Part shown: positions 1-64,000 of the stretch, in pieces
How positions within the stretch are numbered: position 1 is the first letter of the stretch
How the letters are laid out: the number at the start of each line of letters is the position of its first letter
Assembly: GCF_024298765.1 (NCBI RefSeq)
Contig: NZ_CP101210.1
Length of the DNA: 64,000 bases
From: Escherichia coli
GTDB taxonomy: Bacteria > Pseudomonadota > Gammaproteobacteria > Enterobacterales > Enterobacteriaceae
Strand: one strand, 5' to 3'
Notes under the pieces: generated by a model
What the model was told of the DNA's origin: nothing
Database searches by the model: none
Seen by the model: the letters and a program-made list of their open reading frames with translations, nothing else
Program-made: the position numbers and the translations under genes

Positions 1-124
1 CTTTTCGGGCATGGGCGACCGTATTCGCGGCATTTTCAGTAGCGGGGAATTTTTCCAGCAATGCGACAGGAGGAAGTAACTCTTTGATTTCTTTGATGCG
101 TAAATCGTCGTTCTGATAATTCAT
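1..124 (-). CDS. aroG: DAHP synthase AroG, N-terminal 41 codons only (gene continues beyond window start)
   Basis: Reverse-strand translation from ATG at 122-124 reads MNYQNDDLRIKEIKELLPPVALLEKFPATENAANTVAHARK, the AroG N-terminus. Confidence 0.8.
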   Translation of the reverse strand, partial: MNYQNDDLRIKEIKELLPPVALLEKFPATENAANTVAHARK

Positions 125-439
125 GTCTGTTCCAGTGTTGCCATACTTATCTTAGTGAATGCAATACTTCCAATCTATATCTTCCGTCAGAATGTGTAAA
201 CGGGGTTTTACACTATGAACGGATTAATCCTGGAATTAGCAAGAAAAACGCCAGATTGTCGCGAAAAACGAGATCTCTCCTACAATTTCTAACTGTAACT
301 CCTTTGTTTGTTAATTATTTCAAGATTCTCTGCTGGGTATCTTTGCCTGGCTGAAATCTTAAACCATTGCCTTATATTCACCTGCAAATGCACTGTTGGA
401 AGAGGTTATCCGACATAACGACCATAACAGGAGCATCCT

Positions 440-820
440 ATGAAAATGACAAAACTGGCCACACTATTTTTGACTGCCACTCTAAGCCTTGCCAGCGGTG
501 CCGCACTGGCTGCCGATAGCGGAGCGCAAAGCAATAACGGCCAGGCAAACGCCGCAGCTGATGCGGGCCAGGTAGCCCCTGACGCCCGTGAAAATGTCGC
601 GCCAAATAACGTCGACAATAACGGGGTAAATACCGGTTCTGGAGGCACAATGCTGCATCCGGATGGTTCTTCAATGAACAACGACGGCATGACCAAAGAT
701 GAAGAGCACAAGAACACCATGTGCAAAGATGGTCGCTGCCCGGATATCAATAAAAAAGTCCAAACCGGTGATGGCATCAACAATGATGTCGATACCAAAA
801 CCGACGGTACCACGCAGTAA
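440..820 (+). CDS. ybgS: Small secreted Gly/Asn-rich protein YbgS
   Basis: 126-aa ORF with an N-terminal signal peptide ([24 protein letters not shown]) and low-complexity N/G/D-rich body; position between aroG and zitB. Confidence 0.8.
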
Positions 821-841
821 CCCTGCGAAATAGCCAATAAT

Positions 842-872
842 GGGAGAGCGGAGTCTCTCCCTTTTAATTTTT
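842..872 (+). terminator. Rho-independent terminator after ybgS
   Basis: GC hairpin gggagagcggagtctctccc followed by a T-run. Confidence 0.5.
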
Positions 873-933
873 CCCTTCTAAAAGCAGTATGATGTCATAA
901 AGTTAAGTGAGAATAATTAAGGGATGACTCGTC

Positions 934-1875
934 ATGGCGCACTCACACTCACACACTTCCTCACACCTGCCAGAAGATAATAATGCTCGTCGCTTGTTAT
1001 ATGCTTTCGGCGTGACTGCCGGGTTTATGCTCGTAGAAGTCATTGGTGGTTTTCTTTCCGGTTCTCTGGCATTGCTGGCCGATGCGGGTCATATGTTGAC
1101 CGATACTGCCGCCCTGCTTTTCGCCCTACTCGCAGTGCAATTTTCCCGTCGTCCTCCCACCATTCGCCACACTTTCGGTTGGCTAAGATTGACCACGCTC
1201 GCGGCGTTTGTGAATGCCATCGCCCTGGTGGTGATTACTATTTTGATTGTCTGGGAGGCGATAGAACGCTTCCGCACTCCGCGTCCGGTCGAGGGCGGCA
1301 TGATGATGGCAATTGCCGTGGCTGGGCTGCTGGCAAATATACTTTCTTTCTGGTTACTTCATCACGGCAGCGAAGAGAAAAACCTCAACGTGCGAGCAGC
1401 GGCACTGCATGTGCTCGGGGACCTGCTGGGTTCGGTTGGGGCTATTATTGCCGCGTTGATTATTATCTGGACCGGCTGGACACCTGCTGACCCCATTCTC
1501 TCAATACTGGTGTCGCTTCTGGTTCTGCGTAGCGCGTGGCGACTGTTGAAAGATAGCGTGAATGAATTACTTGAAGGTGCACCGGTATCGCTGGATATCG
1601 CCGAACTGAAGCGTCGTATGTGCCGGGAAATCCCGGAAGTCCGCAATGTGCACCATGTGCATGTATGGATGGTAGGCGAGAAGCCGGTGATGACGCTGCA
1701 TGTGCAGGTGATCCCGCCACACGATCACGATGCCTTGTTAGATCAGATCCAACACTACCTGATGGATCACTATCAGATTGAGCACGCCACTATTCAGATG
1801 GAATATCAACCTTGTCATGGGCCAGACTGCCACCTGAATGAAGGGGTGTCTGGCCATTCACATCATCACCATTAA
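934..1875 (+). CDS. zitB: Zn(II) efflux transporter, cation diffusion facilitator family
   Basis: 313-aa ORF, His-rich N- and C-termini, CDF transmembrane core; conserved position. Confidence 0.93.
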
Positions 1876-2591
1876 TGGGACAGCGCGCGTGAACCTCTTT
1901 CGCGTGCGCTGTTGATCCACATCCGGCTGCCGTTGAGGGCAATAAAGGTCAGGATGATGTACTCCAGAGACATGGCGTAAACGCCCTGAAGTGCAAAAAT
2001 AACGACGCTAATCACGTTAATAATCACCCACAACAGCCAGTTTTCCACATACTTACGCGTCATCAGAATCATTGCCACGATAGATAACACCATCATGCAT
2101 GAATCCCAGAACGGGAAAGCGTCCGGCTGTAGTTCAGGCATCGCAACCTGTAATCCTAATGCTTGCATGATCATGACTGCCACGCGGGTCAAAAATGCAA
2201 ACACCGGATTGATAAATACTGTCATCAGACCAATCGAAACAACGCAAACCGCTAACCAGCTTAGCGCCTTCGGCAATGGCAACCAGCGAATTTTCAACTC
2301 CGCCTCGTTCTGACTGGTTTGTCGCGACCACGCATACCAGCCGTAAATATTCGCGGCAAAGAAAAACACCTGTAATAGCAGGCTGGCATACAGCTGAATC
2401 TGAAAGAAAATAATGCCAAACAAGGTGACGTTGATCAGGCCAAAGAAGTAGTTGCTGATCTTCTCCAGACTGGCAAGGCCAATACACAGCAACCCGGCGA
2501 TCGTGCCTACCGCTTCGATCCATGAGAGATCATAACCGCCTGCACCTATTGGTATATGTACCAGGATATTCTGCACACTAAAAAAATCCAT
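1872..2591 (-). CDS. pnuC: Nicotinamide riboside transporter PnuC
   Basis: 239-aa polytopic membrane ORF directly downstream of nadA; 3' end overlaps the zitB stop by 4 nt (convergent). Confidence 0.93.
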
Positions 2592-2628
2592 CTTTCCCCC
2601 AAAGCGTAACGTTACGCCTTATTATTCG

Positions 2629-3672
2629 TTATCCACGTAGTGTAGCCGCAAAATCCAGCATACGATTGAGCGGCACCAGCGCCCTCTCTCGCAGCCTTTC
2701 ATCAACATGAACCTCGTGATTGCTTCCTTCCTGTTCTAATGCCTCTGCGATGGCCTGAAGGCCATTCATGGCCATCCACGGACAATGCGCGCAGCTGCGG
2801 CAGGTTGCACCCTCACCCGCGGTTGGTGCTTCCAGTAACTCTTTATCTGGCACCGCCTGCTGCATTTTGTAGAAAATGCCCCGATCGGTTGCCACGATAA
2901 GCCGCTGATGTGGCAATGTTTTCGCAGCAGCGATCAGTTGACTGGTGGAACCGACCGCATCCGCCATATCGACAATAGCTTGTGGTGATTCTGGATGCAC
3001 CAGTATGGCAGCATCCGGGTATTCTTCTTGCAAGCGGGTTAACGCCTGAGTCTTAAATTCATCATGCACAATGCAGGCACCCTGCCAGCATAAAATGTCT
3101 GCGCCCGTCTGTTTTTGCACGTAACGCCCCAGATGTTTGTCGGGTGCCCAGATGATTTTTTCACCCAAACTATCCAGATGATCAATAAGTTCGACGGCAA
3201 TGCTTGAAGTTACCACCCAATCTGCGCGCGCTTTTACCGCAGCAGAAGTGTTGGCGTAGACGACGACAGTACGATCGGGATGGGCATCGCAAAATGCGTT
3301 AAATTCTTCAACAGGGCAGCCGAGATCCAGTGAACATTCAGCCTGAAGTGTCGGCATCAGAATTGTTTTTTCCGGACTGAGAATTTTGGCGGTTTCTCCC
3401 ATAAATCTCACCCCAGCGACTAATAACGTAGAAGCGGGATGCTTTGCACCGAAGCGCGCCATTTCCAGAGAATCAGAAATACAGCCACCGGTTTCTTCTG
3501 CCAGTTGTTGAATTTCGGGATCGGTATAGTAGTGGGCAACCATCACCGCATTACGTTCTTTTAGCAGACGTTTTATCTTCTCACGGTAATACGCTTTTTC
3601 ATCAATGCTTAACGGCGTCGGCTTCGGGGGGAAAGGATAAATCGCCGTGTCTGGATCAAACATCACGCTCAT
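2629..3672 (-). CDS. nadA: Quinolinate synthase A
   Basis: 347-aa ORF with conserved Cys ligands ([10 protein letters not shown] region) of the NadA 4Fe-4S family. Confidence 0.95.
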
Positions 3673-3744
3673 CTTACCATCTCGTTTTACAGGCTTAACG
3701 TTAAAACCGACATGAGCGTAATATTCGCTGTTATCGGTGAAATT

Positions 3745-3762
3745 TGTTTTATATGCTAAACA
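3745..3762 (-). promoter_or_regulatory. Candidate NadR operator in the nadA promoter
   Basis: TGTTTT-N6-TAAACA palindrome about 75-90 bp upstream of the nadA start, matching the TGTTTA-N6-TAAACA NadR box with one mismatch. Confidence 0.45.
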
Positions 3763-3920
3763 AGATAGTCGAATGGTGGGGAAAAGTCACTCGAATTACG
3801 TATGAGATGCCGAATGCCACACTTTGCGTCTTATTCCTCCGACGTAGAGTTGTTTACGCAGCAAACGCGGAGTATGTCATCAGGGTCAAGAATTGAAATT
3901 GAGAGATGCCTGAATAGCAA

Positions 3921-3946
3921 AAAAGCGCCTTTAGGGCGCTTTTTTG
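3921..3946 (-). terminator. Rho-independent terminator at 3' end of the lys/val tRNA operon
   Basis: Hairpin agcgccctaaaggcgct flanked by A-run/T-run immediately downstream of the last tRNA. Confidence 0.6.
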
Positions 3947-3949
3947 CAT

Positions 3950-4025
3950 TGGTGGGTCGTGCAGGATTCGAACCTGCGACCAATTGATTAAAAGTCAACT
4001 GCTCTACCAACTGAGCTAACGACCC
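3950..4025 (-). tRNA. lysQ: tRNA-Lys (UUU)
   Basis: Reverse complement gives GGGTCGTTAGCTCAGTTGGTAGAGCAGTTGACTTTTAATCAATTGGTCGCAGGTTCGAATCCTGCACGACCCACCA. Confidence 0.95.
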
Positions 4026-4058
4026 CTTGCGGGATTATGCTGCTTTAATCATTCAGGA

Positions 4059-4134
4059 TGGTGGGTCGTGCAGGATTCGAACCTGCGACCAATTGATTAA
4101 AAGTCAACTGCTCTACCAACTGAGCTAACGACCC
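4059..4134 (-). tRNA. lysZ: tRNA-Lys (UUU)
   Basis: Identical tRNA-Lys sequence, CCA encoded. Confidence 0.95.
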
Positions 4135-4182
4135 ATACGGGTGTTACCTGAAAGATTTCTACTCGGAACCAATGTTTAAAAT

Positions 4183-4258
4183 TGGTGGGTCGTGCAGGAT
4201 TCGAACCTGCGACCAATTGATTAAAAGTCAACTGCTCTACCAACTGAGCTAACGACCC
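4183..4258 (-). tRNA. lysY: tRNA-Lys (UUU)
   Basis: Identical tRNA-Lys sequence. Confidence 0.95.
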
Positions 4259-4261
4259 GAG

Positions 4262-4337
4262 TGGTGGGTGATGACGGGATCGAACCGCCGACCCCCTCCT
4301 TGTAAGGGAGGTGCTCTCCCAGCTGAGCTAATCACCC
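4262..4337 (-). tRNA. valZ: tRNA-Val (UAC)
   Basis: Reverse complement gives GGGTGATTAGCTCAGCTGGGAGAGCACCTCCCTTACAAGGAGGGGGTCGGCGGTTCGATCCCGTCATCACCCACCA. Confidence 0.95.
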
Positions 4338-4388
4338 GATACTGCGCTGGATACTACAAACTACTTCCACCGAACCCACAGTAATTAG

Positions 4389-4464
4389 TGGTGGGTCGTG
4401 CAGGATTCGAACCTGCGACCAATTGATTAAAAGTCAACTGCTCTACCAACTGAGCTAACGACCC
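4389..4464 (-). tRNA. lysW: tRNA-Lys (UUU)
   Basis: Identical tRNA-Lys sequence. Confidence 0.95.
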
Positions 4465-4466
4465 GG

Positions 4467-4542
4467 TGGTGGGTGATGACGGGATCGAACCGCCGACCCC
4501 CTCCTTGTAAGGGAGGTGCTCTCCCAGCTGAGCTAATCACCC
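4467..4542 (-). tRNA. valT: tRNA-Val (UAC)
   Basis: Identical tRNA-Val sequence. Confidence 0.95.
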
Positions 4543-4577
4543 GATACTACGCTGGATACTACAACTAACTATGTTAG

Positions 4578-4594
4578 TGGTGGGTCGTGCAGGA
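4578..4594 (-). other. 17-nt fragment identical to the 3' end of tRNA-Lys, in the lysT-valT spacer
   Basis: tggtgggtcgtgcagga matches the acceptor/T-arm end of tRNA-Lys, then diverges. Confidence 0.5.
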
Positions 4595-4677
4595 TGACTC
4601 GACTTCGTCTCGCCCTTCGGGCCGTTGCTGACGCAACGTTATCCTTCACGTTTTACTACCGCGTCCACCTTAGCGAT

Positions 4678-4753
4678 TGGTGGGTCGTGCAGGATTCGAA
4701 CCTGCGACCAATTGATTAAAAGTCAACTGCTCTACCAACTGAGCTAACGACCC
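4678..4753 (-). tRNA. lysT: tRNA-Lys (UUU), first gene of the operon
   Basis: Identical tRNA-Lys sequence. Confidence 0.95.
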
Positions 4754-4917
4754 ACTTTTTCGTTGCTTTCGGTTTGTTTGATATCCCGTGGCAACGGCGG
4801 CATATATTACTGATTTCAGACTTGAGCGCAACAAAAATTTCGATGTAGATCACTCAACTGCTTATGATTCGCACGACACGACCAGAAATAATGCGACTTC
4901 TGGTCGTGTGTTATGCA

Positions 4918-5709
4918 TTACATCGCGTTCAGACGTTTTTGCGCCTGTTTAGCGCCATCAGTACCAGGGTATTTACTGATAACCTGCTGGTATACGGCTT
5001 TCGCTTTTGCGGTGTCACCTTTGTCCTGCATGATGACGCCGACTTTAAACATCGCATCTGCAGCCTTCGGTGACTTCGGATAGTTTTTCACTACCGAAGC
5101 AAAATAATACGCCGCATCATCTTTTTTACCCTTGTTGTAGTTTAACTGACCCAGCCAATAATTGGCGTTTGGCAGGTAAGTTGAATCAGGGTAATTTTTG
5201 ATGAAATTCTGAAATGCCACCATTGCGTCATCCTGGCGGGATTTATCCTGCACCAGCGCAATAGCTGCATTGTAATCCGTGTTTGCATCACCGCTTTTCA
5301 CCGGCGCGCCAGCATTCGCAGTACCAGCATCAGCTGTCGGCGTCGTTGATGCCGCCACACCGCTTTGATCGCCGCTGGTTGATTGCGCCGCTGCACCACC
5401 GCTGCTGAGGCTGTCGATCTGCAACAGGATCTGCTTTTGCCGCTCCACGACCTGATTCAGTTGATACTGATTTTCCTGAATCTGACCACGCAGGGAATCA
5501 ATATCGGATTGATTATCAGAGAGTTGTTGCTGGAGTTGGGTTAAAAGCTGGCTGTGAGCATTAGAAATACGCTCAAGTTGAGTGACGCGGTCTTCGACCG
5601 AGCCTGAGCCGACACTACTGATTGGTGCCTGAGCAAAAGCGGCCCAGGGGGCCGCTATACCAACCAGTAACGACAGACTCAATAGTTGATGTCTGAAGTT
5701 ACTGCTCAT
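4918..5709 (-). CDS. cpoB: Cell division coordinator CpoB (YbgF), TPR periplasmic protein
   Basis: 263-aa ORF with signal peptide, coiled-coil and C-terminal TPR repeats; last gene of the tol-pal cluster. Confidence 0.93.
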   Translation of the reverse strand: MSSNFRHQLLSLSLLVGIAAPWAAFAQAPISSVGSGSVEDRVTQLERISNAHSQLLTQLQQQLSDNQSDIDSLRGQIQENQYQLNQVVERQKQILLQIDSLSSGGAAAQSTSGDQSGVAASTTPTADAGTANAGAPVKSGDANTDYNAAIALVQDKSRQDDAMVAFQNFIKNYPDSTYLPNANYWLGQLNYNKGKKDDAAYYFASVVKNYPKSPKAADAMFKVGVIMQDKGDTAKAKAVYQQVISKYPGTDGAKQAQKRLNAM

Positions 5710-5718
5710 GCAATTCTC

Positions 5719-6264
<546 letters not shown>

Positions 6265-6274
6265 TTAATTATTA

Positions 6275-7567
6275 TCACAGATACGGCGACCAGGCAGGGA
6301 ATTTGACCTGTCCATCAGTTGCCGGAAGACGCGCTTTGAAACGCCCATCTGTAGAAACCAAATTCAGCACGGATCCCATCCCCTGAGAAGAGCTGTAGAT
6401 TACCATAGTGCCGTTAGGTGCCAGACTTGGCGTTTCATCCAGGAACGTGGACGACAGAACTTGTACGCCTCCCGTTGCCAGATCTTGTTTGGCAATGTGC
6501 TGCTGCCCACCGTTGGAGCTGACCATTACCATAAATTTACCGTCGCTGCTGACATCCGCATCCTGGTTCTGCGAACCTTCCCAGGTAATACGTTGTGGCG
6601 CACCGCCGTTGATATTCACTTTATAAACCTGCGGACGACCGGCCTGGTCAGAAGTAAATGCCAGGTTCTGGCTGTCCGGGAACCAGGTCGGTTCGGTATT
6701 GTTACTGCGACCATCAGTTACCTGGCGGATCTGACCAGAAGCCAAATCCATTACGTACAGGTTCAGGCTACCGGTTTTCGACAAGGCGAATGCCAGTTTG
6801 CTGCCGTCTGGCGAGAATGCAGGTGCACCGTTGTGACGCGGGAATGAAGCCACCTGACGTACAGCGCCATTTGCCAGCGTCTGAATAACCAGCGCGGAAC
6901 GACCGCTTTCGAAGGTCACATAAGCCAGTTTAGAACCGTCTGGTGACCACGCCGGAGACATCAGCGGTTGCGGTGAACGGTGAACGACAAACTGGTTGTA
7001 ACCGTCATAGTCAGATACGCGCAGTTCATACGGGAACTGACCGCCGTTAGTCTGAACAACGTAGGCAATACGGGTACGGAACGCACCTTTAATACCGGTC
7101 AGTTTTTCAAATACTTCGTCACTGGCGGTATGACCAGCATAACGCAGCCACTGCTTGTTCACTTTGTACGAGTTCTGAGCAAGTACAGTACCCGGTGCGC
7201 CGCCAGTGTCAACAAGTTGATAAGCGACATTGTAAGAACCATCCGGATTCGGAGTGACCTGACCGACAACCACAGCGTCAATGCCCAGCGCGGACCATGC
7301 AGCTGGTTGTACTTCCTGCGCACTACCCGGCTGCTGTGGCAGACGAGCACGATCTAACGGATTAAATTTACCGCTGTTACGCAAGTCAGCAGCAACGATG
7401 CCGCCAATATCTTCAGGTGCCGCACCAGGCCCCGCCCACTGGAAAGGAACAACACCAATAGGACGACCGGAATCTACACCGCTGTCGATCACAATGCGGA
7501 CTTCAGCATGCAGAACTGATGCCCACAGTATGAGAAAACCAAATGCTACTCGTAATGCCTGCTTCAT
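6275..7567 (-). CDS. tolB: Tol-Pal system periplasmic beta-propeller protein TolB
   Basis: 430-aa ORF with signal peptide and WD40-like propeller repeats. Confidence 0.95.
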
Positions 7568-7699
7568 CATATCTCCCTTATCTGGACCGATGGCCCACGA
7601 TAATTTAGCAGAATGTTAACAAACTAAAATACACAAAACTACCAGAACCCCGTAGCAACCGGTGCCTGATGTTGACCGTCGGAACAGTCAACATCGCGA

Positions 7700-8989
7700 T
7701 TACGGTTTGAAGTCCAATGGCGCGTTTTTGAACACTTCATATACTGCCTGGCTTGGTGGTTTCGGGATCTTCGCAAGTTTAGCTGCTGCCAACGCAGCTT
7801 GACAAAGTGCGGGATCGCCACCTTCAGGTTTGATATCCAGTAACATACCATCGGGTGCCAGTTTTATGCGCAGCGTACAGGTTTTGCCTGCATAGGACGA
7901 TGCGTCATAGAACTTACTTTCGATAGCAGATTTAATCTGCCCGGCATAGTTATTGATATCGGCCCCTGATGCGCCATTGTTTTTAGTATTACCACTCCCG
8001 GCAGGCGAAGCATTGTTCCCTTTCGCCCCTCCCCCCGTTTTCGGTGCATTCTTACCAGAGCTTAGCTCACCGAAAATATCATCTGCCTCTGCGGCAGCTT
8101 TTGCTGCAGCGGCTTTTTCAGCTGCTGCTTTTGCCGCTGCCGCTTTTTTGTCTGCGGCGGCTTTTTCTGCCGCTGCTTTCTTATCAGCTGCTGCCTTTTC
8201 AGCAGCCGCTTTTTCTGCTGCTTTTTTGTCGGCTGCCGCTTTCTCTGCTGCCGCTTTCTTATCAGCTGCAGCCTTTTCAGCAGCCGCTTTCTTCTCAGCT
8301 TCTGCCTTGGCTTTTTCAGCAGCTTCGGTTGCCGCTTTCTTTCTTGCTTCAGCTGCAGCTGCTTCTGTCGCTTCAGCTTTCTTCTTCAGCGCCGCAGCAG
8401 CAGCCTCGGCTTTTTTCTGCGCTTCGACTGCGGCTTTGGCGGCTTCTGCTTCTGCTTTTTTCTTCGCGTCTGCCGCCGCTTTCTTCGCTGCTTCTTCCGC
8501 AGCTTTAGCATCCGCTTCGGCCTTCGCTTTAGCATCCGCTTCGGCCTTCGCTTTAGCATCTGCCGCCGCTTTCGCTGCCGCCTCTTCCGCTTGCTTCTGC
8601 TTTAACTCGGCCTGTTTTGCGGCTTCTTCAGCCTGCTTTTTCTGCTCCTGAGCCGCTAACCGCTCTTTCTCAAGTTGCTTCAGGCGTTCCTGTTCAGCCG
8701 CTTGTTTCTCACGCAGTTCTTCAGCAGCCTGCTGCTCCTTCATCTTGCGCTGCTCATCAGAACGCTTCGCGCTTGATTCCTGGCTTTGCATACGTTTGTA
8801 CTGCTCAACTACCGCACCTGAATCAACCATGACAGCGTCGATGGACGAACCACCGCCGCCTCCGGCTGAAGCTTCTATATTCTCATCGAACGAACTCCAG
8901 ATCAGCGCCGCAAATAAGATGACATGCAGCACTGCTGAAATAATTATCGCCCGCTTGAGCTTGTCGTTTTGTTCGGTTGCCTTTGACAC
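7700..8989 (-). CDS. tolA: Tol-Pal system protein TolA
   Basis: N-terminal TM anchor, long Ala/Lys/Glu-rich helical domain II, conserved C-terminal domain III; 429 aa. Confidence 0.93.
   Translation of the reverse strand: MSKATEQNDKLKRAIIISAVLHVILFAALIWSSFDENIEASAGGGGGSSIDAVMVDSGAVVEQYKRMQSQESSAKRSDEQRKMKEQQAAEELREKQAAEQERLKQLEKERLAAQEQKKQAEEAAKQAELKQKQAEEAAAKAAADAKAKAEADAKAKAEADAKAAEEAAKKAAADAKKKAEAEAAKAAVEAQKKAEAAAAALKKKAEATEAAAAEARKKAATEAAEKAKAEAEKKAAAEKAAADKKAAAEKAAADKKAAEKAAAEKAAADKKAAAEKAAADKKAAAAKAAAEKAAAAKAAAEADDIFGELSSGKNAPKTGGGAKGNNASPAGSGNTKNNGASGADINNYAGQIKSAIESKFYDASSYAGKTCTLRIKLAPDGMLLDIKPEGGDPALCQAALAAAKLAKIPKPPSQAVYEVFKNAPLDFKP
8080..8620. repeat. Imperfect tandem coding repeats in tolA domain II
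   Basis: Directly repeated units, e.g. the 24-nt unit gcatccgcttcggccttcgctttagca repeated in tandem at about 8510-8560, encoding A/K/E/D repeats. Confidence 0.8.
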
Positions 8990-9053
8990 TCTCGGTTTCC
9001 AAAAACTGTTCGCCTGTTACCCGCTCTCTTTCAAGCAAGGGAAACGCAGATGT

Positions 9054-9482
9054 TTAGATAGGCTGCGTCATTAAACCAACCGATTTCACACCCGCACTAT
9101 GTAACAAGTTCAGTGCTTTAATTATTTCATCGTAAGGCACATCTTTTGCGCCACCGATCAGAAAGACCGTTTTCGGGTTGGCCTTGAAACGGCTGGACAC
9201 TTCCGCCACCACCTGCTCTGGTGGTAAACGCTCCAGACGATCTTTCTCAACCACCACGGTGTACTGACCAATACCAGACACTTCAACAATCACTGGCGGA
9301 TTATCGTTACTGCTCACCGCCTGTGATTCAGTAGCGTCTGGCAGATCGACCTCCACGCTCTGGGTGATGATGGGCGCTGTCGCCATAAAGATCAGCAACA
9401 GCACCAGCAGTACGTCCAGCAACGGTACAATGTTGATTTCGGACTTGAGATCGCGACGACCTCGTCCACGCGCTCTGGCCAT
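9054..9482 (-). CDS. tolR: Tol-Pal system protein TolR (ExbD family)
   Basis: 142-aa ORF, single TM, ExbD/TolR fold; gene order. Confidence 0.95.
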   Translation of the reverse strand: MARARGRGRRDLKSEINIVPLLDVLLVLLLIFMATAPIITQSVEVDLPDATESQAVSSNDNPPVIVEVSGIGQYTVVVEKDRLERLPPEQVVAEVSSRFKANPKTVFLIGGAKDVPYDEIIKALNLLHSAGVKSVGLMTQPI

Positions 9483-9485
9483 GGC

Positions 9486-10579
<1,094 letters not shown>

Positions 10580-10677
10580 TTTACATCCCGGTAATGCAAC
10601 AAAAGTTAGAGCTTTTAAACGCTGCTACTATACGCGCGCGATTGAGGTTTGGGAATGAGGGCAAGTTAAGGGAGCGT

Positions 10678-10714
10678 AAAAATTTATGGGCCTGACTCGG
10701 CCCATAAATTTTTA
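10678..10714 (-). terminator. Palindromic terminator between ybgE and the ybgC-tol promoter
   Basis: Perfect inverted repeat aaaaatttatgggcc / ggcccataaattttt flanked by A/T runs. Confidence 0.6.
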
Positions 10715-10728
10715 AAGAGAATTCTGAT

Positions 10729-11022
10729 TTAAAAGAAGAAGAAAATCAGCCCGACAATGAGAACAATATCGGCAAGCAATGGGCAAAAAATCCCTTGCCA
10801 GAGAACCTTCTGCGGACGAAAGCCCACGCCGTGAATCACACCAGCACAGACGGCCCACATCAGCAGTAAACCATGCCAGATTTCCAGTTCACTGGTCTTC
10901 GCGGCGAAACGTGATGGGTCCCAAAACATACATCCTGCTAACAGAAGTGCCATCACGAAGGAAAGCGCCCGCAGGGGGCGCTTGTCCATTACCGCATACA
11001 AGGTTGCGATAATCTTACTCAT
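10729..11022 (-). CDS. ybgE: Small inner-membrane protein YbgE (cyd operon)
   Basis: 97-aa hydrophobic ORF downstream of cydX. Confidence 0.85.
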   Translation of the reverse strand: MSKIIATLYAVMDKRPLRALSFVMALLLAGCMFWDPSRFAAKTSELEIWHGLLLMWAVCAGVIHGVGFRPQKVLWQGIFCPLLADIVLIVGLIFFFF

Positions 11023-11135
11023 CAGATGTCTTCTTGACCGGCTTTGCCTGATTCGACGTGCTCAAGCGCCAGCGCGGTGATTACCCCAAACGAACAGGCA
11101 AGAAGCGTTCCCAGAATCCATGCGAAATACCACAT
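11022..11135 (-). CDS. cydX: Cytochrome bd-I accessory subunit CydX (37 aa)
   Basis: Translation MWYFAWILGTLLACSFGVITALALEHVESGKAGQEDI; absent from the ORF track because it is under 60 aa; stop overlaps the ybgE start. Confidence 0.9.
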   Translation of the reverse strand: MWYFAWILGTLLACSFGVITALALEHVESGKAGQEDI

Positions 11136-11149
11136 TTTTAGCTCCTTAC

Positions 11150-12289
11150 TTAGTACAGAGAGTGGGTGTTACGTTCAATATCTTCTTTGGTGATACGACC
11201 GAACATTTTCCAGTAACACCAGGCGGTGTAGAGCAGAATGATCGGTACCAGAACCACCGCAACCCAGGTCATGACGTTAAGCGTCAGCTGGCTGGAAGTT
11301 GCATCCCACATTGTCAGACTTGCGTTCATCATGGTGCTGGACGGCATCACAAACGGGAACATTGCGATACCGGCAGTCAGGATGATGCAGGCCAGCGTCA
11401 GGGAGGAGAACACAAACGCCCACGCGGCTTTATCCATACGTGCAGTCAGGATGGTCAGCAGCGGCAGAACCACACCCAGTGCCGGAATAGCCCACAGAAT
11501 TGGCGTGTTGTTGAAGTTAACCAGCCATGCGCCAGCTTCACGAACCACTTCTTTATTCAGCGGGTTAGAGGCTGCGTAATGGTCCATTGTCGATTTCACG
11601 ACATAACCATCGATACCGTACATCACCCATACGCCAGCCAGTGCGAAGCAGACCAGCGTCACCAGTGCCGCCACCTGAGCCGTTGCACGGGTACGCAGGT
11701 GCAGTTCGCCCACGGTACGCATTTGCAGATAGGTTGCGCCCTGAGTAATGATCATCCCTACGCTCACCACACCTGCCAGCAGGCCGAACGGGTTAAGCAG
11801 CTGGAAGAAGTTACCGGTGTAGTACAGACGCAGATATTCATCAACGTTGAATGGTACGCCCTGCAACAGGTTACCGAACGCTACACCAATCACCAGCGGC
11901 GGAACGAAGCTACCAATGAAGATGCCCCAGTCCCACATGTTACGCCAGCGGGTTTCTTCAATCTTGGAGCGGTAATCAAAACCGACCGGACGGAAGAACA
12001 AAGACGCCAGCACGAGGATCATCGCCACATAGAAGCCGGAGAACGCAGCGGCATAGACCATCGGCCAGGCAGCAAACAGTGCGCCGCCTGCGGTGATCAG
12101 CCAAACCTGGTTACCGTCCCAGTGTGGTGCGATGGAGTTAATCATAATTCGACGCTCGGTGTCGTTACGACCGAGGAAACGGGTGAGCATGCCCACCCCC
12201 ATGTCGAAACCGTCAGTGACTGCAAAACCAATCAGCAGAACGCCAACCAGCAGCCACCAGATAAAACGCAATACTTCATAATCGATCAT
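11150..12289 (-). CDS. cydB: Cytochrome bd-I ubiquinol oxidase subunit II
   Basis: 379-aa polytopic membrane ORF downstream of cydA. Confidence 0.95.
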   Translation of the reverse strand: MIDYEVLRFIWWLLVGVLLIGFAVTDGFDMGVGMLTRFLGRNDTERRIMINSIAPHWDGNQVWLITAGGALFAAWPMVYAAAFSGFYVAMILVLASLFFRPVGFDYRSKIEETRWRNMWDWGIFIGSFVPPLVIGVAFGNLLQGVPFNVDEYLRLYYTGNFFQLLNPFGLLAGVVSVGMIITQGATYLQMRTVGELHLRTRATAQVAALVTLVCFALAGVWVMYGIDGYVVKSTMDHYAASNPLNKEVVREAGAWLVNFNNTPILWAIPALGVVLPLLTILTARMDKAAWAFVFSSLTLACIILTAGIAMFPFVMPSSTMMNASLTMWDATSSQLTLNVMTWVAVVLVPIILLYTAWCYWKMFGRITKEDIERNTHSLY

Positions 12290-12304
12290 TTGACGACTCC
12301 TGTC

Positions 12305-13873
12305 TTAGCGTGCCGGCTGAGTAGTCGTGGAAGACTGCTCAAAGTGATAGCGACCGGTTTTCAGGCTGCTTGGGCCGAGGCGTGCAAACTTGAACATTAA
12401 GAACAATTCTGCCACCAGGAACAGGGTATACAGGCCGCAAATCAGCACCATTGAGAAGATGAGATCGCCTGCGGTCAGTGACGAATTCGCCACAGCTGTC
12501 GGCAGCACTTCACCGATAGCCCACGGTTGGCGGCCATATTCAGCCACGAACCAGCCCGCTTCTACAGCAATCCACGGCAGCGGAATACCGTACAGCGCGG
12601 CGCGCAGCAGCCATTTTTTCTCGCCAATGCGGTTGCGGATGACACTCCAGAAAGAGAGCGCAATGATTGCCAGCAGCAGGAAGCCACACGCCACCATGAT
12701 ACGGAACGCGAAGTACAGCGGCGCTACACGCGGAATGGAGTCTTTGGTTGCCTGTTGAATCTGAGCTTCAGTCGCATCAGCCACGTTTGGCGTATAGCGT
12801 TTCAGCAGCAGACCGTAACCGAGATCTTTCTTCATGCTATTGAACTGGTCACGAACGGCCTGGTCAGTAGAACCAGAACGCAGTTGTTCGAGCAGAGAGT
12901 ACGCCTTCATCCCGTTACGAATGCGTTCTTCATGCTGCACCATCAGTTCTTTCAGGCCGATAACTGGAGTATCCACGGAACGCGTTGCAATGATGCCCAG
13001 CGCGTAAGGGATCTGGATCGCAAATTTGTTCGTCTCCTCTTCCTGATCAGGAATGCCGAACAGAGTAAAGGCAGCAGGTGCAGGTTGCGTTTCCCACTCG
13101 GCTTCGATAGCAGCCAGTTTGGTTTTCTGCACGTCGCCCATTTCGTAACCGGATTCATCACCCAGAACAATAACAGACAGAACGGCAGCCATACCGAAGC
13201 TGGCAGCGATAGCAAAGGAGCGTTTAGCGAAGGCGAAGTCACGACCTTTCAGCATATACCATGCGCTGATACCGAGGATGAACATTGCGCCAGTCACATA
13301 ACCAGAAGCTACGGTGTGAACGAATTTCACCTGAGCAACCGGGTTAAGCACCAGCTCGGAGAAGCTCACCATCTCCATACGCATAGTTTCAAAGTTGAAA
13401 TCGGACGCGATTGGGTTTTGCATCCAGCCGTTTGCAACCAGAATCCACAGTGCGGACAGGTTTGAACCGAGCGCCACCAGCCAGGTGACACACATATGCT
13501 GAACTTTACCCAGACGATCCCAACCGAAGAAGAACAGACCTACAAAGGTGGATTCGAGGAAGAAGGCCATCAGACCTTCGATTGCCAGCGGCGCACCGAA
13601 GATATCCCCTACATAGTGGGAATAGTAAGACCAGTTAGTCCCGAACTGGAACTCCATGGTCAGACCGGTAGCCACACCCAGAGCAAAGTTGATACCAAAC
13701 AACTTGCCCCAGAACTTGGTCATATCTTTATAAATCTGTTTGCCGGAAAGAACGTAGACCGTTTCCATAATGGCCAGCAGGAACGCCATACCGAGCGTCA
13801 GTGGCACAAAAAGGAAGTGGTACATCGCGGTCAAGGCAAACTGTAAGCGCGACAGTTCGACTATATCTAACAT
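12305..13873 (-). CDS. cydA: Cytochrome bd-I ubiquinol oxidase subunit I
   Basis: 522 aa from the second Met ([28 protein letters not shown]), with the Q-loop region. Confidence 0.95.
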
Positions 13874-14450
13874 CATGACTCCTTGCTCATCGCATGAAGA
13901 CTCCGAGAGTGAACCCCGTTAGAAAGGGTCACACGCATGCCCCAATACAAAATTATTTGCTCGCCTCTATCGTTGCCATTTCATCAAAAGAGGAAAAGAC
14001 AATGATAAAAAAGTTACAAATGTGTTAATGAATAAACCAAATTGATCCCGTAATTATATTACGCCGCAAAATCCTTACAATAAACAGGTTTTTATTGAGC
14101 AAATTTGCATTTTTCGACAGTGATCAATTTATAGCGAAATTGTCACGATCTCACCAATTTGATCTACAACAATTTATCGTGTTTTGCAGATTTTTTTCAA
14201 GAATTAAAAATTGATTTATATCAAAATCAACCATATATGTTAATTATGTGTGAATCATGAGCCACTGGTAACTTTATTGTTAATTTATTGTAACAAAATA
14301 GCACAGTAAAATTACCCACATGGAAATATATAGATAAAAAACCAGTATTTTATTTAACAGAGCCGCTTTATCGACTTTTTATAATACTAATTAGTTAGAG
14401 TAGCTACTTTATTGCCATTTTACATAACATATTTTTATCAACGTTAATTG
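13874..14450 (-). promoter_or_regulatory. cydA upstream regulatory region (complex promoter, expected FNR/ArcA/H-NS control)
   Basis: Long AT-rich non-coding leader upstream of cydA; individual sites not resolved by eye. Confidence 0.45.
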
Positions 14451-15201
14451 ATTGTTGTCTTTATGAGCAACGTACTGTAAATCCGTCACTTATTGTTTCA
14501 TTGGTAATAATCACAAGAAGAAATAGATACCTTAGGTATAGTCAGATGGAACAAGGATTTTCAAAATAAAATATATATGGTATTAATATTTCCCGATCTG
14601 TATTCAATGATTAGCTCAAAGATTGAAAATCAAGAGAAATTGTTATAGCAGTGATACGAAACAACAAAACGGAATGATTGCCAGCCGTTAGAAAACACCG
14701 GACACTCTCGTGTAAAAAGCTACCCTGTCTATGGATATAGCGATATCAACTCATCAAGCGTGGACTGAATGATATTCAGCTCCATATGGGCGGCAACCTG
14801 GAGGATAAACATGATTTCGCCGTTGGAATCAAGGTTGTTCTGCAATATCTACCAGACTGCTTCAATTTATCTGTTTTGGCAGTGCCATAATCTTAATTTA
14901 ACTATTTGAAGATGATGATATTGTAAGATGCCAGAAATTTAGTAATCTGGAGAACCATGTTTACGATCACTAAATATTAAAGTAATAGTCGATAATTCAG
15001 TAACACATCGGGTAATATAATGTATTGATACATAATCATATTAAAAATTCGTGATTAAATAACATAAGAATATGTTTTATTATCATTAAAAAACCTTCTA
15101 TTTCCATCATCCTTAAGATAATAGAACAGTGAATGATGGATAACTTCACCAGAAAAACAAGCAAGAATATAAAATTTAAAAATATGATTCCACTTTCATT
15201 G

Positions 15202-16317
15202 TTATAAAATGGCATCGTGAAGAGCGAGTTGATAATACTGCAATGCATCAGCGTCCTGTCCAGCAGTTTCATAAATTTTGGCAATGTTATAATAGGAGTT
15301 AGCGCGCATTGTCGCCGCATTTGCTCCACTGGCTAACGAGATCGCTTTACGATTTGCCCAAATTGCTTCCGCGATGTTGCCATTTTTCTGATACGCCAGC
15401 CCCAGGTTACTAAATGCCTGTCCGTAATTGCCGTCTAATTCTGTTGCCTGTTGGAAGAGTTGAATGGCTTGCTCAAGTTGACCGGTTTTATAAACAGCTT
15501 CACCTTCGCGATTATATTTTCTTGCCAGTTGAGTATCTCCACTGTTTTGCATCGCAGGTGAAGCCGGAGTTGAAGAACCCGTCGCAGGCATTATCACAGT
15601 GGCTAAATCCCTGACGCCTAATGTGGTGTCGTTAAAATTGGCGCTGGTAACAGAGTTGATATCTTCAAACTCGCCGTTTGGATTGAGTTTAAACACGGTC
15701 CAGATGTTCCCTCGTTTTCCAGCAGGGACACTATAACTACGCACCAGGGAGCTCCCTACATAAACAAACACTTTTGCCTTACTGGCAGAGAGATAATTAC
15801 TGTTGGGCAACCCTTTGTTGCTATAGTCCTGCACGGCATAGATGTAACTTTCGCCAAAATGCTTTTTGCTGATAGTGACAGTTTCTGATCCATAGCTATC
15901 CGTATCATCAACATCCAGATTAGCATCAGTCCCCTCTTTACTATCAAAATAGATATGTCCGCCAGGGAAGATCAAATGTGAATCAAGATCAAAAGGCTTT
16001 TCGCCCCAGCTCAAAACTACACGCATGCCATCCAGACTAGTCATTGCCGGACTAATCGCATAAGTCATGCCAGCACACGAACATTTGACCACCAGATTAG
16101 AATAGCCCTCTTTTTTGACGATCAATAAAGCATCTTGATCATCAGCAAATGTAGAACCCAGATTAACGCTGCCCGATGCATTTGTGGTTCCAGAAACAGA
16201 TTGTGCGCCATTGCGTTGCAGCGTCACCGATACTCCCTCAATGCGTTTATCTTTCACTGTCGCACTTAAAATATCGATATTTACATCGGCCGCATAAACG
16301 TCCGAATTTACACCCAT
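15202..16317 (-). CDS. Hypothetical protein with C-terminal TPR repeats, probably secreted; occupies the position where K-12 has mngR-mngA-mngB
   Basis: 371-aa ORF; C-terminal TPR-like helices; in-frame upstream codons encode a Sec-signal-like segment (KKKIVLPVALALMGVNSDVYA/AD) with no ATG/GTG/TTG start, so the true start is uncertain. Confidence 0.6.
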   Translation of the reverse strand: MGVNSDVYAADVNIDILSATVKDKRIEGVSVTLQRNGAQSVSGTTNASGSVNLGSTFADDQDALLIVKKEGYSNLVVKCSCAGMTYAISPAMTSLDGMRVVLSWGEKPFDLDSHLIFPGGHIYFDSKEGTDANLDVDDTDSYGSETVTISKKHFGESYIYAVQDYSNKGLPNSNYLSASKAKVFVYVGSSLVRSYSVPAGKRGNIWTVFKLNPNGEFEDINSVTSANFNDTTLGVRDLATVIMPATGSSTPASPAMQNSGDTQLARKYNREGEAVYKTGQLEQAIQLFQQATELDGNYGQAFSNLGLAYQKNGNIAEAIWANRKAISLASGANAATMRANSYYNIAKIYETAGQDADALQYYQLALHDAIL

Positions 16318-16454
16318 CAGGGCCAGAGCAACCGGCAGAACAATTTTCTTCTTGTATAAATGCTTTTACAGAACGGAGAGGGGATATTTTGCCGGGCATT
16401 ATTGCGCAGAAGATGGGAGAAAAGCAGTGGGCAAACTTTTCAGATTAGTGCCCG

Positions 16455-16481
16455 AATAAAAAAGGCCATCATAAGATGGCC
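16455..16481 (-). terminator. Rho-independent terminator downstream of sucD
   Basis: Hairpin ggccatc-ataa-gatggcc followed on the transcribed strand by a U-run. Confidence 0.6.
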
Positions 16482-16556
16482 AACCATGTCGAAACCGACA
16501 GCCCTTCGCCCCTCCTGTAGAGGGAAGCGGCGAGGGCTATTTCTTATTACAGATAT

Positions 16557-17426
16557 TTATTTCAGAACAGTTTTCAGTGCTTCACCGATATCCGCCAGGC
16601 TGCGAACGGTTTTCACGCCTGCGGCTTCCAGAGCAGCGAATTTCTCATCCGCAGTCCCTTTACCACCGGCAATGATCGCACCTGCGTGACCCATACGTTT
16701 GCCTTTCGGCGCAGTCACACCAGCGATGTAACCCACAACTGGCTTGGTAACGTGCTCCTTGATGTACGCCGCTGCTTCTTCTTCAGCGCTACCGCCGATC
16801 TCACCGATCATCACGATCGCTTCGGTCTGCGGATCTTTTTCGAACATTTCGAGGATGTCGATAAAGTTAGAGCCAGGGATCGGGTCGCCGCCGATACCAA
16901 CGCAGGTCGACTGACCGAAACCGTAATCCGTGGTCTGTTTAACCGCTTCATAGGTCAGCGTACCGGAACGGGAAACGATACCCACTTTACCCGGTTTGTG
17001 AATGTGACCCGGCTGGATACCGATTTTGCATTCCCCCGGGGTGATAACGCCTGGGCAGTTCGGGCCGATCATACGAACGCCTGCTTCATCCAGTTTCACT
17101 TTCACCGTCAGCATATCCAGCGTCGGGATGCCTTCAGTGATGGTGATAATCAGTTTGATGCCTGCATCGATAGCTTCCAGAATGGAGTCTTTGCAGAACG
17201 GTGCTGGTACGTAGATAACAGAGGCGGTAGCGCCAGTAGCAGCAACAGCTTCACGCACGGTGTTGAACACTGGCAGGCCGAGGTGGGTAGTACCGCCTTT
17301 ACCTGGGGTTACGCCGCCAACCATTTTAGTGCCGTATGCAATGGCCTGTTCTGAGTGGAAAGTCCCCTGGCTACCGGTAAAGCCCTGGCAGATAACCTTG
17401 GTGTTTTTATCAATTAAAATGGACAT
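16557..17426 (-). CDS. sucD: Succinyl-CoA synthetase alpha subunit
   Basis: 289-aa ORF with CoA-binding and His-phosphorylation loop motifs. Confidence 0.96.
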
Positions 17427-18592
17427 TATTTCCCCTCCACTGCGGCAACAACCTGCTGAGCTGCATCCGTCAGACCTTTTGCTGCAATAATATTCAGGCC
17501 GCTGTCAGCCAGTTTCTTCGCGCCGAGTTCGGCGTTGTTACCTTCCAGACGTACCACGACCGGTACGTTAACACCCACTTCCGCTACCGCGCCGATGATA
17601 CCGTCAGCGATCAGGTCGCAACGAACGATACCGCCGAAGATGTTAACCAGAACGGCTTTCACTTTGTCGTCAGAGAGGATGATTTTGAACGCTTCGGTTA
17701 CACGTTCTTTGGTTGCGCCGCCGCCAACGTCCAGGAAGTTAGCTGGTTCGCCGCCGTGCAGTTTAACGATGTCCATGGTGCCCATCGCCAGGCCTGCGCC
17801 GTTAACCATACAACCGATGTTACCGTCCAGCGCAACGTAGTTCAGTTCCCACTGTGCAGCCTGTGCTTCACGCGGATCTTCCTGCGACTGGTCACGCATT
17901 TCGCGCAGATCAGGCTGGCGGAACAGTGCGTTGCCATCAGCGCCCAGTTTGCCGTCGAGGCAAATCAGATCGCCCTGTTTGGTAATGACCAGCGGGTTGA
18001 TTTCGATCAGCGCCAGGTCGCGCTCCAGGAAAATGGTCGCCAGGCCCATGAAGATTTTGGTGAACTGCTGAACCAGTTTACCTTCCAGACCCAGTTTGAA
18101 CGCCAGCTCGCGTCCCTGATACGGCATCGGGCCAGTCAGCGGATCAAGCGCAACTTTGTGGATCAGGTGCGGAGTTTCTTCCGCCACTTTTTCAATTTCC
18201 ACGCCGCCTTCGGTGGAGGCCATAAAGACCACACGACGGGAACTACGGTCAACAACGGCACCGAGATACAGCTCTTTAGCGATATCGGTCGCTGCTTCAA
18301 CCAGAATCTGGTTAACCGGTTGGCCATTGGCATCTGTTTGATACGTTACCAGACGCTTGCCCAGCCAGTTTTCTGCAAAAGCACGGATGTCTTCTTTGCT
18401 GTTTACCACTTTCACACCGCCCGCTTTACCGCGGCCACCAGCGTGAACCTGACATTTCACTACCCACGGACCGGCACCGATTTTTGAAGCGGCTTCTTCT
18501 GCTTCGCGCGGAGTAGTACAGGCATAACCCACCGGTGCTGGTAAGCCATAGCGGGCAAAAAGTTGTTTTGCCTGATATTCATGTAAGTTCAT
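17426..18592 (-). CDS. sucC: Succinyl-CoA synthetase beta subunit
   Basis: 388-aa ATP-grasp ORF; stop overlaps the sucD start. Confidence 0.96.
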
Positions 18593-18685
18593 GTGTTCTG
18601 TCCATCCTTCAGTAATCGTTATCTTTTAAACCGTAGACCGACACCCTATTCACGTCGGTCTACAGTGCAGGTGAAGCTTAAACTA

Positions 18686-19903
18686 CTACACGTCCAGCAG
18701 CAGACGAGTCGGATCTTCCAGCAACTCTTTGATCGTTACCAGGAAGCCCACGGATTCGCGACCATCGATCAGACGGTGATCGTAGGACAGCGCCAGGTAC
18801 ATCATCGGCAGGATCTCAACCTGACCATTCACCGCCATCGGACGATCTTTGATAGCGTGCATACCCAGAATTGCGCTCTGCGGCGGGTTGATGATAGGCG
18901 TTGACATCAGGGAACCGAACACACCACCGTTGGTGATGGTGAAGTTACCACCGGTCAGATCTTCAACCGTCAGCTTGCCGTCACGGCCTTTAACTGCCAG
19001 CTCTTTGATTTTCTTCTCGATGTCTGCCATGCCGAGGGTATCGACATCACGCAGAACCGGCGTCACCAGGCCGCGCGGCGTAGAAACCGCCATACTGACG
19101 TCGAAATAGTTGTGGTAAACCACATCATCGCCGTCGATAGACGCATTCACTTCCGGGTAACGTTTCAGGGCTTCAACCACCGCTTTCACGTAGAAGGACA
19201 TAAAGCCCAGACGAATGCCGTGGCGTTTTTCAAACGCTTCACCGTACTGCTTACGCAGATCCATAATCGGCTTCATGTTGACTTCGTTGAACGTGGTCAG
19301 CATGGCGGTGGAGTTTTTCGCTTCCAGCAGACGCTCTGCCACACGCTTACGCAGGCGGGTCATCGGGACACGTTTTTCGCTACGTGCAGCCAGGGCCGGT
19401 TGCGCCGCCGGAGCAGCCGCTGCCGGAGCAGACTCTTTCGCCGGGGCTTTCGCCAGATGTTTTTCCACATCTTCACGGGTCAGACGACCACCCACACCGG
19501 TGCCTTTAATGGCGCTGGCGTCGAGGTTATGTTCAGCCAGCAGGCGACGGATCGCCGGGCTTAACGCATCGTTGTTTTGCTCTTCCAGAGACGCCTGCTG
19601 GCGTTGCGCCGGAGTGGACGCTTTCTCTTCAGATTTCGCGCTGGTTTCTTTACCCGCGCTGTTGCCTTCACGCAGGCGACCAAGGATCTGACGAGACGTT
19701 ACCGTTGTACCTTCATCTTCCAGAACCGCATCCAGAATGCCGTCTGCTGATGCCGGTACTTCCAGTACCACTTTGTCAGTTTCGATTTCTACCAGCACTT
19801 CATCACGTACGACTGCGTCGCCGGGTTTTTTATGCCAGGTTGCGACGGTGGCATCGGCTACGGATTCAGGCAGGTCAGGGACCAGAATATCTACGCTACT
19901 CAT
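18686..19903 (-). CDS. sucB: 2-oxoglutarate dehydrogenase E2 (dihydrolipoyl succinyltransferase)
   Basis: 405-aa ORF with lipoyl domain, Ala/Pro linker and catalytic DHRxxDG motif. Confidence 0.96.
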
Positions 19904-19917
19904 TGTGTATCCTTTAT

Positions 19918-22719
19918 TTATTCGACGTTCAGCGCGTCATTAACCAGATCTTGTTGCTGTTTCTGGTGAACGGACATATACCCTACCGCCGGAGAGGCGG
20001 AGGCCGGGCGGCCTGCATAACGCAGAGAAGCCCCAAACGGAATCACTTCACGGAAATGATGCTGGCTGCAGTACCATGCGCCCTGGTTGAGCGGCTCTTC
20101 CTGGCACCAGACAAAATCCTTGACGTGAGCAAACTGCTGCAACACTTCCTGCATCGCTTTATGCGGGAACGGGTAGAGTTGCTCGATACGCACAATGGCG
20201 ACATCGTGTTGATTGTTCTTACGACGTTGTTCCAGCAGGTCGTAATAAACCTTACCAGAACACATCACTACACGCTTAACGCCCTTCGGATCAAGCTCGT
20301 CGATTTCACCGATGGCTGGCAGGAAGGTGCCGTTCGCCAGTTCTTCGAGGCTGGAAACCGCCAGCGGATGACGCAGCAGGGATTTCGGCGACATCACGAC
20401 CAGCGGACGACGCATCCCGCGCAGCGCCTGACGACGCAGCATGTGGTAAACCTGTGCCGGGGTAGAAGGTACGCAAACCTGCATGTTTTGCTCAGCACAA
20501 AGTTGCAGATAACGTTCCAGACGCGCGGAGGAGTGCTCCGGCCCCTGCCCTTCGTAACCGTGCGGCAGCAACATCACCAGACCACACATCCGGCCCCATT
20601 TCTGTTCGCCAGAGGAGATGAACTGGTCGATAACCACCTGCGCACCGTTGGCGAAGTCACCGAACTGCGCTTCCCAGATGGTCAGAGTGCGTGGTTCTGC
20701 GGTGGCATAACCGTATTCAAACGCCAGCACGGCTTCTTCTGACAGTACGGAGTCCCAGACACGGAACGCGCCCTGACCGTTATGGATGTGTTGCAGCGGC
20801 GTGTAAGTGGAACCGTTAGACTGGTTGTGGATCACCGCGTGGCGGTGGAAGAAGGTACCGCGACCGGAGTCTTCACCCGACAGGCGAACCGGAATGCCTT
20901 CATCAACCAGCGTGGCGTAAGCGAGGTTTTCCGCACCGCCCCAGTCGAACAGTTTCTCACCGGCTGCCATTGCCTGGCGATCGCCATAAATCTTGGCAAC
21001 GCGAGACTGCATTTCAACTGCTTCCGGCACCGTACTGATGCGTTTAGCCAGTTCCTGCAGGCGCTTCATCTCAACTTTGTTCGGGTACTCTTCGTCCCAT
21101 TCGTGGTTGAGGTATGGCGACCAGGTGAAAGAGTGCATGTTCATCGGACGCCACTCTGCTACCACGCAATCGCCAGCATCCAGCGCATCGCGGTACAGGT
21201 TAACCATCTCGGTGGCATCTTCCAGCGTCGCCACTTTTTCCTGCTCCAGCTTGTCAGCGTAGATTTTGCGCGGCGTCGGATGTTTTTTGATTTTCTGATA
21301 CATCAGCGGCTGGGTTGCGCTCGGCTCGTCGGCTTCGTTGTGGCCATGACGGCGGTAGCACACCAGGTCGATGAAGACATCACGTTTAAAGGTGTTACGG
21401 AAATCGAGCGCCAGACGGGTCACAAAGGCAACGGCTTCCGGATCATCCGCGTTTACGTGGAAAATCGGTGCCTGAACCATCTTACCGATATCAGTACAGT
21501 ACGGCGTCGAACGGGCATCCAGCGGGTTAGAGGTGGTGAAGCCAACCTGGTTGTTGATAACGATACGTACCGTACCGCCAACTTCATAGCCACGCGCTTT
21601 CGACATGTTCAGGGTTTCCTGAACCACGCCCTGTCCGGTCACTGCGGCGTCACCGTGGATGGTGATTGGCAGCACTTTGTTGCTGCTCGGCTCATCAAGT
21701 CTGTCCAGACGGGCACGAACAGAACCGATAACTACCGGGCTGACAATCTCAAGGTGAGACGGGTTAAACGCCAGCGCCAGGTGCACCAGGCCGCCATCGG
21801 TCTGGAAGTCAGACGAGAAGCCCATGTGGTATTTCACGTCACCCGTGCCGAGGTGTTCTTTATGTTTACCGGCGAACTCGTCGAACAAGTCTTGCGGTTT
21901 TTTACCCAGCACGTTCACCAGCACGTTCAGACGACCACGGTGCGCCATCCCGAGAACCACTTCGCGGGTGCCGCTGTTGCCAGCGTGGCGGATCATCTCT
22001 TTAAGCATCGGGATTAACGCGTCACCGCCTTCCAGCGAGAAGCGTTTTGCGCCAGGGAATTTTGCGCCGAGGTAACGTTCAAGGCCTTCAGCGGCGGTCA
22101 GTTCGCTTAAGAAGCGTTTTTTCTCTTCGCTATTGAAAGTCGCGCGACCAGACTCGATACGCTGTTGGATCCAGCGTTTTTCTTCGGTGCTGGTGATGTG
22201 CATATACTCGGCACCAATCGGGCCGCAGTAGGTTTGCTTGAGGGCTTCCAGCAGCTCGCCGAGTTTCATGGTTTCTTTGCCGCTGGCAAATGAACCGACG
22301 TTGAAGGTCTCCTGGAAGTCTGCTTCGGTCAGATCGTGGAAAGATGGATCCAGATCGGCCACTTTATCTTGCTGCCACAGTCCCAGCGGATCGAGATTCG
22401 CATGCTGGTGACCACGGAAGCGGTATGCGTTAATGAGCTGCAGGACTTTAACCTGCTTCACATTGGTGTCAGGGTCGGAGATCGTTGAAGAGTAACGTGA
22501 AGCGTCTTTCGCCAGGCGGCGGAAATATTCACGCGTTTGAGAGTGGAATTGATCCGGTTTGACTCCCGTACCAGGTAACTGCTGGAACGTCGAACGCCAG
22601 TTAGCGTCAACCGAGTCAGGATCGGTTAAGAAGTCTTCATAGAGCTGTTCTATCCAGCTCTGGTTTGCGCCAGAGAGGTAAGAAGAGTCCAACCAGGCTT
22701 TCAAAGCGCTGTTCTGCAT
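19918..22719 (-). CDS. sucA: 2-oxoglutarate dehydrogenase E1 component
   Basis: 933-aa ThDP-dependent E1 ORF. Confidence 0.96.
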
Positions 22720-22904
22720 CGTGATCCCTTAAGCATCTTTTTTATGCTTACTTCGCCGTGGATACTACCACGCACATTTCATATCTGATGTGCGTGCCGG
22801 GGTTCACTTGTTGCGGACTTGTCGTGTTTTCTGCGTCCGCTAAGGAACCTTTAAAAACTGTCTTAGTGTCAGGGGCAGTTTTTAAAGATTTCCTGCATTT
22901 CTTT

Positions 22905-23078
22905 TGTAGGCCGGATAAGGCATTCACGCCGCATCCGGCGCTGTTTGCCTGATGCGACGCTTGCGCGTCTTATCAGGCCTACGGTTTCTGCATTTCTTTT
23001 GTAGGCCGGATAAGGCGTTCACGCCGCATCCGGCACTGGTTGCCTGATGCGACGCTTGTGCGTCTTATCAGGCCTGGG
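22905..23078. repeat. Two tandem REP (BIME-type) palindromic units between sucA and sdhB
   Basis: Two near-identical units tgtaggccggataaggc...gccgcatccggc...tgcctgatgcgacgctt..cgcgtcttatcaggcc. Confidence 0.85.
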
Positions 23079-23079
23079 T

Positions 23080-23796
23080 TTACGCATTACGTTGCAACAA
23101 CATCGACTTGATATGGCCGATGGCGCGCGTCGGGTTCAGCCCCTTCGGACATACACTGACGCAGTTCATGATGCTGTGACAGCGGAATACGCTGAATGCA
23201 TCGCTCAAACCGTCGAGGCGGCTGTCAGTCTCGGTATCACGGCTATCGATCAGGAAACGATATGCCGCTAACAAGCCTGCCGGGCCGATAAACTTATCGG
23301 GATTCCACCAGAAAGACGGACAAGAGGTTGAACAACATGCGCAGAGAATACATTCATACAGCCCGTCGAGTTTTTCGCGCTGCTCTGGCATCTGTAAATG
23401 CTCGCGAGCTGGCGGATTTTGTCCATTATTCAACAGGTAAGGCTTAATTTTCTCATATTGCGCATAGAATTGTCCCATGTCTACCACCAAATCGCGGATC
23501 ACCGGTAAACCTGGCAGCGGGCGAATCACAATCTTCTTGCCCGGCTGGTTGAGTGCCGAAATCGGGGTAATACAGGCCAGACCATTCTTGCCGTTCATGT
23601 TCAGACCGTCGGAACCGCACACACCTTCACGGCAGGAGCGACGGAACGACAGGCTGGGATCTTTCTCTTTCAGCTGGATAAGCGCATCCAGCAGCATCAT
23701 GTCACGACCTTCTTCCGCTTCCAGGGTGTAATCCTGCATACGCGGAGCATCATCAACATCCGGGTTATAGCGATAAATTGAAAACTCGAGTCTCAT
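23080..23796 (-). CDS. sdhB: Succinate dehydrogenase iron-sulfur subunit
   Basis: 238-aa ORF with three Cys clusters for 2Fe-2S, 4Fe-4S and 3Fe-4S centres. Confidence 0.96.
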   Translation of the reverse strand: MRLEFSIYRYNPDVDDAPRMQDYTLEAEEGRDMMLLDALIQLKEKDPSLSFRRSCREGVCGSDGLNMNGKNGLACITPISALNQPGKKIVIRPLPGLPVIRDLVVDMGQFYAQYEKIKPYLLNNGQNPPAREHLQMPEQREKLDGLYECILCACCSTSCPSFWWNPDKFIGPAGLLAAYRFLIDSRDTETDSRLDGLSDAFSVFRCHSIMNCVSVCPKGLNPTRAIGHIKSMLLQRNA

Positions 23797-23811
23797 TTTC
23801 CTGTCTCCGCA

Positions 23812-25578
23812 TTAGTAAGTACGAATCTTCGGCGGGAATGCCGGGCGCAGTTTCGGTTCCATGTTGACGCTTCGGCGCGTCATGGATTCCGACTCAGGCA
23901 GATACAGGGAGTGGCACAGCCAGTTTTCATCATCACGATCCGGGAAGTCGAAGCGGCTATGTGCGCCACGGCTTTCGGTACGGAAGTTGGCAGAAACAGC
24001 CGTTGCATACGCCGTTTCCATCAGGTTATCCAGTTCCAGGCACTCAACGCGCTGGGTGTTGAACTCGCTGGAAGTGTCATCCAGACGGGCATTTTTCAGA
24101 CGCTCGCGGATAACTTTCAACTGCTCAAGCCCTTTCGCCATCGCATCACCTTCACGGAAGACCGAGAAGTTATGCTGCATACATTCTTGCAGCGCTTTAC
24201 GAATCGCCACCGGATCTTCACCGTTACGATTATTGTTCCAGCGGTTCAGACGATCCAGAGATGCTTCAACATCAGACTCGCTGGCATCGCGCAATGCGCC
24301 CTGCTCGGCGATAGACTCTTGCAGATGCAAACCCGCTGCGCGACCAAAGACCACCAGGTCCAGCAGCGAGTTGCCGCCCAGACGGTTAGCGCCGTGTACC
24401 GATACACAAGCGATTTCACCAACGGCAAACAGCCCCGGAACAACCACATCTTCGCCTTTCTCGTTCACCGTCAGCGCCTGACCGGTCACTTTGGTCGGAA
24501 TACCGCCCATCATGTAGTGACAGGTTGGGATAACCGGAATCGGCTCTTTCACCGGATCAACGTGAGCGAAGGTACGGGAGAGTTCCAGAATACCCGGCAG
24601 ACGGGATTCGAGAACTTCTTTACCCAAGTGGTCAAGTTTCAGTTTCGCGTGTGGCCCCCACGGACCATCACAGCCGCGACCTTCACGGATTTCAATCATG
24701 ATGGAACGCGCCACCACGTCACGGCCCGCCAGGTCTTTGGCGTTCGGCGCATAACGCTCCATAAAGCGTTCGCCATGTTTGTTCAGCAGATAACCGCCTT
24801 CACCACGGCACCCTTCGGTGACCAGTACGCCCGCACCGGCAATACCGGTCGGGTGGAACTGCCACATTTCCATATCCTGCACTGGTACGCCTGCACGGAT
24901 AGCCATGCCGACGCCGTCGCCAGTGTTAATGTGGGCGTTGGTAGTGGACTGATAAATACGCCCTGCCCCGCCAGTCGCCAGCACGGTAGCGCGAGCTTTG
25001 AAGTAAACCACTTCACCAGTTTCGATGCACAGTGCGGTACAACCGACCACCGCGCCATCCTGGTTTTTCACCAGATCCAGCGCATACCACTCGGAGAAAA
25101 TGGTGGTGTGGTTTTTCAGGTTCTGCTGATAAAGGGTGTGCAACAGTGCGTGACCGGTACGGTCAGCTGCCGCCGCAGTACGTGCCGCCTGCTCGCCGCC
25201 GAAGTTTTTCGACTGACCGCCAAACGGACGTTGATAGATACGACCATCATCAAGACGCGAGAACGGCAGGCCCATATGTTCCAGTTCCAGAATCGCTTCC
25301 GGCCCGGTTTTACACATATATTCAATCGCGTCCTGGTCACCGATATAGTCCGAACCTTTTACGGTGTCGTACATATGCCATTCCCAGTTATCTTCATGGG
25401 TATTACCCAGCGCAACGGTAATGCCGCCTTGCGCAGAAACGGTATGGGAACGGGTCGGGAAGACTTTAGAGAGCAGCGCACAGGTCTGACCGCTCTGGGA
25501 AATTTGCAGCGCCGCGCGCATACCTGCGCCACCGGCACCAATCACAACTGCATCAAATTCTCTGACTGGCAATTTCAT
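23812..25578 (-). CDS. sdhA: Succinate dehydrogenase flavoprotein subunit
   Basis: 588 aa from [24 protein letters not shown] (FAD-binding GxGxxG); track ORF is 4 codons longer. Confidence 0.96.
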
Positions 25579-25925
25579 CACACACCCCACACCACAACGA
25601 ATCCATAAATCACGTAAACCACCAGAGCAACGACAATCACCAGTTGCAGCATCAGGCGCAAGGCCAGCGGTTTAACGTAGTCGGTCAACACCTGCCACAT
25701 GCCGATCCAGGCATGGATCAAGATAGAAAACAGCGCCAGCAGGGTGAACACTTTGGTGAACGCAGAGGCGAAGAAACCGATCCAGACTTCATATGTCAGT
25801 TCGCCACTGGTGGCGAAAAAACCGACCATATAAATGATGTAGAGCGTCAGGACGATAGCGGTAGCGCGAACGAGGATGAAATCATGTACGCCATTGCGTC
25901 CTAATGCGGAGGCGTTGCTTACCAT
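25578..25925 (-). CDS. sdhD: Succinate dehydrogenase membrane anchor subunit
   Basis: 115-aa three-TM ORF. Confidence 0.95.
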
Positions 25926-26308
25926 ACGAGGACTCCTGCGAGAAGTGAAAGCACGACAGTAATAACAAAGGAGATTTTGGCGGAGCGTTTACCCGCTTCG
26001 AATGTTTCTTCCAGATAGCCAAAATCCATCATCATGTGGCGAATACCTACGACGACGTGATACGCCAGAGCGGTAAGGATGCCCCACATGATAAATTTGA
26101 CGAAGAAGCTGCCCATAATCGCGGAAGCTTGCTCGAAACCTTCAGGGGAAGAGAGGCTGGTACCCAGAAGCCACAGCAGGATGCCCACTGCAACAAAGGT
26201 GATCACACCGGAAACGCGATGGAGAATGGACGCTATCGCCGTGATGGGGAACCGGATGGTCTGTAGGTCCAGATTAACAGGTCTTTGTTTTTTCACATTT
26301 CTTATCAT
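25919..26308 (-). CDS. sdhC: Succinate dehydrogenase cytochrome b556 subunit
   Basis: 129 aa from [15 protein letters not shown]; track ORF is 5 codons longer. Confidence 0.95.
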
Positions 26309-27016
26309 GAATAACGCCCACATGCTGTTCTTATTATTCCCTGGGGACTACGGGCACAGAGGTTAACTTTCTGTTACCTGGAGACGTCGGGATTTCCTTC
26401 CTCCGGTCTGCTTGCGGGTCAGACAGCGTCCTTTCTATAACTGCGCGTCATGCAAAACACTGCTTCCAGATGCGAAAACGACACGTTACAACGCTGGGTG
26501 GCTCGGGATTGCAGGGTGTTCCGGAGACCTGGCGGCAGTATAGGCCGTTCACAAAATCATTACAATTAACCTACATATAGTTTGTCGGGTTTTATCCTGA
26601 ACAGTGATCTGCGTCACGATAACAACATTTATTTAATTTTTAATCATCTAATTTGACAATCATTCAACAAAGTTGTTACAAACATTACCAGGAAAAGCAT
26701 ATAATGCGTAAAAGTTATGAAGTCGGTATTTCACCTAAGATTAACTTATGTAACAGTGTGGAAGTATTGACCAATTCATTCGGGACAGTTATTAGTGGTA
26801 GACAAGTTTAATAATTCGGATTGCTAAGTACTTGATTCGCCATTTATTCGTCATCAATGGATCCTTTACCTGCAAGCGCCCAGAGCTCTGTACCCAGGTT
26901 TTCCCCTCTTTCACAGAGCGGCGAGCCAAATAACAAACGGGTAAAGCCAGGTTGATGTGCGAAGGCAAATTTAAGTTCCGGCAGTCTTACGCAATAAGGC
27001 GCTAAGGAGACCTTAA
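26309..27016. promoter_or_regulatory. Divergent sdhC / gltA promoter-regulatory region
   Basis: 708-bp non-coding region between divergently transcribed sdhC and gltA; sites not individually resolved. Confidence 0.6.
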
Positions 27017-28300
27017 ATGGCTGATACAAAAGCAAAACTCACCCTCAACGGGGATACAGCTGTTGAACTGGATGTGCTGAAAGGCACGCTGGGTCAAGAT
27101 GTTATTGATATCCGTACTCTCGGTTCAAAAGGTGTATTCACCTTTGACCCAGGCTTCACTTCAACCGCATCCTGCGAATCTAAAATTACTTTTATTGATG
27201 GTGATGAAGGTATTTTGCTGCACCGCGGTTTCCCGATCGATCAGCTGGCGACCGATTCTAACTACCTGGAAGTTTGTTACATCCTGCTGAATGGTGAAAA
27301 ACCGACTCAGGAACAGTATGACGAATTTAAAACTACGGTGACCCGTCATACCATGATCCACGAGCAGATTACCCGTCTGTTCCATGCTTTCCGTCGCGAC
27401 TCGCATCCAATGGCAGTCATGTGTGGTATTACCGGCGCGCTGGCGGCGTTCTACCACGACTCGCTGGATGTTAACAATCCTCGTCATCGTGAAATTGCCG
27501 CGTTCCGCCTGCTGTCAAAAATGCCGACCATGGCCGCGATGTGTTACAAGTATTCCATTGGTCAGCCATTTGTTTACCCGCGCAATGATCTCTCCTACGC
27601 TGGTAACTTCCTGAATATGATGTTCTCCACGCCGTGCGAACCGTATGAAGTTAATCCGATTCTGGAACGTGCTATGGACCGTATTCTGATCCTGCACGCT
27701 GACCATGAACAGAACGCCTCCACCTCCACCGTGCGTACCGCTGGCTCTTCGGGTGCGAACCCGTTTGCCTGTATCGCTGCAGGTATTGCTTCACTGTGGG
27801 GACCTGCGCACGGTGGTGCTAACGAAGCGGCGCTGAAAATGCTGGAAGAAATCAGCTCCGTTAAACACATTCCGGAATTTGTTCGTCGTGCGAAAGACAA
27901 AAATGATTCTTTCCGCCTGATGGGCTTCGGTCACCGCGTGTACAAAAATTACGACCCGCGCGCCACCGTAATGCGTGAAACCTGCCATGAAGTTCTGAAA
28001 GAGCTGGGTACCAAAGATGACCTGCTGGAAGTGGCTATGGAGCTGGAAAACATCGCGCTGAACGACCCGTACTTTATCGAGAAAAAACTGTACCCGAACG
28101 TCGATTTCTACTCTGGTATCATCCTGAAAGCGATGGGTATTCCGTCTTCCATGTTCACCGTCATTTTCGCAATGGCACGTACCGTTGGCTGGATCGCCCA
28201 CTGGAGCGAAATGCACAGTGACGGTATGAAGATTGCCCGTCCGCGTCAACTGTATACAGGATATGAAAAACGCGACTTTAAAAGCGATATCAAGCGTTAA
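27017..28300 (+). CDS. gltA: Citrate synthase (type II)
   Basis: 427-aa ORF matching the GltA family. Confidence 0.96.
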
Positions 28301-28330
28301 TGATTGATTGCTAAGCCGTTTACTTTCCGG

Positions 28331-28360
28331 ACCCGCCTTTAATAGAGCGGGTTCTTTTTT
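28331..28360 (+). terminator. Rho-independent terminator after gltA
   Basis: Stem acccgc/gcgggt followed by tctttttt. Confidence 0.6.
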
Positions 28361-28689
28361 ATATGGCTGAACATAATAAATTGTAAAAATTAAACCAGAT
28401 GCAAATACCCATTAATAAGGTGAAAAAATGTGACAAGTCACATACTGAGCAGAATGATAAGTTTATTTTTTTACTTTCCTGCCGGTAGCATTGTTAACCC
28501 AATGAAAATTATGCATATCCATCCCACCCCATCTTTCATCTCATTAAACAATAAATTTATGCACTCAATTATTCCATTCTTTATATAACAAGCTTTTTAA
28601 TATTGTTAAATAAAACCAAATACATTCAACTGTCAGTTAATATATTCTTGCCTCGCAACACTCTATCTCATTATTTAAAGGACTCAGCT

Positions 28690-29256
28690 ATGTTTAAAGG
28701 ACAAAAAACATTTGCCGCACTGGCCGTATCTCTGCTGTTCACTGCACCTGTTTATGCGGCTGATGAAGGATCCGGTGAAATTCACTTTAAAGGTGAAGTT
28801 ATTGAAGCACCGTGTGAAATACATCAGGATGATATTGATAAAGAAGTTGAACTCGGTCAGGTGACCACCAGCCACATTAATCAGTCGCATCACAGCGATG
28901 CCGTTGCTGTCGACCTGCGCTTAGTCAACTGCGATCTGGAAAACTCCAACAACGGTTCCGGCGGCAAGATTTCTAAAGTTGCAGTCACCTTTGACAGCTC
29001 AGCGAAAACCACCGGCGCAGATCCGATTCTCAACAACACCAGCACGGGTGAAGCGACCGGTGTCGGCGTGCGTTTAATGAATAAAGATCAAAGCAATATC
29101 GTTTTAGGCACCGCTACTCCAGATATCGACCTGGCACCAACCTCCAGCGAACAAACGTTAAATTTCTTTGCGTGGATGGAACAAATTGATCAGGCTACGC
29201 CCGTAACACCAGGCGCAGTTACGGCGAATGCGACCTACGTACTGGATTATAAATAA
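28690..29256 (+). CDS. ybgD: Fimbrial major subunit (type 1 pilin family), YbgD-like
   Basis: 188 aa from MFKGQKTFAALAVSLLFTAPVYA with signal peptide and RBS aagga; pilin C-terminal beta-strand; first gene of a chaperone-usher operon. Confidence 0.85.
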   Translation: MFKGQKTFAALAVSLLFTAPVYAADEGSGEIHFKGEVIEAPCEIHQDDIDKEVELGQVTTSHINQSHHSDAVAVDLRLVNCDLENSNNGSGGKISKVAVTFDSSAKTTGADPILNNTSTGEATGVGVRLMNKDQSNIVLGTATPDIDLAPTSSEQTLNFFAWMEQIDQATPVTPGAVTANATYVLDYK

Positions 29257-29306
29257 GTATCACTTTGGCGGCGTCATCGCCGCCTTTCTTCAAATATTTA
29301 TCAGGT

Positions 29307-31766
29307 ATGGACACCGTGAATATTTATCGACTCTCTTTTATATCCTGCCTGGTCATGGCGATACCTTCCGCATTGGCGGTCGAATTCAACCTGAATGTCC
29401 TCGATAAATCGATGCGAGATCGCATTGATATTTCATTATTAAAGGAAAAAGGGGGCATTGCTCCCGGTGAATATTTTGTTAGCGTTACAGTAAATAACAA
29501 CCAAATCAGTAACGGACAAAAAATTGACTGGAAAAAGAACGGTGACCAAACCATTCCGTGTATTAATGATTTACTGGTAGATAAATTTGGTTTAAAACCT
29601 GAAGTTCGTCAGTCGTTACCACGGTTAAACCAGTGCGTCGATTTTAGCTCCCGGCCTGAAATTCTCTTCATTTTTGATCAGGCTAGCCAGCAACTGAATA
29701 TCACTATTCCACAAGCCTGGCTGGCGTGGCACTCAGATAACTGGACTCCCCCCTCAACATGGAAAGAAGGTGTCGCCGGCGTCCTGATGGACTACAACCT
29801 GTTTGCAAGCAGCTACCGCCCACAGGATGGTAGCAACAGCACTAACCTGAACGCCTATGGAACAGCCGGAATTAACGCGGGAGCATGGCGTTTACGCAGT
29901 GATTACCAATTGAATCAGACCGATAGCGATGATAACCATGAACAGTCAGGCGAAATATCACGCACCTATCTTTTTCGTCCATTACCGCAATTAGGTTCAA
30001 AATTAACCCTTGGTGAAACGGATTTCAGTTCCAATATTTTCGACGGCTTTTCTTATACCGGCGCGGCACTGGCAAGTGACGATCGGATGTTACCGTGGGA
30101 GCTACGCGGCTACGCCCCACAAATCAGCGGCATTGCACAAACCAACGCCACCGTCACCGTGAGTCACTCAGGGCGAGTTATTTACCAGAAGAAAGTCCCA
30201 CCAGGTCCGTTTATCATTGATGACCTTAATCAGTCCGTCCAGGGTACGTTAGATGTCAAAGTGACGGAAGAAGATGGTCGGGCGAACAATTTCCAGGTTT
30301 CGGCAGCATCGACGCCTTTCCTTACGCGCCAGGGGCAGGTTCGCTATAAACTTGCTGCCGGTCAGCCGCGAACATCTATGTCTCATCAAACTGAAAATGA
30401 AACCTTTTTTAGCAATGAAGTTTCCTGGGGGATGCTGTCAAATACCTCACTGTACGGCGGCCTGCTGATTTCGGGTGACGACTACCATTCTGCCGCAATG
30501 GGTATCGGGCAAAATATGCTGTGGCTTGGTGCATTGTCGTTTGATGTCACGTGGGCCAGTAGTCAGTTTGATACTCAGCAGGACGAGCGGGGCTTAAGTT
30601 ACCGCTTTAATTACAGCAAACAAGTGGATGCCACCGACAGCACGATTTCGCTCGCCGCTTATCGTTTCTCCGATCGTCATTTTCACAGCTACGCCAACTA
30701 TCTGGATCACAAATACAACAACAGCGATGCGCAGGACGAAAAACAGACGATCAGCTTATCCGTGGGCCAACCGATTACCCCACTGAACCTCAATCTGTAC
30801 GCCAACCTGCTGCATCAAACCTGGTGGAATGCAGACGCCTCCACGACCGCCAACATCACGGCGGGTTTTAATGTTGATATTGGTAACTGGAGAGATATCT
30901 CGATCTCGACGTCATTCAATACAACCCATTACGAAGATAAAGATCGCGACAATCAGATTTACCTGTCGATTTCGCTCCCCTTCGGTAACGGGGGGCGGGT
31001 CGGTTATGACATGCAAAACAGTAGTCACAGCACCACACACCGCATGTCGTGGAATGATACGTTAGATGAACGTAATAGCTGGGGCATGTCTACCGGACTG
31101 CAATCCGACCGTCCGGATAATGGAGTCCAGGTGAGCGGTAACTATCAGCACCTGAGTTCAGCGGGTGAGTGGGATATTTCTGGTACCTATGCCGCCAATG
31201 ATTACAGTTCCGTCAGCAGCAGCTGGAGCGGTTCTTTCACGGCAACTCAATATGGTGCGGCGTTCCATCGTCGCAGCTCCACCAATGAACCACGTCTGAT
31301 GGTCAGTACCGATGGCGTGGCAGATATTCCGGTTCAGGGCAATCTCGACTACACCAACCATTTTGGCATTGCGGTGGTGCCGTTGATTTCCAGTTATCAG
31401 CCTTCCACCGTGGCGGTGAACATGAATGATTTACCCGACGGCGTAACAGTGGCAGAAAACGTTATCAAAGAAACGTGGATTGAAGGCGCGATAGGTTACA
31501 AATCGCTGGCTTCCCGTTCCGGTAAAGACGTTAACGTCATCATTCGCAACGCCAGCGGTCAGTTCCCTCCCCTCGGTGCGGATATCCGCCAGGATAACAG
31601 CGGCATTAGCGTGGGGATGGTTGGCGAGGAAGGACATGCCTGGTTAAGCGGAGTCGCTGAAAATCAAATGCTTACCGTGGTCTGGGGTGATAGTCAGCAT
31701 TGCTCGCTCCATCTTCCTGAACATATGGAAGACACCGCAAATCGACTGATTTTACCTTGTCATTAA
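29307..31766 (+). CDS. ybgQ: Fimbrial outer-membrane usher, YbgQ-like
   Basis: About 820 aa; usher family; start set at the ATG giving signal peptide MDTVNIYRLSFISCLVMAIPSALA (track ORF starts at an upstream TTG at 29265). Confidence 0.85.
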   Translation: MDTVNIYRLSFISCLVMAIPSALAVEFNLNVLDKSMRDRIDISLLKEKGGIAPGEYFVSVTVNNNQISNGQKIDWKKNGDQTIPCINDLLVDKFGLKPEVRQSLPRLNQCVDFSSRPEILFIFDQASQQLNITIPQAWLAWHSDNWTPPSTWKEGVAGVLMDYNLFASSYRPQDGSNSTNLNAYGTAGINAGAWRLRSDYQLNQTDSDDNHEQSGEISRTYLFRPLPQLGSKLTLGETDFSSNIFDGFSYTGAALASDDRMLPWELRGYAPQISGIAQTNATVTVSHSGRVIYQKKVPPGPFIIDDLNQSVQGTLDVKVTEEDGRANNFQVSAASTPFLTRQGQVRYKLAAGQPRTSMSHQTENETFFSNEVSWGMLSNTSLYGGLLISGDDYHSAAMGIGQNMLWLGALSFDVTWASSQFDTQQDERGLSYRFNYSKQVDATDSTISLAAYRFSDRHFHSYANYLDHKYNNSDAQDEKQTISLSVGQPITPLNLNLYANLLHQTWWNADASTTANITAGFNVDIGNWRDISISTSFNTTHYEDKDRDNQIYLSISLPFGNGGRVGYDMQNSSHSTTHRMSWNDTLDERNSWGMSTGLQSDRPDNGVQVSGNYQHLSSAGEWDISGTYAANDYSSVSSSWSGSFTATQYGAAFHRRSSTNEPRLMVSTDGVADIPVQGNLDYTNHFGIAVVPLISSYQPSTVAVNMNDLPDGVTVAENVIKETWIEGAIGYKSLASRSGKDVNVIIRNASGQFPPLGADIRQDNSGISVGMVGEEGHAWLSGVAENQMLTVVWGDSQHCSLHLPEHMEDTANRLILPCH

Positions 31767-31780
31767 TTAAGGAAATGAAA

Positions 31781-32512
31781 ATGACATTTATGAAAGGACT
31801 ACCCCTTTTGTTGTTGGTTGCCAGTCTGTGCAGCCACGCTGCACTACAACCCGATCGCACTCGTATTGTGTTTAACGCTAATGATAAAGCTACCAGTCTG
31901 CGCGTGGATAATCGTAGCGATAAACTCCCCTACCTCGCTTATTCCTGGCTCGAAAATGAAAAAGGGGAGAAAAGCGATGATCTTCTGGTTGCCCTGCCAC
32001 CGATACAACGTCTGGAACCGAAAGCAACAACGCAGGTACGGATAGTAAAGCAAGCCTCGACCACAAAATTACCGGGCGATCGCGAAACGCTATTTTTCTA
32101 CAATATGCGTGAAATTCCTCCCTCCCCAGAAAAAAACAGCGGCCATGCCGTTCTGCAAGTCGCCATTCAGAGTCGTATCAAGGTATTCTGGCGACCGGCT
32201 GCATTACGCAAGAAAGCAGGAGAAAAGGTCGAGCTACAGTTACAAGTCAGCCAGCAGGGCAACCAACTGACACTGAAAAATCCTACCGCGTATTATCTGA
32301 CCATTGCCTATCTGGGGAGAAATGAAAAAGGCGTTCTTCCCGGCTTCAAAACCGTGATGGTTGCGCCTTTTAGTACAGTAATTACAAACACCGGAAGTTA
32401 TAGCGGCAGTCAGTTTTATCTCGGTTATATGGATGATTACGGCGCGTTACGCATGACGACGCTCAACTGCAGCGGACAATGCCGTTTACAAGCAGTGGAG
32501 GCGAAGAAATGA
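31781..32512 (+). CDS. ybgP: Fimbrial periplasmic chaperone (PapD family), YbgP-like
   Basis: 243 aa from [20 protein letters not shown] with RBS aggaa; PapD-like. Confidence 0.85.
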
Positions 32513-33570
32513 GTGCTGGCAAGGGAGTGTTGCTCGTCATCTGTCTGGTATTTCTGCCATTGAAGTCTGCGCTAGCGCTGAACTGCTATTTTGGTACTTC
32601 CGGCGGAACGGTAGAAAAATCGGAAGCGATTCAACCCTTTGCTGTGCCAGGTAATGCCAAACCCGGCGATAAGATCTGGGAATCTGACGATATTAAAATT
32701 CCCGTCTATTGTGACAACAATACCAACGGCAACTTTGAAAGCGAACATGTCTACGCATGGGTAAACCCCTACCCCGGGGTACAGGATCGTTATTATCAAC
32801 TCGGCGTGACATACAATGGTGTCGATTACGATGCCAGTCTGGGGAAAAGCCGCATCGACACCAACCAGTGTATCGACAGTAAGAACATTAACATTTATAC
32901 CCCTGAGCAGATTATCGCGATGGGCTGGCAGAACAAAATATGCTCGGGTGACCCCGCTAATATTCACATGTCGCGAACCTTTCTCGCTCGTATGCGGTTA
33001 TACGTTAAGATTCGCGAAATGCCGCCGCATGATTATCAAAGTACGCTTAGCGACTATATCGTCGTGCAATTTGACGGTGCCGGTAGCGTTAACGAAGACC
33101 CTACTGCCCAAAACCTGAAATATCATATTACTGGTCTGGAAAACATTCGCGTGCTGGATTGCAGCGTCAATTTTTCCATTTCACCGGAAACACAGGTGAT
33201 TGATTTTGGTAAATTTAATTTGCTGGATATTCGCCGCCACACAATGTCGAAAACATTCAGTATTAAGACGACAAAATCACAAAATGACCAGTGCACCGAC
33301 GGATTTAAGGTCAGCTCTTCGTTTTATACCGAAGAAACATTGATTGAAGAGGATAAAGCACTGCTGATTGGTAATGGACTGAAGCTACGTTTGCTGGATG
33401 AAAATTCTTCACCCTATACTTTCAACAAATACAGCGAATATGCTGATTTCACCAGCGATATGCTGATCTACGAAAAAACCTATACGGCTGAACTTTCGTC
33501 CATTCCCGGCACCCCCATCGAAGCGGGTCCCTTCGATACAGTGGTGCTTTTTAAGATTAACTATAACTAA
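32509..33570 (+). CDS. ybgO: Fimbrial adhesin-like tip subunit, YbgO-like
   Basis: 353 aa from [23 protein letters not shown] with RBS ggagg; two-domain adhesin-like size; overlaps the chaperone stop. Confidence 0.8.
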
Positions 33571-33722
33571 TTTATCATGATGCCCTTTGCAGTCAGTAAA
33601 GGGCCTCTCTTTCAGAAAATTGCTGATTTTCCCCTTTTCCTTGATTGCTGTTATTTTTTCCTGGCCCGGCTTTCTTTATGCTGTATCGATACACCAAAGA
33701 GAAAATAATGAGGGAGCGAAGG

Positions 33723-34769
33723 ATGCCAGTTTTGCAGTGGGGAATGTTATGTGTGCTCTCACTTCTACTTTCTATTGGCTTCCTCGGATTACATCTCCCG
33801 GCGGCGCTATTACTTGGGCCGATGCTCGCCGGGATCATCTTCAGTATGCGCGGGGTTACCCTGCAACTCCCCCGCTCCGCTTTTCTCGCCGCGCAGGCCA
33901 TTCTTGGCTGCATGATTGCGCAAAACCTGACCGGTTCGATCCTGACCACGCTAGCGGTGAACTGGCCGATTGTGTTAGCTATTTTACTGGTGACGTTACT
34001 TTCCAGCGCCATCGTGGGTTGGTTATTGGTGCGCTATAGCTCGCTGCCAGGAAATACCGGGGCCTGGGGTTCTTCTCCTGGCGGCGCGGCGGCAATGGTC
34101 GCAATGGCGCAAGATTACGGCGCAGATATTCGCCTGGTGGCGTTTATGCAATATCTGCGAGTGCTGTTCGTCGCAGGAGCCGCTGTTCTGGTCACCCGCA
34201 TGATGCTGGGCGATAACGCTGAAGCGGTTAACCAGCAGATCGTCTGGTTCCCGCCAGTGAGCATTAATCTCCTGCTTACGATTTTGCTCGCGGTCGTTGC
34301 CGGTACGGCGGGATGCTTGCTACGTCTTCCTTCCGGCACGATGCTCATCCCGATGCTGGCGGGCGCAGTGCTCCAGTCTGGTCAGCTCATCACGATTGAA
34401 CTCCCGGAATGGCTGCTGGCGATGGCATATATGGCAATTGGCTGGCGGATTGGTCTTGGTTTCGATAAGCAAATATTACTGCGGGCATTGCGCCCACTGC
34501 CACAAATCCTGCTGTCGATTTTTGCTCTGCTGGCTATTTGTGCGGGTATGGCGTGGGGGCTGACCCGGTTTATGCATATTGATTTTATGACCGCCTACCT
34601 CGCCACCAGCCCCGGCGGGCTTGATACCGTGGCGGTCATCGCCGCAGGGAGCAATGCCGATATGGCGCTCATCATGGCGATGCAAACCCTGCGCCTGTTC
34701 AGTATTTTGCTGACGGGACCTGCCATTGCGCGGTTTATTTCAACCTATGCGCCGAAGCGTTCTGCCTAA
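33723..34769 (+). CDS. abrB: Inner-membrane protein AbrB (putative regulator/transporter, AbrB duplication family)
   Basis: 348 aa from [16 protein letters not shown]; polytopic membrane protein; conserved position next to nei. Confidence 0.85.
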
Positions 34770-35557
34770 TGCTGGCAGCCAGGGCACCAGTAAAACGGGC
34801 GAGATGACAGCGTGGTTTTCTCAATGATGCCGCCACAGCGTTCGCACAGTTCGCCATCACGATGAAAAACCTTAAAGCGAAACAGCGCCCCATGATGCTT
34901 ATTCTCATCCACCTGCCCCCGCGTAGCGTAGGAAAATCGAGGAATATCCAGTAACGCGTGTGCGAGTGCATCCAGTTGCGCCGCATTGAGATCTTTCGCT
35001 TTATGATTTCCAGTCAACCCAACCTGCCAGAGGATCTCCACCCGCAAATAATTGCCAAGCCCAGCCAGAAACGCCTGATCGAGCAGTAATCCAGCAAACT
35101 GACGGTTACGAAAGCGCGGCGACAATAACCGTTCCTTTACCACCTCCGGCGTCAGATTCGGATCCAGCACATCGGGGCCGACTCGTTGTAAAAACGGATG
35201 CGTGATCAGTTGTTCCGGCGTCAACATCTCAATATCCGAGGCGCTATAAAGCAGAATAGTTTTGTCAACCGTTTGCAGTTTTACCCGCAATACTCGCATA
35301 GTCTGCGGCTCTTCGCCGGTATCAACCACGCGCCAGACGCCGTAAAGCTGATTATGGCTGTAGAGCGTTAAGTCGTTGGAAAAATGAGTTAACAACGCCT
35401 TACCACGCGTTTCCACATGGGTAACGTGTTGACCGATAAGTTGTGATTGATAAGGTTTTAACTGCGGGAAGGCAAACCAGACATCAGTTAGTGGTTTGCC
35501 TTTGATCGCCGCCTCCAGGTTATCCGCTGCACGGCGGATCTCCGGGCCTTCAGGCAT
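34766..35557 (-). CDS. nei: Endonuclease VIII (DNA glycosylase/AP lyase)
   Basis: 263-aa ORF starting MPEGPEIRR (Fpg/Nei catalytic N-terminal Pro) with C-terminal zinc finger CxxC...CxxC. Confidence 0.95.
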
Positions 35558-35592
35558 GGTGATATCCTTTTTTCATTCTTTATTAAACGGGG

Positions 35593-36327
35593 TTATGCTG
35601 CGACAACAATCCCCTTTTCGGCAAATGTAGAGCGTAGTCGGCGGGCGAATGCCAGTGCGTGCTCGCCGTCGCCATGCAGGCAGACCGTTTGCGCCGTGAC
35701 CGTTGCCCATTCGCCGGTGATGCTTTTGACTCTGCCGTGTTGCACCATCTCCAGCGTTTGCGCCAGCGCCTGTTCTTCGTTTTCAATCAACGCGCCTGGC
35801 TGGCTTCGCGGCACCAGCGAACCGTCTGCCTGATAACCGCGATCGGCAAACACTTCCTCGCGCGTTGTCAGGCCATATTGCTTGCCTGCACGAATCAGCT
35901 CGCTTCCTGCCAGCCCGACGAGAATCAATGCCGGATCGCAAGCGTATACCGCTCTGGCGATGGCGTCTGCCAGTTGTGCCTCTTTCGCTGCCTGGTTGTA
36001 TAACATGCCGTGAGGTTTGACATGACGCATAACACCGCCTTGCGCACGGGCAATCGTTGCCAGCGCGCCAATTTGATACAGCGTCTGGGCGTAAACGGTT
36101 TCTGGCGGCAGCTGCATGACGCTGCGCCCAAAATTTTCCCTGTCGGGAAAACTCGGGTGAGCGCCAATCGCAACACCATTTTTTATTGCTTCACGCACGC
36201 AAGCCTGCATGGTTTGCGCATCGCCTGCATGAAATCCACAGGCAATATTGGCAGAGGAAACCAGCGTTAATAGCTCTGCGTCGCTGGCATAGCCTTCGCC
36301 CAGATCGGCGTTCAGGTCAATTTTCAT
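35593..36327 (-). CDS. pxpA: 5-oxoprolinase subunit A (LamB/YcsF family)
   Basis: 244-aa ORF; gene order ybgJ-ybgK-ybgL. Confidence 0.9.
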
Positions 36328-37249
36328 TGTGCAGCCGCCACGCTAATTGTTCGAAATAACGTTGCTGATCTTGCCGTGCTTTCAGTGCTTCTTCCAGTGA
36401 ACACTGGACAAAATGAATCGGCTGACCGAGCGGAATTTGCGCCAGATGGTACATATCAGCCTCGATGATACAGGCAATACGCGGATAACCACCGGTGGTC
36501 TGTGCGTCGTTCATCAACACAATCGGCTGCCCGTTATGTGGCACCTGCACCACGCCCGGTAACAAACCGTGAGATAACAGTTCGCGATCGGTGGTGCGTT
36601 TTAAAATTTGCCCCTGTAAGCGATAGCCCATTCGGTTACTTTGCGAGCTAAGCTGCCAGGGCGAACGCCAGAATGCATCCTGCGAGGCGCGATCGAACTC
36701 ATGATATTCCGGCCCCGGCAAGGCGCGAATGCGGTTGCCCCACAGCAGCTGTTTAACGCCCTGCGCTTCCATAAAATCACGCTTCGATTTGCCAATCGGG
36801 AGTCGGTCACCATCCTTTAGTAAACGGCCTTCCAGCCCGCCAATCCCCACTTTGAGATCGGTGCTGCATGACCCCATTACCGGCGGAACATCAATACCAC
36901 CCGCGACCGCCAGATAACTGCGCATCCCGTGCTGCGGGCGTTTAAGCGTTAAACGCTGACCTGCTTTCATCGGCAATCGCCAGCCGGTCCAGACGGCGTT
37001 ATCATCCAGCCGCGCTTCGCAACCGGCCCCCGTCAGAGCAAACCACCCATCAGTTTCGAACTCAACCGTTAACTGACCGAGCGTGATCTCCAGCGCGGGG
37101 GCATTGGCGTCATTACCCACCAGTAGGTTAGCAATGCGTAACGCGGGCATATCCAGTGCGCCGCAGTGGCTGATACCCGACTGGCGAAAACCGTGACGAC
37201 CGCCATCCTGCACAGTGGTATACATGCCCGCACGAATAATCTTCAGCAT
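36317..37249 (-). CDS. pxpC: 5-oxoprolinase subunit C (allophanate hydrolase subunit 2-like)
   Basis: 310-aa ORF; gene order. Confidence 0.9.
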
Positions 37250-37899
37250 ACTCCCTCCTTCTGCGGTACAAAGCGCACGCTGTCTCCCGGACGTAATAAG
37301 ATGGGTTCGTCACGCGCCGGATCAAACAGGCTGAGTGAGGTATGACCAATCAACTGCCAGCCACCCGGCGTTGCCAGCGGATAAACACCGGTCTGCGGCC
37401 CGCCGATCCCGACAGAACCTGCCGGAACGAGCAAGCGCGGTTCAGCGCGCCGTGGCGTGTGTAGTTGTTCCGGCAAACTCCCGAGATACGGGAAGCCCGG
37501 TTGAAAACCTAAAAACCAGACCACGTATTCCACGGAGGAGTGCAATTCAACAACCTGTTTTTCGCTCAACCCACAATGCGCCGCGACCACCGCCAAATCC
37601 GGTCCGCCTGCGCCACCGTAAACCACCGGAATTTCAATAAAACGAGACTCCGGCTCCAGCGCCTCACTCTCCTCCCACCAGCGTTGCAAACGCTCTATGG
37701 CATCCAGCGCCAGCGACTCAGGATTACGTAAAATCACCGTGATATTGTTCATGCCAGGAATGGCTTCAACCACATTCGGCATATCCACCAGACGCTGCGC
37801 CAGTCGCCAGATCCGTTTCTGGCTAGCCAGCGTCACCGGCGGTTCCAGCTCCAGCACTACCGCCGTTTCACCTATCAGATAACAACGCGCTCGTTGCAC
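37243..37899 (-). CDS. pxpB: 5-oxoprolinase subunit B (allophanate hydrolase subunit 1-like)
   Basis: 218-aa ORF; gene order. Confidence 0.9.
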
Positions 37900-37921
37900 T
37901 TTCGATCCCTCTGATTATTCG

Positions 37922-38665
37922 TTATGCAGGATTAGGAATATCAATAAAGGTCACATCAAGATCGGTATTTTCATTCAGCCACTCGCTCAATGCGCGAATA
38001 CCACCGCGTTCAGTGGCATGGTGACCCGCAGCATAAAAATGCAATCCCTGCTCGCGGGCTGAATGAATGGTCTGTTCAGAAACTTCGCCAGTAATAAAAG
38101 CATCCACGCCAAAACGCGCGGCGCTATCGATAAAACTTTGCCCGCCGCCCGTGCACCAGGCGACGCGCTGGACCACCTCAGGTCCGGTATCGCCACACCA
38201 TAACGGCTTACGTCCCAGACGCGCTTCAATCCAGGAGGCCAGTTCCAGTCCCGGCACAGGCATGGTCAGTTCGCCCCACGGCACCAACGGCTCAATTTCG
38301 CCCATGACCGTGATCCCCAGTAACGCCGCCAGCTGTGCGTTATTGCCCAGCTCAGGATGTGCGTCAAGCGGCAAATGCCAGCCATACAGGTTGATATCAT
38401 TCGCCAGCAACGTTTTTAAACGGTTACGCTTCATGCCGCGAATGACCGGGGATTCGCCTTTCCAGAAGTAGCCATGATGCACAATGACCGCATCCGCGCC
38501 CAGACGCACCGCTTCATCGAGCAAAGCCTGGCTGGCAGTGACACCGGTAACAATTTTTTGCACCGTCTCTTTGCCTTCCACCTGCAAACCATTCGGCGCG
38601 TAATCACTAATCGCCGCGCTGTTCAGTTTTTCGTTAATCAGTTGTTCCAGTTCGGTGTTTTTCAT
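37922..38665 (-). CDS. ybgI: Nif3-family dinuclear metal-centre protein YbgI
   Basis: 247-aa ORF with Nif3-like His-rich motifs. Confidence 0.9.
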   Translation of the reverse strand: MKNTELEQLINEKLNSAAISDYAPNGLQVEGKETVQKIVTGVTASQALLDEAVRLGADAVIVHHGYFWKGESPVIRGMKRNRLKTLLANDINLYGWHLPLDAHPELGNNAQLAALLGITVMGEIEPLVPWGELTMPVPGLELASWIEARLGRKPLWCGDTGPEVVQRVAWCTGGGQSFIDSAARFGVDAFITGEVSEQTIHSAREQGLHFYAAGHHATERGGIRALSEWLNENTDLDVTFIDIPNPA

Positions 38666-38752
38666 CTTCGCGCCTTCCGTATTCTGATAGCTACACCGTT
38701 AACATAGCGTTACCTCGCCTGTTCGTCGATAGCCAATCTTTTGACATATTAA

Positions 38753-40417
<1,665 letters not shown>

Positions 40418-40459
40418 TAGACCAGCACCGATGCCTGATAAGACGCTCACTGCGTTTTA

Positions 40460-41878
40460 TCAGGCTCCTTTCCTCGCTTCTTCGTACGCTGCCAGCGTTC
40501 GCAGCCTTGCCTCTTTGTGATCAACTATCGGTTGCGGATAATCCAGCGTCATACCTGCTTTCTGCGCCCACTTCCACGGCTCATGCACCACTTTCCCTGG
40601 CACATCGCGCAGTTCCGGTAGCCACTGGCGGATAAACTCGCCTTCGCGGTCAAATTTCTCGCCCTGGGTTGTCGGGTTAAAAATACGAAAATACGGCGCT
40701 GCATCGGTTCCGGTTGAAGCGGCCCACTGCCAGCCACCGTTATTAGCTGCCAAATCACCATCAATCAGCTGCGACATGAAATATCGCTCGCCTTCGCGCC
40801 AGTCGATCAACAAATCTTTCACCAGAAAACTGGCTGTAATCATCCGTAGCCTGTTATGCATCCAGCCAGTGCTGTTAAGCTGACGCATGGCAGCATCGAC
40901 AATCGGGTATCCCGTTTTGCCTTCCTGCCAGGCCTGTAAATGTGCGGGATTGCTCTGCCACTGCACACGATCCGTCCAGGCAATAAACGGACAATGTTTA
41001 CACAACGAGGGGTAATACGTCATCAGATGACGGTAGAACTCGCGCCAGATCAGCTCACTAAGCCAGACACTACCGGCCCCACCGTCCAGCGCCTGCGGCT
41101 GTTCCGCCAACAAGCGATGCAAACACTGGCGAGGCGATAACCCGCCCGTTGCCAGGCTGGCGGACAAACGACTGGTGCCTTCCACTGCCGGAAAATCTCG
41201 TTGTTGCTCATATTCTCCGGCACCGTTCTGGCAAAACTGGCGTAATTGCGCAATCGCAGCTTTTTCTTCCACCGGGAAATGCGCAGTATCGAAAGACTGA
41301 CGAGGATAATTCAGCGTAATGGATGGCGCGGGCTTTATCGATCCGCTACTACGAACTTTTGGTGCAGCGACGCACTCCGGCATCCCTTCCCGCAGCCGTT
41401 TCAGCCAGGCATTTTGAAAAGGCGTAAAGACTTTGTACATCTCATGATTGTCAGTCATCACCGCGCCAGGCGGCAGGATCACGCTGTCATCAAATCCTTC
41501 ACACACCACGTTACGCAGCGTTCTCTCAACCTGCACATCCCGCGCCCGCTCATTCACCTCATACTGATAGTTATAAAAAAGATGAGTAACGCTGTTTTCC
41601 GCGCACACCTGTTTAACTATTTCGACGCTGGCGGCAAAGTCATCCACTTCACGGAACAATAAAGGAATGCCTTTTTCCGCCAGCGCGATTTGTAGCCCGT
41701 TCAGTTGAGCATTGATAAGTTCAGCCTGACGCGGCGACATGTTATGCGCCGCCCACTGGCGTGGTGTAGCGATATACAACGCCAGCACGCTTGCAGACGA
41801 ATTGCGGCAGGCGGCAGCCAGCGCGAGATTATCGTGCTGACGTAAATCCTGGCGAAACCAGACCAGATGGGTAGTCAT
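40460..41878 (-). CDS. phr: Deoxyribodipyrimidine photolyase
   Basis: 472-aa ORF; photolyase/cryptochrome FAD-binding domain. Confidence 0.95.
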   Translation of the reverse strand: MTTHLVWFRQDLRQHDNLALAAACRNSSASVLALYIATPRQWAAHNMSPRQAELINAQLNGLQIALAEKGIPLLFREVDDFAASVEIVKQVCAENSVTHLFYNYQYEVNERARDVQVERTLRNVVCEGFDDSVILPPGAVMTDNHEMYKVFTPFQNAWLKRLREGMPECVAAPKVRSSGSIKPAPSITLNYPRQSFDTAHFPVEEKAAIAQLRQFCQNGAGEYEQQRDFPAVEGTSRLSASLATGGLSPRQCLHRLLAEQPQALDGGAGSVWLSELIWREFYRHLMTYYPSLCKHCPFIAWTDRVQWQSNPAHLQAWQEGKTGYPIVDAAMRQLNSTGWMHNRLRMITASFLVKDLLIDWREGERYFMSQLIDGDLAANNGGWQWAASTGTDAAPYFRIFNPTTQGEKFDREGEFIRQWLPELRDVPGKVVHEPWKWAQKAGMTLDYPQPIVDHKEARLRTLAAYEEARKGA

Positions 41879-42384
41879 AAAACTCCTGAATGGCGCAAGT
41901 TAATCACACACGGCCAAAGTTCGAAATAACGCTGCACTGAAAGCCAGGCGTCAGGATAAAGCGCCATATAGTGTTTGATACGCATCAGCGGCGCAAGAAG
42001 TGGTTGCTCGCCACGGCGATAACTGTCGATAAGCGCCGCCAGCTGCTGGCGTTCTGTGGAATCAATATGTGGGCGAAAATATCCCTGAACGTGCATCAAA
42101 ACGTTAGTATGATCACGCCGGTTGGCAGGGTGAGAAAGCAAAACAATCACGCGTTGGCGGTACTGGTTGTAATAGTCATCCAGACTTTGCCACCGGTGAA
42201 TATCAGCCACAAACGGGCCAAGTTTGCGGTATTCCGGCTGGGAATGCGCCAGAAAGACGAGTTTATAACGGCTGTGATAATCGAGAAGCGCCCCGCGCGT
42301 TAAGCCATGTTCTTTCAGTCGATATAGCTCATAAATCGCGAAGATGCGGATTAGGGTGCTTTCATCAAATCGTTGCTGATTCAT
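41875..42384 (-). CDS. ybgA: DUF1722-family protein YbgA
   Basis: 169-aa ORF upstream of and overlapping phr. Confidence 0.9.
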   Translation of the reverse strand: MNQQRFDESTLIRIFAIYELYRLKEHGLTRGALLDYHSRYKLVFLAHSQPEYRKLGPFVADIHRWQSLDDYYNQYRQRVIVLLSHPANRRDHTNVLMHVQGYFRPHIDSTERQQLAALIDSYRRGEQPLLAPLMRIKHYMALYPDAWLSVQRYFELWPCVINLRHSGVL

Positions 42385-42459
42385 TACTGCTCCTGAACGG
42401 TTTACAGGAGTAAGTGTAGACGTTGGGAAATGAAATTTGTGAAGTTAATCCTGTTGTAG

Positions 42460-43294
42460 CAGGGCAAGATTACGAAAGCCCGCTCCCCGTAAGGACTGAC
42501 GCCAGGTAGTTTCTGTCCATAGCTGCCCTTTCTATTCAAACGTGAAATCAATAAGTTCATCAGGGACATCACAAACAATATGAAGACGGGTTTCTTCTCT
42601 GCCGTGACTCTTTTCACTAATTGAGTAACTGTCGTGCTCTGGATTATTTAATTCTTTCAGCGGAAATTTTTCCTCAAAGGCTTTATTAAGCCGCCACCTG
42701 ATTTCCTTTTACAGCGAATAAATAATCACCTCCCTGTTTTTGTATCTTCTCTGCAATATCTTTCTGGCAACTCATCGCATCAGTTGTGATGATTTTTCCT
42801 TTAATATCCAGCATGTTAAGAAGTTCAGGGATAGCTGTAATTTCATTGGATTTCTCATCCGTCCTGATCTGTCCGATGACCAGACTGTGCATTGTTGAGA
42901 ACGCACTAATGACATGAATCGCTCCCCTGCGGCGACTCTTGTCATAAGAATGCCGGAGCGTTTTTCCATCAATTGCAATAACGTCTTTATCATCTGAAGA
43001 ATGGCAGTCACGCATCCAGTTAATAAAGCACTCGTGAAATTTTGAAGGACTGATACAGGATACAACTCTGGCGATGGTATCGTGAACAGGAATACCATTT
43101 TAAAAATCACCATATTGTTTTAAAAAATCGAGATGTGTTTCCCCAAAATCCTCTATATCTTCCCAACCATCTGCACCAGAAATAACGGCACAAATAGTCA
43201 ACAGTAGAATATCCGACAATTTATGTTCCACTTTTCCAGGATTGTCTGTAATCGGGAATAACAGAAATATGTTCCATCAATTTTTTAAGTACCA
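42460..43294 (-). pseudogene. H-repeat (ISAs1-family) transposase pseudogene, copy 1: internal deletion plus nonsense/frameshift
   Basis: Aligns to the intact copy at 45108-46244 but lacks about 330 bp near the 3' end, has the 1-bp insertion shared with copy 3, and a stop (ttttaaaa in place of ttttcaaa) near 43100. Confidence 0.85.
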
Positions 43295-43424
43295 TTTTGT
43301 TCTCCTTAATTATGTAAGGAGTATTTGATCATGTATAAGCAATAAAAAACAGCTTTAGGTAATGAGGAATATCTCAATTTTTAAACATAAAATGCGAATT
43401 GTCTAGTACAAAAAAGCAGCGTTA

Positions 43425-43531
43425 CGTGATCTTTCCCTGAGAGGTACAGGAACTGCGGGAGGAACTTTATCAGGTTAAACAGGGGTTAAGGGGATGCGGA
43501 ACGGGATGTTTAGTGTGCTGAACGAAAGCTA
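43425..43531 (+). pseudogene. SymE-like toxin gene remnant (internal deletion)
   Basis: Retains the leader and GTG start context and the 3' end of the intact copy at 46375-46725; central part deleted, early stop. Confidence 0.7.
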
Positions 43532-43587
43532 AATAATAAAAAAGCCGGGAAGATCTTATCTTTCCCGGCCATCTTGCCATACATTAA

Positions 43588-44022
43588 TTATTTATGAATA
43601 TAATATAACTGAACATCATATTCATTATCACTTAAAACTATTAGTCGATCGGGAAATGTAAATGCTAATGAAAGATCATATGTTTCATTTATCGAAAACA
43701 AACTCAATATGAAATTTGAAAAATTTTCGACATGAAGAGATATGCAAACATCTCCATTATAGAATATATTGCAAAGAATATCTTTTTTCACATTCAGTGT
43801 ACTTTCAACATCTCTCGCTAGATCATTAATATTTAAAGGTAAATTGAAAACTCTCCTTTCAATAATATTATCGGTTTTATTTATTGCCATTAGCATTTCT
43901 CGATGCCACATGAAGTCATTCTTACGTAAGAATGATACATCAAAGGAAGTGACACCATTTAATTTAGAAGCATAATCTTTTGCTCTAATTAAATTTAATT
44001 TATCTTCAAGGCTAATTTTCAT
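43588..44022 (-). CDS. Putative Rhs-toxin immunity protein (orphan cassette 1)
   Basis: 144-aa low-GC ORF starting 4 nt before the stop of the orphan toxin reading frame; typical rhs-CT/rhsI arrangement. Confidence 0.6.
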   Translation of the reverse strand: MKISLEDKLNLIRAKDYASKLNGVTSFDVSFLRKNDFMWHREMLMAINKTDNIIERRVFNLPLNINDLARDVESTLNVKKDILCNIFYNGDVCISLHVENFSNFILSLFSINETYDLSLAFTFPDRLIVLSDNEYDVQLYYIHK

Positions 44023-44470
44023 AATATATATGATGATCCTTAGTTACAGGGTCATTGATCTTCTGATATCTATCACTTTTGAAATCGTATGTTCTAGGAT
44101 CAGCGCCCGGTTTAGGTTGTCCTGCATGTGCGTGAGGGCCAGGTGCCCTAGGATCTGCCGTGTGCTCGACTACAACTTTCTTACGTCCGTAGGCATCTGT
44201 ATATTCATAATATCGCCCATGAGACCCTAAATCTTCCGAATATTTATAATTTGTTTGTCCCCTTCTTCTAGGATCATTTCCAACGGTCCATTGCCTATTA
44301 GGTTGCTGTGAACGAGGTATGCCCGCAAGATCTTTTGCTTTATTTAGTGCCTGACGACGGTTTCTTAATTCACCACATTTAAGACCAAGCGGATCTATCC
44401 AGCTTACTGGATTAGGCGCGTAAGCATATAAGTTTAGCCCCCCCGCCAGCCCTATCGGGTCGGGTTACGT
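44011..44470 (-). pseudogene. Orphan rhs C-terminal toxin remnant (no start codon; in-frame stop before the DPxGL motif)
   Basis: Reverse-strand frame reads ...[46 protein letters not shown] followed by a 125-aa unique domain ending at the immunity gene; not in the ORF track because it lacks a start. Confidence 0.7.
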
Positions 44471-44634
44471 AAATGTTCCACAGTCCGAGTCGTAGTACCT
44501 CAGAAGGTTGCAGTGCAATCCCGCCTTGCGACATCAAGGCATAGTTTCAGAAAAAGTAAGGAGCAATCACCATACCCCAATTCACTGGGTGCTAAATAAT
44601 ATCTGGTAACATCCCTTACTTCAATTCTATTTCA

Positions 44635-45030
44635 TTACAACTTCTTTACTTTCCATATTCTTTGCGCAGCTAAAAAAGATACTCCTTTGAACCAAGACGC
44701 ACATTCAATAACTTGTTCCCATGAATATATTTTATGTGAGCTAAATTTTATCGATTCATCTTGGTTCATTATCTCAATAAAATAATATCCTTTATTATAA
44801 TCTCTTTTTTCTATTCTATCTTCAGCTCTTGCCGAACGTATAGAAATAACACAATCATCTAATAAACAAAATCTTTTCTTTATAATCGCATCATCTTGGT
44901 TCCATGGATTTGTACTTGCCATTTGTTCTGATTGTTTCAGCTCATTCACTACTGTATACCAAATAGCTTCGGTATCACTTGCCTTTGCATTCTCTCTATC
45001 AGACTCGGATCTAAATATAATTTTGTCCAT
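44635..45030 (-). CDS. Hypothetical protein, possibly an orphan immunity gene
   Basis: 131-aa low-GC ORF between H-repeat copy 2 and the orphan toxin remnant; no recognisable motif. Confidence 0.4.
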   Translation of the reverse strand: MDKIIFRSESDRENAKASDTEAIWYTVVNELKQSEQMASTNPWNQDDAIIKKRFCLLDDCVISIRSARAEDRIEKRDYNKGYYFIEIMNQDESIKFSSHKIYSWEQVIECASWFKGVSFLAAQRIWKVKKL

Positions 45031-45107
45031 TTTAATAATCCAAATGTAAATTACTTAAAATACCCTCTGCCTCATTCCAGGCATTGACATGGGAACCCAG
45101 GGAAAGA

Positions 45108-46244
45108 TTACGAAAGCCCGCTCCCAGCAAGGACTGACGCCAGATAGTTTCTGTCCATGGCTGCTTTTCGCATCTTACGTCTTAACCCTGCCTTGAATAC
45201 CTTATCATTCGTCAAAATATTAATAGCGATGTGCCGTATCCCTGAAAATAATTCTGCTGCATTTCCTCTTCTTATTTTGCAGTCGTCTTCATTCATTACC
45301 ACGTCCAGACGCCAGTGCAGCTTATTCTCCACGTGCCAGTGGTTTCGGATTGCTGTGGCGAACTTCTCTGCGGTTAAATCAGCAGAACTGATATAATATC
45401 TGACCGTCATTTCTGGCTCTTTCTTTTGTTCTGCTATTATTGACCGAAAGGAGACTGCCACGCATAATTTCTTCAGACCTTTCCATTCAAACGTGAAATC
45501 AATAAGTTCATCAGGGACATCGCAAACAATATGAAGACGGATTTCTTCTCTGCCGTGACTTTTTTCACTAATTGCGTAACTGTCATGCTCTGGATTATTT
45601 AATTCTTTCAGTGGGAATTTTTCCTCAAAGGCTTTATTAAGCCGCCCCTGATTTCCTTTTACAGCGAATAAATAATCACCGCCCTGTTTTTGTATCTTCT
45701 CTGCGATATCTTTCTGGCACCCCATCGCATCAGTTGTGATAATTTTTCCTTTAATATCCAACATGTTAAGAAGTTCAGGGATAGCTGTGATCTCATTGGA
45801 TTTCTCATCCGTCCTGATCTGTCCGATGACCAGACTGTGCATTGTTGAGAACGCACTAATGACATGAATCGCTCCCCTGCGGCGACTCTTGTCATAAGAA
45901 TGCCGGAGCGTTTTTCCATCAATTGCAATAACGTCTTTATCATCTGAAGAATGGCAGTCACGCATCCAGTTAATAAAGCACTCGTGAAATTTTGCAGGAC
46001 TGATACAGGATACAACTCTGGCAATGGTATCGTGAACAGGAATACCATTTTCAAAATCACCATATTGCTTCAAAAAATCGAGATGTGTTTCCCCAAAATC
46101 CTCTATATCTTCCCAGCCTTCTGCACAAGAAATAACGGCACAAATAGTCAACAGTAGAATATCCGACAATTTATGTTCCACTTTCCAGGCTTGTCTGTAA
46201 TCGGGGATAATAGAAATATGTTCCATCAATTTTTTAAGTTCCAT
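45108..46244 (-). CDS. H-repeat-associated protein (ISAs1-family transposase), intact copy 2
   Basis: 378-aa ORF of the YhhI/YdcC/YbfD H-rpt type; element left end about 45094 (aagattacgaaagcccgc). Confidence 0.9.
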
Positions 46245-46374
46245 TTTGTTCTCCTTAATTATGTAAGGAGTATTTGACCATGTATACGCAATAAAAAACA
46301 GCTTCAGGTAATGAGGAATATCTCAATTTTTAAACATAAAATGCGAATTATTTAGTACAAAAAAGCAGCGTTAC

Positions 46375-46725
46375 GTGATCTTTCCCTGGTTAATCATGGC
46401 TGAACACGATATTACGCCAGAAATCACCATTTCCAAAACACAGCGCCGCTATAAAGTCGGCTATGTCAGAGCCCGCCACATAAACAGCAAAACCTACATG
46501 ACCACGTACTACTCACGACACCCCAGCCTGAACCTCAAGGGCGACTGGCTGAAAGAGGCCGGATTTGATACCGGGCGGGGTGTCACGGTGAAGATTTCGG
46601 AGGGGTGCCTGACCATCATCGCTGACAGTGACGAGGTGCAGGAACTGCGGGAGGAACTTTATCAGGTTAAACAGGTGGTTAAGGGGATGCGGAGCGGGAT
46701 GTTTAGTGTGCTGAACGATAATTAA
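46375..46725 (+). CDS. SymE-like toxin (AbrB/SpoVT-fold type I toxin family), intact copy
   Basis: 116-aa ORF from GTG (or 109 aa from ATG at 46396); contains the SymE-family core LKGDWLKEAGFDTGRGVTVKISEGCLTI. Confidence 0.75.
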   Translation: MIFPWLIMAEHDITPEITISKTQRRYKVGYVRARHINSKTYMTTYYSRHPSLNLKGDWLKEAGFDTGRGVTVKISEGCLTIIADSDEVQELREELYQVKQVVKGMRSGMFSVLNDN

Positions 46726-46734
46726 ATAATAAAA

Positions 46735-46765
46735 AGCCGGGAAGATTTAATTTTCTTTCCGGCTT
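46735..46765 (-). terminator. Hairpin terminator between the SymE-like gene and the immunity gene
   Basis: gccgggaaga...tctttccggc hairpin flanked by an A-run on the plus strand (U-run for the minus-strand transcript); same motif at 43540-43572 and 51983-52018. Confidence 0.55.
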
Positions 46766-46776
46766 TGTCTAATTAA

Positions 46777-47172
46777 TTATTCAGGAAATTTTCTATTTTT
46801 ATATGATGACCATAAGTGAGTGATCGACCAAGAGTTTTCCTTTCCGAGTACAAAACTTTTGGAGATTATCTCAATATCATCAGATATACGCGAAGATATT
46901 TCAGAATTATTAATCACCCTGAATGAGTATTTAAATGCCTTTTCTCGCAAGGAATCAATAAACTCAATATCATCATCCTGAAAACTTTCCTTATCTAATG
47001 AATTAAACTCACTCATCCAGCAATCATCAAACTCCGGTTCATCTCTTGAGTCTAATGCACTATCAACATTTAATGATTTAAGAAAATCAAAAAATGACGG
47101 GGTGGATAAACAGTTATCAATTTCAATTAGCTTATTATTAATCATCACATTAACCCTTGTCCTTTGAGCCAA
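46777..47172 (-). CDS. Putative Rhs-toxin immunity protein (orphan cassette 2)
   Basis: 131-aa acidic low-GC ORF immediately 3' of and overlapping the GHH-type orphan toxin. Confidence 0.6.
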   Translation of the reverse strand: MAQRTRVNVMINNKLIEIDNCLSTPSFFDFLKSLNVDSALDSRDEPEFDDCWMSEFNSLDKESFQDDDIEFIDSLREKAFKYSFRVINNSEISSRISDDIEIISKSFVLGKENSWSITHLWSSYKNRKFPE

Positions 47173-47790
47173 ACCTCTATTAAATCAACAGCCTTGGATG
47201 GTGTCACATTAGTACCTAGCGTATAAGTTCCATTTGGAGATTTAACATCAACTCTGATGTCATCTAATTTTGAATACGCTTTTCTGTAAGCATCAAATAA
47301 CTCTTTATCCGAACCAAGGAAATCACCTTGTCTTGGACCTATCACATCTCGTTCCGCATGATGTAAACGCCAGTGATTATGTTCTGGATTTTCTCCTCTA
47401 GGGAATAATGTTGGGCGAGTTTTATCAGATCGGGAAACTTCAAACGGACGTCCTTTAGATTTACGAACCGCAGGAACATGATGTCCAGATTCACTCACGC
47501 CCATACACTTCTTCGTTAATCCAAGGGGATCGATCCAGCTTAACGGATTCGGTGCATAAGCATACAGGTTTAACCCGCCTCTTAGCCCTATCGGGTCCGT
47601 TACCATGAACCGCCCGACATCCGGATCATAGTACCTGTGCAGATTGTAATGCAGCCCCGTTTCCCTGTCGAGGTACTGTCCCTGGTAGCGCAGGTTCTGC
47701 TCCACCCCGCCGTGGTCCTTCTCCTGTATCGTGTTACCCCAGACCTGATACCCCGTCTCCCACACGATTTTCCCGTCACTGTCCGTCATC
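47145..47790 (-). CDS. Orphan rhs C-terminal fragment with GHH-signature HNH/EndoVII-like nuclease toxin domain
   Basis: Core end ([38 protein letters not shown]) followed by a unique domain containing SGHHVPAV and EHNHWRLHH; 5' end truncated by the H-repeat copy 3 insertion; the track Met is fortuitous. Confidence 0.65.
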
Positions 47791-47802
47791 TCCAGGGCAA
47801 GA

Positions 47803-48940
47803 TTACGAAAGCCCGCACCCCGCAAGGACTGACGCCAGATAGTTTCTGTCCATGGCTGCTTTTCGCATCTTACGTCTTAACCCTGCCTTGAATACCTTAT
47901 CATTCGTCAAAATATTAATAGCGATGTGCCGTATCCCTGAAAATAATTCTGCTGCATTTCCTCTTCTTATTTTGCAGTCGTCTTCATTCATTACCACGTC
48001 CAGACGCCAGTGCAGCTTATTCTCCACGTGCCAGTGATTTCGGATCGCTGTGGCGAACTTTTCTGCGGTTAAATCAGCAGAACTGATATAATATCTGACC
48101 GTCATTTCTGGCTCTTTCTTTTGTTCTGCTATTATGGACCGAAAGGAGACTGCCACGCATAATTTCTTCAGTCCTTTCCATTCAAACGTGAAATCAATAA
48201 GTTCATCAGGGACATCACAAACAATATGAAGACGGGTTTCTTCTCTGCCGTGACTCTTTTCACTAATTGAGTAACTGTCGTGCTCTGGATTATTTAATTC
48301 TTTCAGCGGAAATTTTTCCTCAAAGGCTTTATTAAGCCGCCACCTGATTTCCTTTTACAGCGAATAAATAATCACCTCCCTGTTTTTGTATCTTCTCTGC
48401 AATATCTTTCTGGCAACTCATCGCATCAGTTGTGATGATTTTTCCTTTAATATCCAGCATGTTAAGAAGTTCAGGGATAGCTGTAATTTCATTGGATTTC
48501 TCATCCGTCCTGATCTGTCCGATGACCAGACTGTGCATTGTTGAGAACGCACTAATGACATGAATCGCTCCCCTGCGGCGACTCTTGTCATAAGAATGCC
48601 GGAGCGTTTTTCCATCAATTGCAATAACGTCTTTATCATCTGAAGAATGGCAGTCACGCATCCAGTTAATAAAGCACTCGTGAAATTTTGCAGGACTGAT
48701 ACAGGATACAACTCTGGCAATGGTATCGTGAACAGGAATACCATTTTCAAAATCACCATATTGCTTCAAAAAATCGAGATGTGTTTCCCCAAAATCCTCT
48801 ATATCTTCCCAGCCTTCTGCACCAGAAATAACGGCACAAATAGTCAACAGTAGAATATCCGACAATTTATGTTCCACTTTCCAGGCTTGTCTGTAATCGG
48901 GGACAATAGAAATATGTTCCATCAATTTTTTAAGTTCCAT
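47803..48940 (-). pseudogene. H-repeat (ISAs1-family) transposase pseudogene, copy 3 (frameshifted)
   Basis: Split into two ORFs (47803-48156 and 48332-48940) by a 1-bp insertion (aagccgccacctg versus aagccgcccctg in the intact copy). Confidence 0.85.
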
Positions 48941-49080
48941 TTTGTTCTCCTTAATTATGTAAGGAGTATTTGATCATGTATAAGCAATAAAAAACAGCTT
49001 TAGGTAATGAGGAATATCTCAAATCTTAAACATAAAATGCCAATTATTTAGTACAAAAAAGTAGCGTTACGTGATCTTTC

Positions 49081-49570
49081 CCTAAAACGCAGACCCAGTT
49101 GTGCATAGTACACATGGTACGCAACAGCCTGCGGTTCGTGACGTGGAAAGACTATAAAGCGGTAACCCGTGACCTGAAACAGGTTTACCGCGCGGCCACG
49201 GAAGAAGGCGTGTTGCAGGCGCTGGATGCGTTCGGGAAGGAATGGGATGCACGGTACCCGCAGATAAGTCGCAGCTGGCGGGCAAACTGACCGAATGTTG
49301 CCACCTTCTTCGTGTACCCGGAGGCGATCCGAAAGGTTATCTACACCACTAACGCAATCGAATCGCTGAATAGCGTCATCAGACATGCGATAAAGAAAAG
49401 GAAAGTGTTCCCGACAGATGAATCGGTGAAAAAAGTGGTGTGGCTGGCTATCCAGTCAGCCTCACAGAAATGGACGATGCCACTTCAGGACTAGCGGATA
49501 GCCATGAGTCGCTTTATTATCGAGTTCGGTGACCGCCTTGACGGTCACTTCTGAGAAAGGCATTTACACA
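49081..49570 (+). mobile_element. IS256-family (mutator-type) transposase gene remnant, 5'-truncated and frameshifted
   Basis: ORFs 49099-49290 and 49312-49494 encode the C-terminal part of an IS256-type transposase (...YPQISRSWRAN / IRKVIYTTNAIESLNSVIRHAIKKRKVFPTDESV...); begins abruptly at the shared leader sequence. Confidence 0.75.
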
Positions 49571-49619
49571 GAATGATGGACAGGCTCAACGGGAAGGCTA
49601 CATGCCTTCCCATTTTATA

Positions 49620-49946
49620 TTAATCACCCGGCTTCTCCCAACATTTTATCTTTTCTATTTCTCTCTCAATATCATCCATATCATCATCTCCAAGATCGGT
49701 ATTAAAATTTTCAGTAATAACCCTTCTTATTTCAGCCAACCGATGTGTAATATTTTTATCATCAATAAATTTAGTGGTTTCTTTAAAGTAAGAATTCAAC
49801 AATTTATCATCAATAACGTTCTGCTCTATACCATTGAAATAATACCTTGCAATATTCTTAAGTGATATCAATATGTACTCTACCTCACTTAGAATATAAA
49901 GGGCATCCTTCCCGGGTATATTAATTACATCATTGTTTTTATTCAT
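49620..49946 (-). CDS. Putative Rhs-toxin immunity protein (orphan cassette 3)
   Basis: 108-aa acidic low-GC ORF 1 nt downstream of the 601-aa orphan rhs. Confidence 0.6.
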   Translation of the reverse strand: MNKNNDVINIPGKDALYILSEVEYILISLKNIARYYFNGIEQNVIDDKLLNSYFKETTKFIDDKNITHRLAEIRRVITENFNTDLGDDDMDDIEREIEKIKCWEKPGD

Positions 49947-49947
49947 A

Positions 49948-51753
49948 TTATTTACGCCGAGTTATTTTTGCATTATCAGAAAGAACAATATCACCTTTCA
50001 CAGTCAATTCATCTATATGGTATCGAGGGTTTGTTACCCACTCTAATTGCTCGTTAGGTACATCTGTTTCCACATAATCTCTACCTTTCCCACGACCTAT
50101 TTGATATTTCGCCTCTATGTCTACTTGACTGAGTGGTTTTTTATTCGCAGGTTCCAAATATACACGACCGTTATCATGCGCCTTAATTATCCCACTTTCA
50201 GCAATCGCATTTGAACCTTTACGATTAGTATAATGCCGCACACGAGTAGTTCCATTACAGAGCTCTTTTTTTAATCCGAGTGGATCAATATATTTCAGCG
50301 GATTAGGCGCATAAGCATATAAGTTCAACCCACCCGCCAGCCCTATCGGATCCGTTACAATGAACCGCCCGACATCCGGATCATAGTACCTGTGCAGATT
50401 GTAATGCAGCCCTGTTTCCCTGTCGAGGTACTGTCCCTGGTAGCGCAGGTTCTGCTCCACCCTGCCGTGGTCCTTCTCCTGTATCGTGTTACCCCAGACC
50501 TGATACCCCGTCTCCCACACGATTTTCCCGTCACTGTCCGTCATCTCTTCCGGCGCGCCGTTCACATCCGTGTGAAAATACAGTATCCGGTTCGGGCCCT
50601 CTTTGCCCGCCTTATCCACCCGCGCCAGCGGTTCATAACTCCCCGGGTCCCTGTAGATGTACAGGCTGTCTGTTCCCTCCGGCCTGCTCTCCTGCGCCAG
50701 CCGCATTCCGTCCCATAAAAATGCCGTCCGGTTGTACGGTTTACCGTCAGGGCTGATGTGCTGTTTTTCCGTCCGCCTCCCCAGCGCATCGTACACATAC
50801 CGGTACGTTCCCCGCGCTGTCGTCACTTCCACCATCCGGTGTTCCGCATCATAACGGTAACTCTGCGTGCCGCTCCGCCCCTCCTTTTCCACCGCACGGC
50901 CAAATTCGTCGTAACGGTAGTGCACACCACGGTAAGACATCAGCCGGTTGAACGGCACCACGCTGTTTTCTGCCGTGGCCCTTTCCCCCGCGCGCCGCCC
51001 CAGCAGGTTTCCCGCCGCGTCGTACTGCCAGCTCGCCAGATACCCCTCATCCTCCGAGCGGCACGCCGTGATGCGCCCCGTGGGGTCGTAGAAGTAATCC
51101 GTTTCCCCCCGCCGGCTGTGCCGCGTCTTCAGCAGTTCATCCTCGCCACTGTAGCTGTACTGCCGGTCCGTGAACGTCTCCGGTACCACCCCGCGCATCC
51201 CGCTGTATGTCTCCCTGCGCTTCAGCCGCCCGGCGGGGTCGTAAAGCTGCCGCGTGCTCAGTCGCCCCTGACTTCTGAGCACTTCACGGTGCAGGGCGTC
51301 ACGAGTGAACTCGCTGATGACCTCCCGGTCCAGATTTATCTGCTGGAGATGGCCGCTGCCGTAGTACAGATGACGCTGCGTTCTGCCGTCCGGAAAGGTG
51401 GTGGCTGTCCGGTTGCTGAGTTCATCGTACTGATGGGTCAGGACGCCCTGCGCCGTCTCCTCAGTCAGCATCCGCCCCAGTCTGTCGTAACTGAAACGGA
51501 TAATCTCCGGTGCGTCTGTTTCCCCGGCATCCGACCGTCGGCGGCGGATTTCCAGTAACTGGTCTGCCGCATCATGGACGTATTCCGTACGGCTATCGGC
51601 TGTCTCCTTTGCCGTGAGCCGGCCCGCCGCATCACGTGCCAGCCGGTGGCGGATTTCACCGCCCCGGTCCCCGGTGAACACCACTTCCGTGACCGCGTTC
51701 AGCGCGTTGTAGCGGTACGTCTGGCGGCAGCCGTCGTGCTGCCAGCGCAGCAT
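49948..51753 (-). CDS. Orphan rhs fragment: about 480 aa of Rhs core plus a distinct C-terminal toxin domain
   Basis: YD-repeat core near-identical to the main rhs, then DPIGLAGG...DPLGL and a unique roughly 108-aa tail (KKELCNGTTRVRHYTNRKGSNAIAESGII...); rhs homology starts at DGCRQTYRY, so the track Met is fortuitous. Confidence 0.8.
   Translation of the reverse strand: MLRWQHDGCRQTYRYNALNAVTEVVFTGDRGGEIRHRLARDAAGRLTAKETADSRTEYVHDAADQLLEIRRRRSDAGETDAPEIIRFSYDRLGRMLTEETAQGVLTHQYDELSNRTATTFPDGRTQRHLYYGSGHLQQINLDREVISEFTRDALHREVLRSQGRLSTRQLYDPAGRLKRRETYSGMRGVVPETFTDRQYSYSGEDELLKTRHSRRGETDYFYDPTGRITACRSEDEGYLASWQYDAAGNLLGRRAGERATAENSVVPFNRLMSYRGVHYRYDEFGRAVEKEGRSGTQSYRYDAEHRMVEVTTARGTYRYVYDALGRRTEKQHISPDGKPYNRTAFLWDGMRLAQESRPEGTDSLYIYRDPGSYEPLARVDKAGKEGPNRILYFHTDVNGAPEEMTDSDGKIVWETGYQVWGNTIQEKDHGRVEQNLRYQGQYLDRETGLHYNLHRYYDPDVGRFIVTDPIGLAGGLNLYAYAPNPLKYIDPLGLKKELCNGTTRVRHYTNRKGSNAIAESGIIKAHDNGRVYLEPANKKPLSQVDIEAKYQIGRGKGRDYVETDVPNEQLEWVTNPRYHIDELTVKGDIVLSDNAKITRRK
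50362..51735. repeat. 1.37-kb direct repeat, copy A (orphan rhs core)
   Basis: Essentially identical to 52880-54253 (offset 2518 bp); the antisense track ORFs 50392-50718 and 50758-51558 recur identically at 52910-53236 and 53276-54076. Confidence 0.9.
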
Positions 51754-51774
51754 CTGCCCAACCGCAGCGACACG

Positions 51775-51978
51775 CCGGTGATCAAAATCAGCGCCAAATG
51801 GCTGAGAGAAGCGGGATTTGAGATCGGCACGGGCGTTACCGTGAAGATCTCGGAAGGCTGCCTGATCCTGCTTGCAGATAACAACGGAGTACAGGAACTG
51901 CGCAGGGAACTTTATCAGGTTAAACAGTCTGTTAAGGGGATGCGGAACGGGATGTTTAGTATGCTGAACGATAATTAA
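51775..51978 (+). pseudogene. SymE-like toxin gene 3' fragment
   Basis: Encodes ...IKISAKWLREAGFEIGTGVTVKISEGCLILLADNNGVQELRRELYQVKQSVKGMRNGMFSMLNDN; 5' part replaced by the orphan rhs junction. Confidence 0.7.
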
Positions 51979-52043
51979 ATAATAAAAAGCCGGGAAGATT
52001 TAATTTCTTACCCGGCTTTTGATAACTTAATAATATTATAATC

Positions 52044-52424
52044 CTAAATCAATCTTTTTTTTAATTCCCTTATTTCAGGAGTTAATGCAAAACTGTCTTC
52101 TAAAGATTCGTCATCCAAGGCCCAGTAATTAATAAGATCTATATGATTTTTATAATTATCAAGCAGAGTGTTGAGTGCTTTTACAATAACTTTATCTGAA
52201 GGAGGTACTCCAGAAGATAATAAATCATTACAGACATCAAGGGCTAAAGTCATTAATTCATTCTTCCCTTTTTGTGAGTAGCCATTATTTAAATATGCAG
52301 CAATATATTTACTTAACCACTCTTTAGTTCGATATTTTTCAGGCAGTTCATAAGCCCAATCTTGTGTAAACTTATCACTCACTGGTACACCAAGTTCACT
52401 ACAGATTTTATCTATTTCATTCAT
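52044..52424 (-). CDS. Putative immunity protein for the main Rhs toxin
   Basis: 126-aa low-GC ORF 18 nt downstream of the main rhs stop. Confidence 0.65.
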   Translation of the reverse strand: MNEIDKICSELGVPVSDKFTQDWAYELPEKYRTKEWLSKYIAAYLNNGYSQKGKNELMTLALDVCNDLLSSGVPPSDKVIVKALNTLLDNYKNHIDLINYWALDDESLEDSFALTPEIRELKKRLI

Positions 52425-52441
52425 ATATATCCTTCATTATT

Positions 52442-55400
52442 TTAGTTGTCGTGTGATGAATTGAATGGGAACGATGTACGTACAGAACCGTCGGGTTTTA
52501 CAACAACCCTTGCCATATCTGGAACTACCTCTGTCCCATCAGGTAAATAACCTCGACTTTTTATATTTGTAGGCAATGGCACATCATGCACACCTGGTCC
52601 TTTTTTGGCAACAGAAGCAATAAAATCAGCAGCAGAATTATCATCGAGATATTGTCCAACTTGATGACCTTTATTTCTGGCACGATCAATTAACTGATTT
52701 GGTTTCATTTTCTGTCCGTGTTCAGAAAAGGTGTGACCGTATGTAGGCTTACTTTTTGGATTTCCCCATTTGAAGTCAGATTTAGGACACAATCCAAGTG
52801 GGTCGATCCATGACAGTGGATTAGGTGCATACTGATATAAGTTTAACCCGCCTCTCAGCCCTATCGGGTCCGTTACCATGAACCGCCCGACATCCGGATC
52901 ATAGTACCTGTGCAGATTGTAATGCAGTCCCGTTTCCCTGTCGAGGTACTGTCCCTGGTAGCGCAGGTTCTGCGCCACCCCGCCGTGGTCCTTCTCCTGT
53001 ATCGTGTTACCCCAGACCTGATACCCCGTCTCCCACACGATTTTCCCGTCACTGTCCGTCATCTCTTCCGGCGCGCCGTTCACATCCGTGTGAAAATACA
53101 GTATCCGGTTCGGGCCCTCTTTGCCCGCCTTATCCACCCGCGCCAGCGGTTCATAACTCCCCGGGTCCCTGTAGATGTACAGGCTGTCTGTTCCCTCCGG
53201 CCTGCTCTCCTGCGCCAGCCGCATTCCGTCCCATAAAAATGCCGTCCGGTTGTACGGTTTACCGTCAGGGCTGATGTGCTGTTTTTCCGTCCGCCTCCCC
53301 AGCGCATCGTACACATACCGGTACGTTCCCCGCGCTGTCGTCACTTCCACCATCCGGTGTTCCGCATCATAACGGTAACTCTGCGTGCCGCTCCGCCCCT
53401 CCTTTTCCACCGCACGGCCAAATTCGTCGTAACGGTAGTGCACACCACGGTAAGACATCAGCCGGTTGAACGGCACCACGCTGTTTTCTGCCGTGGCCCT
53501 TTCCCCCGCGCGCCGCCCCAGCAGGTTTCCCGCCGCGTCGTACTGCCAGCTCGCCAGATACCCCTCATCCTCCGAGCGGCACGCCGTGATGCGCCCCGTG
53601 GGGTCGTAGAAGTAATCCGTTTCCCCCCGCCGGCTGTGCCGCGTCTTCAGCAGTTCATCCTCGCCACTGTAGCTGTACTGCCGGTCCGTGAACGTCTCCG
53701 GTACCACCCCGCGCATCCCGCTGTATGTCTCCCTGCGCTTCAGCCGCCCGGCGGGGTCGTAAAGCTGCCGCGTGCTCAGTCGCCCCTGACTTCTGAGCAC
53801 TTCACGGTGCAGGGCGTCACGAGTGAACTCGCTGATGACCTCCCGGTCCAGATTTATCTGCTGGAGATGGCCGCTGCCGTAGTACAGATGACGCTGCGTT
53901 CTGCCGTCCGGAAAGGTGGTGGCTGTCCGGTTGCTGAGTTCATCGTACTGATGGGTCAGGACGCCCTGCGCCGTCTCCTCAGTCAGCATCCGCCCCAGTC
54001 TGTCGTAACTGAAACGGATAATCTCCGGTGCGTCTGTTTCCCCGGCATCCGACCGTCGGCGGCGGATTTCCAGTAACTGGTCTGCCGCATCATGGACGTA
54101 TTCCGTACGGCTATCGGCTGTCTCCTTTGCCGTGAGCCGGCCCGCCGCATCACGTGCCAGCCGGTGGCGGATTTCACCGCCCCGGTCCCCGGTGAACACC
54201 ACTTCCGTGACCGCGTTCAGCGCGTTGTAGCGGTACGTCTGGCGGCAGCCGTCCGGATTTATCTGCTCCGCCAGACGGTCCAGCACGTCATGGCGGAACC
54301 GGTAGCTTTCTCCGTTCTCGTTTGTCAGCGTGACCAGACGCCCGTAAGCATCGTACCCGAACGCCGTCCTGCGCCCCGTCGCGTCTGTCCGGCTGCGCAC
54401 CCGGCCCTGCCCGTCCCGCTGCCAGCGCGTTATCCTCCCCATCGGGCTGGTGTACTTCACCAGCCTGCCCGCCGCGTCCGACTGGTAATTCACCGTGCGG
54501 CCGTCCGCCAGTATCACCTCCGTCAGGTGGCCGCTGTCGTCATACCCGTAGCGCGTGCTGTGGCTCTGCGCGTCTGTCATCCGTATCAGCCGCGTGCGTT
54601 CGTCGTAGAACCAGGCCGTCTGCGAGCCGGAACAGTCCGTGTGCCGCATGAGCTGCCCGTCTTCGTTCCACTGAAGGTATTTATTCCCCCCGCGCGCATC
54701 GGTTATCTGCACCACCTGGCCGTGGCGGTCATACTGATACCGGGTGTTCTGCTGCAGCGGGTCGGTCACCGCAAGAAGATTGCCGCGTTCATCGTACTCA
54801 CAGCACCAGCTGTTCCCCGCCGCGTCCACCTCCGTTTCCGGCTGGTGCCACACCGGGTGCCACTGTGTCTGTGCCACCCGCCCCAGCGGGTCGTGCGTCT
54901 CCGTGATATGCCCCTGCCGGTCATACACATAGCGCCATTTGCCGCCCTGCGCATCGGTCATTCCCAGTAACAGCCGTTCTTCGTCGCTCCAGCGGAACGT
55001 CGTCACCTGCCCGGCTTCGTCCTGGTACGCCGTCACCTGATTCTGCGCGTCCCACTGATGATAACGCGTGCGCCCCAGCCCGTCCGTCACGCACAGCCTG
55101 CGTGACGCCAGGCTCCACGCCAGCCGGTACTGTTCACCGCTGTCCGTGTGGTGCCCCGTCACCCGCCACGCTGCGTCATCCGGGCCTTCATACCAGCTCC
55201 ACTGGTAATAATACCCTTCGCCGCCCGGCTGGCGGTGCAGGGTCATGCAGTGGTTTTCGTCGTAAGCAAACTCGCGCAGCAGGTGTCCCGTGCTGTCGTA
55301 CACGCCGTTCAGGTCGCCGGCCTCGTCATAGCGGTAACGACGCAGCAGTAAAGGAGCCGTCTCAGGGAAATGCTGATAAATCTGTGTCACCCGCCGGGGA

Positions 55401-57100
55401 TGCGCCGCCAGTTCATAATGCAGACGGATGCACGGACGCTGCTGTTCACCGCTGATTTGCGTGATGCGCCCCAGCTCGTCGTAGTACAGATTCAGACAGT
55501 TGCTGTTGCGGTCGCCCAGCATTTTCAGCCGCTGGCGCTGCGGGTGATGCGGGTCGGCTTCAAACAGAAAAAACTGCCCGTCATCGCTGCTGATAAGCCA
55601 GTGCCCCTGCTCACCCCGCCTTACCGCCAGTCCTTCGCCGGGGCTGTAAAACCCGCTCCCCGGCAGCACGGCCTCCATATCCAGGCGTCGCCCCATGCCC
55701 GACACAAAGGTCATGCAGTTTTCGTCAGCAGTACCCGGCGTGCGCCCGAGGCTGACTTCATACATCACGCTCCAGCCCTGCCCGAACATCCCTTCCGTGC
55801 GGTCGTCACGACTGCTGTACACGCGCTGCCAGTCCAGCGGAAAGTGGCCCGGCAGACTGAAATCGAAGTCATCGTCATCGGCCAGATATTTGGCTCCGGT
55901 GGCGGCATTGACCGGATGCGGAAGGGCACTGATGGCCTTCTGCGTCATCACCCCCATCCCGACACTGGCAGCAAAACAGGCGATTTTAGAAAGCATTTTG
56001 CCCGGGCGAAGAAACATCAGCGCCACGGTTGCCACCAGGGTTATCTGCGACCTGCCGCTTCTGATATCCCTGACCACCAGTAACGGACCGCCAATGCGGA
56101 CATCCGGTGACACAAACGCCCCGTTCCCCGGCTCATTCACCACCCTGGCCTCGCAGGTGCAGCGTGCCCCGCTGCGTGCCGCCGGCTGGCTGTTGATACG
56201 CACATCCCGCGCGCCTTCCGCGATATATTCCGCTGCGGGCGGTTCATCATCGCCTTTGAACAGATTACTGATGCTGCCAATAACCGCATTCACTCCCTGA
56301 AAGGCGGTTTCCAGCATACCGTCCGGACTCAGCAGGTTAAGGGCCGTTCCCAGGGGGTCATCCAGAAAGGCGGCTTTTTTTTGTGCGAGAAACTGCGTCA
56401 GTGAGGAGGGATGTTTATGGCAGTCGATTTTATCGTCAGGGGTCGGGGTGGAGCCCGGGGCCGCACTGGCCACGGTGGGCTGCCATAGTTCCGACACAAA
56501 ATGTGTCACGCCATCCACCATTTCAGAACGCCCTTCTTCCGTACTGAGCTGGTCGTGCAGCGCCCGGGACATCAGCACAGGCCCTGTCACCGGGTTAACC
56601 GCCAGGGCTATGGCCCCCGCCATTTCCAGATATTCCCCGGCCACATCCAGGAACGTTCTGGCATCCTCCTGACGCTGCGCTTCTTCCTGTTCCGCCTTCG
56701 CCTGCGCCTCCTGCGCCTCAATGTCCTGCCGCGATGCCGCAGTCGCCGCGGCCCGCGCGGCAGGTTTGCTGTTGATCCATGTGTCGCCAGAGCCGGTGAG
56801 GATGTAACCTTCAATCTGAGGCGGGAAAAGCATATTTGCGAGGTCTGAACAGACTTCGCTGACCGTGTCTGTCACGCCGGTGTACACCATCGCCACACCC
56901 GCCACAAAACCGGTCAGCACGACGGCCGTGCACCCCATCGTGATCCCCACTGACGCCGCCAGTAACGAGGTTGTGCCGACAATGAGGGCATCAATAACGA
57001 CATTTGCGGCCACCTCCAGCACCGCCCCCAGCACATCTGCCATAAACGACGTATGCAGCAGGGCATCACCCTGCCTTGCCGCCCAGAATGCCTCTTCCAT
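52442..57100 (-). CDS. Full-length Rhs polymorphic toxin with N-terminal prePAAR-like motif and hydrophobic segment (T6SS effector-like), YD-repeat shell and variable C-terminal toxin domain
   Basis: 1552-aa ORF; N-terminus MEEAFWAARQGDALLH fits AARxxDxxxH, followed by about 55 hydrophobic residues and PAAR-containing segments; YD repeats; core ends PxxxxDPxGL (WIDPLGL) about 115 aa before the stop. Confidence 0.85.
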   Translation of the reverse strand: MEEAFWAARQGDALLHTSFMADVLGAVLEVAANVVIDALIVGTTSLLAASVGITMGCTAVVLTGFVAGVAMVYTGVTDTVSEVCSDLANMLFPPQIEGYILTGSGDTWINSKPAARAAATAASRQDIEAQEAQAKAEQEEAQRQEDARTFLDVAGEYLEMAGAIALAVNPVTGPVLMSRALHDQLSTEEGRSEMVDGVTHFVSELWQPTVASAAPGSTPTPDDKIDCHKHPSSLTQFLAQKKAAFLDDPLGTALNLLSPDGMLETAFQGVNAVIGSISNLFKGDDEPPAAEYIAEGARDVRINSQPAARSGARCTCEARVVNEPGNGAFVSPDVRIGGPLLVVRDIRSGRSQITLVATVALMFLRPGKMLSKIACFAASVGMGVMTQKAISALPHPVNAATGAKYLADDDDFDFSLPGHFPLDWQRVYSSRDDRTEGMFGQGWSVMYEVSLGRTPGTADENCMTFVSGMGRRLDMEAVLPGSGFYSPGEGLAVRRGEQGHWLISSDDGQFFLFEADPHHPQRQRLKMLGDRNSNCLNLYYDELGRITQISGEQQRPCIRLHYELAAHPRRVTQIYQHFPETAPLLLRRYRYDEAGDLNGVYDSTGHLLREFAYDENHCMTLHRQPGGEGYYYQWSWYEGPDDAAWRVTGHHTDSGEQYRLAWSLASRRLCVTDGLGRTRYHQWDAQNQVTAYQDEAGQVTTFRWSDEERLLLGMTDAQGGKWRYVYDRQGHITETHDPLGRVAQTQWHPVWHQPETEVDAAGNSWCCEYDERGNLLAVTDPLQQNTRYQYDRHGQVVQITDARGGNKYLQWNEDGQLMRHTDCSGSQTAWFYDERTRLIRMTDAQSHSTRYGYDDSGHLTEVILADGRTVNYQSDAAGRLVKYTSPMGRITRWQRDGQGRVRSRTDATGRRTAFGYDAYGRLVTLTNENGESYRFRHDVLDRLAEQINPDGCRQTYRYNALNAVTEVVFTGDRGGEIRHRLARDAAGRLTAKETADSRTEYVHDAADQLLEIRRRRSDAGETDAPEIIRFSYDRLGRMLTEETAQGVLTHQYDELSNRTATTFPDGRTQRHLYYGSGHLQQINLDREVISEFTRDALHREVLRSQGRLSTRQLYDPAGRLKRRETYSGMRGVVPETFTDRQYSYSGEDELLKTRHSRRGETDYFYDPTGRITACRSEDEGYLASWQYDAAGNLLGRRAGERATAENSVVPFNRLMSYRGVHYRYDEFGRAVEKEGRSGTQSYRYDAEHRMVEVTTARGTYRYVYDALGRRTEKQHISPDGKPYNRTAFLWDGMRLAQESRPEGTDSLYIYRDPGSYEPLARVDKAGKEGPNRILYFHTDVNGAPEEMTDSDGKIVWETGYQVWGNTIQEKDHGGVAQNLRYQGQYLDRETGLHYNLHRYYDPDVGRFMVTDPIGLRGGLNLYQYAPNPLSWIDPLGLCPKSDFKWGNPKSKPTYGHTFSEHGQKMKPNQLIDRARNKGHQVGQYLDDNSAADFIASVAKKGPGVHDVPLPTNIKSRGYLPDGTEVVPDMARVVVKPDGSVRTSFPFNSSHDN
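52880..54253. repeat. 1.37-kb direct repeat, copy B (main rhs core)
   Basis: Essentially identical to 50362-51735. Confidence 0.9.
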
Positions 57101-57118
57101 GTCCCGTTCCCTGTGTGA

Positions 57119-57349
57119 TTAATTCGTCCCGGCTTCCTGCCGCATCCTGAAGCGCAGATTCTTTTTAATTTCAGCCCAGCGCGTCATATCAGCCGGGGTC
57201 AGCGGTGTGGTTCGGGCGTAGGTGAAGGCCATCATGACCCGCTCACCCGGCAATACAAATGCCACCTGACACTGGTACACCTGCTCGTTACCCCGGAGAA
57301 ACTGGCTCTGTATTTGCAAACCGCCTCATTGAGATAATATTCCGTCATA
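57119..57349 (-). pseudogene. Possible degenerate Eag-type (DUF1795-like) chaperone gene remnant upstream of rhs
   Basis: ATG at 57347-57349 opens MTEYYLNEAV... (resembles the DUF1795 N-terminus) but stops after 38 codons; a second frame continues 66 codons to 57119; total length is about half that of an intact Eag gene. Confidence 0.25.
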
Positions 57350-58102
57350 ATAGAAGTCGTCCTTTTTAATAAATGAATTATTTATTGACAGGTTCTGTTT
57401 TTTAATCATGAATGTAATGTCTATCACCGCTTTACAGCACTCTTTATCTTTCAAGCCGTAATCACTAATAACATTAAGCAATTACCCATATTTACAATGA
57501 CCGGAACTGATATGCCGTTATGTATTTAACAATCCCAACATATTCACCATACAAATAAAATCACGAGTAACAAACACACTACCGCCTCCATATAAAAAAT
57601 GGACAGCTTATAAAATTGCATCTTGCATAGAAAGGGCTGAGATATCGAGTGTATTTTAATTATCAACTATAAATGTTGAATATTTTCATTAACAGAAACA
57701 CATCTTATCCCATTAGATATGTTAACAATCAATTATTCTTAACATATCACTAAAGTATATATTACTCTCTTTACTATCTGTTTTTATTGCGGTAGCGATA
57801 TTAATAGCAAAATTCGGAATTTATTTAGATGCTGGAATAAGAAAAAGTGATGGCGGCTTTCTCACCTTACCCTGAAGTTTCAGGAAAGTGTGTAAGGAAG
57901 GATGCAACCTAACTGGAGATTTCTGAGGATCTAGTTGCTTAGAGCGACAATGAAGGTGAACGCATCCAGAGTAGTCCTATGAAAGGATACTATTGAAAAT
58001 TGATGCTAAAACAGTGATTAAATGAACAACACCATGGAACCCGTTGATTCAAAACGCCTAAACCAGCCCCCTGATACGAGGCTGGCTTAAACGCGCAGGC
58101 AA

Positions 58103-58309
58103 TCAGTAAAAATCACCCGTTGCCTTTTCGGCCTGATCCATCCACACCGGTTTCTCGCTGGTTTTCGACCAGACGCGGTGCAGGTAGCTGTAAAAGCGGG
58201 CGCGGTCTTTCCAGAAAAGCATGAAAGGCAGCGCCAGAACGCCCGCTGCAACCGCATAAGTACGGCGTAAAAAGATAAGCCATGCAGGATATTCTCTGTA
58301 GAGTTCCAT
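58103..58309 (-). CDS. ybfA: Small inner-membrane protein YbfA (DUF2517)
   Basis: 68-aa [38 protein letters not shown]... Confidence 0.85.
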
Positions 58310-58520
58310 ACTTTTCTCCCCCTTTTGTATCTACCCGGTGAATGGCACCGGAAAAATGAATTTGTTTATCTGATGAAAATAGTACCGCCTTTTGTGTAAT
58401 TTTACTACTCATCCGACCACTTATTTTTGCTTATTGATGGTTTATTTACATTCACACTGTAATTAAGTTACACAAAAGTTAAATTAATACTAACCATCAG
58501 TTAAATCATGGCTTTTGCCA

Positions 58521-58540
58521 TTTTTATACTTTTTTTACAC
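58521..58540 (+). promoter_or_regulatory. Candidate KdpE-binding T-rich box in the kdpFABC promoter
   Basis: tttttatactttttttacac about 80-100 bp upstream of the kdpF start, resembling the known KdpE operator. Confidence 0.5.
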
Positions 58541-58621
58541 CACGCCCGAAGATTTTTGCGAAATCTTTGCAGCCAGAATTCTACCCTTCCGGTATCACTT
58601 TTAGGCCACTGGAGGTGCACT

Positions 58622-58711
58622 GTGAGTGCAGGCGTGATAGCCGGCGTGTTGCTGGTGTTTTTATTACTGGGTTATCTGGTTTATGCCCTGATCAATGCGG
58701 AGGCGTTCTGA
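58622..58711 (+). CDS. kdpF: K+-transporting ATPase small subunit KdpF (29 aa)
   Basis: GTG start after RBS ggagg; [29 protein letters not shown]; stop overlaps the kdpA ATG. Confidence 0.85.
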
Positions 58712-60384
58712 TGGCTGCGCAAGGGTTCTTACTGATCGCCACGTTTTTACTGGTGTTCATGGTGCTGGCACGTCCTTTAGGCAGCGGGCTGGCGCGGCTG
58801 ATTAATGATATTCCTCTTCCTGGTACGACGGGCGTTGAACGCGTACTCTTTAGCGCGCTTGGCGTCTCTGACCGCGAGATGAACTGGAAGCAGTATCTCT
58901 CAGCCATTCTTGGCCTGAATATGCTGGGGCTGGCGGTGCTGTTTTTTATGTTGCTCGGTCAGCACTATCTGCCGCTTAATCCACAGCAGTTGCCAGGGCT
59001 GTCATGGGATCTGGCGCTGAATACCGCCGTCAGCTTTGTCACCAATACCAACTGGCAATCTTATAGCGGTGAAACCACGTTGAGCTATTTCAGCCAGATG
59101 GCGGGCTTAACGGTGCAAAACTTTCTTTCTGCCGCCAGCGGGATTGCGGTGATTTTTGCCCTCATCCGTGCGTTTACCCGCCAGAGCATGAGCACACTCG
59201 GGAATGCCTGGGTCGATCTGCTACGCATCACGTTATGGGTGCTAGTCCCTGTGGCGTTGTTGATCGCACTGTTTTTTATTCAACAAGGTGCGCTGCAAAA
59301 CTTTCTGCCCTATCAGGCGGTGAATACCGTTGAAGGAGCGCAACAGCTGTTACCCATGGGGCCTGTAGCTTCTCAGGAAGCGATCAAGATGCTCGGTACT
59401 AACGGCGGTGGCTTCTTTAATGCCAACTCGTCGCATCCGTTTGAAAACCCAACCGCACTGACCAACTTCGTGCAGATGCTAGCGATCTTCTTGATCCCAA
59501 CAGCGCTGTGCTTTGCCTTTGGTGAAGTGGCGGGCGATCGTCGTCAGGGGCGCATGTTGCTGTGGGCGATGTCAGTGATTTTTGTTATCTGCACAAGCGT
59601 GGTGATGTGGGCAGAAGTTCAGGGTAATCCTCATCTGCTGGCGCTGGGTGCGGACAGCAGCATCAATATGGAAGGTAAAGAGAGCCGTTTCGGCGTGCTG
59701 GTCAGTAGCCTGTTTGCGGTCGTGACTACGGCGGCTTCCTGTGGCGCGGTGATTGCGATGCATGATTCGTTTACCGCTCTTGGTGGCATGGTGCCGATGT
59801 GGTTGATGCAAATTGGTGAAGTGGTATTCGGCGGCGTCGGTTCAGGCCTTTACGGCATGATGCTGTTTGTCCTGCTGGCGGTGTTTATTGCCGGGCTGAT
59901 GATTGGTCGTACACCGGAATATCTGGGTAAAAAAATCGACGTACGCGAGATGAAACTGACTGCACTGGCGATTCTGGTCACCCCGACGCTGGTGCTGATG
60001 GGCGCGGCGCTGGCGATGATGACCGACGCCGGACGTAGCGCCATGCTCAACCCTGGCCCGCATGGTTTTAGCGAAGTGCTGTACGCCGTGTCATCCGCCG
60101 CTAACAACAACGGCAGCGCCTTTGCCGGATTAAGCGCCAACTCTCCGTTCTGGAACTGTTTACTGGCGTTGTGCATGTTTGTCGGGCGCTTCGGGGTGAT
60201 TATCCCGGTGATGGCAATTGCCGGTTCGCTGGTGAGTAAAAAGAGCCAACCCGCCAGCTCCGGCACGCTGCCAACGCACGGCCCGCTGTTTGTTGGCCTG
60301 TTAATCGGCACCGTGTTGCTGGTTGGCGCACTGACCTTTATCCCTGCCCTGGCGCTTGGTCCGGTGGCGGAATATCTCTCCTGA
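58711..60384 (+). CDS. kdpA: K+-transporting ATPase subunit A
   Basis: 557 aa from [15 protein letters not shown]; the track ORF start lies upstream, inside kdpF. Confidence 0.95.
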
Positions 60385-60406
60385 TGATATTGAGTGAGCA
60401 CTGAAT

Positions 60407-62455
60407 ATGAGTCGTAAACAACTGGCGCTATTCGAACCAACACTTGTCGTTCAGGCGCTGAAAGAAGCGGTGAAAAAATTAAACCCGCAGGCGCAATGGC
60501 GTAATCCGGTGATGTTTATCGTCTGGATCGGCAGTCTGTTAACCACCTTTATTTGCATCGCAATGGCAAGCGGTGCGATGCCTGGCAATGCGCTGTTTAG
60601 CGCGGCAATTAGCGGCTGGCTGTGGGTCACCGTACTGTTCGCTAATTTCGCCGAGGCGCTGGCAGAGGGCCGCAGTAAAGCGCAGGCCAACAGTCTGAAA
60701 GGGGTGAAAAAAACTGCCTTTGCCCGCAAGCTTCGTGAGCCGAAATATGGCGCTGCGGCAGACAAAGTTCCTGCCGATCAACTGCGTAAAGGCGATATCG
60801 TACTGGTAGAAGCTGGCGATATTATCCCCTGCGATGGTGAAGTTATTGAAGGGGGTGCATCGGTCGATGAAAGCGCCATCACCGGGGAATCAGCACCGGT
60901 TATCCGTGAATCCGGCGGCGATTTTGCCTCCGTCACCGGCGGCACGCGTATTCTTTCTGACTGGCTGGTAATTGAGTGCAGCGTTAACCCCGGTGAGACA
61001 TTTCTGGATCGGATGATCGCGATGGTGGAAGGCGCACAGCGACGCAAAACGCCGAACGAGATTGCCCTGACCATTCTCCTGATTGCCCTGACTATCGTCT
61101 TTTTACTGGCAACCGCCACGCTGTGGCCGTTTTCCGCGTGGGGCGGTAATGCAGTGAGTGTAACGGTACTGGTGGCGCTGCTGGTCTGTCTGATCCCAAC
61201 CACTATTGGCGGCCTGTTGTCAGCGATCGGCGTCGCCGGGATGAGTCGGATGCTGGGCGCGAATGTGATTGCCACCAGCGGACGTGCAGTTGAAGCGGCA
61301 GGTGACGTTGACGTTCTGCTACTGGATAAAACCGGCACCATCACACTCGGTAACCGTCAGGCGTCGGAGTTTATCCCCGCGCAGGGCGTGGATGAAAAAA
61401 CGCTGGCTGACGCCGCACAACTGGCTTCGCTGGCTGATGAAACGCCGGAAGGTCGCAGTATTGTGATCCTCGCCAAGCAACGTTTTAACCTGCGCGAGCG
61501 CGATGTGCAGTCGCTCCATGCCACCTTTGTACCGTTTACTGCGCAAAGCCGGATGAGCGGGATCAACATCGACAACCGCATGATCCGTAAAGGTTCTGTC
61601 GATGCCATTCGCCGCCATGTTGAGGCTAATGGTGGTCACTTCCCTGCCGATGTCGATCAAAAAGTCGATCAGGTTGCGCGTCAGGGAGCCACGCCGCTGG
61701 TAGTAGTAGAAGGCTCCCATGTGCTTGGCGTTATTGCGCTGAAAGATATCGTCAAAGGCGGTATTAAAGAGCGCTTCGCGCAGTTGCGTAAAATGGGCAT
61801 TAAAACGGTGATGATTACCGGCGATAACCGTCTGACTGCCGCCGCGATAGCTGCGGAAGCGGGCGTCGATGATTTTCTCGCCGAAGCAACACCGGAGGCC
61901 AAGCTGGCACTGATTCGTCAGTATCAGGCGGAAGGCCGTTTAGTGGCGATGACCGGCGATGGCACCAACGATGCTCCGGCGCTGGCACAGGCCGATGTTG
62001 CGGTGGCGATGAACTCCGGCACCCAGGCGGCGAAAGAAGCGGGCAATATGGTGGATCTCGACTCCAACCCGACCAAGTTGATCGAGGTAGTGCACATTGG
62101 CAAACAGATGCTGATGACCCGTGGCTCGTTGACCACCTTCAGCATTGCCAACGATGTGGCGAAATACTTCGCCATTATTCCAGCGGCGTTCGCGGCAACG
62201 TATCCGCAGTTAAATGCGCTGAACATCATGCGCCTGCATTCGCCCGACTCCGCCATTCTCAGTGCGGTCATTTTCAACGCCTTGATTATCGCCTTTTTGA
62301 TTCCCCTGGCGTTAAAAGGCGTGAGTTATAAACCGCTTACCGCTTCTGCCATGTTGCGCCGTAACTTATGGATTTACGGTCTGGGTGGGCTGCTGGTGCC
62401 GTTTATTGGTATCAAAGTCATTGATTTACTGCTAACCGTTTGCGGTCTGGTGTGA
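60407..62455 (+). CDS. kdpB: K+-transporting P-type ATPase subunit B
   Basis: 682-aa ORF with DKTGT phosphorylation motif and [11 protein letters not shown] hinge. Confidence 0.96.
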
Positions 62456-62463
62456 GGTTTACC

Positions 62464-63036
62464 ATGCGTGGATTACGTCCGGCATTATCGACATTTCTCT
62501 TTCTGTTATTGATTACTGGCGGCGTTTACCCGCTGCTGACCACCGCACTGGGGCAATGGTGGTTTCCCTGGCAGGCCAACGGTTCATTGATTCGTGAAGG
62601 TGATACGGTGCGCGGTTCGGCATTAATCGGGCAAAATTTTACCGGCAACGGCTATTTTCATGGTCGCCCGTCGGCAACAGCAGAAATGCCCTATAATCCA
62701 CAGGCTTCTGGCGGGAGCAATCTGGCAGTCAGTAACCCGGAGCTGGATAAACAGATAGCCGCACGCGTTGCCGCATTACGGGCTGCTAACCCGGATGCCA
62801 GCACGAACGTTCCGGTTGAACTGGTGACGGCGTCAGCAAGCGGGCTGGACAATAACATCACCCCGCAAGCGGCGGCCTGGCAGATCCCACGCGTGGCGAA
62901 AGCGCGTAATCTCAGCGTTGAACAGCTCACGCAACTGATCGCAAAATACAGCCAACAACCGCTGGTGAAATATATCGGCCAGCCGGTCGTCAACATTGTC
63001 GAACTCAATCTGGCACTGGATAAGCTTGATGAATAA
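62464..63036 (+). CDS. kdpC: K+-transporting ATPase subunit C
   Basis: 190 aa from [25 protein letters not shown] with RBS gaggt. Confidence 0.93.
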
Positions 63037-64000
63037 CGAACCCTTACGTCCCGACCCCGATCGTCTGCTGGAACAAGCTGCCGCGCCGCATCGGGGGAAG
63101 CTGAAAGTATTCTTCGGTGCCTGCGCAGGCGTCGGGAAGACCTGGGCGATGCTGGCGGAAGCCCAGCGACTGCGGGCGCAAGGGCTGGATATTGTGGCTG
63201 GCGTGGTAGAAACCCACGGTCGGAAAGATACCGCCGCAATGCTGGAAGGGCTGGCTGTTCTGCCGTTAAAACGCCAGGCGTACCGTGGGCGGCACATCAG
63301 CGAGTTTGATCTCGATGCCGCCCTCGCCCGCCGTCCGGCACTGATCTTAATGGACGAACTGGCGCACAGTAATGCGCCAGGTTCTCGTCATCCCAAACGC
63401 TGGCAGGACATCGAAGAGCTGCTGGAAGCTGGCATTGATGTTTTCACTACCGTCAACGTTCAACATCTGGAAAGCCTGAATGATGTGGTCAGCGGCGTCA
63501 CCGGAATTCAGGTTCGGGAAACCGTGCCCGATCCTTTTTTTGATGCCGCCGACGACGTAGTGCTGGTGGACTTGCCCCCGGACGATCTGCGCCAGCGACT
63601 GAAAGAAGGCAAAGTCTATATTGCCGGGCAGGCGGAGCGCGCCATTGAACATTTTTTCCGCAAAGGTAATCTGATCGCCCTGCGCGAACTGGCACTACGC
63701 CGTACTGCCGATCGCGTAGATGAGCAAATGCGCGCCTGGCGGGGGCATCCTGGCGAAGAGAAAGTCTGGCACACACGCGACGCGATCCTATTATGCATCG
63801 GGCATAACACCGGCAGTGAGAAACTGGTCCGCGCGGCGGCGCGGTTGGCCTCGCGCCTGGGCAGTGTCTGGCACGCGGTGTATGTTGAAACCCCTGCCCT
63901 GCATCGCTTACCGGAGAAAAAACGTCGGGCAATTCTCAGCGCCTTACGTCTGGCGCAGGAGCTGGGCGCGGAGACGGCAACACTTTCTGATCCAGCGGAA
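63029..64000 (+). CDS. kdpD: Sensor histidine kinase KdpD, N-terminal part (continues beyond window end)
   Basis: ATG overlapping the kdpC 3' end; [38 protein letters not shown] (Walker A of the KdpD N-terminal domain); no stop before the window end. Confidence 0.9.

Follow-up and report, generated by a model that had tools for sequence, protein, structure and literature searches.

The distal end of a rhs array in Escherichia coli raises the question whether a toxin reading frame that carries an in-frame stop codon, and that runs into the immunity gene behind it, still has any function. The frame is located in a stretch of 64,000 nucleotides of contig NZ_CP101210.1, here called the window, and the original prediction, made from the letters of the window, held it to be a degenerate orphan toxin in a decaying cassette with an intact immunity gene.

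The gene order kdpABC ... rhs ... ybgA-phrB-dtpD showed the locus to be rhsC of E. coli. Behind the full-length main rhs gene, two orphans (orphans 1 and 2) are followed by the region 44012–44556 on the minus strand, which, as the last of three orphan rhs-CT/rhsI cassettes, lies farthest from the head of the rhsC array and is called the HNH cassette below after its toxin domain (Table 1). Within the array, only the main rhs gene could serve as a partner for re-arming an orphan. The HNH cassette is part of a segment that is bordered upstream by a full-length ISEc1 and downstream by a second copy in the same orientation, the ybfD remnant. Within this segment it is preceded by the end of another Rhs toxin (CT-X) and by the immunity gene of that toxin, whose 131-aa product had no family among the Pfam and NCBIfam profiles. 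In E. coli MEI003, an identical 131-aa protein was found after an orphan Rhs ending ...GSHVNAWNEAEGIFSNLHLDY, and the same order of two cassettes (CT-X/131-aa, then HNH/144-aa) was found again in the metagenome contig L011. The hairpin at the end of the HNH cassette had a fold energy of −18.5 kcal/mol (z = −3.2; 0 of 200 shuffled sequences were equally stable), and a second hairpin, in the stretch that separates the 131-aa gene from the core remnant, was of modest stability (z = −2.5). An Rfam search of the cassette and its flanks showed no RNA family in it, the single match being isrA at a distance of 2 kb. The main rhs has an Eag/DcrB-like gene, which was found to be truncated.

Table 1. Features of the rhsC array and of the ISEc1-bordered segment that contains the HNH cassette (positions in the window).
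Feature	Position	Strand	Remarks
Main rhs	52442..57100	-	full-length, 1552 aa, head of the array
Immunity gene of main rhs	52044-52424		
SymE-like gene			between immunity gene of main rhs and orphan 1, in the direction of rhs
Orphan 1	49948-51753		601 aa, own immunity gene; followed by IS debris in the direction of rhs
Orphan 2	47145-47825		226 aa, own immunity gene
SymE-like gene with isrA			between immunity gene of orphan 2 and intact ISEc1
ISEc1, full-length (ISAs1 family, 'H-repeat')	45098..46388	-	upstream border of the cassette segment
CT-X remnant	45031-45097	-	last 22 codons of another Rhs toxin, cut by ISEc1
131-aa immunity gene of CT-X	44635-45030	-	intact
Vestigial rhs core remnant	44462..44556	-	TAA, 2-nt insertion, relic of promoter P2
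DPIGL...DPLGL segment	44381..44461	-	27 codons, hyperconserved, TIGR03696 match
Tox-HNH-EHHH toxin domain	44012..44380	-	122 codons + TAG, PF15657 match
144-aa cognate immunity gene	43588..44022	-	own ATG, no known family
Intrinsic-terminator-like hairpin and U tract	43538..43575	-	end of cassette; assigned by fold energy
Second ISEc1 copy, the ybfD remnant	42460..43439	-	downstream border; internal deletion of about 311 bp, frameshifts

The minus-strand frame 44556–44012 reads ...VVVEHTADPRAPGPHAHAGQPK...DHHIYYEN-TAG past the DPxGL boundary. A TAA is present in this frame at 44467–44465, two codons before a DPxGL motif as predicted, and the toxin stop (44014–44012) overlaps the ATG of the immunity gene (44022) by 11 nt. 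The stop and the overlap with the ORF 43588–44022 were thus described correctly, but the frame ends at 44012 and not at 44011. Likewise, a DPxGL motif does follow the TAA, but it is the first of two: DPIGL lies just 3′ of the TAA and the canonical PxxxxDPxGL boundary, which is intact, 25 codons further on, and after DPLGL the domain counts 122 aa instead of the 125 aa given before. The segment from DPIGL to DPLGL holds the two Asp motifs that belong to the C-terminal Rhs autoprotease as well as the boundary itself, and matched TIGR03696 (Rhs_assc_core) with 34.4 bits (cut-off 32.5). The cassette therefore has the rhs core fragment ending in PxxxxDPxGL that characterizes orphans, with the codons upstream of it broken by the TAA. 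About 20 in-frame core codons are left, as in the original prediction, DNA homology to the intact orphan core of L011 beginning at 44521; fainter core traces, with a 2-nt insertion, extend to about 44556. Compared to L011, in which the same two cassettes are in the same order and the HNH toxin keeps an ATG and a core that is intact over about 300 codons, all but these approximately 20 codons have been lost, and the remnant contains several radical substitutions besides the TAA and the 2-nt insertion. There is no N-terminal delivery region, all upstream frames being closed by stops.

The toxin domain matched Pfam PF15657 (Tox-HNH-EHHH) over profile positions 2–69 of 69 with 39.1 bits (gathering cut-off 25 bits; E = 9.8e-10), and on this match it is a predicted nuclease toxin of the Tox-HNH-EHHH family with a His-Me finger (Endo VII) fold. 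It contains the motif VVVEH-TADPRAPGP-HAH ... DHHIYY, which is kept in homologs, and the spacing EH-(9 residues)-HAH equals that of the catalytic residues H1497 and HFH1507-1509 of the effector TseI. RefSeq (PGAP) names the protein 'HNH/endonuclease VII fold putative polymorphic toxin', 147 aa, with an ATA start at 44455. Relatives with 55–84% identity, nearly all of them with PF15657, were found in Xenorhabdus, Photorhabdus, Pantoea, Snodgrassella, Enterobacter, Salmonella and metagenomes, so the domain, held to be unique in the original prediction, belongs to a family present in several genera. A comparison with PDB chains gave nothing meaningful (the best match, to an SSU72 phosphatase at E = 0.12, is attributed to chance). 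Queried with the toxin domain, a large protein search gave short proteins alone (70–214 aa) and no full-length Rhs, perhaps because such proteins are clustered with other Rhs proteins whose representatives have different C-termini; it was a DNA search that found the full-length copies described below.

Among 5426 complete E. coli genomes searched at DNA level, 71 contained the toxin and the immunity gene, and in 64 of these carriers the junction with the TAA was of the same type as in the window, with essentially 100% identity (at least 99.9%). Dozens of complete, independent E. coli genomes agreed at 100% over a stretch of 1.7 kb, so that, together with the profile score of the domain, the observation goes well beyond chance, and the 64 identical genomes came from chickens, humans, dogs, wastewater and seawater. 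In three other strains, VCSW7, VCSW5 and Res13-Lact-PER13-34, the same domain forms the end of an intact Rhs protein of 1559 aa (WP_223024170.1, WP_223040110.1 and WP_195714911.1, respectively). These proteins provide the full-length homologs on which the reading as a Rhs toxin depended. In each of the three strains the gene is located at a rhsE-type locus, where it follows vgrG and a gene for a DcrB-like chaperone. Between VCSW7 and the window, the toxins differ by one amino acid (A109T), as do the immunity proteins (aligned allele from VCSW7); VCSW5 and VCSW7 share one immunity protein accession, and the 11-nt overlap is kept.

The 122 codons of the toxin domain in the window are open, with no nonsense mutation or frameshift, and the domain is thus not a pseudogene by its own sequence. 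Of the decay that had been proposed, the part concerning the core remnant was confirmed (stop, 2-nt indel and lost promoter), but the toxin domain shows no lesion. Lesions were found in copies elsewhere: OZ197100 carries a W to stop and a Q72 to stop change, the full-length gene of ETEC1738 carries K137 to stop, and that of HCP5S3_I2 is truncated. Compared to the window, the toxin domain of OZ197100 showed seven synonymous changes, one non-synonymous and one nonsense change, which suggests, from small counts, that the domain was under purifying selection until recently. The estimates of dN/dS used here rest on 8–12 substitutions and lend weak support.

The 144-aa ORF behind the toxin domain has its own ATG and was open in all seven alleles examined, which bears out the intact immunity gene of the original prediction; the same holds for the reading as an orphan toxin cassette with its immunity gene, on which anatomy and alleles agree. 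No family was found for the 144-aa protein among the Pfam and NCBIfam profiles. Homologs with 69–72% identity were found directly 3′ of Tox-HNH-EHHH carriers elsewhere, in Pantoea alhagi behind a DUF8093-HNH protein of 382 aa, where the 11-nt overlap is kept, and in L011 behind a 452-aa orphan Rhs-HNH. That one toxin/immunity pair recurs on three different carriers is a hallmark of polymorphic-toxin modules and supports the assignment as immunity gene. In OZ197100 the immunity ORF is open beside the toxin with two nonsense mutations, and seven of its eight amino acid changes are conservative; it is also open where the full-length toxin is truncated. Compared to a diverged allele, dN/dS of the immunity gene was about 0.5, on 12 changes only. 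The 144-aa gene is probably usable as an immunity gene. On its strand, the only promoter-like site upstream of the ORF (44624–44596), a candidate, had 9 of 12 matches, which is no better than chance, and scans for sigma-70 promoters and terminators in 43300–45200 gave 9 sites compared to 6.8 ± 3.0 in shuffled sequences, i.e., no enrichment.

These data bear on whether the cassette could be a wholly inert relic, toxin and immunity gene both being functionless and their frames open merely through recent arrival. The 64 copies of the window type, at least 99.9% identical, would have had no time to decay, and because they are nearly identical, their open toxin and immunity frames are uninformative on selection. 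That no dedicated immunity promoter was detected in the scans, and that the truncated Eag/DcrB-like gene of the main rhs hints at an idle locus, point in the same direction. However, the immunity ORF has stayed open, with mostly conservative changes, in OZ197100 and beside truncated full-length toxins, and armed strains with the same toxin exist within the species, so that protection plausibly pays. We consider complete inertness unlikely, although it survives better than the other alternatives.

A different possibility is that the cassette is a live reservoir, with a toxin that is silent yet recoverable by a crossover in the DPIGL–DPLGL segment that would arm the main rhs. The toxin frame is intact and one amino acid away from armed copies, and there are indications of past crossovers at this site. 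Homology between VCSW7 and the window begins exactly at DPIGL, upstream of which VCSW7 has an E. coli-type core (RFMVTDPIGL) and the window a foreign-type remnant, and in MEI003 a different toxin follows the same remnant. Besides, dS was 0.22–0.35 in the 27-codon DPIGL–DPLGL segment compared to 0.04–0.10 in the toxin domain, which is consistent with crossovers there. The segment is thus, judged from these alignments, a probable historical crossover zone, and the TAA lies upstream of this zone in which the toxin was joined to working Rhs cores. Re-arming by a crossover within these 81 nt would have a precedent in the past and so does not appear impossible, and in Salmonella an orphan of this kind is known to recombine (PMC3967940).

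Homology to the main rhs argues against such a reservoir in the window. It extends over 1463 bp at 98.4% identity for orphan 1 and over 275 bp at 93.8% for orphan 2, but only over 140 bp at 71.4% for the HNH cassette, in which the longest exact run is 15–17 nt and the DPIGL–DPLGL segment is identical to the resident cores at 60–63 of 81 nt. In Salmonella, the orphan that recombines has 522 bp in common with its main gene, at 95% identity (PMC3967940). Homology sufficient for recombinational activation, which is a trait of that active orphan and not a strict criterion for orphans, is therefore lacking here. Jackson et al. argued that displacement needs very high core identity (PMC2935791), and orphan 1 would win as recombination partner. 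We regard a recoverable reservoir as improbable, somewhat more so than complete inertness.

Expression in place was considered as well. In Salmonella, an internal promoter (P2) and a CTG start lead to expression of the toxin of both main and orphan Rhs (PMC7043789). Across the 150 codons from the TAA to the TAG, the start-codon census showed neither ATG nor GTG nor TTG, and a CTG (44449) and an ATA (44455) are present just 3′ of the TAA, from which weak non-canonical initiation could take place. No Shine–Dalgarno-like sequence was found ahead of the CTG, the CAGGAT of Salmonella being replaced by CCCGAC. P2 was detected as TCGACA-17-TACAAT in each of the three other rhs copies of the window (the main gene and orphans 1 and 2). 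The promoter scan of the HNH remnant did not detect it, and the corresponding positions hold a relic, TTGATG (44537–44532), a 19-nt spacer and TGCAAC (44512–44507), in which A2 and T6 of the −10 hexamer are lost and the spacing is wrong.

A module similar to a toxin-antitoxin system would require a transcript from upstream, initiation at CTG 44449 or ATA 44455 with the TAA in the 5′ leader, and an immunity protein that holds the toxin in check; it would stabilize the array. The use of P2 and CTG by the Salmonella Rhs toxins, the retention of CTG and ATA 3′ of the TAA, the 11-nt overlap, which suits translational coupling, and the PGAP model starting at the ATA would all fit. Against it stand a P2 relic that is missed by a scan which finds the promoter in the three other copies, the lack of a Shine–Dalgarno-like sequence before the CTG, and the fact that the ATA start of PGAP is driven by homology and is not evidence of initiation. 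Such a module is, in our judgement, quite improbable. An equally small chance is given to a variant in which the cassette is maintained as a functional unit and does not drift: the TAA remnant acts as a translational insulator and leader, and a trickle of toxin, started at the CTG or ATA and coupled to immunity, addicts the cell to the distal part of the array. If true, the lack of canonical starts would reflect selection for very low initiation, and APEC-type lineages would retain an immunity gene ready for use and a nuclease that could be re-armed. We infer instead that the toxin is silent, and take the 147-aa RefSeq protein with its ATA start to be an annotation construct and not a demonstrable gene product.

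The TAA itself was traced in other genomes. Besides the carriers of the cassette, the TAA remnant was found at a rhsE-type locus in about 46 more genomes (S10 type), where an ISEc1 abuts the remnant directly after DPIGLAG and has cut away the cassette, so that both the HNH toxin and the 144-aa gene are missing. Overall, the TAA was seen in about 110 independent complete assemblies, so that the stop is not specific to this strain. In MEI003 the same 131-aa gene, intergenic region and TAA remnant were found, with another DPxGL segment and another toxin from DPIG onward; since the remnant is shared with a different toxin, the TAA belongs to the junction behind the preceding immunity gene and not to the HNH toxin. 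Relatives read FTQPDPIGL at this position (ACG CAG CCA in OZ197100, ACT CAG CCT in L011, and the same pattern in P0008 and P0011), and with FTQP in register the TAA replaces a Gln codon. We also considered whether a −1/+1 pair of indels, as judged against the E. coli core (...ATGGTAACGGAC...), had produced the TAA, and rejected this because OZ197100 and L011 are in register with FTQP.

That the TAA is a sequencing error, or a recent nonsense mutation private to this strain, is the only alternative excluded outright, as the TAA is present in 64 identical complete genomes from chickens to seawater and at a different chromosomal locus in the S10-type genomes and MEI003. The TAA is old and fixed, and the proposed decay of the junction does not fall with an error in the reads, the same TAA being present in all of the approximately 110 assemblies. 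Since the frame lacks a start codon and a delivery region in any case, the TAA is not what silences the toxin; most likely it reflects neutral decay in the core remnant.

Taken together, the HNH cassette is most likely stranded and silent, an orphan of a kind already described. Toxin and immunity gene would have entered E. coli in a block of two cassettes (CT-X/131-aa, then HNH/144-aa), which may have come from a Rhs lineage with a core ending ...FTQPDPIGL; we infer the direction of these events. With its core lost, P2 gone and no canonical start codon, the toxin would be neither translated nor delivered, and its homology to the resident rhs appears too low for efficient RecA-mediated re-fusion, which would make re-fusion very unlikely.

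Several described systems are similar to this cassette. The orphan pair of Salmonella Typhimurium LT2 (STM0292, rhs-CT(orphan)/rhsI(orphan)) is also located downstream of a full-length rhs, and has PxxxxDPxGL, no delivery region and an immunity gene of its own (PMC3967940, PMC7043789). It shares 522 bp at 95% identity with the main gene, recombines readily and has an active P2 with CTG, whereas the HNH cassette has 140 bp at 71%, a decayed P2 and the TAA. In Yersinia pseudotuberculosis IP32953, the orphan rhs-CT/rhsI has an in-frame stop in the retained core, the same feature as found here (PMC3150448). The Yersinia orphan belongs to a different species, has a different toxin and retains more of the upstream core. 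The dissociated rhs tips of Jackson et al. are displaced downstream of an intact rhs, most of them without start sites and some with frameshifts or premature stops (PMC2935791). The HNH cassette differs from these tips in that its remnant reads FTQPDPIGL while the resident E. coli core reads FM/IVTDPIGL, and in that its segment is bracketed by two ISEc1.

Regarding the toxin, the TseI/TsiI pair of Aeromonas dhakensis belongs to the same Pfam family, has a Rhs carrier, an immunity gene overlapping the toxin stop and the same His/HxH spacing (PMC7170923). However, TseI is a complete secreted T6SS effector whose DNase activity was shown experimentally (PMC7170923), whereas the domain studied here is detached and is likened to it by motif spacing. 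The Rhs proteins of VCSW7, VCSW5 and Res13-Lact-PER13-34 (1559 aa, intact) have an E. coli-type core up to DPIGL, in place of the foreign-type remnant of the window. The HNH cassette differs from the Salmonella orphan only in the degree of decay, with two particulars: a remnant of another core type has travelled with the preceding immunity gene, and two ISEc1 bracket the segment.

The cassette matters little beyond being an ordinary, though clean and well-documented, example of an orphan. It represents a late stage of a displaced Rhs tip, homology to the main gene falling with distance along the array from 98% to 94% and then to 71%. Decay would begin with the internal promoter and frame of the core remnant and then reach the toxin domain, a stage seen in sister strains, with the immunity gene the last to go. 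If transcribed, the 144-aa gene would give protection from E. coli in which this toxin is part of a full-length Rhs linked to a T6SS, a form of the nuclease that occurs in a small number of strains from soil and pigs. Ready immunity to a T6SS Rhs nuclease is predicted for about 1% of E. coli genomes, among those listed mostly poultry-associated.

The 150-codon reverse-strand frame of the orphan toxin of the HNH cassette (44012–44464), which encodes a Tox-HNH-EHHH domain, was found to contain no Met codon, and neither GTG among its Val codons nor TTG among its Leu codons was used. The toxin domains of the homologs were likewise poor in Met. The absence of ATG, GTG and TTG may reflect plain composition or, alternatively, avoidance of internal initiation. 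The RefSeq/PGAP model of the orphan toxin, WP_264123853.1 (147 aa), begins at an ATA codon (L001, 9613–10056, corresponding to 44012–44455 in the window), and among other database entries a CTG start was given for P0012 and another ATA start for P0001. These ATA- and CTG-start models look homology-driven and are not evidence of translation.

At the core ends of the three other rhs copies, identical promoter-like sites (TCGACA-17-TACAAT; 10 of 12 matches) were detected approximately 50 nt before DPIGL (see table). These sites are the counterparts of P2, an internal promoter that has been reported in Salmonella rhs.

Features of the rhs region outside the cassette genes, in window coordinates
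Feature	Position	Strand	Remark
DcrB-related (Eag-type chaperone) gene	57119–57481	-	5′ end truncated; upstream of main rhs
Promoter-like sites TCGACA-17-TACAAT (n = 3)	52944–52916, 50426–50398, 47671–47643	-	One per other rhs core end
Second SymE-like ORF	51574–51978	+	After main rhs immunity gene
Additional transposase fragments	49048–49500		Between orphan 1 immunity gene and frameshifted ISAs1 copy (47803–48940)
SymE-family type I toxin-like ORF	46375–46725	+	Adjoins orphan 2 immunity gene
isrA sRNA	46467–46595	-	Rfam RF01385, 117.6 bits
ISEc1 copies (ISAs1-family H-repeat; n = 2)	42460–43439 and 45098–46388		Same orientation
SymE-like gene remnant	43438–43534		Final 97 nt only; comparison with VCSW7

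Upstream of the main rhs gene, only the C-terminal 66 aa of the DcrB-related gene matched the 150-aa protein of strain OZ197100, and the remainder of this region was unrelated, AT-rich and interrupted by stops. Between ybfA/kdp and the main rhs gene, the window contains no vgrG.

The same nuclease/immunity pair as in the HNH cassette was also present in Pantoea alhagi CP019706 (L010, 5863–7435), where its carrier is a 382-aa protein that does not belong to the Rhs type and has DUF8093 at its N-terminus; the surrounding genes are otherwise ordinary metabolic ones.

In most related loci examined, the last immunity gene is followed by a SymE-like gene. The SymE-family ORF next to orphan 2 wholly contains, in antisense orientation, the Hfq-binding sRNA isrA; the second SymE-like ORF gave no match to isrA at the Rfam gathering threshold. 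Compared to VCSW7, a strain with a full-length Rhs-HNH, the window lacks 240 bp immediately after the 144-aa immunity gene, comprising the start and most of a further SymE-like gene, and the 97-nt remnant meets the end of the ISEc1/ybfD remnant at a junction around 43439.

The 1658-bp segment between the two ISEc1 copies comprises the CT-X tail (the last codons of the preceding Rhs toxin), the 131-aa gene, and the HNH cassette with its immunity gene. The additional transposase at 49048–49500 was annotated by PGAP as incomplete, with an internal stop. In S10-type genomes, which carry a cassette remnant cut by ISEc1, the end of ISEc1 abuts the position corresponding to 44442, as if an IS-adjacent deletion had taken out the HNH toxin together with the immunity gene that follows it.

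Follow-up and report, generated by a model that had tools for sequence, protein, structure and literature searches.

A 131-codon reading frame in the rhs locus of Escherichia coli is most probably the cognate immunity gene (rhsI) of an Rhs C-terminal (Rhs-CT) toxin, stranded by a rearrangement bounded by an ISEc1 element; we put the probability of this reading at about 0.88. The reading frame lies in a stretch of 64,000 nucleotides, here called the window, in which the cognate toxin is reduced to a stub of 21 codons, and the same 66 nt are what is left of the toxin in 61 genomes. An orphan immunity gene with a lost toxin had already been proposed in a preliminary description of the locus. This proposal is supported by the toxin stub, by a cut that falls on the ISEc1 terminus and by the conserved pairing of homologues with one toxin elsewhere. 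The coordinates of the features are collected in Table 1.

Table 1. Features around the 131-codon reading frame in the window, and loci outside the window that carry the toxin–immunity pair
Feature	Location	Strand	Basis or content
Probable orphan rhsI-type immunity gene, intact	44635..45030	minus	ATG to TAA, 131 aa (131 codons)
Stub of the cognate Rhs-CT toxin	45032..45097 (66 nt)	minus	Last 21 codons (GSHVNAWNEAEGILSNLHLDY) and TAA; alignment to intact toxin genes
ISEc1/H-repeat copy	45098..46388	minus	Shared terminus; far end approximate, from repeat family D3
Intact 378-aa ISAs1-family transposase in the ISEc1 copy	45108..46244	minus	ORF and annotation
Spacer 3′ of the immunity gene	44545..44634	minus	Part of the conserved cassette; terminator-like hairpin at 44578..44560
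Next orphan module, Rhs core stub fused to HNH/EndoVII-fold CT toxin	44012..44544	minus	Translation, annotation, NCBIfam Rhs_assc_core match
144-aa ORF, presumed immunity gene of the HNH orphan toxin	43588..44022	minus	Overlaps the toxin end
SymE-family ORFs	46375..46725 and 51574..51978	plus	
SymE-family fragment	43441..43542		
Entomohabitans teleogrylli SCU-B244	L021, 1728-6396		Full-length Rhs of ~1400 aa, CT and immunity protein 100% aa identical to the window ORF
Escherichia sp. E1V33	L022		Toxin–immunity pair at contig end
Pseudomonas sp. MWU16-30317			Full-length Rhs of ~1460 aa, CT and 45%-identical immunity protein
Gilliamella sp. wkB112			Orphan CT and 62%-identical immunity protein in a long orphan array
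Metagenome contig L004			PAAR-Rhs of 1538 aa, 80%-identical CT and 66%-identical immunity protein
Metagenome contig L007			Orphan CT and immunity gene adjoining an Imm8 gene
Metagenome contig L008, cut at 5′ end			Same CT and immunity pair
L019			Orphan CT and immunity pair

A conserved reading frame in an orphan rhs array

In the window, ybgI, dtpD, phr and ybgA (37.9-42.4 kb) precede an rhs locus, which comprises one full-length rhs gene (52442..57100, minus strand) along with several orphan fragments of rhs and three H-repeat copies (ISEc1, ISAs1 family). The reading frame belongs to the array of orphans at this E. coli locus, which is of the rhsC type and adjoins ybgA-phr. The region around the reading frame is 100% identical in E. 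coli strain 104 and a further 60 complete genomes. The preliminary description had reported a stand-alone ORF of 131 aa with low GC content, placed between an H-repeat copy and an orphan toxin remnant. This is confirmed for the minus strand: the ISEc1 transposase gene lies upstream and an Rhs core stub with an HNH toxin lies downstream, and the GC content is 31.6% (GC3 23.5%) compared to 50.4% for the window. In RefSeq, the product is labelled as hypothetical protein WP_000357803.1.

SymE-family (type I toxin-like) ORFs or fragments are found on the opposite strand beside the rhs immunity genes of the locus, one per orphan unit, and this pattern recurs at rhsE-type loci of other strains. The interval from the third H-repeat copy to the following orphan immunity gene contains a degenerate piece of another transposase (49048..49494). 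In strain 104 this piece is annotated as ‘transposase, internal stop, partial’.

Homologues of the reading frame are known at 52-99% identity, and pairwise dN/dS values across the family are 0.15-0.26 wherever dS could be estimated; for the window copy compared to the Salmonella copy, dN is 0.10 and dS is 0.60. Purifying selection thus acts on the reading frame across the family. The homologues, together with these ratios, indicate that the reading frame is a real gene. A chance reading frame in AT-rich DNA would explain why no family or motif matches, but at the base composition of the ORF itself the chance of 131 stop-free codons is ~2.5e-6. Moreover, 42 representative homologues have a similar length, and a deeper alignment gives a confidently predicted fold (see below). 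The stop-free probability, the homologues and the dN/dS values refute this reading, and its likelihood is practically nil.

According to the preliminary description the protein has no obvious motif, and this statement holds for Pfam, NCBIfam and PDB sequence searches. Pfam and NCBIfam scans gave zero family matches, and none of the named immunity families in these two collections (Imm*, SUKH etc.) matched above its curated threshold. When 45 family members were scanned with Pfam, scattered single matches but no consistent family were obtained. The sole match in a PADLOC scan was a 17-bit match to Cas3b, which we judged to be spurious. PDB sequences were compared with the single protein, with a 13-sequence profile and with a 45-sequence profile, and in all cases only Siglec-8/poxvirus noise was returned (E ~0.05 or higher). 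A literature search on the protein accessions found nothing, nor did we find a paper naming the immunity or toxin family.

The next orphan module begins ~90 nt downstream of the reading frame. Its core stub reads …YYDSDCGTFT*PDPIGLAGG…DPLGL, an in-frame stop included, and is followed by an HNH/EndoVII-type C-terminal toxin at 44012..44455, annotated as ‘HNH/endonuclease VII fold putative polymorphic toxin’. Given the short distance, the reading frame might be considered a partner of this HNH orphan, or else of the main Rhs toxin of the window. However, the immunity gene follows the toxin in every pair examined here, and the HNH toxin has a downstream 144-aa ORF of its own (no family match in Pfam or NCBIfam). 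Since this overlapping ORF is its presumed immunity gene, the 131-aa ORF does not pair with the HNH toxin. In Entomohabitans and E1V33, different orphan toxins come after the reading frame, while the upstream toxin is always the same. The main Rhs toxin is likewise a poor candidate, as the cognate toxin has no other copy in the window. Either partnership is very improbable, and that with the HNH orphan was rejected on the grounds of the 144-aa ORF and the constant upstream toxin.

The toxin stub and the ISEc1 breakpoint

A single nucleotide separates the ATG of the immunity gene from the stop codon of the toxin stub. It matches the 3′ end of the gene for the toxin CT of E. coli D7, E. coli IH5 and Entomohabitans with 100% identity. 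In minus-strand alignments to two other E. coli loci, identity to the toxin stops at 45097/45098. Three H-repeat copies of the window, at 42460, 45098 and 47793, share the terminal sequence CAGGG(A/C)AAGATTACGAAAGCCC. Because position 45098 is the first base of this sequence, which is the same in all three copies, the toxin breakpoint coincides with the IS terminus. A tblastn search with the toxin CT across the window found the 21-codon stub alone and no other copy.

On the far side of the ISEc1 copy, unrelated rhs material was found, namely a SymE-like ORF and then a different immunity gene with a different Rhs CT. It therefore seems likely that the toxin gene was cut by an IS-associated rearrangement or deletion, and not just by insertion of the element. 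We propose that a rearrangement ending at the ISEc1/H-repeat terminus would have removed the toxin gene save for its last 66 nt, and that the immunity gene, the spacer and the next orphan module would have survived this event intact. The preliminary description had assumed a lost toxin cassette in front of the reading frame. The immunity gene is indeed located at the place expected from this assumption, but the cassette was not wholly lost, since the last 21 codons and the stop codon survive.

The stop codon of the transposase gene lies 77 nt upstream of the reading frame and on the same strand, as would be expected if the reading frame were cargo or a part of the ISEc1/H-repeat element and did not belong to an rhs cassette. 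Against this, the reading frame is outside of the element, whose terminus at 45098 is set by the three copies in the window, and homologues are found directly after Rhs toxins with no IS nearby. In D7-type genomes, the IS is on the opposite side of the ORF. Boundary mapping places the reading frame beyond the ISEc1 terminus, and membership in the element was rejected as extremely improbable.

Intact toxin–immunity pairs and their distribution

The preliminary description had proposed to look for homologues downstream of rhs or other polymorphic-toxin genes. Ten independent pairs were examined, and in each of them the homologue is located 3′ of the same toxin domain, starting 1-12 nt past its stop codon. 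The intact arrangements in D7-type E. coli, Entomohabitans, Pseudomonas, L004, L007, L008 and Gilliamella have a gap of 1-2 nt. As expected for an rhsI gene, the ORF in these arrangements directly follows, in the same orientation, an Rhs-CT toxin whose start comes after the DPxGL core motif. Three of the ten pairs follow complete, full-length Rhs proteins (Entomohabitans, Pseudomonas and the metagenome locus L004). Pairing is preserved along with sequence divergence: from 100% down to ~21% identity, all toxin-adjacent homologues (10/10) follow the same toxin motif. The opposite pattern, homologues consistently in non-toxin contexts, was not seen, and among the homologues examined none was found in a context unrelated to polymorphic toxins.

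The family is small: when 1.84 billion representative proteins were searched exhaustively with a profile, only 42 relatives were obtained at E ≤ 1e-3, all of ~120-140 aa. The distant relatives P0053, P0072 and P0046, with ~21-31% identity to the window protein, are each encoded 2-12 nt past a protein ending in the toxin motif AASEIAGxLG … GWR(D/N)D…GH … PH(V/I)(N/H) … LFY/LLY. One of the toxins upstream of these relatives is an RHS-repeat protein of >2200 aa. When one genome per species was scanned (~100,000 species), four loci only were found, those of Entomohabitans teleogrylli, Escherichia sp. E1V33, Pseudomonas sp. MWU16-30317 and Gilliamella sp. wkB112.

Copies of the ORF that lack the toxin stand among SUKH, SMI1_KNR4, SUKH-3, Imm8 and DUF7716 genes; the relative P0044, for example, shares an island with SMI1_KNR4/SUKH and SUKH-3 genes. 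The orphan copy of Salmonella enterica (L005, GCA_006489615.1, 7001-7400) is 78% identical and lies in a T6SS locus, with an Rhs-WHH/DUF7716 pair before it and an Imm8 gene after it. A 3′ frameshift has removed the conserved C-terminal helix region, leaving a protein of 112 aa, and this cluster has 102 member sequences.

The cassette, consisting of toxin CT, immunity gene and the spacer with its hairpin, is at least 98.7% identical at the nucleotide level in the window, D7-type E. coli, E1V33 and Entomohabitans, and the homology ends within the next orphan, inside the motif coding for PDPIGL. For the spacer taken alone, identity among four cassettes (three genera or species) is at least 98%. 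Given the cassette identity between E. coli and Entomohabitans and the identical immunity protein, the two genera are likely to have exchanged the module horizontally in the recent past. The terminator-like hairpin with a T-run (44560..44578, minus strand) is positioned 57 nt past the stop codon of the ORF and was observed in four of four aligned cassettes, with one stem substitution in D7.

Within E. coli, the ORF sequence was found in 112 of 5426 complete genomes. In the 61 genomes with the arrangement of the window, the toxin query matched the 66 nt of the stub alone. Another 50 genomes carry a 98.7%-identical copy of the ORF in an rhsE-type locus near nhoA/pptA. There, the ORF is 1 nt past an orphan toxin CT that is itself preceded by an 87-nt Rhs core stub. 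A decayed allele (P0010) has an internal deletion and encodes 86 aa. A full-length Rhs armed with the cognate CT was found in one of the 5426 genomes, that of E. coli IH5 (L003, NZ_CP168949.1, 6001-10786), where a 1553-aa Rhs ends in the toxin CT. The immunity gene of IH5 retains its first 41 codons only, after which a primase(CHC2)/XerC element follows, and no second copy of the immunity gene was found in this genome. An integrative element of the same primase/XerC type directly adjoins the CT and immunity module of the 50 genomes (E. coli D7, L002, 8001-14061; L009, L010). These observations suggest a link between the primase/XerC element and the toxin–immunity cassette.

The toxin, its probable immunity protein and the possible role of the orphan gene

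The ancestral partner of the immunity protein would be an Rhs C-terminal toxin. The cognate toxin CT has ~119 aa and the motif RRAARQAASEIxGxLG…FRGGP…GWRDDxLGH…G(S/P)HVNxW…LHLDY. No Pfam or NCBIfam model of it was found. By sequence as well as structural comparison, it is homologous to chain A (CdiA-CT) of PDB entry 5T86, and the domain is found on Rhs, Hint-domain and further polymorphic toxins. The 5T86 CdiA-CT is reported as a toxin of the BECR fold, probably of the RNase type; according to a preprint, no mechanism or activity has been published for this entry (bioRxiv 10.64898/2026.05.10.723254).

An AlphaFold model of the immunity protein with 13 sequences was weak (pLDDT 65). A second model, of a toxin-(G4S)6-immunity fusion, was calculated with a 43-row alignment including seven natural pairs. 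Both halves were confidently predicted in it, with an overall pLDDT of 88.5 and ~88-98 per 10-residue block in the immunity half. A deeper alignment may by itself account for the higher confidence. At a pTM of 0.51, the placement of the two halves relative to each other is not certified. The predicted immunity fold is mixed alpha/beta, with strands, short helices and two C-terminal helices. No resemblance to any solved fold was detected, including chain B of 5T86 (CdiI). The toxin domains are homologous, yet the immunity protein encoded here is apparently unrelated.

In the native cassette, toxin stop codon and immunity start codon are 1 nt apart (TAAAATG), a spacing which makes co-translation of both probable. 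By analogy to Rhs-CT/RhsI and CdiA-CT/CdiI pairs, the immunity protein would bind the toxin domain and block its activity in the producing cell (PMC3150448). In the window, the translational coupling to the toxin is gone. A promoter scan of the interval between IS and ORF found no sigma-70-like promoter on the minus strand. Between the co-oriented transposase gene and the ORF a terminator is absent, and the terminator-like hairpin comes after the ORF. If the gene is still expressed, be it by read-through from the transposase gene or otherwise, its product would shield the cell from neighbours delivering the toxin on a full-length Rhs. Armed Rhs proteins with the cognate toxin occur in other Enterobacterales and beyond.

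The reading frame might instead be a dying leftover of the immunity gene of the lost toxin, unexpressed or functionless and intact only because the deletion is recent. The 61 copies with the arrangement of the window are 99-100% identical, and due to this near-identity their intactness may reflect recent common descent and not selection; many of them are poultry isolates, which is consistent with recent clonal spread. The missing promoter-like site and the lost coupling to the toxin gene point in the same direction, as do the decayed orphan copies, namely the Salmonella frameshift allele and the 86-aa deletion allele. In addition, the window allele has a serine in the conserved RPAR motif where most homologues carry a proline. 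On the other hand, the ORF is not truncated, and no residue that is invariant in its close family has been lost. The position of the co-oriented transposase gene, with no terminator in between and a hairpin after the ORF, also speaks against this view. Furthermore, orphan immunity genes are expressed and protective in other systems (PMC3150448), and armed toxins with a 100% identical immunity protein exist in another genus. On balance we consider a functionless leftover unlikely, albeit a possibility that should be taken seriously.

A more far-reaching proposal is doubtful in our view. It holds that the family is undescribed and has a fold absent from the PDB that would block a 5T86-type BECR toxin in a manner unlike CdiI/SciX-type proteins, and also that the ISEc1 junction rewired expression to give a stand-alone shield kept in poultry-associated E. 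coli lineages. If the fold does differ from the CdiI/SciX type, this would be an independent invention of immunity to one toxin fold.

The reading of the ORF as a stranded rhsI agrees with what has been described for orphan rhs-CT/rhsI and cdiA-CT/cdiI modules (Poole et al. 2011, PLoS Genet, PMC3150448; Koskiniemi et al. 2014, PMC3967940). As in those modules, a small AT-rich ORF comes right after a polymorphic C-terminal toxin, the orphans form an array downstream of a main rhs gene, and IS elements disrupt orphan toxins. The cassette is likewise near-identical across strains and genera, with homology ending at the core stub of the next orphan, which codes for DPxGL. Orphans of cdiA-CT/cdiI are comparable motif-to-motif cassettes, reaching from VENN to VENN, and an orphan CdiI was expressed and protective, and RhsI acts against no Rhs-CT other than its cognate one (Poole et al., PMC3150448). 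The difference is that here the toxin half is down to 66 nt and the immunity half alone survives. Compared to the CdiA-CT/CdiI complex of E. coli A0 34/86 (PDB 5T86), delivery is here by Rhs (probably T6SS/PAAR) and not by CdiA/CdiB. The Rhs2–SciX pair of Salmonella Typhimurium, a validated effector–immunity pair that binds EF-Tu, also has an Rhs-borne toxin structurally like 5T86_A and a downstream immunity gene (bioRxiv 10.64898/2026.05.10.723254). Orphan immunity islands are represented by the orphan immunity to a Rhs NADase in Serratia (PMC10539506) and by arrays in V. cholerae (PMC5361080), for which protection against non-self attackers has been proposed. The islands share with our locus the presence of immunity genes that lack a cognate effector, and P0044 is located in such an island of SUKH-family genes. 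They differ in that the window copy was left in place by a deletion and was not acquired in a dedicated island.

A toxin-stripped orphan RhsI is an ordinary and already well-described kind of event, and the concept was predicted by the polymorphic-toxin literature; the family itself is unnamed. Our analysis assigns a putative function to a recurrent ‘hypothetical protein’ (WP_000357803.1 / WP_023155668.1) that ~2% of complete E. coli genomes encode. A second outcome is the definition of an unnamed toxin–immunity pair, which consists of a small 5T86-like toxin domain and an immunity family of 120–140 aa that is without a Pfam model. The locus is a clean example of the erosion of an rhs orphan array, in which a breakpoint at an H-repeat/ISEc1 element disarmed the cell and the shield remained. 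If the orphan gene is expressed, it would shape which strains are able to coexist with attackers carrying the cognate toxin.

Follow-up and report, generated by a model that had tools for sequence, protein, structure and literature searches.

We consider it likely that positions 46290–46770 of the window, the stretch of 64,000 nucleotides of Escherichia coli DNA analysed here, consist of the right end of the insertion sequence ISEc1 joined to a decapitated, probably silent symE relic that closes an Rhs cassette. The window comprises the E. coli rhsC locus and is 100% identical with that of strain 104. Three symE copies are present in it, all on the strand opposite to the rhs and immunity genes: copy 2, with an intact reading frame within this region, and the truncated copies 1 and 3 on either side.

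A SymE-family gene at the rhsC locus

The preliminary description of this DNA had proposed an intact open reading frame of 109–116 residues with the core of the SymE family, and both points stand. The reading frame of copy 2 (46396–46725, plus strand; RefSeq WP_001317706) encodes 109 residues from an ATG at 46396; the 116-residue version starts from a GTG at 46375, which lies within the IS terminal repeat. In a profile search, residues 16–75 matched positions 1–53 of the 54 in the Pfam SymE_toxin model (PF08845, E = 2.5e-20), a full-length domain match. Identity with K-12 SymE is 41%, and the score with the NCBIfam equivalog for endoribonuclease SymE (NF010128) is 50.3 bits, compared with 39.6 bits for the 80-residue reading frame of copy 3, both under the curated cut-off of 132 bits, which applies to the whole-protein score. 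The 109-residue protein is a member of the SymE family (PF08845), yet is not SymE proper by NF010128.

By analogy with its family, the protein of copy 2 may be an AbrB/MazE-like DNA-binding protein, toxic when over-made. Its placement in the AbrB/MazE swapped-hairpin superfamily derives from the Pfam domain and from the profile analysis of Kawano et al. 2007 (PMC1891008). An AF2 monomer model, built from an alignment of 15 sequences (mean pLDDT 53), is too poor for judging the AbrB fold; Foldseek comparison of this model with the PDB gave no match at E ≤ 0.001, and a profile search of the PDB with the SymE-like protein returned a coiled-coil artefact only and no sequence relative.

Values of dN/dS among intact symE-family copies are 0.13–0.57, which indicate that at loci with an intact gene the protein is under purifying selection. 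The reading frame of copy 2 is unbroken and identical in about 60 genomes; this identity may result from clonality, and selection could also produce it. Already annotated as a SymE-family gene in RefSeq, copy 2 is an ordinary gene of a known kind, probably silent here.

The supposed leader is the end of ISEc1

Directly upstream of copy 2 is an intact ISEc1/H-rpt element of 1,291 bp (H-rpt copy 2; 45098–46388, minus strand), delimited by RefSeq annotation, terminal inverted repeats and the repeat families D3, D4 and D8. ISEc1/H-rpt belongs to the ISAs1 family of insertion sequences and accompanies Rhs elements. Its transposase reading frame (45108–46244, minus strand) scores 412 bits with NF033564 (cut-off of 70), the left end of the element is CAGGGAAAGATTACG, the right terminal inverted repeat is cgtgatctttccctg (reverse complement CAGGGAAAGATCACG), and 7 nt separate this right end from the copy 2 ATG. 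The right-hand ~100 bp of the element (about 46292–46388) correspond to the segment that had been described as a conserved leader preceding each symE copy. This segment is the end of a transposable element, not a leader, and copy 3 has no such segment. By itself the IS-end segment is found in 1,805 of 5,426 complete E. coli genomes; the junction with symE that the window contains occurs in only 82.

The symE reading frame lies outside the element. In strain M1, symE is located beside rhs with just 35 bp of H-rpt remaining, and ISAs1 is absent from most other genera; these two arrangements place the gene outside the IS. The possibility that leader and reading frame were together merely the end of the H-repeat thus holds for the leader and fails for the reading frame. 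As a component of H-rpt itself, symE is ruled out by the K-12 copies of the element at rhsB, rhsC and rhsE, which carry no symE remnant.

No target-site duplication was found at the flanks of H-rpt copy 2 (...atgggaacc on the left, gttaatcat... on the right). H-rpt copies 1 and 2 each stop precisely at the inverted repeat, which favours IS-adjacent deletion or recombination over primary insertion as the origin of the junction at −7. H-rpt copy 1 (42460–43439, minus strand; RefSeq and repeat analysis) is of the ybfD type, internally deleted to 980 bp, and adjoins ybgA. H-rpt copy 3 (47793–49084, minus strand; RefSeq and repeat analysis) is frameshifted, and its right end (48990–49084) adjoins not symE but an IS256-family remnant, as the preliminary description had noticed. 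This remnant (49090–49494, plus strand; RefSeq) is the C-terminal part of a transposase with an internal stop, both halves of which match NF033543 with E about 1e-16.

Architecture of the convergent cassettes

The neighbours of the symE copies are Rhs orphan toxin–immunity modules, in which a core end is followed by a C-terminal region that varies and then by a small gene. Facing copy 2 is orphan module C, in which an immunity-type gene encoding 122 residues (46777–47145, minus strand; RefSeq), for which no family match was found, adjoins an orphan rhs fragment with core end and C-terminal toxin (47145–47792, minus strand; TIGR03696, E = 6.9e-30), itself truncated by H-rpt copy 3 at 47792. Facing copy 1 is an immunity-type gene (43588–44022, minus strand) downstream of an HNH/EndoVII polymorphic-toxin fragment (about 44012–44455, with a weaker TIGR03696 match over 44012–44452). 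Copy 3 faces the immunity-type gene (52044–52424, minus strand; RefSeq) of the main rhsC gene (52442–57100; RefSeq). Similarity between loci is confined to 46389–46766 and the core end at 47516–47792, with none across the segment 46767–47515, and orphan modules A and D have the same pattern of conserved blocks around a variable segment.

The truncated copies lie at 43440–43531 and 51736–51978, in line with the preliminary description. Copy 1 (plus strand; repeat families D9 and D10) is a 3′ relic of about codons 80–109: the last ~30 codons are left, with one nucleotide deleted (repeat offsets 3192 versus 3193), and follow H-rpt copy 1 directly at its right end. Copy 3 (plus strand; RefSeq WP_001696838; NF010128, E = 3.9e-10) is a 5′-truncated reading frame of 80 residues that meets an opposite-strand rhs core fragment in a fusion at 51735/51736, with neither an IS end nor a 5′ UTR; its DNA similarity to intact symE genes begins at about 51799.

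Between each symE copy and the convergent gene is a hairpin (dG of −15 to −21 kcal/mol and z of −3.4 to −5.7 by folding), located at 43544–43569 between relic 1 and its immunity gene, at 46733–46766 for copy 2 and at 51985–52020 between copy 3 and the main-rhsC immunity gene. The stop-to-stop distances of 51, 56 and 65 bp agree with the spacing of about 50 bp and the common hairpin that had been noted for genes of opposite strand. The U-run of the hairpins is 3′ on the rhs/immunity strand. For the hairpin at 46733–46766 (dG of −20.8 kcal/mol on the plus and −15.4 kcal/mol on the minus strand), which is common to copy 2 and the immunity gene, the U-run after the stem on the minus strand points to a role mainly as the rhs/immunity terminator. 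A promoter and terminator scan missed it, because its minus-strand form has a mismatch and the U-run on the plus strand is short. Inter-locus DNA similarity stops at 46766, that is, at this hairpin.

Loss of the native 5′ region and of the SymR-type RNA

In E. coli 14EC020 and A37, and in Buttiauxella, Enterobacter, Erwinia, Affinibrenneria and others, the gene is preceded by a native 5′ region, ...cagaGGtagttaatcATG, with an upstream hairpin. This region contains a Shine–Dalgarno site and a SymR-homologous antisense RNA, and is missing from all three copies in the window. Replacing it in copy 2 is ccctg|gttaatcATG, with CCCTG in the place of the Shine–Dalgarno GAGG.

The relatives match the Rfam symR model with 48–50 bits (E about 1e-6) and exact K-12 geometry, including the 6-nt overlap with the start codon. 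Their SymR-type hairpin has 93.5% of cells paired, with compensatory changes in 9 of 14 pairs; slid controls gave 33–52%. A custom SymR model scores 65–102 bits at native loci, among them the rhsE locus of the same genome. Over the whole window, no SymR-like RNA gene was found, with no Rfam match and a best custom-model score of 11.4 bits (E = 2.2). The preliminary description had implied SymR and SOS control, which is not supported for this locus. Copy 2 is not a symE/symR type I module here, the cis antisense RNA over the 5′ UTR, Shine–Dalgarno site and start codon being absent and the promoter region lost. Within 160 nt upstream of copy 2, which is IS sequence, there is no CTG-N10-CAG LexA-like motif; such a motif is present at −79/−78 in the native E. 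coli relatives only, and in none of the other genera.

Retained within codons 2–14 of copy 2 is a predicted SymR-type antisense promoter (46401–46436, minus strand), identified by hexamer conservation and comprising TTGGAA (46436–46431), a 16-nt spacer, TAATAT (46414–46409) and a start at 46401. Although the encoded amino acids change, the TTGGAA and TAnnAT hexamers stay in place from genus to genus, and the hexamer position matches that of TAGAAT in K-12 with respect to the start of symR; with 8 of 12 consensus matches, the site falls under the threshold of the promoter scanner. This promoter is predicted to be intact in copy 2, where its transcript would run into the ISEc1 end, not the symE 5′ UTR.

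On the sense strand, a scan of 46150–46850 found no promoter-like site between the transposase start and the copy 2 ATG. Owing to the loss of promoter, Shine–Dalgarno site and SymR-like RNA body, copy 2 is most likely untranslated, which would account for the persistence of a toxin reading frame without its antidote.

Linkage of symE and Rhs across enterobacterial genomes

A search of other genomes for symE near rhs immunity genes, as foreseen in the preliminary description, revealed systematic convergence: at 41 loci in many enterobacterial genera, with or without an IS, symE genes are convergent to Rhs fragments. Of the 74 symE copies whose downstream flank extends for 1.5 kb or more, 52 have an opposite-strand rhs fragment within 2.5 kb (median of 756 bp), as do 42 of the 52 copies that are at least 55% identical. 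At these symE–Rhs loci, ISAs1 is confined to those of E. coli plus two others; its absence from most loci of other genera rules out H-rpt as the cause of the link.

Truncation at the 5′ end affects 45 of the 63 Rhs-linked copies, another rhs core fragment lies less than 400 bp upstream in 30 of the 63, and SymR is kept in only 5. Non-Rhs copies with a retained N-terminus have SymR in 14 of 14 cases. At one locus (L024), 8 symE fragments alternate with 9 rhs fragments. Truncation points recur near residues 12, 30, 43–44 and 57, a pattern that may derive from spread of the same junctions or from the limits of tblastn alignments; non-random breakage could also give rise to it.

The SymE–RHS neighbourhood and the gene family have been known since 2007, and the association is thus not undescribed, as had been supposed: SymE beside RHS and haemagglutinin genes appears in Kawano et al. 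2007 (PMC1891008), and later papers remarked on symE genes within a T6SS/Rhs cluster of Erwinia and a CDI cluster of Proteus. A symE gene with its hairpin as a component of the orphan repeat unit was not found spelled out in the literature searched.

Probable origin of the relics and possible roles

From the anatomy of the junctions we infer a history of cassette stacking. The native gene is a type I module of the SymE/SymR kind, with a Shine–Dalgarno site in its 5′ UTR and a constitutive antisense RNA; beginning 6 nt into the coding sequence, this RNA spans the ribosome-binding site as far as a terminator hairpin that shows covariation. The symE gene is convergent with the rhs–immunity operon and has the terminator in common with it; owing to this arrangement, the toxin-tip/immunity segment is bracketed by the rhs core end and by symE with its hairpin. 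Stacking of new cassettes before old ones would destroy the 5′ part of symE, and the 3′ part and terminator would remain as a scar ending each orphan module. All three copies in the window would be such scars: copy 1 retains 30 codons next to an IS end, copy 3 is fused to an rhs core fragment, and copy 2 is a whole reading frame whose promoter, Shine–Dalgarno site and SymR-like RNA body were lost to the IS end.

Matches to two small RNAs lie opposite the symE-like genes, on the antisense strand. Rfam isrA (RF01385) matches opposite symE codons 24–67 (46467–46595, minus strand; 117.6 bits, gathering score of 51), and Ssr1 of Shigella flexneri (RF02627) matches partially across the rhs-core/symE junction and hairpin of copy 3 (51714–52075, minus strand; 193 bits, gathering score of 820). 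In Salmonella, IsrA is encoded in cis and antisense to STM0294.1n, and the two are inversely expressed (PMC2330248); Ssr1 maps between the putative Rhs gene SF0268 and SF0269 (PMC4782007). The Rfam match and the Salmonella locus L083 suggest that STM0294.1n may be a symE homologue.

We find it doubtful that an element at the DNA or RNA level is what is conserved, and not the protein. Such an element might be the symE 3′ half and hairpin, acting as downstream homology arm and insulator, or an antisense transcript of the IsrA/Ssr1 type as the product. The arm and insulator would permit toxin-tip/immunity exchange and keep the orphans untranscribed. The conserved rhs core end and symE with hairpin do flank a variable cassette, and 3′ fragments with the hairpin are kept in almost every orphan module, but passive truncation of a convergent gene would likewise leave a 3′ fragment. 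Besides the Rfam matches on the antisense strand, antisense transcripts and phenotypes have been reported in Salmonella (PMC2330248) and Shigella (PMC4782007); the isrA model, however, may reflect coding-sequence conservation only, and dN/dS well below 1, with conserved residues in the Pfam domain, argues for selection at the protein level where the gene is intact. With dN/dS at 0.13–0.57, conservation from antisense RNA alone is unlikely.

It is improbable that copy 2 is functional, which would entail transcription from or through ISEc1, a low level of a nucleoid-binding protein under proteolytic control by Lon in place of an antisense RNA, and a role in island retention or in modulation of rhs and immunity genes. 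Lon also controls K-12 SymE, according to Kawano et al. 2007 (PMC1891008), and the reading frame is unbroken among degraded neighbours and belongs to a family under purifying selection; its identity across genomes, however, is probably clonal and so uninformative. Many Rhs-linked symE copies elsewhere are frameshifted or truncated, so loss of the gene is tolerated at this position. Read-through, or a weak plus-strand promoter-like site inside the IS (46182–46211), could transcribe copy 2, but such sites are no commoner than in shuffled sequence (2 found, 1.7 expected), and with GAGG replaced by CCCTG only low translation lacking a Shine–Dalgarno site would be possible.

Very improbable is the view first taken, of three SymE-like type I toxin genes with their own leaders, SOS-inducible, silenced by antisense RNA and in an undescribed functional partnership with Rhs immunity genes: the SymE-family domain, convergent arrangement and hairpins are real, the predicted SymR-type promoter is unbroken inside copy 2 and the CTG-N10-CAG motif exists in native E. 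coli relatives, but this view is largely refuted by the IS boundary, which turns the leader, absent from copy 3, into the ISEc1 end, and it also conflicts with the missing SymR-like RNA gene, the fragmentary state of two of the three copies, the lack of the motif upstream in the window and outside E. coli, and the association published in 2007.

Significance and relation to known systems

As first made, the claim would have meant a new toxin–antitoxin partner for Rhs systems. In that form it fails, because the family and its RHS neighbourhood were known in 2007, the reading frames are named in RefSeq and the regulatory-looking feature is an IS end. Of modest remaining value is a clear picture of how the repeating module of Rhs orphan arrays is built, from core end, toxin tip, immunity gene, terminator and symE relic, plus H-rpt in E. 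coli; most Rhs-linked symE copies are decapitated. The matches of isrA and Ssr1 to the strand opposite to symE-like genes could alter how these small RNAs are interpreted and annotated.

Tentatively, polymorphic-toxin cassettes across Enterobacterales, those of Rhs and apparently also of CdiA, may have SymE/SymR as their ancestral distal boundary. The 3′ half and terminator would then serve as downstream homology arm, insulator and scar, an intact terminal copy with SymR as an addiction module guarding the array, and IsrA and Ssr1 would be antisense transcripts over symE relics. If this is true, IsrA and Ssr1, with their reported expression patterns and phenotypes, would not be free-standing intergenic small RNAs.

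The closest characterized system is K-12 symE/symR, a type I toxin–antitoxin locus according to Kawano et al. 2007 (PMC1891008). According to the summary in PMC11894785, Thompson et al. 2022 re-described its protein as a DNA-binding protein that condenses the nucleoid. The window gene resembles K-12 symE in its SymE_toxin domain and the conserved VGY...LKGxWLxxAGF...V.V residues, but is located at an rhs locus, not in the hsd/mcr region, and has a different C-terminal tail. The native relatives share with K-12 symR the start 6 nt inside the coding sequence, the covered Shine–Dalgarno site, an equally placed −10 hexamer and the terminator hairpin; the window has no SymR gene, 5′ UTR or LexA site. 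The matches to IsrA and Ssr1 both lie antisense to symE-like genes, and that to Ssr1 is far under the gathering score of its model.

With the H-rpt/ISEc1 elements of K-12 (ybfD, ydcC and yhhI), the window element shares a transposase 97–99% identical to YdcC, YhhI and YbfL; it differs from the K-12 copies at rhsB, rhsC and rhsE in adjoining a symE gene. Rhs orphan toxin-tip/immunity arrays and C-terminal displacement were reportedly described by Jackson (2009), Poole (2011) and Koskiniemi (2014). The window conforms to such arrays, since after the main rhsC come three orphan modules that each comprise a core-end fragment, a variable toxin tip and an immunity gene, and differs in that the modules here, as at the 41 loci elsewhere, also end in a convergent symE gene or fragment with its hairpin.

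Locus and gene order

The window corresponds to the E. coli rhsC locus, and its segment 46200–46850 matches strain 104 (NZ_CP029164) and some 60 further complete genomes at 100% identity. Gene order was taken from the RefSeq annotation of the strain 104 region (window = locus + 34199), in which the rhs genes are on the minus strand. Running from ybfA to ybgA are an N-terminally truncated DcrB-related (Rhs chaperone-type) pseudogene (57119–57322, minus strand) upstream of the main rhsC (52442–57100, minus), the immunity-type gene of rhsC (52044–52424), a SymE-family CDS (copy 3; 51736–51978, plus), an orphan rhs fragment (49948–51735, minus) with its small gene (49620–49946), an IS256-family transposase remnant (49090–49494), a frameshifted ISAs1 element (47793–49084), an orphan rhs tip (47145–47792, minus) with its small gene (46777–47145), a second SymE-family CDS (copy 2; 46396–46725, plus), an intact ISEc1 (transposase 45108–46244), an HNH polymorphic-toxin fragment with its small gene (43588–44022), and a degraded ISAs1 element of the ybfD type. 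Situated between ISEc1 and the HNH module is a 131-aa ORF (44635–45030, minus) with no NCBIfam match, which is possibly an immunity gene left stranded. The annotation shows no vgrG between the DcrB-related pseudogene and ybfA; this genome's rhsE locus has intact vgrG and dcrB. Rfam gathering-level matches at 3953–4753, 5680–5818 and 22909–23074 are unrelated to symE (a seven-tRNA cluster with an RtT element, the CpoB/ybgF RNA thermometer and two naRNA4 (REP-type) repeats).

The symE copies and their flanks

The intact ORF of copy 2 (46396–46725), its translation and its core motif are as the preliminary description gave them, and the assignment to the SymE family is upheld by Pfam SymE_toxin (E = 2.5e-20). 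The protein is 41% identical to K-12 SymE; on the NCBIfam SymE equivalog model, with a cut-off of 132 bits, it reaches just 50, which makes it a family member and not a SymE orthologue. The upstream GTG start of a 116-aa reading sits within the ISEc1 inverted repeat. The two truncated copies also exist: copy 1 (43440–43531) comprises the last ~30 codons directly after an IS end, with a 1-nt deletion, and copy 3 (51736–51978) is an 80-aa ORF fused to an opposite-strand rhs core fragment. Copies 2 and 3 are already named as SymE-family in RefSeq.

As had been proposed, all three copies are convergent with an immunity-type gene, with stop-to-stop gaps of 51, 56 and 65 bp. Each gap folds into a strong hairpin (ΔG −15 to −21 kcal/mol, z-scores −3.4 to −5.7), which is primarily the terminator of the rhs–immunity transcript, because the U-run UUUUUAUUAUUU comes after it on the rhs/immunity strand.

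The ‘conserved leader’ thought to precede each copy is an ISAs1 insertion-sequence end, and copy 3 has no such segment. Before copies 1 and 2, and at 48878–49084, this segment is continuous with an ISAs1 transposase gene (repeat analysis, family D3, 207 nt, 94–96% identity). Beside copy 2, ISEc1 extends from CAGGGAAAGATTACG at 45098 to cgtgatctttccctg at 46388 (1291 bp) with near-perfect terminal inverted repeats and a transposase scoring 412 bits on the ISAs1 model, and the copy 2 ATG lies 7 nt past the terminal repeat. When 5426 complete E. coli genomes were screened with a 110-nt probe across this junction, 1805 had the IS half alone and only 82 the full junction. The same IS end does adjoin the IS256-family remnant (IS end at 49084; remnant E ~1e-16 for both halves). 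The IS is not needed for the symE–immunity–rhs arrangement, because strain M1, with the order ybgA, H-rpt left end, symE, immunity gene, rhs, retains no more than 35 bp of H-rpt.

The native 5' region and a SymR-like RNA

In other E. coli genomes the same symE gene lies at the distal end of Rhs elements, which occupy two chromosomal positions, one next to ybgA and the other next to pptA/yddH. The surviving native 5' region reads ‘...taacgcag-[hairpin]-ccgctcaccacaagcaactaacaGAGGtagttaatcATG’, a form conserved from E. coli to Buttiauxella, Enterobacter, Erwinia, Affinibrenneria, Budvicia, Mixta and Cedecea. On the opposite strand of these regions the Rfam symR model scores 48–50 bits (E ~1e-6), below the gathering score of 61, and its matches end 6 nt within the coding sequence, the same overlap as that of K-12 symR and symE. 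When K-12 symR and ten native 5' sequences are aligned, the SymR terminator hairpin is 93.5% paired, with compensatory changes in 9 of 14 pairs (slid controls 33–52%; 0 of 500 shuffles reach the observed value). A covariance model built from this alignment gives 65–102 bits in native loci and 68 bits on K-12 symR. The antisense promoter (TTGGAA, 16 nt, TAnnAT, 7 nt, then a start at AGCCAT) keeps its position despite synonymous and non-synonymous change. Judged from SymR homology, hairpin covariation, model scores and this positional conservation, the family is a genuine SymE/SymR-type module.

The RNA partner is missing from all three window copies: across the entire window the covariance model found no SymR-like RNA, its best match (11.4 bits, E = 2.2) being the symE/immunity hairpin. 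In copy 2 the Shine–Dalgarno GAGG is also replaced by IS sequence, and no promoter-like site was found between the transposase start and the ATG. About 784 kb away in the same genome, the rhsE locus holds a complete symE/SymR module with a 96% identical protein. In strain 104 this module (locus L087, 7001–7426; chromosome 3368152–3368577, outside the window) lies at the end of a vgrG–dcrB–rhs–immunity operon, and a degraded H-rpt ends ~98 nt upstream of its symE ATG.

Still intact within symE codons 2–14 of copy 2 is a SymR-type promoter (46401–46436, minus strand), which through the IS junction now faces the ISEc1 right end. As the transposase gene lies ~150 nt downstream on the same strand, this promoter could drive or boost its transcription.

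Linkage to Rhs across genera

A one-genome-per-species scan yielded 76 loci, which were searched by tblastn with the window RhsC, ISEc1 transposase and SymE-like protein. Enterobacterial symE copies with 1.5 kb or more of downstream flank number 74, and 52 of them have an opposite-strand rhs fragment no more than 2.5 kb away (median 756 bp); among copies with 55% or higher identity to the window protein, 42 of 52 do. Linked genera include Citrobacter, Yersinia, Kosakonia, Enterobacter, Atlantibacter, Lelliottia, Leclercia, Rahnella, Providencia, Erwinia and Salmonella; ISAs1 sequences occur only in E. coli loci and two others. Among 63 Rhs-linked copies, 45 are 5'-truncated, 14 have the N-terminus and 5 have SymR, and another rhs core fragment lies less than 400 bp upstream of 30. 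DNA similarity between loci covers symE with its hairpin (46389–46766) and the rhs core end (47516–47792); the ~750 bp between these blocks has none, and modules A and D follow the same pattern.

An Enterobacteriaceae MAG (UBA5654; L024, 1–10000) has eight symE fragments alternating with nine rhs core-end fragments. Lying downstream of one full rhs gene, this array is the clearest instance of the repeat unit, with truncation points recurring near residues 35, 44 and 57. Intact copies have dN/dS of 0.13–0.57, and three copies are frameshifted; these otherwise full-length genes (L012, L021 and L022, from 8001) shift after about codon 20, consistent with frequent symE inactivation. In Salmonella enterica (L083, 6980–7357) a called 118-aa ‘SymE’ ORF starts within an antisense rhs core fragment, so that its annotated N-terminus is a fusion artefact; genuine symE sequence is present only from the position of about codon 7 in the E. 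coli gene onward, and SymR is absent from this locus.

The symE copies without Rhs linkage are of a shorter form (79–80 aa), often after a cHTH gene, and all those with an N-terminus keep SymR. In two loci read in detail, short-form symE is convergent with a VENN-motif or CdiA-like pre-toxin protein, presumably an orphan CdiA tip, followed by a small gene. Around 7500–10200 of loci L026, L030 and L034, such genes with SymR follow an Xre-type cHTH gene; in L030 and L034 symE converges with the small gene and VENN/CdiA-like protein, and close by in L026 are a primase-helicase and an integrase, an arrangement that Kawano's Fig. 7A also shows.

Antisense RNA families

Two Rfam families, isrA and Ssr1, map to the antisense strand of symE-family genes. 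The isrA model scores 117.6 bits in the window and 141 bits in Salmonella; Ssr1, a Shigella sRNA, gives a partial match (51714–52075, minus strand) across the rhs-core/symE junction of copy 3. IsrA is described as cis-antisense to STM0294.1n with inverse expression (PMC2330248), and Ssr1 has been placed beside an Rhs gene (PMC4782007); a link of either to symE-family genes was not found stated in the literature searched. Because the Ssr1 match spans the copy 3 junction, it implies the same rearrangement in S. flexneri. The DNA of 51754–51798 is common to E. coli 2015C-4136CT1 (L005) and absent from intact symE genes.

Proposed mechanism

What the data show directly is the anatomy, the family assignments, where SymR is present or absent, and the linkage statistics; the following reading is inferred. 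The native module would act like K-12 symE/symR, by antisense occlusion of the ribosome-binding site, and the protein so controlled would be AbrB-like, DNA-binding and harmful in excess. Placed at the far end of the cassette, the module would be convergent to the rhs–immunity operon. An incoming toxin tip and immunity gene may enter through homologous joining in the rhs core and illegitimate joining at their far side; because the incoming piece would end within symE, each displaced module would be left with the 3' part of symE and a terminator. H-rpt copies next to symE may, in E. coli, contribute more recombination as well as IS-adjacent deletions. Copy 2, having lost promoter, Shine–Dalgarno site and antidote while keeping the ORF, is most likely untranslated, which is the weakest step. 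Overall, we consider it probable that a SymE/SymR-type module marks the Rhs cassette end, that the copies are scars of displacement and that copy 2 is silent.

Comparison with known systems

The initial observation is confirmed in part, and its interpretation likewise finds partial support. The feature exists but is of an ordinary kind: a SymE-family relic, already annotated, that sits at the junction with an IS inside an Rhs orphan array. Its remaining value lies mainly in repeat-unit anatomy and in the reinterpretation of the IsrA and Ssr1 sRNAs. Matches at megablast sensitivity occur in just 218 of the 5426 complete E. coli genomes, and K-12's own Rhs elements have no symE remnant, so the K-12 loci of classical Rhs work bear no trace of symE. 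K-12 SymE itself is now described (summarised in PMC11894785) as nucleoid-condensing and not an RNase. The SymE–Rhs association, which the preliminary description did not know to have been reported, appears in a figure legend of the founding SymE paper (Kawano et al. 2007, PMC1891008), which also reports a conserved sequence upstream of homologues, suggesting sRNA control. Later genome papers record two reverse-strand SymE genes beside an Rhs/T6SS cluster in Erwinia amylovora, an opposite-strand symE between cdiI and orphan cdiA/cdiI pairs in Proteus mirabilis, and symE beside orphan hcp genes in Pantoea. From the legend, these papers and the RefSeq naming of the window ORFs, the association is already known, though only at the level of remarks.

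Follow-up and report, generated by a model that had tools for sequence, protein, structure and literature searches.

Genes of the SymE family near RHS genes were already shown by Kawano, Aravind and Storz in 2007 (their Fig. 7; PMC1891008). The Rhs elements of E. coli also harbor H-rpt/ISEc1, an element of 1,291 bp with CAGGG termini and a 378-aa transposase. In the IS256 family, an unnamed 1,314-bp element of Enterobacteriaceae is 96.6-97.4% identical to the whole of the remnant described here and has the same right repeat and the same frame; it also sits beside hsp20 genes on the E. coli chromosome and on many plasmids. IS1414, an IS256-family element of E. coli and the nearest one with a name in RefSeq, is about 80% identical in nucleotide sequence over 49095-49588 and was rejected as the parent because this level of identity is too low. 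Here we describe an IS256-family remnant in a 64,000-nucleotide stretch of E. coli DNA (contig NZ_CP101210.1), the whole of which is referred to as the window. We consider it quite likely that this remnant is a dead fossil in an rhsC array, left by the history proposed below; that is, a cassette with a SymE-like neighbor would have received an IS256 insertion, which H-rpt would then have truncated.

The window corresponds to the E. coli rhsC region, an array of Rhs toxin/immunity cassettes. Its H-rpt elements are placed between Rhs cassettes beside ybgA-phrB, which is also their position in the K-12 rhsC locus. Bases 48900-49650 are matched at 100% coverage by 72 complete E. coli genomes, for example that of strain 104 (NZ_CP029164), in which the RefSeq annotation gives the order of the genes along the minus strand, in the leftward direction. 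The first group is a full-length RHS gene, the corresponding immunity gene and a SymE-family gene. Next are an orphan RHS fragment plus immunity gene, the remnant, annotated as a 'transposase' pseudogene, and a frameshifted ISAs1-family transposase. A further RHS tip plus immunity gene, a SymE-family gene and an intact ISEc1 come thereafter, and the series closes with an HNH toxin and its immunity gene, followed by ybfD, ybgA and phrB.

The remnant adjoins the orphan cassette. The Rhs fragment of this cassette (49948-51753, minus strand; recognized by NCBIfam RHS_core and Rhs_assc_core) comprises the 3' part of the core and a Tox-ART-HYD1 ADP-ribosyltransferase toxin tip (49948-50400); RefSeq labels it 'RHS repeat-associated core... 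missing N-terminus' and annotates the HYD1 ADP-ribosyltransferase. In the list of open reading frames the immunity gene, encoding 108 aa, is found at 49620-49946 on the minus strand, and homologues of its product adjoin Tox-ART-HYD1 Rhs tips. Between the immunity gene and the IS256 end, a terminator scan detected a hairpin terminator at 49591-49611. The ART-HYD1 cassette is rare: it was found in 72 of the 5,426 complete E. coli genomes used as the base of our counts, many of them poultry-derived, and all 72 hold the same remnant and H-rpt in the same structure. That the cassette always comes with both speaks for a single ancestral event, after which the composite would have been passed on as one unit to each cassette-bearing genome.

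Variants of the locus were also seen. One E. coli assembly has a 48-bp in-frame deletion in the immunity gene (window 49768-49803), which leaves 92 of the 108 aa, the locus being identical in all else; an 85%-identical immunity protein was rejected as an informative variant because it comes from the same locus with this deletion. In E. coli MDR_56 (NZ_CP019903), IS50R interrupts the right inverted repeat of the remnant. In the same strain the orphan ART-HYD1 Rhs fragment belongs to a full-length RHS gene; therefore, the upstream cassette was lost there by recombination between core repeats.

A preliminary description of the locus had reported the remnant of an IS256/Mutator-type transposase at 49081-49570, with the C-terminal half of the protein in two short ORFs. 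The nature of the remnant is confirmed by our searches, with matches well above anything that chance would give. The ORFs at 49099-49290 and 49312-49494 each match Pfam PF00872, Transposase_mut (Mutator family), with an E-value of 6e-12, over positions 253-313 and 324-377 of the 379 in the profile, and blastn with the complete 1,314-bp element gave a single match within the window, an ungapped alignment of 501 bases with 96.6% identity. No other piece of the parent IS was found elsewhere in the window with this query. The remnant thus occupies 49087-49587 (plus strand), its 30-nt right repeat included, and corresponds to nucleotides 814-1314 of the 1,314 bp of the parent. Its translation is 92% identical, by tblastn, to the 402-aa parent transposase WP_049043034, which itself scores 404 bits on the IS256-family model NCBIfam NF033543 (cut-off 150); homology to the IS256/Mutator family is found directly with PF00872 and, by way of the parent, with NF033543. 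A complete copy of the parent, of 1,314 bp, lies at 1688-3001 of the Citrobacter freundii plasmid NZ_CP048383, where 30-nt inverted repeats at 1688-1717 and 2972-3001 flank WP_049043034. E. coli genomes and plasmids hold DNA that is 96-97% identical and annotated as 'IS256 family transposase'. Both a near-complete copy of the parent on an E. coli chromosome and the complete copy on the Citrobacter plasmid adjoin hsp20 small heat-shock and HTH genes, a neighborhood that may be the edge of a heat-resistance island.

The parent IS and the missing length, which the preliminary description had left to a database search, are thereby established: the parent is an IS256-family element of 1,314 bp, and its first 813 bp are missing. 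The protein fragment is indeed C-terminal and yet short of a half, with residues 248-402 of 402, or 39% of the protein, from the last 38% of the element. Both ORFs belong to one pseudogene in a single frame (49087-49554, plus strand; PF00872 and alignment to WP_049043034), which is split by nonsense codons and not by a frameshift. Two Trp codons were turned into stops, TGG to TGA at 49288-49290 and TGG to TAG at 49492-49494, upstream of the natural stop at 49552-49554. Of the terminal inverted repeats that the same description proposed to look for, the right one is present at 49558-49587 (30 nt, AGGCATTTACACAGAATGATGGACAGGCTC), as located from the repeat pair of the complete copy. Homology ends with ...GGACAGGCTC (GGCTC) at 49587, which is the tip of this repeat, and the copies diverge thereafter in a four-way alignment; the right flank of the remnant reads AACGGGAAG. 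The left inverted repeat was found nowhere in the window, and one repeat is therefore all that the remnant offers of the pair that marks an IS256 element.

What has been deleted is the left end of the IS256 element together with its flank. The absent nucleotides 1-813 comprise the left inverted repeat, the promoter and the codons for residues 1-247; at 501 bp, the remnant of the 1,314-bp parent is well below the length of about 1.2-1.5 kb of IS256 elements. Likewise, the catalytic DDE core is incomplete, with residues 248-402 only and two nonsense codons. We take ACVDGLKG, just upstream of the break, to be the second catalytic aspartate motif, and what we assume to be the CxxH motif and the NAIESLN motif (with the Glu) are retained. 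Both catalytic aspartates and the N-terminal DNA-binding part are gone. Because the left repeat, 813 bp and both aspartates have been lost, the remnant is dead; it provides no active transposase and no mobilization is possible. Judged by its sequence, it is a fragment of the IS256 family by descent and not a functional member. RefSeq already labels it a transposase pseudogene ('internal stop; incomplete; missing N-terminus'; 72 genomes). A search of the remnant itself against Rfam gave no matches and, the hairpin aside, a promoter and terminator scan gave no signal above shuffled expectation.

In the rest of the array, the place downstream of the immunity gene belongs to SymE-like sequence. 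Each of the other three window cassettes has, after the immunity gene, a conserved terminator and a convergent SymE-like gene, whose 3' end faces the immunity gene. A tblastn search with the window SymE-like protein matches 46396-46722, 51766-51975 and 43441-43529. The first match is a full-length gene encoding 109 aa (46396-46725, plus strand; RefSeq, PRK13605 and tblastn), which scores 50 bits on the PRK13605 SymE equivalog model. Because the cut-off of this model is 132 bits, the SymE-like proteins of the window are family members and not SymE proper. The second is a 5'-truncated gene with residues about 40-109 (51766-51975, plus strand; RefSeq and tblastn) that abuts the orphan Rhs fragment, H-rpt not being involved. 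The third is a 3' remnant of about residues 80-109, i.e., the last ~30 codons (43441-43529, plus strand; tblastn), which directly abuts the end of H-rpt copy 1. In 49085-49620, the interval of the IS256 remnant, tblastn with the window SymE-like protein detected no SymE-like (PF08845, SymE_toxin) sequence.

The SymE-like 3' ends and the terminator (AAAAAGCCGGGAAGAT...) are conserved at 43441-43560, 46636-46770 and 51890-52020, and the adjacent convergent immunity genes are unrelated. Because the 3' ends are conserved beside unrelated immunity genes, the SymE-like sequence seems to move along with Rhs toxin/immunity cassettes as their downstream flank. These genes are also overlapped by matches to RNA families. 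With 117.6 bits, against a gathering score of 51, the Rfam family isrA (RF01385) matches 46467-46595 on the minus strand, in antisense orientation to the SymE-like ORF 46396-46725, and a weaker match is found at 51748-51848, also on the minus strand; this suggests that the SymE-like genes at the ends of Rhs cassettes have an antisense partner of the IsrA type. IsrA of Salmonella is a cis-antisense RNA; its target, STM0294.1n, is described as having 'no clear functional annotation', and the two are inversely expressed (PMC2330248). A literature search returned no paper connecting IsrA to SymE. On the minus strand, Rfam Ssr1 (RF02627, Shigella small RNA 1) is partially matched at 51714-52075, 46426-46818 and 43402-43575, with scores far short of the gathering score; in these three cassettes, the matches extend over the SymE-like gene and across the spacer that separates it from the immunity gene.

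Relatives of the orphan cassette in other genera were compared at the same position. Its immunity protein is rare, and the closest proteins outside E. coli are those of Citrobacter portucalensis (80% identity) and Pseudescherichia (79%). The Citrobacter cassette, which consists of a Tox-ART-HYD1 tip and the immunity gene, shares the hairpin (CGGGAAGG-loop-CCTTCCCG), and a convergent PF08845 SymE_toxin gene ends there with its stop codon about 25 bp past the hairpin. This slot just past the hairpin is the one taken by the IS256 end in E. coli. A Photorhabdus cassette has the same SymE arrangement, followed by a cHTH gene and a primase, and one E. coli Rhs end has the same SymE, HTH and primase neighbors. 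The Pantoea and Pseudescherichia relatives have orphan Rhs fragments in the slot, and not SymE. By analogy with the cassettes that do have it, a SymE-like gene was probably once present at the position of the remnant; its loss is plausible, and it is the arrangement of these other cassettes from which we infer it.

Conversely, there may never have been a SymE-like gene in this place, if the cassette came into E. coli, for instance from a plasmid, with an IS256-family element or fragment already beside it, and H-rpt cut the latter afterwards. Copies of the parent IS with 96-97% identity abound on Enterobacteriaceae plasmids, which would suit such an origin, as would the related Pantoea and Pseudescherichia cassettes without a SymE neighbor, the lack of any SymE trace in 49085-49620 and the fact that no SymE-bearing allele was found in E. 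coli. However, the closest ortholog outside E. coli, that of Citrobacter with its 80%-identical immunity protein and the same hairpin, has SymE right after the hairpin, and all three other cassettes of the window have SymE-like sequence in the equivalent place. We therefore favor the former presence of a SymE-like gene and regard the arrival of an IS256-flanked cassette as unlikely. As to the truncated SymE-like gene on the other side of the cassette, a model with cassette 2 inserted between an end of H-rpt and codon 40 of this gene (at 51766) was set aside for ordinary C-terminal displacement. Under displacement, a cassette would bring its own downstream flank, and the Citrobacter SymE gene indeed follows this cassette's own hairpin.

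The left side of the remnant is defined by H-rpt, of which there are three copies in direct orientation. Copy 2 (45098-46388, minus strand) is intact, with 1,291 bp between its terminal inverted repeats; it is annotated in RefSeq as 'ISAs1-like element ISEc1 family transposase' and served as the reference for the IS ends. Its transposase scores 412 bits on NF033564 (ISAs1 family; cut-off 70) and carries the PGAP name ISEc1, and is thus of the ISAs1 type. Copy 1, ybfD-type, is internally deleted and 980 bp long (42460-43439, minus strand; alignment and termini). Copy 3 (47793-49084, minus strand; 1,292 bp), for which both termini were located, aligns to copy 2 over its full length and has a 1-bp frameshifting insertion; in RefSeq, it is an 'ISAs1 family transposase, frameshifted'. 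We take this ISAs1-family element to be the classical H-rpt of Rhs elements, of which ybfD, ybfL and ydcC are presumably the K-12 examples. All three copies have the same inverted-repeat pair, beginning with CAGGG, namely CAGGG(A/C)AAGATTACG with CGTGATCTTTCCCTG. The partner ends start at 42460, 45098 and 47793, and intact ends are 1,291 bp apart. At the other side, the three copies are near-identical up to ...GCGTTACGTGATCTTTCCCT(G/A), where they end at 43439, 46388 and 49084, and there is no likeness beyond. That is, the shared terminus ...GATCTTTCCCT(G/A) is followed by complete divergence in all three copies; the last base of copy 3 is A in place of G.

The cut left end of the remnant lies within 3 bp of the outer terminus of copy 3. 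The three bases at the junction, AAA at 49084-49086, are assignable to neither element in the alignments: the H-rpt terminus normally has G at 49084, and the IS256 parent reads GAG. It could be argued that the truncation had nothing to do with the H-rpt transposase, and that an illegitimate deletion, or the end of imported DNA, fell at the H-rpt terminus by chance; the AAA is an imperfect junction for both elements, with the terminal G of H-rpt replaced by A. Yet the breakpoint is within 3 bp of the defined terminus of a 1.3-kb IS, which argues for a transposase-defined end and not a random deletion, and all three H-rpt termini abut unrelated DNA, the signature of such ends. A chance coincidence is thus very unlikely.

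No target-site duplication was found around any of the three H-rpt copies, also when flanks were matched across copies, which fits later recombination or deletion and not fresh insertions. The copies are moreover mosaic. At 16 of 16 informative sites in alignment columns 498-769, copy 3 groups with copy 1, and at 12 of 14 in columns 972-1218 it groups with copy 2. Because the informative sites form such blocks, the alignment clearly indicates that recombination or gene conversion among the H-rpt copies has occurred. In addition, copy 3 has 4-5 private substitutions in its last 45 bp and 2 in all the rest.

Assignment of the junction to an IS end also bears on the preliminary description, which had taken the sequence upstream of the remnant for the leader of a SymE gene, repeated three times, and had proposed that an IS fragment replaced the coding sequence through successive rearrangements at the boundary between the two. 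The three upstream copies do exist and do diverge at the start of the remnant, as the alignment bears out, and SymE-like coding sequence follows two of them. The 'conserved leader', however, is the 144 bp at 48941-49084 between the ATG of the H-rpt transposase (48940) and the terminus. It is the transposase-proximal end of H-rpt/ISEc1, a 1,291-bp element of the ISAs1 family; it is continuous with the transposase gene and ends in an inverted repeat. Because the 'leader' is the outer end of H-rpt, the abrupt start of the remnant is simply the H-rpt terminus. Nor do the other two copies continue into SymE at a common point: 7 bp (GTTAATC) separate the end of copy 2 from the SymE-like ATG at 46396, whereas copy 1 directly abuts the last ~30 codons of another SymE-like gene, from about codon 80. 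Instead of one junction that was rearranged repeatedly, there are three different junctions between an IS end and its flank. Finally, what lies upstream of native SymE-like genes at Rhs ends is an HTH regulator gene and not the 144-bp sequence. Thus, the explanation as originally stated is refuted by the identity of the 144 bp as an IS end, and we give it almost no credence. What survives of the proposed replacement is the slot, which is occupied by SymE-like sequence in the sister cassettes, in Citrobacter and in Photorhabdus; the loss of the gene from this slot is a matter of analogy and not of observation. At 46389-46398, an H-rpt end has replaced the native upstream region of the SymE-like ORF, where the HTH regulator gene is found elsewhere.

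A function of the remnant, for instance as a truncated transposase that was domesticated, as a regulator or through an outward promoter that serves neighboring genes, has a negligible probability. Its conservation at 99% or above in 71 genomes is that of close relatives. It has two in-frame nonsense codons and no start context, lacks the N-terminal DNA-binding part as well as both catalytic aspartates, is at shuffled expectation in the promoter scan and, in one strain, contains IS50R with no apparent consequence.

The history that we favor would comprise four steps. The cassette would once have had a convergent SymE-like gene downstream, as in Citrobacter and the three sister cassettes. A complete IS256-family element would then have inserted between the hairpin and this gene; the right end of IS256 is 2-3 bp from the hairpin stem, and the hairpin at 49591-49611 marks the original insertion site. 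Subsequently, an event dependent on the H-rpt transposase would have joined the H-rpt terminus to nucleotide 814 of IS256. This may have happened in either of two ways. H-rpt may have inserted into IS256, the left half of which was then lost, together with all that lay between, by homologous recombination with another, directly repeated H-rpt copy; alternatively, a resident H-rpt may have made an adjacent deletion into IS256. Either route would have removed nucleotides 1-813 of IS256 together with the SymE-like gene, and the data fit both. The private terminal block of copy 3 mildly favors the first route, because this terminal segment suggests a different H-rpt lineage. Last, the pseudogene would have gained its two nonsense mutations. 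Against this history speak the three junction bases, which match neither element exactly, the lack of SymE-like sequence in 49085-49620, the Pantoea and Pseudescherichia relatives without SymE and the negative outcome of the searches for intermediates.

Intermediates of these events were looked for in several collections. A synthetic 408-nt query representing the reciprocal junction, with the 5' half of IS256 and the other H-rpt end, found 0 places with at least 80% query coverage in the 5,426 complete E. coli genomes. Among the 72 E. coli genomes with the cassette, none has SymE or a full-length IS256 beside this immunity gene, and no ancestral allele appeared in a scan of species-representative genomes with a peptide pattern of the immunity protein. 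The exact hairpin pattern gave no match in genome contigs and one contig in metagenomes. At 97.8% identity and with another chromosomal context, this contig resembled an independent copy but was rejected as such. Across the cassette and the remnant it differs from the window by one base, all other differences being in the H-rpt part, and its distant flank matches, at 100% identity, a further locus with H-rpt from the same E. coli background. For these reasons it is probably an assembly join across a repeat, or a trivial recombinant, and was not counted as evidence.

A wider reading can be entertained, with considerable reserve: the H-rpt/IS256 junction, the absence of target duplications and the mosaic copies could together record a natural reshaping of Rhs arrays by H-rpt/ISEc1, in which a SymE-like boundary travels with the cassettes. 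Such a boundary would tentatively consist of the convergent SymE-like gene, the IsrA-type antisense RNA and the shared terminator, and it might serve as downstream homology for cassette exchange. The site of the remnant would then be, somewhat speculatively, a place where the boundary was destroyed.

On the history that we favor, in which IS256 inserted beside a SymE-like gene and was truncated by H-rpt, the remnant itself is the product of the ordinary decay of mobile DNA. Its value is modest and lies in its use as a historical marker, which orders two events in one orphan Rhs cassette, the IS256 insertion before the H-rpt truncation. Showing that the repeated 'SymE leader' is an IS end prevents a mis-annotation. 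Beyond this, the locus points to SymE-like genes as recurrent downstream neighbors of Rhs cassettes, an association noted already in 2007.

Compared with the known systems, everything at this locus is of a known kind, i.e., an IS256-family fragment, H-rpt/ISEc1, orphan Rhs cassettes and SymE-family genes by RHS genes. With respect to the typical H-rpt there is nothing unusual, except that copy 3 is frameshifted and copy 1 internally deleted. In contrast to the 1,314-bp IS256-family element, the window copy is without nucleotides 1-813 and has two nonsense mutations. As to the SymE/SymR type I toxin-antitoxin system and the SymE-family genes near RHS (PMC1891008), the corresponding genes are convergent with Rhs immunity genes here, in Citrobacter, in Photorhabdus and in other E. 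coli, and some of these SymE loci also have the cHTH gene and the primase seen in that work; it is the remnant interval at 49085-49620, without SymE-like sequence, that differs from them.

Follow-up and report, generated by a model that had tools for sequence, protein, structure and literature searches.

A probable HYD1-type ADP-ribosyltransferase toxin and its immunity gene as a spare cassette behind an Escherichia coli rhs gene

Analysis of a 64,000-nt stretch of an Escherichia coli chromosome (NZ_CP101210.1; in the following the window) indicates that the C-terminal tail of an orphan rhs fragment is probably an intact Tox-ART-HYD1 domain, that is a minimal ADP-ribosyltransferase toxin of the H-Y-[EDQ] clade, which forms a cassette with a dedicated immunity gene at the E. 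coli rhsC locus. That the tail and the adjoining 108-aa ORF constitute an ART-HYD1 toxin-immunity pair is very likely. With less confidence we also favour ADP-ribosyl transfer onto a macromolecule as the chemistry of the tail. The signal is far beyond chance, as seen in the Pfam E-value (7e-15), the drop in G+C content and the sharp end of the rhs core homology.

The ORF in question (601 aa, minus strand, 49948-51753) carries the tail at its C-terminus exactly as it was quoted in the earlier note on this DNA, and the 107-aa tail after DPLGL as well as the acidic 108-aa ORF beyond it are confirmed. Its description of the ORF as a 601-aa orphan rhs stands as far as the orphan character is concerned, but the ORF is not a complete gene: it represents a 5'-truncated fragment with a fortuitous ATG. 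The rhs core has a G+C content of 0.58-0.67, the tail and the downstream ORF one of 0.29-0.42. A GC-rich core with an AT-rich tip is the classic Rhs pattern. The tail is basic, with a pI of 9.41 (median for the toxin family 9.8), and the 108-aa protein is acidic, with a pI of 4.64 (median for the immunity family 4.7).

The tail had previously been regarded as unclassified, with no motif that could be assigned. This view has to be given up, as the tail matches the Pfam family PF15633 (Tox-ART-HYD1) over the full length of the profile (positions 1-97 of 97; E 7e-15, 55.9 bits, with a curated gathering cut-off of 25 bits). The family was already defined in 2012, and the identical ORF is named "HYD1 signature containing ADP-ribosyltransferase" in RefSeq (WP_024190186.1). 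A precomputed PF15633 assignment is also present on all close homologues. NCBIfam has no model for the tail and none for the immunity protein. PADLOC was without a match for either protein, and a role in anti-phage defence was rejected on this ground.

HYD1 has been described as an ART of the H-Y-E clade with the signature H,[RK],[FY],[DE] (Zhang et al. 2012, PMC3482391). Across 80 aligned, diverse members of the family the residues H13, T15 and E88 are invariant, position 38 is either Y or F, and R12, Y14, V37, E68, N81 and G93 are nearly invariant. The window copy keeps every one of the family-conserved residues in an intact toxin ORF. Structure prediction, which the earlier note had suggested for a tail it took to be unassigned, gave a confident ADP-ribosyltransferase fold. 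The AlphaFold2 model (37 homologues; pLDDT 88.9, pTM 0.78) has strands at residues 8-15, 36-41, 65-72, 76-80, 87-92 and 102-104, which together make up a split beta-sheet ADP-ribosyltransferase fold; the nearest fold is that of the Rhs toxin TreTu. R12 and H13 are placed in b1, Y38 in b2 and E88 in b5. The catalytic triads of ARTs lie on exactly these strands, b1, b2 and b5 (PMC9825190; PMC13285283). The location of H13, Y38 and E88 on strands 1, 2 and 5 together with their invariance fits the HYD1 signature and the ART triad rule, and the three are the predicted catalytic residues.

A profile search against 1.84 billion representative proteins gave 293 clusters at E <= 1e-3, of which 217 also reach E <= 1e-10. 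By a motif scan with one genome per species 48 loci were found. The identity to the tail is 54-77% in 47 of them, namely those whose match spans most of the tail, and the hosts of these loci comprise Enterobacterales, Pseudomonas, Burkholderia, Snodgrassella, Acinetobacter, Variovorax, Clostridium, Myxococcales, Sedimentisphaerales, Akkermansia and others. The HYD1 domain is always located C-terminally in its carriers. In Rhs proteins of Photorhabdus, Snodgrassella, Burkholderia, Acinetobacter and Pseudomonas it follows directly after DPxGL; the junction in the Rhs protein of Photorhabdus thracensis, for example, reads DPWGL and then AKEDCTRVRHY. Further carriers have the domain after PT-HINT or PT-TG pre-toxin domains, or on SpvB/TcdB-type giants. 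Within E. coli, 72 out of 5426 complete genomes (~1.3%) have the module of tip and immunity gene, each as a single copy on the chromosome and with an identity of 98.6% or more.

In 47 of the 48 loci the toxin gene is immediately followed by a gene for a homologue of the 108-aa protein, with 24-59% identity, and these linked loci span Proteobacteria, Clostridia, Myxococcales and Planctomycetota. In the loci with an unambiguous start codon, the immunity gene starts between 1 nt inside the toxin stop codon and 18 nt beyond it. Because a homologue adjoins the toxin in nearly all loci and in several phyla, we take the downstream ORF to encode the cognate immunity protein; the linkage across phyla and across carriers is the strongest non-experimental evidence for this putative role. 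The earlier note had proposed a toxin tip after the DPxGL boundary with an immunity gene behind it, and this is borne out by the linkage and by the same tail standing at the boundary in related Rhs proteins. The note had also considered that the tail might be missing at DPxGL in related Rhs proteins, and it is found there in several genera.

The immunity family has its own invariant positions (N5, L29, I32, T57, F60-I61-D62, L70, R74, F81) and an equally invariant G-D-x-MDD-x-ER motif, present as LGDDDMDDIER in the window copy. For the protein neither a Pfam family nor a sequence relative in the PDB was found, all matches being sub-threshold, and none of 36 immunity homologues has a Pfam match above threshold. 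FAM193_C, HSCB_C and VPS28 came up for the immunity protein and were rejected as weak, sub-threshold chance matches. The immunity family listed for Tox-ART-HYD1 is Imm-My6CBD, an alpha+beta family related to the myosin VI cargo-binding domain (PMC3482391). Membership in this family was rejected as well, on account of the missing Pfam match in the 36 homologues and of a predicted structure that is all-alpha with four helices.

To model the pair, the toxin, a GS linker and the immunity protein were folded as one chain (AF2), using a paired alignment of 34 neighbouring gene pairs. In the fused model (pLDDT 84.1, pTM 0.72) both the toxin and the immunity domain are confident and the linker alone is disordered; the immunity part consists of four helices and carries the acidic motif in a loop. 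Judged from pTM and pLDDT alone, the pTM of 0.72 suggests a defined mutual arrangement of toxin and immunity protein.

The locus is the chromosomal rhsC position of E. coli, between kdp/ybfA and ybgA/phrB. Along the minus strand the order is EagR fragment, main rhs, small ORF, studied orphan, IS remnants, second orphan and further remnants (Table 1). The EagR fragment is named "DcrB-related protein, missing N-terminus" in RefSeq. For the main Rhs tip and the tip of the second orphan no Pfam match was found.

Positions 50273-51735 of the orphan and 52791-54253 of the main rhs are 98.4% identical over 1463 nt. This homology begins at codon 7 of the orphan, the first six codons being fortuitous, and ends 2 nt before the first codon of the tail. 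Only 23 nucleotides distinguish the two cores, and all of them lie towards the 3' end, within main coding positions 4120-4305. The orphan contains neither PAAR nor the N-terminal region, and the stretch is annotated in RefSeq (strain 104) as an rhs pseudogene with missing N-terminus. An orphan Rhs toxin cassette is recognized by a 5'-truncated core in common with the upstream full-length rhs, by a tip of its own behind DPxGL and by an immunity gene linked to it, and all three are present. As it lacks PAAR and the N-terminal region, the orphan is not deliverable as it stands; the main PAAR-Rhs is likely the recombination partner and the delivery vehicle for the orphan tip. No VgrG or T6SS genes were seen adjoining the locus, and therefore, and due to the truncated EagR, delivery in the window strain is doubtful. 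The promoter scan of the orphan, which gave no convincing internal site, likewise speaks against deployment there. On the sequence evidence, the tail with its immunity gene is a candidate toxin cassette kept in reserve downstream of an E. coli rhs gene, and as such an ordinary case of a type already known.

Table 1. Features of the rhs locus in the window, in order along the minus strand.
Feature	Coordinates	Strand	Remarks
Truncated EagR/DcrB (DUF1795) chaperone fragment, upstream of main rhs	57119..57319	-	Pfam DcrB positions 77-126 of 127 only
Main PAAR-Rhs, full-length, 1552 aa, different tip	52442..57100	-	PAAR_motif and DUF6531 matches in the N-terminal part
Presumed immunity gene of main tip, 126 aa	52044..52424	-	Position directly after main rhs; no Pfam match
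Orphan rhs core fragment, 5'-truncated	50272..51753	-	Matches RHS_repeat, RHS and Rhs_assc_core models
DPLGL motif, Rhs C-terminal aspartyl autocleavage site	50272..50286	-	Read from sequence
Tox-ART-HYD1 toxin domain	49948..50271	-	107 codons (50271-49951) and TAA stop (49950-49948)
Cognate immunity gene (predicted), 108 aa	49620..49946	-	Start 1 nt past toxin stop
Second orphan fragment with its own small ORF	47145-47825	-	Beyond IS remnants downstream of the studied orphan

Comparing strains reveals several arrangements of the module. Strain 104 has exactly the arrangement of the window. In the strains 2014C-3338 and CS18F the HYD1 tip and the immunity gene are located directly and in frame on a full-length rhs, and these strains lack the main tip, its immunity gene, a SymE-like gene and the second copy of the core. 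The fused genes of both strains carry the orphan-type allele at 23 out of 23 positions. This fused arrangement could be either the product of recombination between main rhs and orphan or an ancestral state, from which the HYD1 tip was later displaced by a new one. The fused rhs-HYD1 genes are annotated as frameshifted, one strain having a single 1-nt deletion and the other seven 1-nt insertions. As the indels are unlike between the two strains, we suspect errors of sequencing or assembly; the frameshifts are probably sequencing errors, and genuine inactivation was rejected for the same reason. In strain 06-00048 the tip and the immunity gene are kept without any rhs core. Recombination that activates an orphan Rhs tip has been demonstrated in Salmonella (Koskiniemi et al., PMC3967940).

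Tre23 is the only characterised HYD1 member, and NAD+-dependent ART activity has been shown for Tre23 only. It is the tip of Rhs1 from P. laumondii, is delivered by the T6SS via VgrG and EagR, and shows a toxicity in the cytoplasm of E. coli that is lost on mutation of H8 or of Y33 (PMC8661411). The block of translation by Tre23 requires NAD+; the modified site is helix 44 of the 23S rRNA (~1095-1098) in the GTPase-associated centre, and on its ADP-ribosylation the stimulation of the EF-G GTPase is lost (PMC8661411). Tri23 neutralises by binding Tre23, and the adduct is not reversed (PMC8661411). Rhs1 encapsulates Tre23, which is released by aspartyl autocleavage at the second DPLGL motif, whose role has been demonstrated with D1338 (PMC8636562).

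The pair in the window shares several features with Tre23/Tri23 (plu0353/plu0352). Both toxins are assigned to PF15633, both are tips after DPLGL with a small immunity gene downstream, and in both cases there is a prePAAR/PAAR Rhs with EagR upstream. Furthermore, the H-Y...Y spacing is 25 residues in both (H8/Y9/Y33 in Tre23, H13/Y14/Y38 in the tail). Unlike Tre23, the window copy is an orphan with no T6SS cluster around it and with a truncated EagR. In the PDB chain the part belonging to Tre23 also looks longer (~130 aa including tags) than the 107-aa tail. In searches with the tail alone or with the family profiles, the chain 7pq5_L, which contains Tre23, gave no match at E <= 10. It aligns 41-60 residues into the toxin part only when anchored on the end of the Rhs core, and this match is lost with a shortened Rhs anchor. 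P. laumondii is absent from the 48 loci of the family-motif genome scan, no P. laumondii entry is among the best 120 matches of a profile search in the named protein database, and the search of 1.84 billion representative proteins returned no protein with the Tre23 numbering. Tre23 and the tail are thus distant by sequence, so that the target can be carried over from one to the other only weakly.

Two sets of Salmonella proteins are also related in kind. The candidate Rhs-Tox-ART-HYD1 effectors of SPI-6 have the same Pfam domain as the tail (PMC10469887, PMC11669294). In these reports HYD1 is found on PAAR-Rhs proteins as well as on truncated or orphan ORFs of 194-959 aa, and the immunity genes are unannotated ("No/No"). 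With an identity of about 36% to the tail (P0280) the Salmonella HYD1 tips recovered in this analysis belong to another subfamily. The orphan cassette of Salmonella LT2 (PMC3967940, PMC7043789) resembles the one in the window in having a 5'-truncated rhs with its own tip and immunity gene and a core common to the main rhs; it differs in that its toxin is of another family, and in that the tip exchange is read here from the comparison of strains.

In the mechanism which we propose, homologous recombination across the common core would put the HYD1 tip on the main Rhs. The Rhs shell would encapsulate the toxin, and autocleavage at DPLGL (codons 50286-50272) would release it following type VI secretion into a neighbouring cell. 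In the target cell the toxin would use NAD+ to ADP-ribosylate an essential target, which by analogy with Tre23 would be an RNA of the translation machinery, helix 44 of the 23S rRNA in the GTPase-associated centre. The acidic immunity protein would bind the basic toxin and block its activity. That the tail acts on the very site of Tre23 is a tentative proposal by analogy, possible rather than probable.

The same immunity logic could also go along with a chemistry or target unlike that of Tre23: a protein (EF-Tu as for TreTu, FtsZ as for Tre1), another RNA, DNA, or hydrolysis of NAD(P)+. We regard this as unlikely, if only somewhat. ART folds do serve as NADases, as in Tne5 (PMC13285283). However, the pocket of Tne5 is non-canonical, whereas the H-Y-E triad of the tail is canonical and invariant. 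The same holds in comparison with TreTu/TriTu from Salmonella Typhimurium (tip of the Rhs STM0291; PDB 7zhl, 7zhm), with 16-20% identity to the tail: TreTu has a non-canonical R-H-W pocket and modifies D21 of EF-Tu (PMC9825190), and TriTu forms a beta-sheet lid in contrast to the all-alpha prediction for the immunity protein studied here. Against a different target stands the assignment of both the tail and Tre23 to PF15633 (PMC8661411). The combination of a basic toxin and an acidic immunity protein also fits, if weakly, a nucleic-acid substrate.

The toxin half could, further, be a silent relic in the window strain, with the immunity gene being kept as an orphan immunity against HYD1 toxins of neighbours. 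Such a fate would agree with an orphan without N-terminal delivery region and genuine start, with the truncated EagR, with the persistence of the tip without rhs core in strain 06-00048 and with the IS fragments which flank the module. It is nevertheless rather improbable, as the toxin ORF is intact with all family-invariant residues and at least 98.6% identity is found across all 72 E. coli carriers. Toxin and immunity gene are also kept together, and with a core 98.4% identical to the main rhs recombination is still possible.

A promoter within the rhs fragment might instead drive tip and immunity gene, which would then act as a type II toxin-antitoxin module in the control of the cell's own growth, as has been shown for main and orphan Rhs tips of Salmonella (PMC7043789). 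There are promoter-like sites on the minus strand at 50426-50398 and 50215-50186, and in the PGAP annotation a 97-aa ORF of its own begins at an internal GTG. However, such sites are not enriched (8 found versus 4.3 +/- 2.0 expected), no in-frame ATG is located between them and the toxin domain, and the scan of the orphan for internal promoters gave nothing convincing, which leaves the toxin-antitoxin role very improbable. A chance extension of the ORF after the rhs core, without any functional domain, is practically dismissed by the PF15633 match, the 293 clusters at E <= 1e-3, the identity across phyla, the confident fold and the conserved immunity partner.

The toxin family (since 2012), one well-studied member and the name in the public annotation were known already. 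New are the distance of the tail from Tre23, an unnamed immunity family without Pfam model or solved relative, and a natural series in E. coli in which the HYD1 tip is found in the orphan position, at the end of the primary Rhs or as a remnant without any core. It is conceivable, although we consider it quite unlikely, that the tail stands for a HYD1 subfamily which is tightly conserved, at 54-79% identity, from E. coli to Clostridium, Myxococcales and Akkermansia together with one all-alpha immunity family, and which is functionally distinct from Tre23. Such a subfamily would act on another universally conserved RNA or protein site, and the acidic loop of the immunity protein would plug the cleft as a mimic of the phosphate backbone. 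If true, this would mean a new toxin-target pair as well as a new immunity family. In general, if the target differs from that of Tre23, a new target of antibacterial ADP-ribosylation would be at hand; if it is the same, the mechanism of Tre23 would be extended to E. coli and to many other phyla.

The tip of the full-length PAAR-Rhs protein (main Rhs, 1552 aa; 52442-57100, minus strand), unlike the Tox-ART-HYD1 tail of the orphan rhs, really is unclassified by sequence; neither this tip nor the ORF which follows it was matched in Pfam. For the second orphan rhs fragment the Pfam search at E <= 0.01 likewise returned nothing, neither for its tip nor for the following ORF. The tip residues are reminiscent of GHH/HNH-type nuclease toxins. 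At positions equivalent to a further stretch, the RefSeq annotation of strain 104, another E. coli strain with the same arrangement, lists an "HNH/endonuclease VII fold putative polymorphic toxin" and a hypothetical protein. Ahead of this stretch lies a short remnant of an rhs core end (44409-44517). The stretch would represent a third tip cassette, one that lacks a core.

Coordinates of rhs-associated features in the window
Feature	Position	Strand	Remarks
EagR/DcrB (DUF1795) chaperone gene fragment	57119-57319	-	upstream of main Rhs
Main Rhs tip	52442-52789	-	115 aa after DPLGL, CPKSDFKWGNPKSKPTYGHTFSEHGQ...
ORF after main Rhs tip	52044-52424	-	126 aa
SymE_toxin-family ORF	51574-51978	+	
Second orphan rhs fragment with tip	47145-47825	-	123-aa tip, SGHHVPAV...HNHWRLHHAER
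ORF after second orphan tip	46777-47172	-	131 aa
Second SymE_toxin-family ORF	46375-46725	+	
isrA sRNA (RF01385)	46467-46595	-	antisense to the second SymE_toxin-family ORF
Putative third tip cassette	~44012-44455 and 43588-44022	-	by equivalence to strain 104 RefSeq annotation
Transposase sequences between rhs cassettes	45108-46244; 47803-48156 + 48332-48940; 42686-43015; 49048-49500		

The main Rhs is prePAAR-like (AARQGDALLH). The EagR/DcrB gene is reduced to its last ~50 residues, which raises doubt whether the main Rhs can be loaded onto a T6SS; a truncated EagR/DcrB is also annotated in three other strains.

In nine Pseudomonas loci (L032, L033, L034, L037, L039, L040, L043, L045, L046) the immunity homologue measures ~210 aa and carries an extra C-terminal domain of ~100 aa, which the E. 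coli immunity protein lacks. Of the 48 loci, only L044, from an Akkermansia muciniphila MAG, is one where no homologue of the immunity protein could be detected downstream of the toxin; the toxin is of HINT-HYD1 type and shares 55% identity with the tail. A second E. coli HYD1 allele (P0001) is 79% identical to the tail; at both ends it matches the tail, and in the middle it is similar to the Kluyvera sequence P0002, a pattern which suggests mosaic recombination inside the toxin domain.

Among the rhs cassettes lie one intact and several split or fragmentary copies of an ISAs1/H-repeat transposase, together with one further transposase fragment. Each rhs tip-immunity module is followed by a SymE_toxin-family ORF on the opposite strand; antisense to the second of these ORFs, an sRNA was matched in Rfam (isrA, RF01385, 117.6 bits). 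In Photorhabdus thracensis, too, a SymE_toxin gene (L002, 8451-8771) is found downstream of the Rhs-HYD1-immunity pair, so the SymE type I toxin-antitoxin-like element seems to accompany Rhs tip cassettes.

Follow-up and report, generated by a model that had tools for sequence, protein, structure and literature searches.

The last 1.37 kb of an rhs core occur twice, as near-perfect direct repeats, at the E. coli rhs locus between kdp/ybfA and ybgA/phr, with the rhs genes on the minus strand. In all probability this is a polymorphic-toxin locus of main/orphan architecture, in which the repeat would serve as a recombination handle for gene conversion as well as for a tip-swapping deletion. What is observed directly is the repeat itself, the gene layout, the occurrence of both alleles at this locus in natural genomes, the concerted patterns of SNPs and the mosaicism of deleted alleles. 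The window, i.e., the whole analysed stretch of 64,000 nucleotides of contig NZ_CP101210.1, contains the following features:

49620-49946, minus strand: putative ART-HYD1 immunity gene, 108 aa (ORF; WP_001039055.1).
49948-51753, minus strand: orphan rhs-CT ORF, 601 aa, core fragment plus ART-HYD1 tip (ORF and Pfam).
50362-51735, minus strand: repeat copy forming the 5'-truncated core of the orphan rhs, with weaker homology down to 50273 (ungapped comparison and BLAST).
51736-51978, plus strand: 5'-truncated symE-like gene, 80 aa, beginning directly at the edge of the truncated core (SymE family WP_001696838.1 in RefSeq relatives).
51989-52016, no strand: G+C-rich hairpin with A and T runs on either side, between the convergent immunity and symE-like genes.
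52044-52424, minus strand: putative main-toxin immunity gene, 126 aa, an ORF directly after the toxin tip (hypothetical protein WP_001002164.1 in RefSeq relatives).
52442-52789, minus strand: main toxin tip (CT), after the DPLGL motif encoded at 52804-52790 (translation and motif search).
52442-57100, minus strand: full-length main rhs, 1552 aa, with PAAR motif, DUF6531, RHS repeats, core-end domain and 115-aa tip (ORF and Pfam).
52880-54253, minus strand: repeat copy forming the final 1.37 kb of the main rhs core, with weaker homology down to 52791 (ungapped comparison and BLAST).

In the ungapped comparison at an offset of 2518, the two repeat copies match over 1374 nt with four mismatches (99.7% identity). 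All four are located at orphan-copy positions 50410, 50413, 50456 and 50463, and the tract 50464-51735 (1272 nt) is perfect; identity of this kind over 1.4 kb is far beyond chance. BLAST self-comparison extended the homology without gaps to 50273-51735 versus 52791-54253 (1463 nt, 98.4% identity), the additional 89 nt being the more diverged core end, which encodes DPIGL...DPLGL. Beyond these limits the copies are no more alike than unrelated sequences (about 20-35% identity), and the high-coordinate edge is abrupt (51735/51736 and 54253/54254). The initial annotation had described a near-perfect 1.37-kb direct repeat with divergent flanks, in which the same antisense ORFs recur at a 2518-bp offset. 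Both descriptions hold: the ORF pairs are 50392-50718 and 52910-53236 as well as 50758-51558 and 53276-54076, and the self-comparison of the window places the copies no more than a few percent apart.

The main Rhs protein matches RHS_repeat (9.8e-80, 10 stretches), DUF6531, the PAAR motif (3.5e-08) and PF03527 RHS (7e-14, aa 1333-1369), with DPIGL at aa 1411 and DPLGL at aa 1433 preceding the tip. It thus combines the RHS/YD repeats, PF03527, PxxxxDPxGL-type motif and variable tip of a full-length Rhs polymorphic toxin, and in RefSeq genomes 99.8% identical to the window the gene is annotated as an RHS repeat-associated core domain protein. The tip gave no significant Pfam or PDB sequence match; a sub-threshold Pfam hint was to an RNase-A-like family (E 0.068). 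The ORF following it is a putative immunity gene by virtue of the rhs-CT/rhsI architecture (PMC3150448). Upstream of the main rhs, a gene annotated as DcrB-related (57119-57322), possibly an Eag-type chaperone, is truncated, and no vgrG lies next to the main rhs; related loci carry vgrG and an intact gene of the DcrB-related type. Of the parts expected for delivery by a type VI secretion system (PAAR, VgrG, Eag-type chaperone), the window thus shows the PAAR motif at this gene. Because of the truncation and the lack of an adjacent vgrG, the main Rhs may not be deliverable in this lineage, and the functional consequence of a tip swap would then be weaker.

The orphan ATG at 51753 is located 18 nt inside the symE fragment, the rhs portion proper being 49948-51735. 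The protein matches RHS_repeat, PF03527 and Tox-ART-HYD1 (PF15633; 1.3e-13, 51.8 bits versus a cut-off of 25; aa 505-592, profile positions 1-96 of 97), and its DPLGL motif is encoded at 50286-50272. It does not have an N-terminal delivery region but comprises a core with DPxGL, a distinct tip and a small downstream ORF, as is typical of orphan rhs-CT/rhsI modules, and the same tip is found on a full-length rhs at the same locus in 29 complete genomes. RefSeq lists it as an N-terminally incomplete RHS pseudogene ("missing N-terminus"). The labels "main rhs" and "orphan rhs" given initially are therefore correct by Pfam content and by the RefSeq annotation of near-identical genomes. In all genomes examined, the ART-HYD1 tip, be it orphan or main-fused, has WP_001039055.1 directly after it; from this constant pairing and the Pfam domain match, toxicity of the tip and immunity conferred by the downstream ORF are predicted.

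The 1144 bp between the repeat copies comprise the main tip, its immunity gene, the hairpin and the symE-like gene. The hairpin was detected by RNA folding (-21.2 kcal/mol, z = -5.0; none of 200 shuffles equally stable), albeit not by the consensus terminator scan, and is likely a bidirectional terminator that would shield the orphan from read-through. The symE-like gene (SymE_toxin, 3.5e-11, 43.5 bits versus a cut-off of 29) covers profile positions 13-52 of 54 and is thus N-terminally truncated, while a fuller paralogue of 109 aa at 46396-46725 covers positions 1-53. SymE is a type I toxin with an AbrB-like fold, whose cis-antisense SymR RNA and LexA-controlled promoter belong to the 5' end; a functional symE/symR pair at 51736-51978 is unlikely, since the 5' end of the gene is missing at the junction.

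A deletion of about 2.5 kb, fusing the main core to the orphan toxin, had been predicted from the repeat, and precisely this product exists in nature. A synthetic query joining window positions 49620-51735 to 54254-55300 was searched against 5426 complete E. coli genomes and was matched in 29 of them (99-100% coverage, 98.7-99.9% identity), in 10 cases as one contiguous piece. The matches represent the exact loss of 2518 bp and sit at the same kdp-ybfA...ybgA-phr site, where a 1544-aa rhs ends in ART-HYD1; neither the main tip nor its immunity gene is present elsewhere in these 29 genomes. The duplicated form occurs in about 44 complete genomes. An apparent count of 73 was discarded because the repeat of a single allele aligns to both query copies, so that the figure is made up of about 44 duplicated and 29 single alleles. 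As to episomal copies, there was no phage match, and the plasmid matches came down to two records: one is a mislabelled chromosome, while the other, circular and 8.7 kb long, resembles either a circle bounded by ISEc1 or a by-product of assembly.

Thirteen alleles were compared in detail. The deleted alleles switch from main-type to orphan-type SNPs at 50413-50443 (MDR_56), 50456-50998 (CT265), 50456-51147 (200177) and 51304-51517 (20Ec-P-124); single-form alleles also have SNPs of their own, and one has a frameshift. Deleted alleles have duplicated counterparts on the same flanking backgrounds. Thus, 21F61 and 2014C-3338 are separated by 2 SNPs and are both about 31-34 SNPs away from the rest, strain 104, 20Ec-P-124 and 14EC020 show 0 flank differences in about 12 kb, and both allelic states are found on three different downstream structures, although most genomes differ by 0-8 flank SNPs in about 12 kb and their backgrounds are poorly resolved. 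Since the mosaic switch points differ and occur on several backgrounds that also hold duplicated alleles, the deletion looks recurrent, with several independent crossovers. For any single allele pair the direction of the event is inferred, not proven; a duplicated allele could also enter a deleted-allele strain by flank recombination after horizontal transfer, which would scatter the two states as well.

Over the 1374 nt, orphan and main copies of one genome differ at 0 sites in 21F61, at 4 in the window, at 6 in CH4793 and D10, and at 10-11 in GPEC1352, APEC O2-211 and strain 104, while orthologous copies of different genomes differ at up to 12-16 sites. In this sample of seven duplicated alleles, whole haplotypes are common to both copies of one genome and differ between genomes (e.g., CCTGC versus TTCTG at 50724-50999, or GACCTGG at 51148-51496). 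Copies within a genome are thus more alike than orthologues and have derived haplotypes in common, as is characteristic of concerted evolution. The symE/core junction, on the other hand, is old, judging from its distribution: versions 89-92% identical recur in divergent genomes as well as at another rhs locus, yncG-pptA, where relics persist in SC477, CI5, MP1 and many others. PEC395 has the same junction at the same locus, including a 14-nt indel bordered by CCGTC repeats; both positions carry other tips there, and the core copies are only 97.5% alike. True carriers were recognized with a dedicated 240-nt query; the junction seemingly conserved in matches of about 54% coverage was an artefact of joined BLAST pieces, the core portion having aligned to the main core. 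The truncated K-12 rhsE pseudogene was dismissed as the source of the junction, as this region of the window is without DNA similarity to the K-12 rhsE locus.

Given differences of 0-11 within genomes versus up to 16 between them, and the age of the junction, these comparisons favour gene conversion over recent duplication. Of the two origins offered by the initial annotation, gene conversion is favoured by the shared within-genome haplotypes, while the old junction and PEC395 speak against recent duplication. A one-off duplication was accordingly rejected as the main explanation, and a very recent tandem duplication in this lineage, proceeding without gene conversion, is highly improbable. 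It would account for the presence of just 4 differences, all within about 100 nt of one end, but not for related genomes of the same structure with up to 11 differences or none, nor for derived variants that are carried by both copies of one genome and absent from both copies of others, nor for the junction in divergent genomes and at another locus.

The proposed mechanism would start from a core whose last 1.37 kb are present in direct orientation at the end of the full-length gene and as the truncated 5' part of an ART-HYD1 cassette that is presumably silent prior to recombination. Non-reciprocal homologous recombination (gene conversion), probably of the RecA-dependent type, would keep the copies nearly identical and would explain the perfect tract. 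Upon reciprocal crossover, the 2518-bp unit would be lost, taking with it one of the two repeats, the main tip and its immunity gene, the probable terminator and the remnant of symE, and the full-length delivery core would be brought in frame with the ART-HYD1 tip. The fusion would place a formerly silent, predicted toxin on a delivery core at the expense of the old putative toxin/immunity pair.

The same alleles can be read in the opposite direction by C-terminal displacement, a published model (Jackson et al., PMC2935791). There, the single-copy allele (core-ART-HYD1) would be ancestral; a circle carrying a core fragment, new tip, immunity gene and symE would integrate by a single crossover in the core, pushing ART-HYD1 downstream, and the duplicated allele would subsequently spread horizontally, so that single-copy genomes would be unmodified ancestors instead of deletion products. 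Campbell-type integration yields exactly such an A-B-A structure, strain 06-00048 has the same two tips in another order and context, which indicates that cassettes move, and the flanks are too similar to exclude allele exchange. However, the junction is unique and old and was hence not made repeatedly, and, compared with their nearest duplicated relatives, the single-copy alleles are main/orphan-type mosaics that switch in at least three different intervals, as predicted by deletion. Moreover, both states occur on three downstream structural backgrounds and in two well-separated flank lineages, and displacement would therefore need many independent transfers of the 2.5-kb insertion; as the explanation of these alleles it is unlikely. 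Assembly is a further concern, because repeats of 1.4 kb are longer than short reads and inserts, and the collapse in short-read assemblies expected by the initial annotation is a reasonable prediction; polishing with short reads can make repeat copies look more alike than they are, and the unit might in principle be collapsed by an assembler. That the repeat is a spurious duplication, or the single-copy allele a collapse, is nevertheless scarcely credible in view of about 44 independent complete assemblies with the duplicated form, 29 single forms that do not have the main tip or immunity gene anywhere else, and the private SNPs, frameshift and differing mosaic patterns of the latter.

Recombination between the main and orphan copies is a kind of mechanism already well known for rhs loci (Jackson 2009; Koskiniemi 2014), and no new kind of system is described here. 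In Salmonella Typhimurium LT2, STM0291/STM0292 (Koskiniemi et al. 2014, PMC3967940) likewise comprise a full-length rhs, an immunity gene, and an orphan with a core piece, its own tip and immunity gene. Recombination in the common core, a 522-bp main/orphan repeat of 95% identity compared to 1374 nt and 99.7% in the window, yields a chimeric rhs through which the orphan toxin is deployed, and the main immunity gene is lost in the process. Unlike in LT2, the units in the window are separated by a truncated symE-like gene and a probable terminator hairpin, and the evidence is comparative, from natural alleles, instead of experimental. An earlier duplication allowed the LT2 recombinants to retain the ancestral locus; in the natural E. 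coli alleles, main tip and immunity gene are simply gone. Jackson et al. (2009, PMC2935791) described, downstream of intact rhs genes, core fragments of variable length that repeat the upstream core in direct orientation and carry non-homologous tips; recombination through these fragments was proposed. In that study, E. coli clade I loci were generally devoid of dissociated tips, and the analysis dealt with position 4 (nfrB-cusS); the present locus is their position 5 (kdpA-phr), held here by a different rhs of the PAAR/DUF6531 type, and population data now add gene conversion and deletion products. K-12 rhsC/ybfO occupies the same insertion site (ybfA...ybfD-ybgA-phr) with the same layout of rhs, immunity gene, orphan with core fragment, and H-rpt/ISAs1 copies, the ybfO orphan being 97.2% identical to the rhsC core over 1045 nt. 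RhsC, however, belongs to a different rhs clade (about 28% protein identity to the window Rhs, no core DNA similarity), and its locus is devoid of symE-like genes. The Neisseria pilE/pilS and mafB arrays also combine one expressed gene with promoterless downstream variants and conserved sequence for RecA-dependent exchange (analogy drawn in PMC2935791); by comparison, the window gives no evidence of programmed, high-frequency switching, and whole toxin/immunity modules are swapped instead of antigenic segments.

Rhs loci are toxin armouries whose tips are exchanged between strains, and this one shows with unusual clarity how main/orphan recombination turns out in nature, both outcomes being represented (about 44 two-cassette and 29 exact fusion genomes). 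The repeat has been homogenised to varying degrees (0 to 11 differences), which is a record of gene conversion, and the laboratory-evolution result in Salmonella is extended to natural E. coli populations. The strain set would be tractable for determining how often switching occurs and what the loss of the old immunity gene costs in fitness. The repeat is also a likely cause of misassembly, at a place where the orphan fragment carries a pseudogene annotation only.

More tentatively, and rather doubtful at present, the truncated symE at the repeat boundary may be a trace left by a mobile island (symE, HTH regulator, primase, XerC-type tyrosine recombinase) that would deliver tip/immunity cassettes by site-specific integration at the DPIGL-encoding core end. 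In four records of related loci outside the window, the core end is joined to the island's xerC end at one and the same nucleotide, and four different displaced tips follow. Some orphan cassettes start exactly at DPIGL, and in the window the sharp rise in divergence between the repeat copies begins there. If true, the island would represent integrase-driven C-terminal displacement, for which Jackson et al. reported no known integrase (PMC2935791).

Two further core-end copies are located in the window:

47516-47792, minus strand: third core-end copy (orphan 2), 277 nt, inside ORF 47145-47825 (BLAST; Pfam PF03527).
44385-44523, minus strand: fourth, degenerate core-end relic ahead of an HNH/endonuclease VII toxin fragment (BLAST and RefSeq annotation).

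The existence of a shorter third copy had been noted correctly, but its span, given as about 215 bp (47575-47790), was too short. This copy is 91.7% identical to the orphan copy and 93.8% identical to the main copy, and it is cut by an ISAs1 element; the fourth relic retains 71-76% identity.

The rhs locus lies between kdpFABC/ybfA and ybfD/ybgA/phrB in complete E. coli genomes 99.8% identical to the window, and every rhs gene of the region is on the minus strand. Toxin and immunity functions are predicted from domain hits and gene order. The relevant features are the following.

52442-57100, minus strand: main rhs, 1552 amino acids, with a PAAR motif, DUF6531, ten RHS-repeat stretches, and the RHS core-end domain (Pfam)
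52804-52790 (main) and 50286-50272 (orphan), minus strand: DPLGL motif ending the core (translation and motif search)
52044-52424: presumed main immunity gene, a small ORF after main rhs
51736-51978, opposite strand to rhs: symE-like gene at the junction, covering positions 13-52 of the 54 of the SymE profile
49948-51753, minus strand: orphan rhs-CT, 601 amino acids, with RHS repeats, core-end domain, and Tox-ART-HYD1 domain (Pfam)
49620-49946: presumed orphan immunity ORF, following the ART-HYD1 tip
46396-46725: symE-like paralogue, covering SymE profile positions 1-53

A truncated DcrB-related gene is followed by main rhs, its immunity ORF, a hairpin, the symE-like gene, and the orphan core with the ART-HYD1 tip; beyond the immunity ORF of the latter come ISAs1/H-rpt copies, two more orphan tips, a symE-like gene, and ybfD. 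The tips after DPLGL, 115 amino acids in the main gene and 107 in the orphan, are unrelated to each other. Because the symE-like gene at the junction covers only part of its profile, both the rhs core and symE are cut short there.

The near-perfect 1.37-kb direct repeat described in the initial annotation is borne out. The segments 50362-51735 and 52880-54253, 1374 nt each, differ at four positions (50410, 50413, 50456, and 50463) when compared at an offset of 2518 bp, 50464-51735 being perfect over 1272 nt, and the antisense ORFs reported to recur were found in both copies by an ORF scan. Gapless homology in a BLAST self-comparison extends to 50273-51735 versus 52791-54253 (1463 nt, 98.4%); outside these limits identity is 20-35%, the level of unrelated DNA, and the high-coordinate edge is sharp (51735/51736 and 54253/54254). 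The 2518-bp period is composed of the 1374-nt core segment and a 1144-bp cassette in which the main tip and its immunity gene are followed by the terminator and the symE fragment. A third copy of the core end does exist, but it measures 277 nt (47516-47792) instead of the roughly 215 bp first given, is 92-94% identical, and is interrupted by an ISAs1 element; a degenerate fourth relic was detected by self-comparison at 44385-44523.

The symE-like genes or relics number three (46396-46725, 51736-51978, and 43441-43598), each situated just after an rhs immunity gene and read from the other strand. Within the clade, numerous E. coli rhs loci repeat the unit of tip, immunity gene, and symE, such as those of CI5, EC77, 06-00048, and PEC395, and the 80-amino acid form of symE is invariably joined to a core relic. 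Three directly oriented ISAs1/H-rpt copies are present (45097-46387, 47792-49083, and 43000-43439), the first two sharing 97.4% identity over 1292 nt. Deletions between such copies are seen in natural genomes: GPEC1352 and 200177 are devoid of orphan 2 (the orphan at the third core-end copy), symE, and ISEc1, and 21F61, 2014C-3338, and 14EC020 of everything down to ybfD.

A crossover between the repeat copies had been predicted to yield a deletion product shorter by 2518 bp, and this product occurs in nature. A synthetic query, window positions 49620-51735 joined to 54254-55300, was matched in 29 of 5426 complete E. coli genomes with 99-100% coverage and 98.7-99.9% identity, in 10 of the 29 as one contiguous piece. 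In each single-copy genome inspected, the locus is the same and holds a 1544-amino acid rhs that ends in ART-HYD1; the immunity gene after it is likewise the same, and the array further downstream is otherwise unchanged. No main tip or main immunity gene was found elsewhere in the single-copy genomes upon search of the 5426. The duplicated form as in the window is present in about 44 of the 5426 genomes; a count of 73 was rejected, because the repeat of a single-copy allele is matched by either copy in the query and the two forms are thereby counted together.

The single-copy alleles are mosaics of the variants seen in their nearest duplicated relatives: from core to tip, main-type variants give way to orphan-type ones. 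The switch intervals differ, namely, 50413-50443 in MDR_56, 50456-50998 in CT265, 50456-51147 in 200177, and 51304-51517 in 20Ec-P-124. Over flanks of about 12 kb, 21F61 (duplicated) and 2014C-3338 (single) are two SNPs apart and approximately 31-34 from others, while strain 104 (duplicated) and the single-copy strains 20Ec-P-124 and 14EC020 are identical. Moreover, the duplicated and the single-copy state each occur with three versions of the downstream region: the complete array; the array from which orphan 2 was lost when ISAs1 copies recombined (duplicated in GPEC1352, single in 200177); and the array whose deletion reaches to ybfD (duplicated in 21F61, single in 2014C-3338 and 14EC020). 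The most economical reading of these sequence patterns would be several independent deletions by crossover inside the repeat, since the unique junction cannot be re-created repeatedly. For that reason it is improbable that the single-copy allele is ancestral and that the duplicated one was made later by C-terminal displacement. Allele exchange through horizontal transfer is a possible means by which the two states could have spread.

The symE/core junction itself is found at the same locus in PEC395, at 92% identity and with 14 extra nucleotides flanked by CCGTC direct repeats, where the tips and immunity genes in both main and orphan positions differ from those of the window. The two PEC395 core copies share 97.5% identity with each other, and each of them about 95.5% with those of the window. 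The junction is also present in 06-00048, where the core fragment leads into a further, different tip, and relics of it (63-288 nt of core beside the same 80-amino acid symE) occur at the yncG-pptA rhs site in SC477, CI5, MP1, and many others. The junction is therefore old and not peculiar to the window's lineage. In the 06-00048 record (5424-9431), the counterpart of the window's main cassette, with a similar but not identical tip and immunity gene, is an orphan cut by ISEc1. There, an extra cassette separates the 1.4-kb core fragment from the ART-HYD1 tip, and this tip starts exactly at DPIGL. Cassette order varies between strains.

Twenty repeat copies from 13 alleles of the window's lineage were aligned. 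Orphan and main copies within one genome differ at 0 (21F61), 4 (window), 6 (CH4793, D10), or 10-11 sites (GPEC1352, APEC O2-211, strain 104); orthologous copies between genomes differ at up to 12-16. Whole haplotype blocks are common to both copies of one genome and different between genomes: at 50724/50806/50809/50869/50999 both copies read CCTGC in the window and TTCTG in CH4793 and D10, and 21F61 has GACCTGG at 51148-51496 in both, its main copy even having orphan-type bases beside the tip. Such blocks are the signature that repeated non-reciprocal exchange between the copies would leave. Together with the old junction, they favour gene conversion over recent duplication, the two options originally offered.

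The crossover in the repeat joins the ART-HYD1 tip in frame to the delivery core, with loss of the main tip and main immunity gene. This outcome of core-orphan fusion was shown experimentally in Salmonella LT2, where the repeat measures 522 bp (95%), by Koskiniemi et al. (PMC3967940), who pointed out that recombinants without the main immunity gene are exposed to siblings. Arrays of dissociated tips, with core fragments as direct repeats of the upstream core, were described by Jackson et al. 2009 (PMC2935791), who proposed recombination through core repeats, including circular intermediates. Orphan rhs-CT/rhsI modules were defined by Poole et al. 2011 (PMC3150448), and SymE genes in RHS neighbourhoods were already noted by Kawano et al. 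2007 (PMC1891008). An analogous repeat of 1045 nt (97.2%) is formed by rhsC/ybfO at this chromosomal site in K-12, although the K-12 and window Rhs proteins share about 28% identity and represent different clades. The present locus is a very clear new instance of an already known phenomenon, to which population evidence from E. coli for gene conversion and recurrent fusion/deletion is added here.

A strong hairpin (51989-52016; z = -5.0), flanked by A and T runs, is located where the main immunity gene and symE converge; it was missed by a consensus terminator scan. Its folding suggests that it would insulate the orphan from read-through until recombination. Truncation has left 204 nt of the DcrB-related gene upstream of main rhs (57119-57322), which may encode an Eag-type chaperone, and there is no neighbouring vgrG, so that secretion of the main Rhs in the window's lineage is uncertain. 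Related loci contain an intact 453-nt DcrB-related gene and, at the yncG-pptA site, also vgrG. At 56500-58300 (5' end of rhs and upstream), the single-copy strains MDR_56 and CT265 (records L002 and L005) are approximately 5% diverged from the window, with other strains identical to it; this looks like an imported recombination patch.

In related loci outside the window, the main rhs cassette is succeeded by an island of symE, HTH, primase, and xerC genes. Four records, each with a different displaced tip, have the xerC end of this island joined to the rhs core end exactly where DPIGL is encoded (L006, 1361-1700; L008, i.e., 06-00048, ~12152; L012, ~10029; L021, i.e., NZ_CP055112.1, ~4633), and 56 of the 5426 genomes contain the junction. 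The arrangement suggests that a tyrosine-recombinase island would deliver toxin tips site-specifically; the same pattern could result from a single ancestral integration of the island and subsequent cassette swapping. NZ_CP055112.1 is an 8.7-kb circular "plasmid" record of Shigella flexneri. Its entire content is an rhs core fragment with tip and immunity gene, symE, HTH, what is probably the remnant of a primase gene, xerC, and a single ISEc1. The record resembles a by-product of assembly, or a circle that arose between two copies of ISEc1, and not a replicon.
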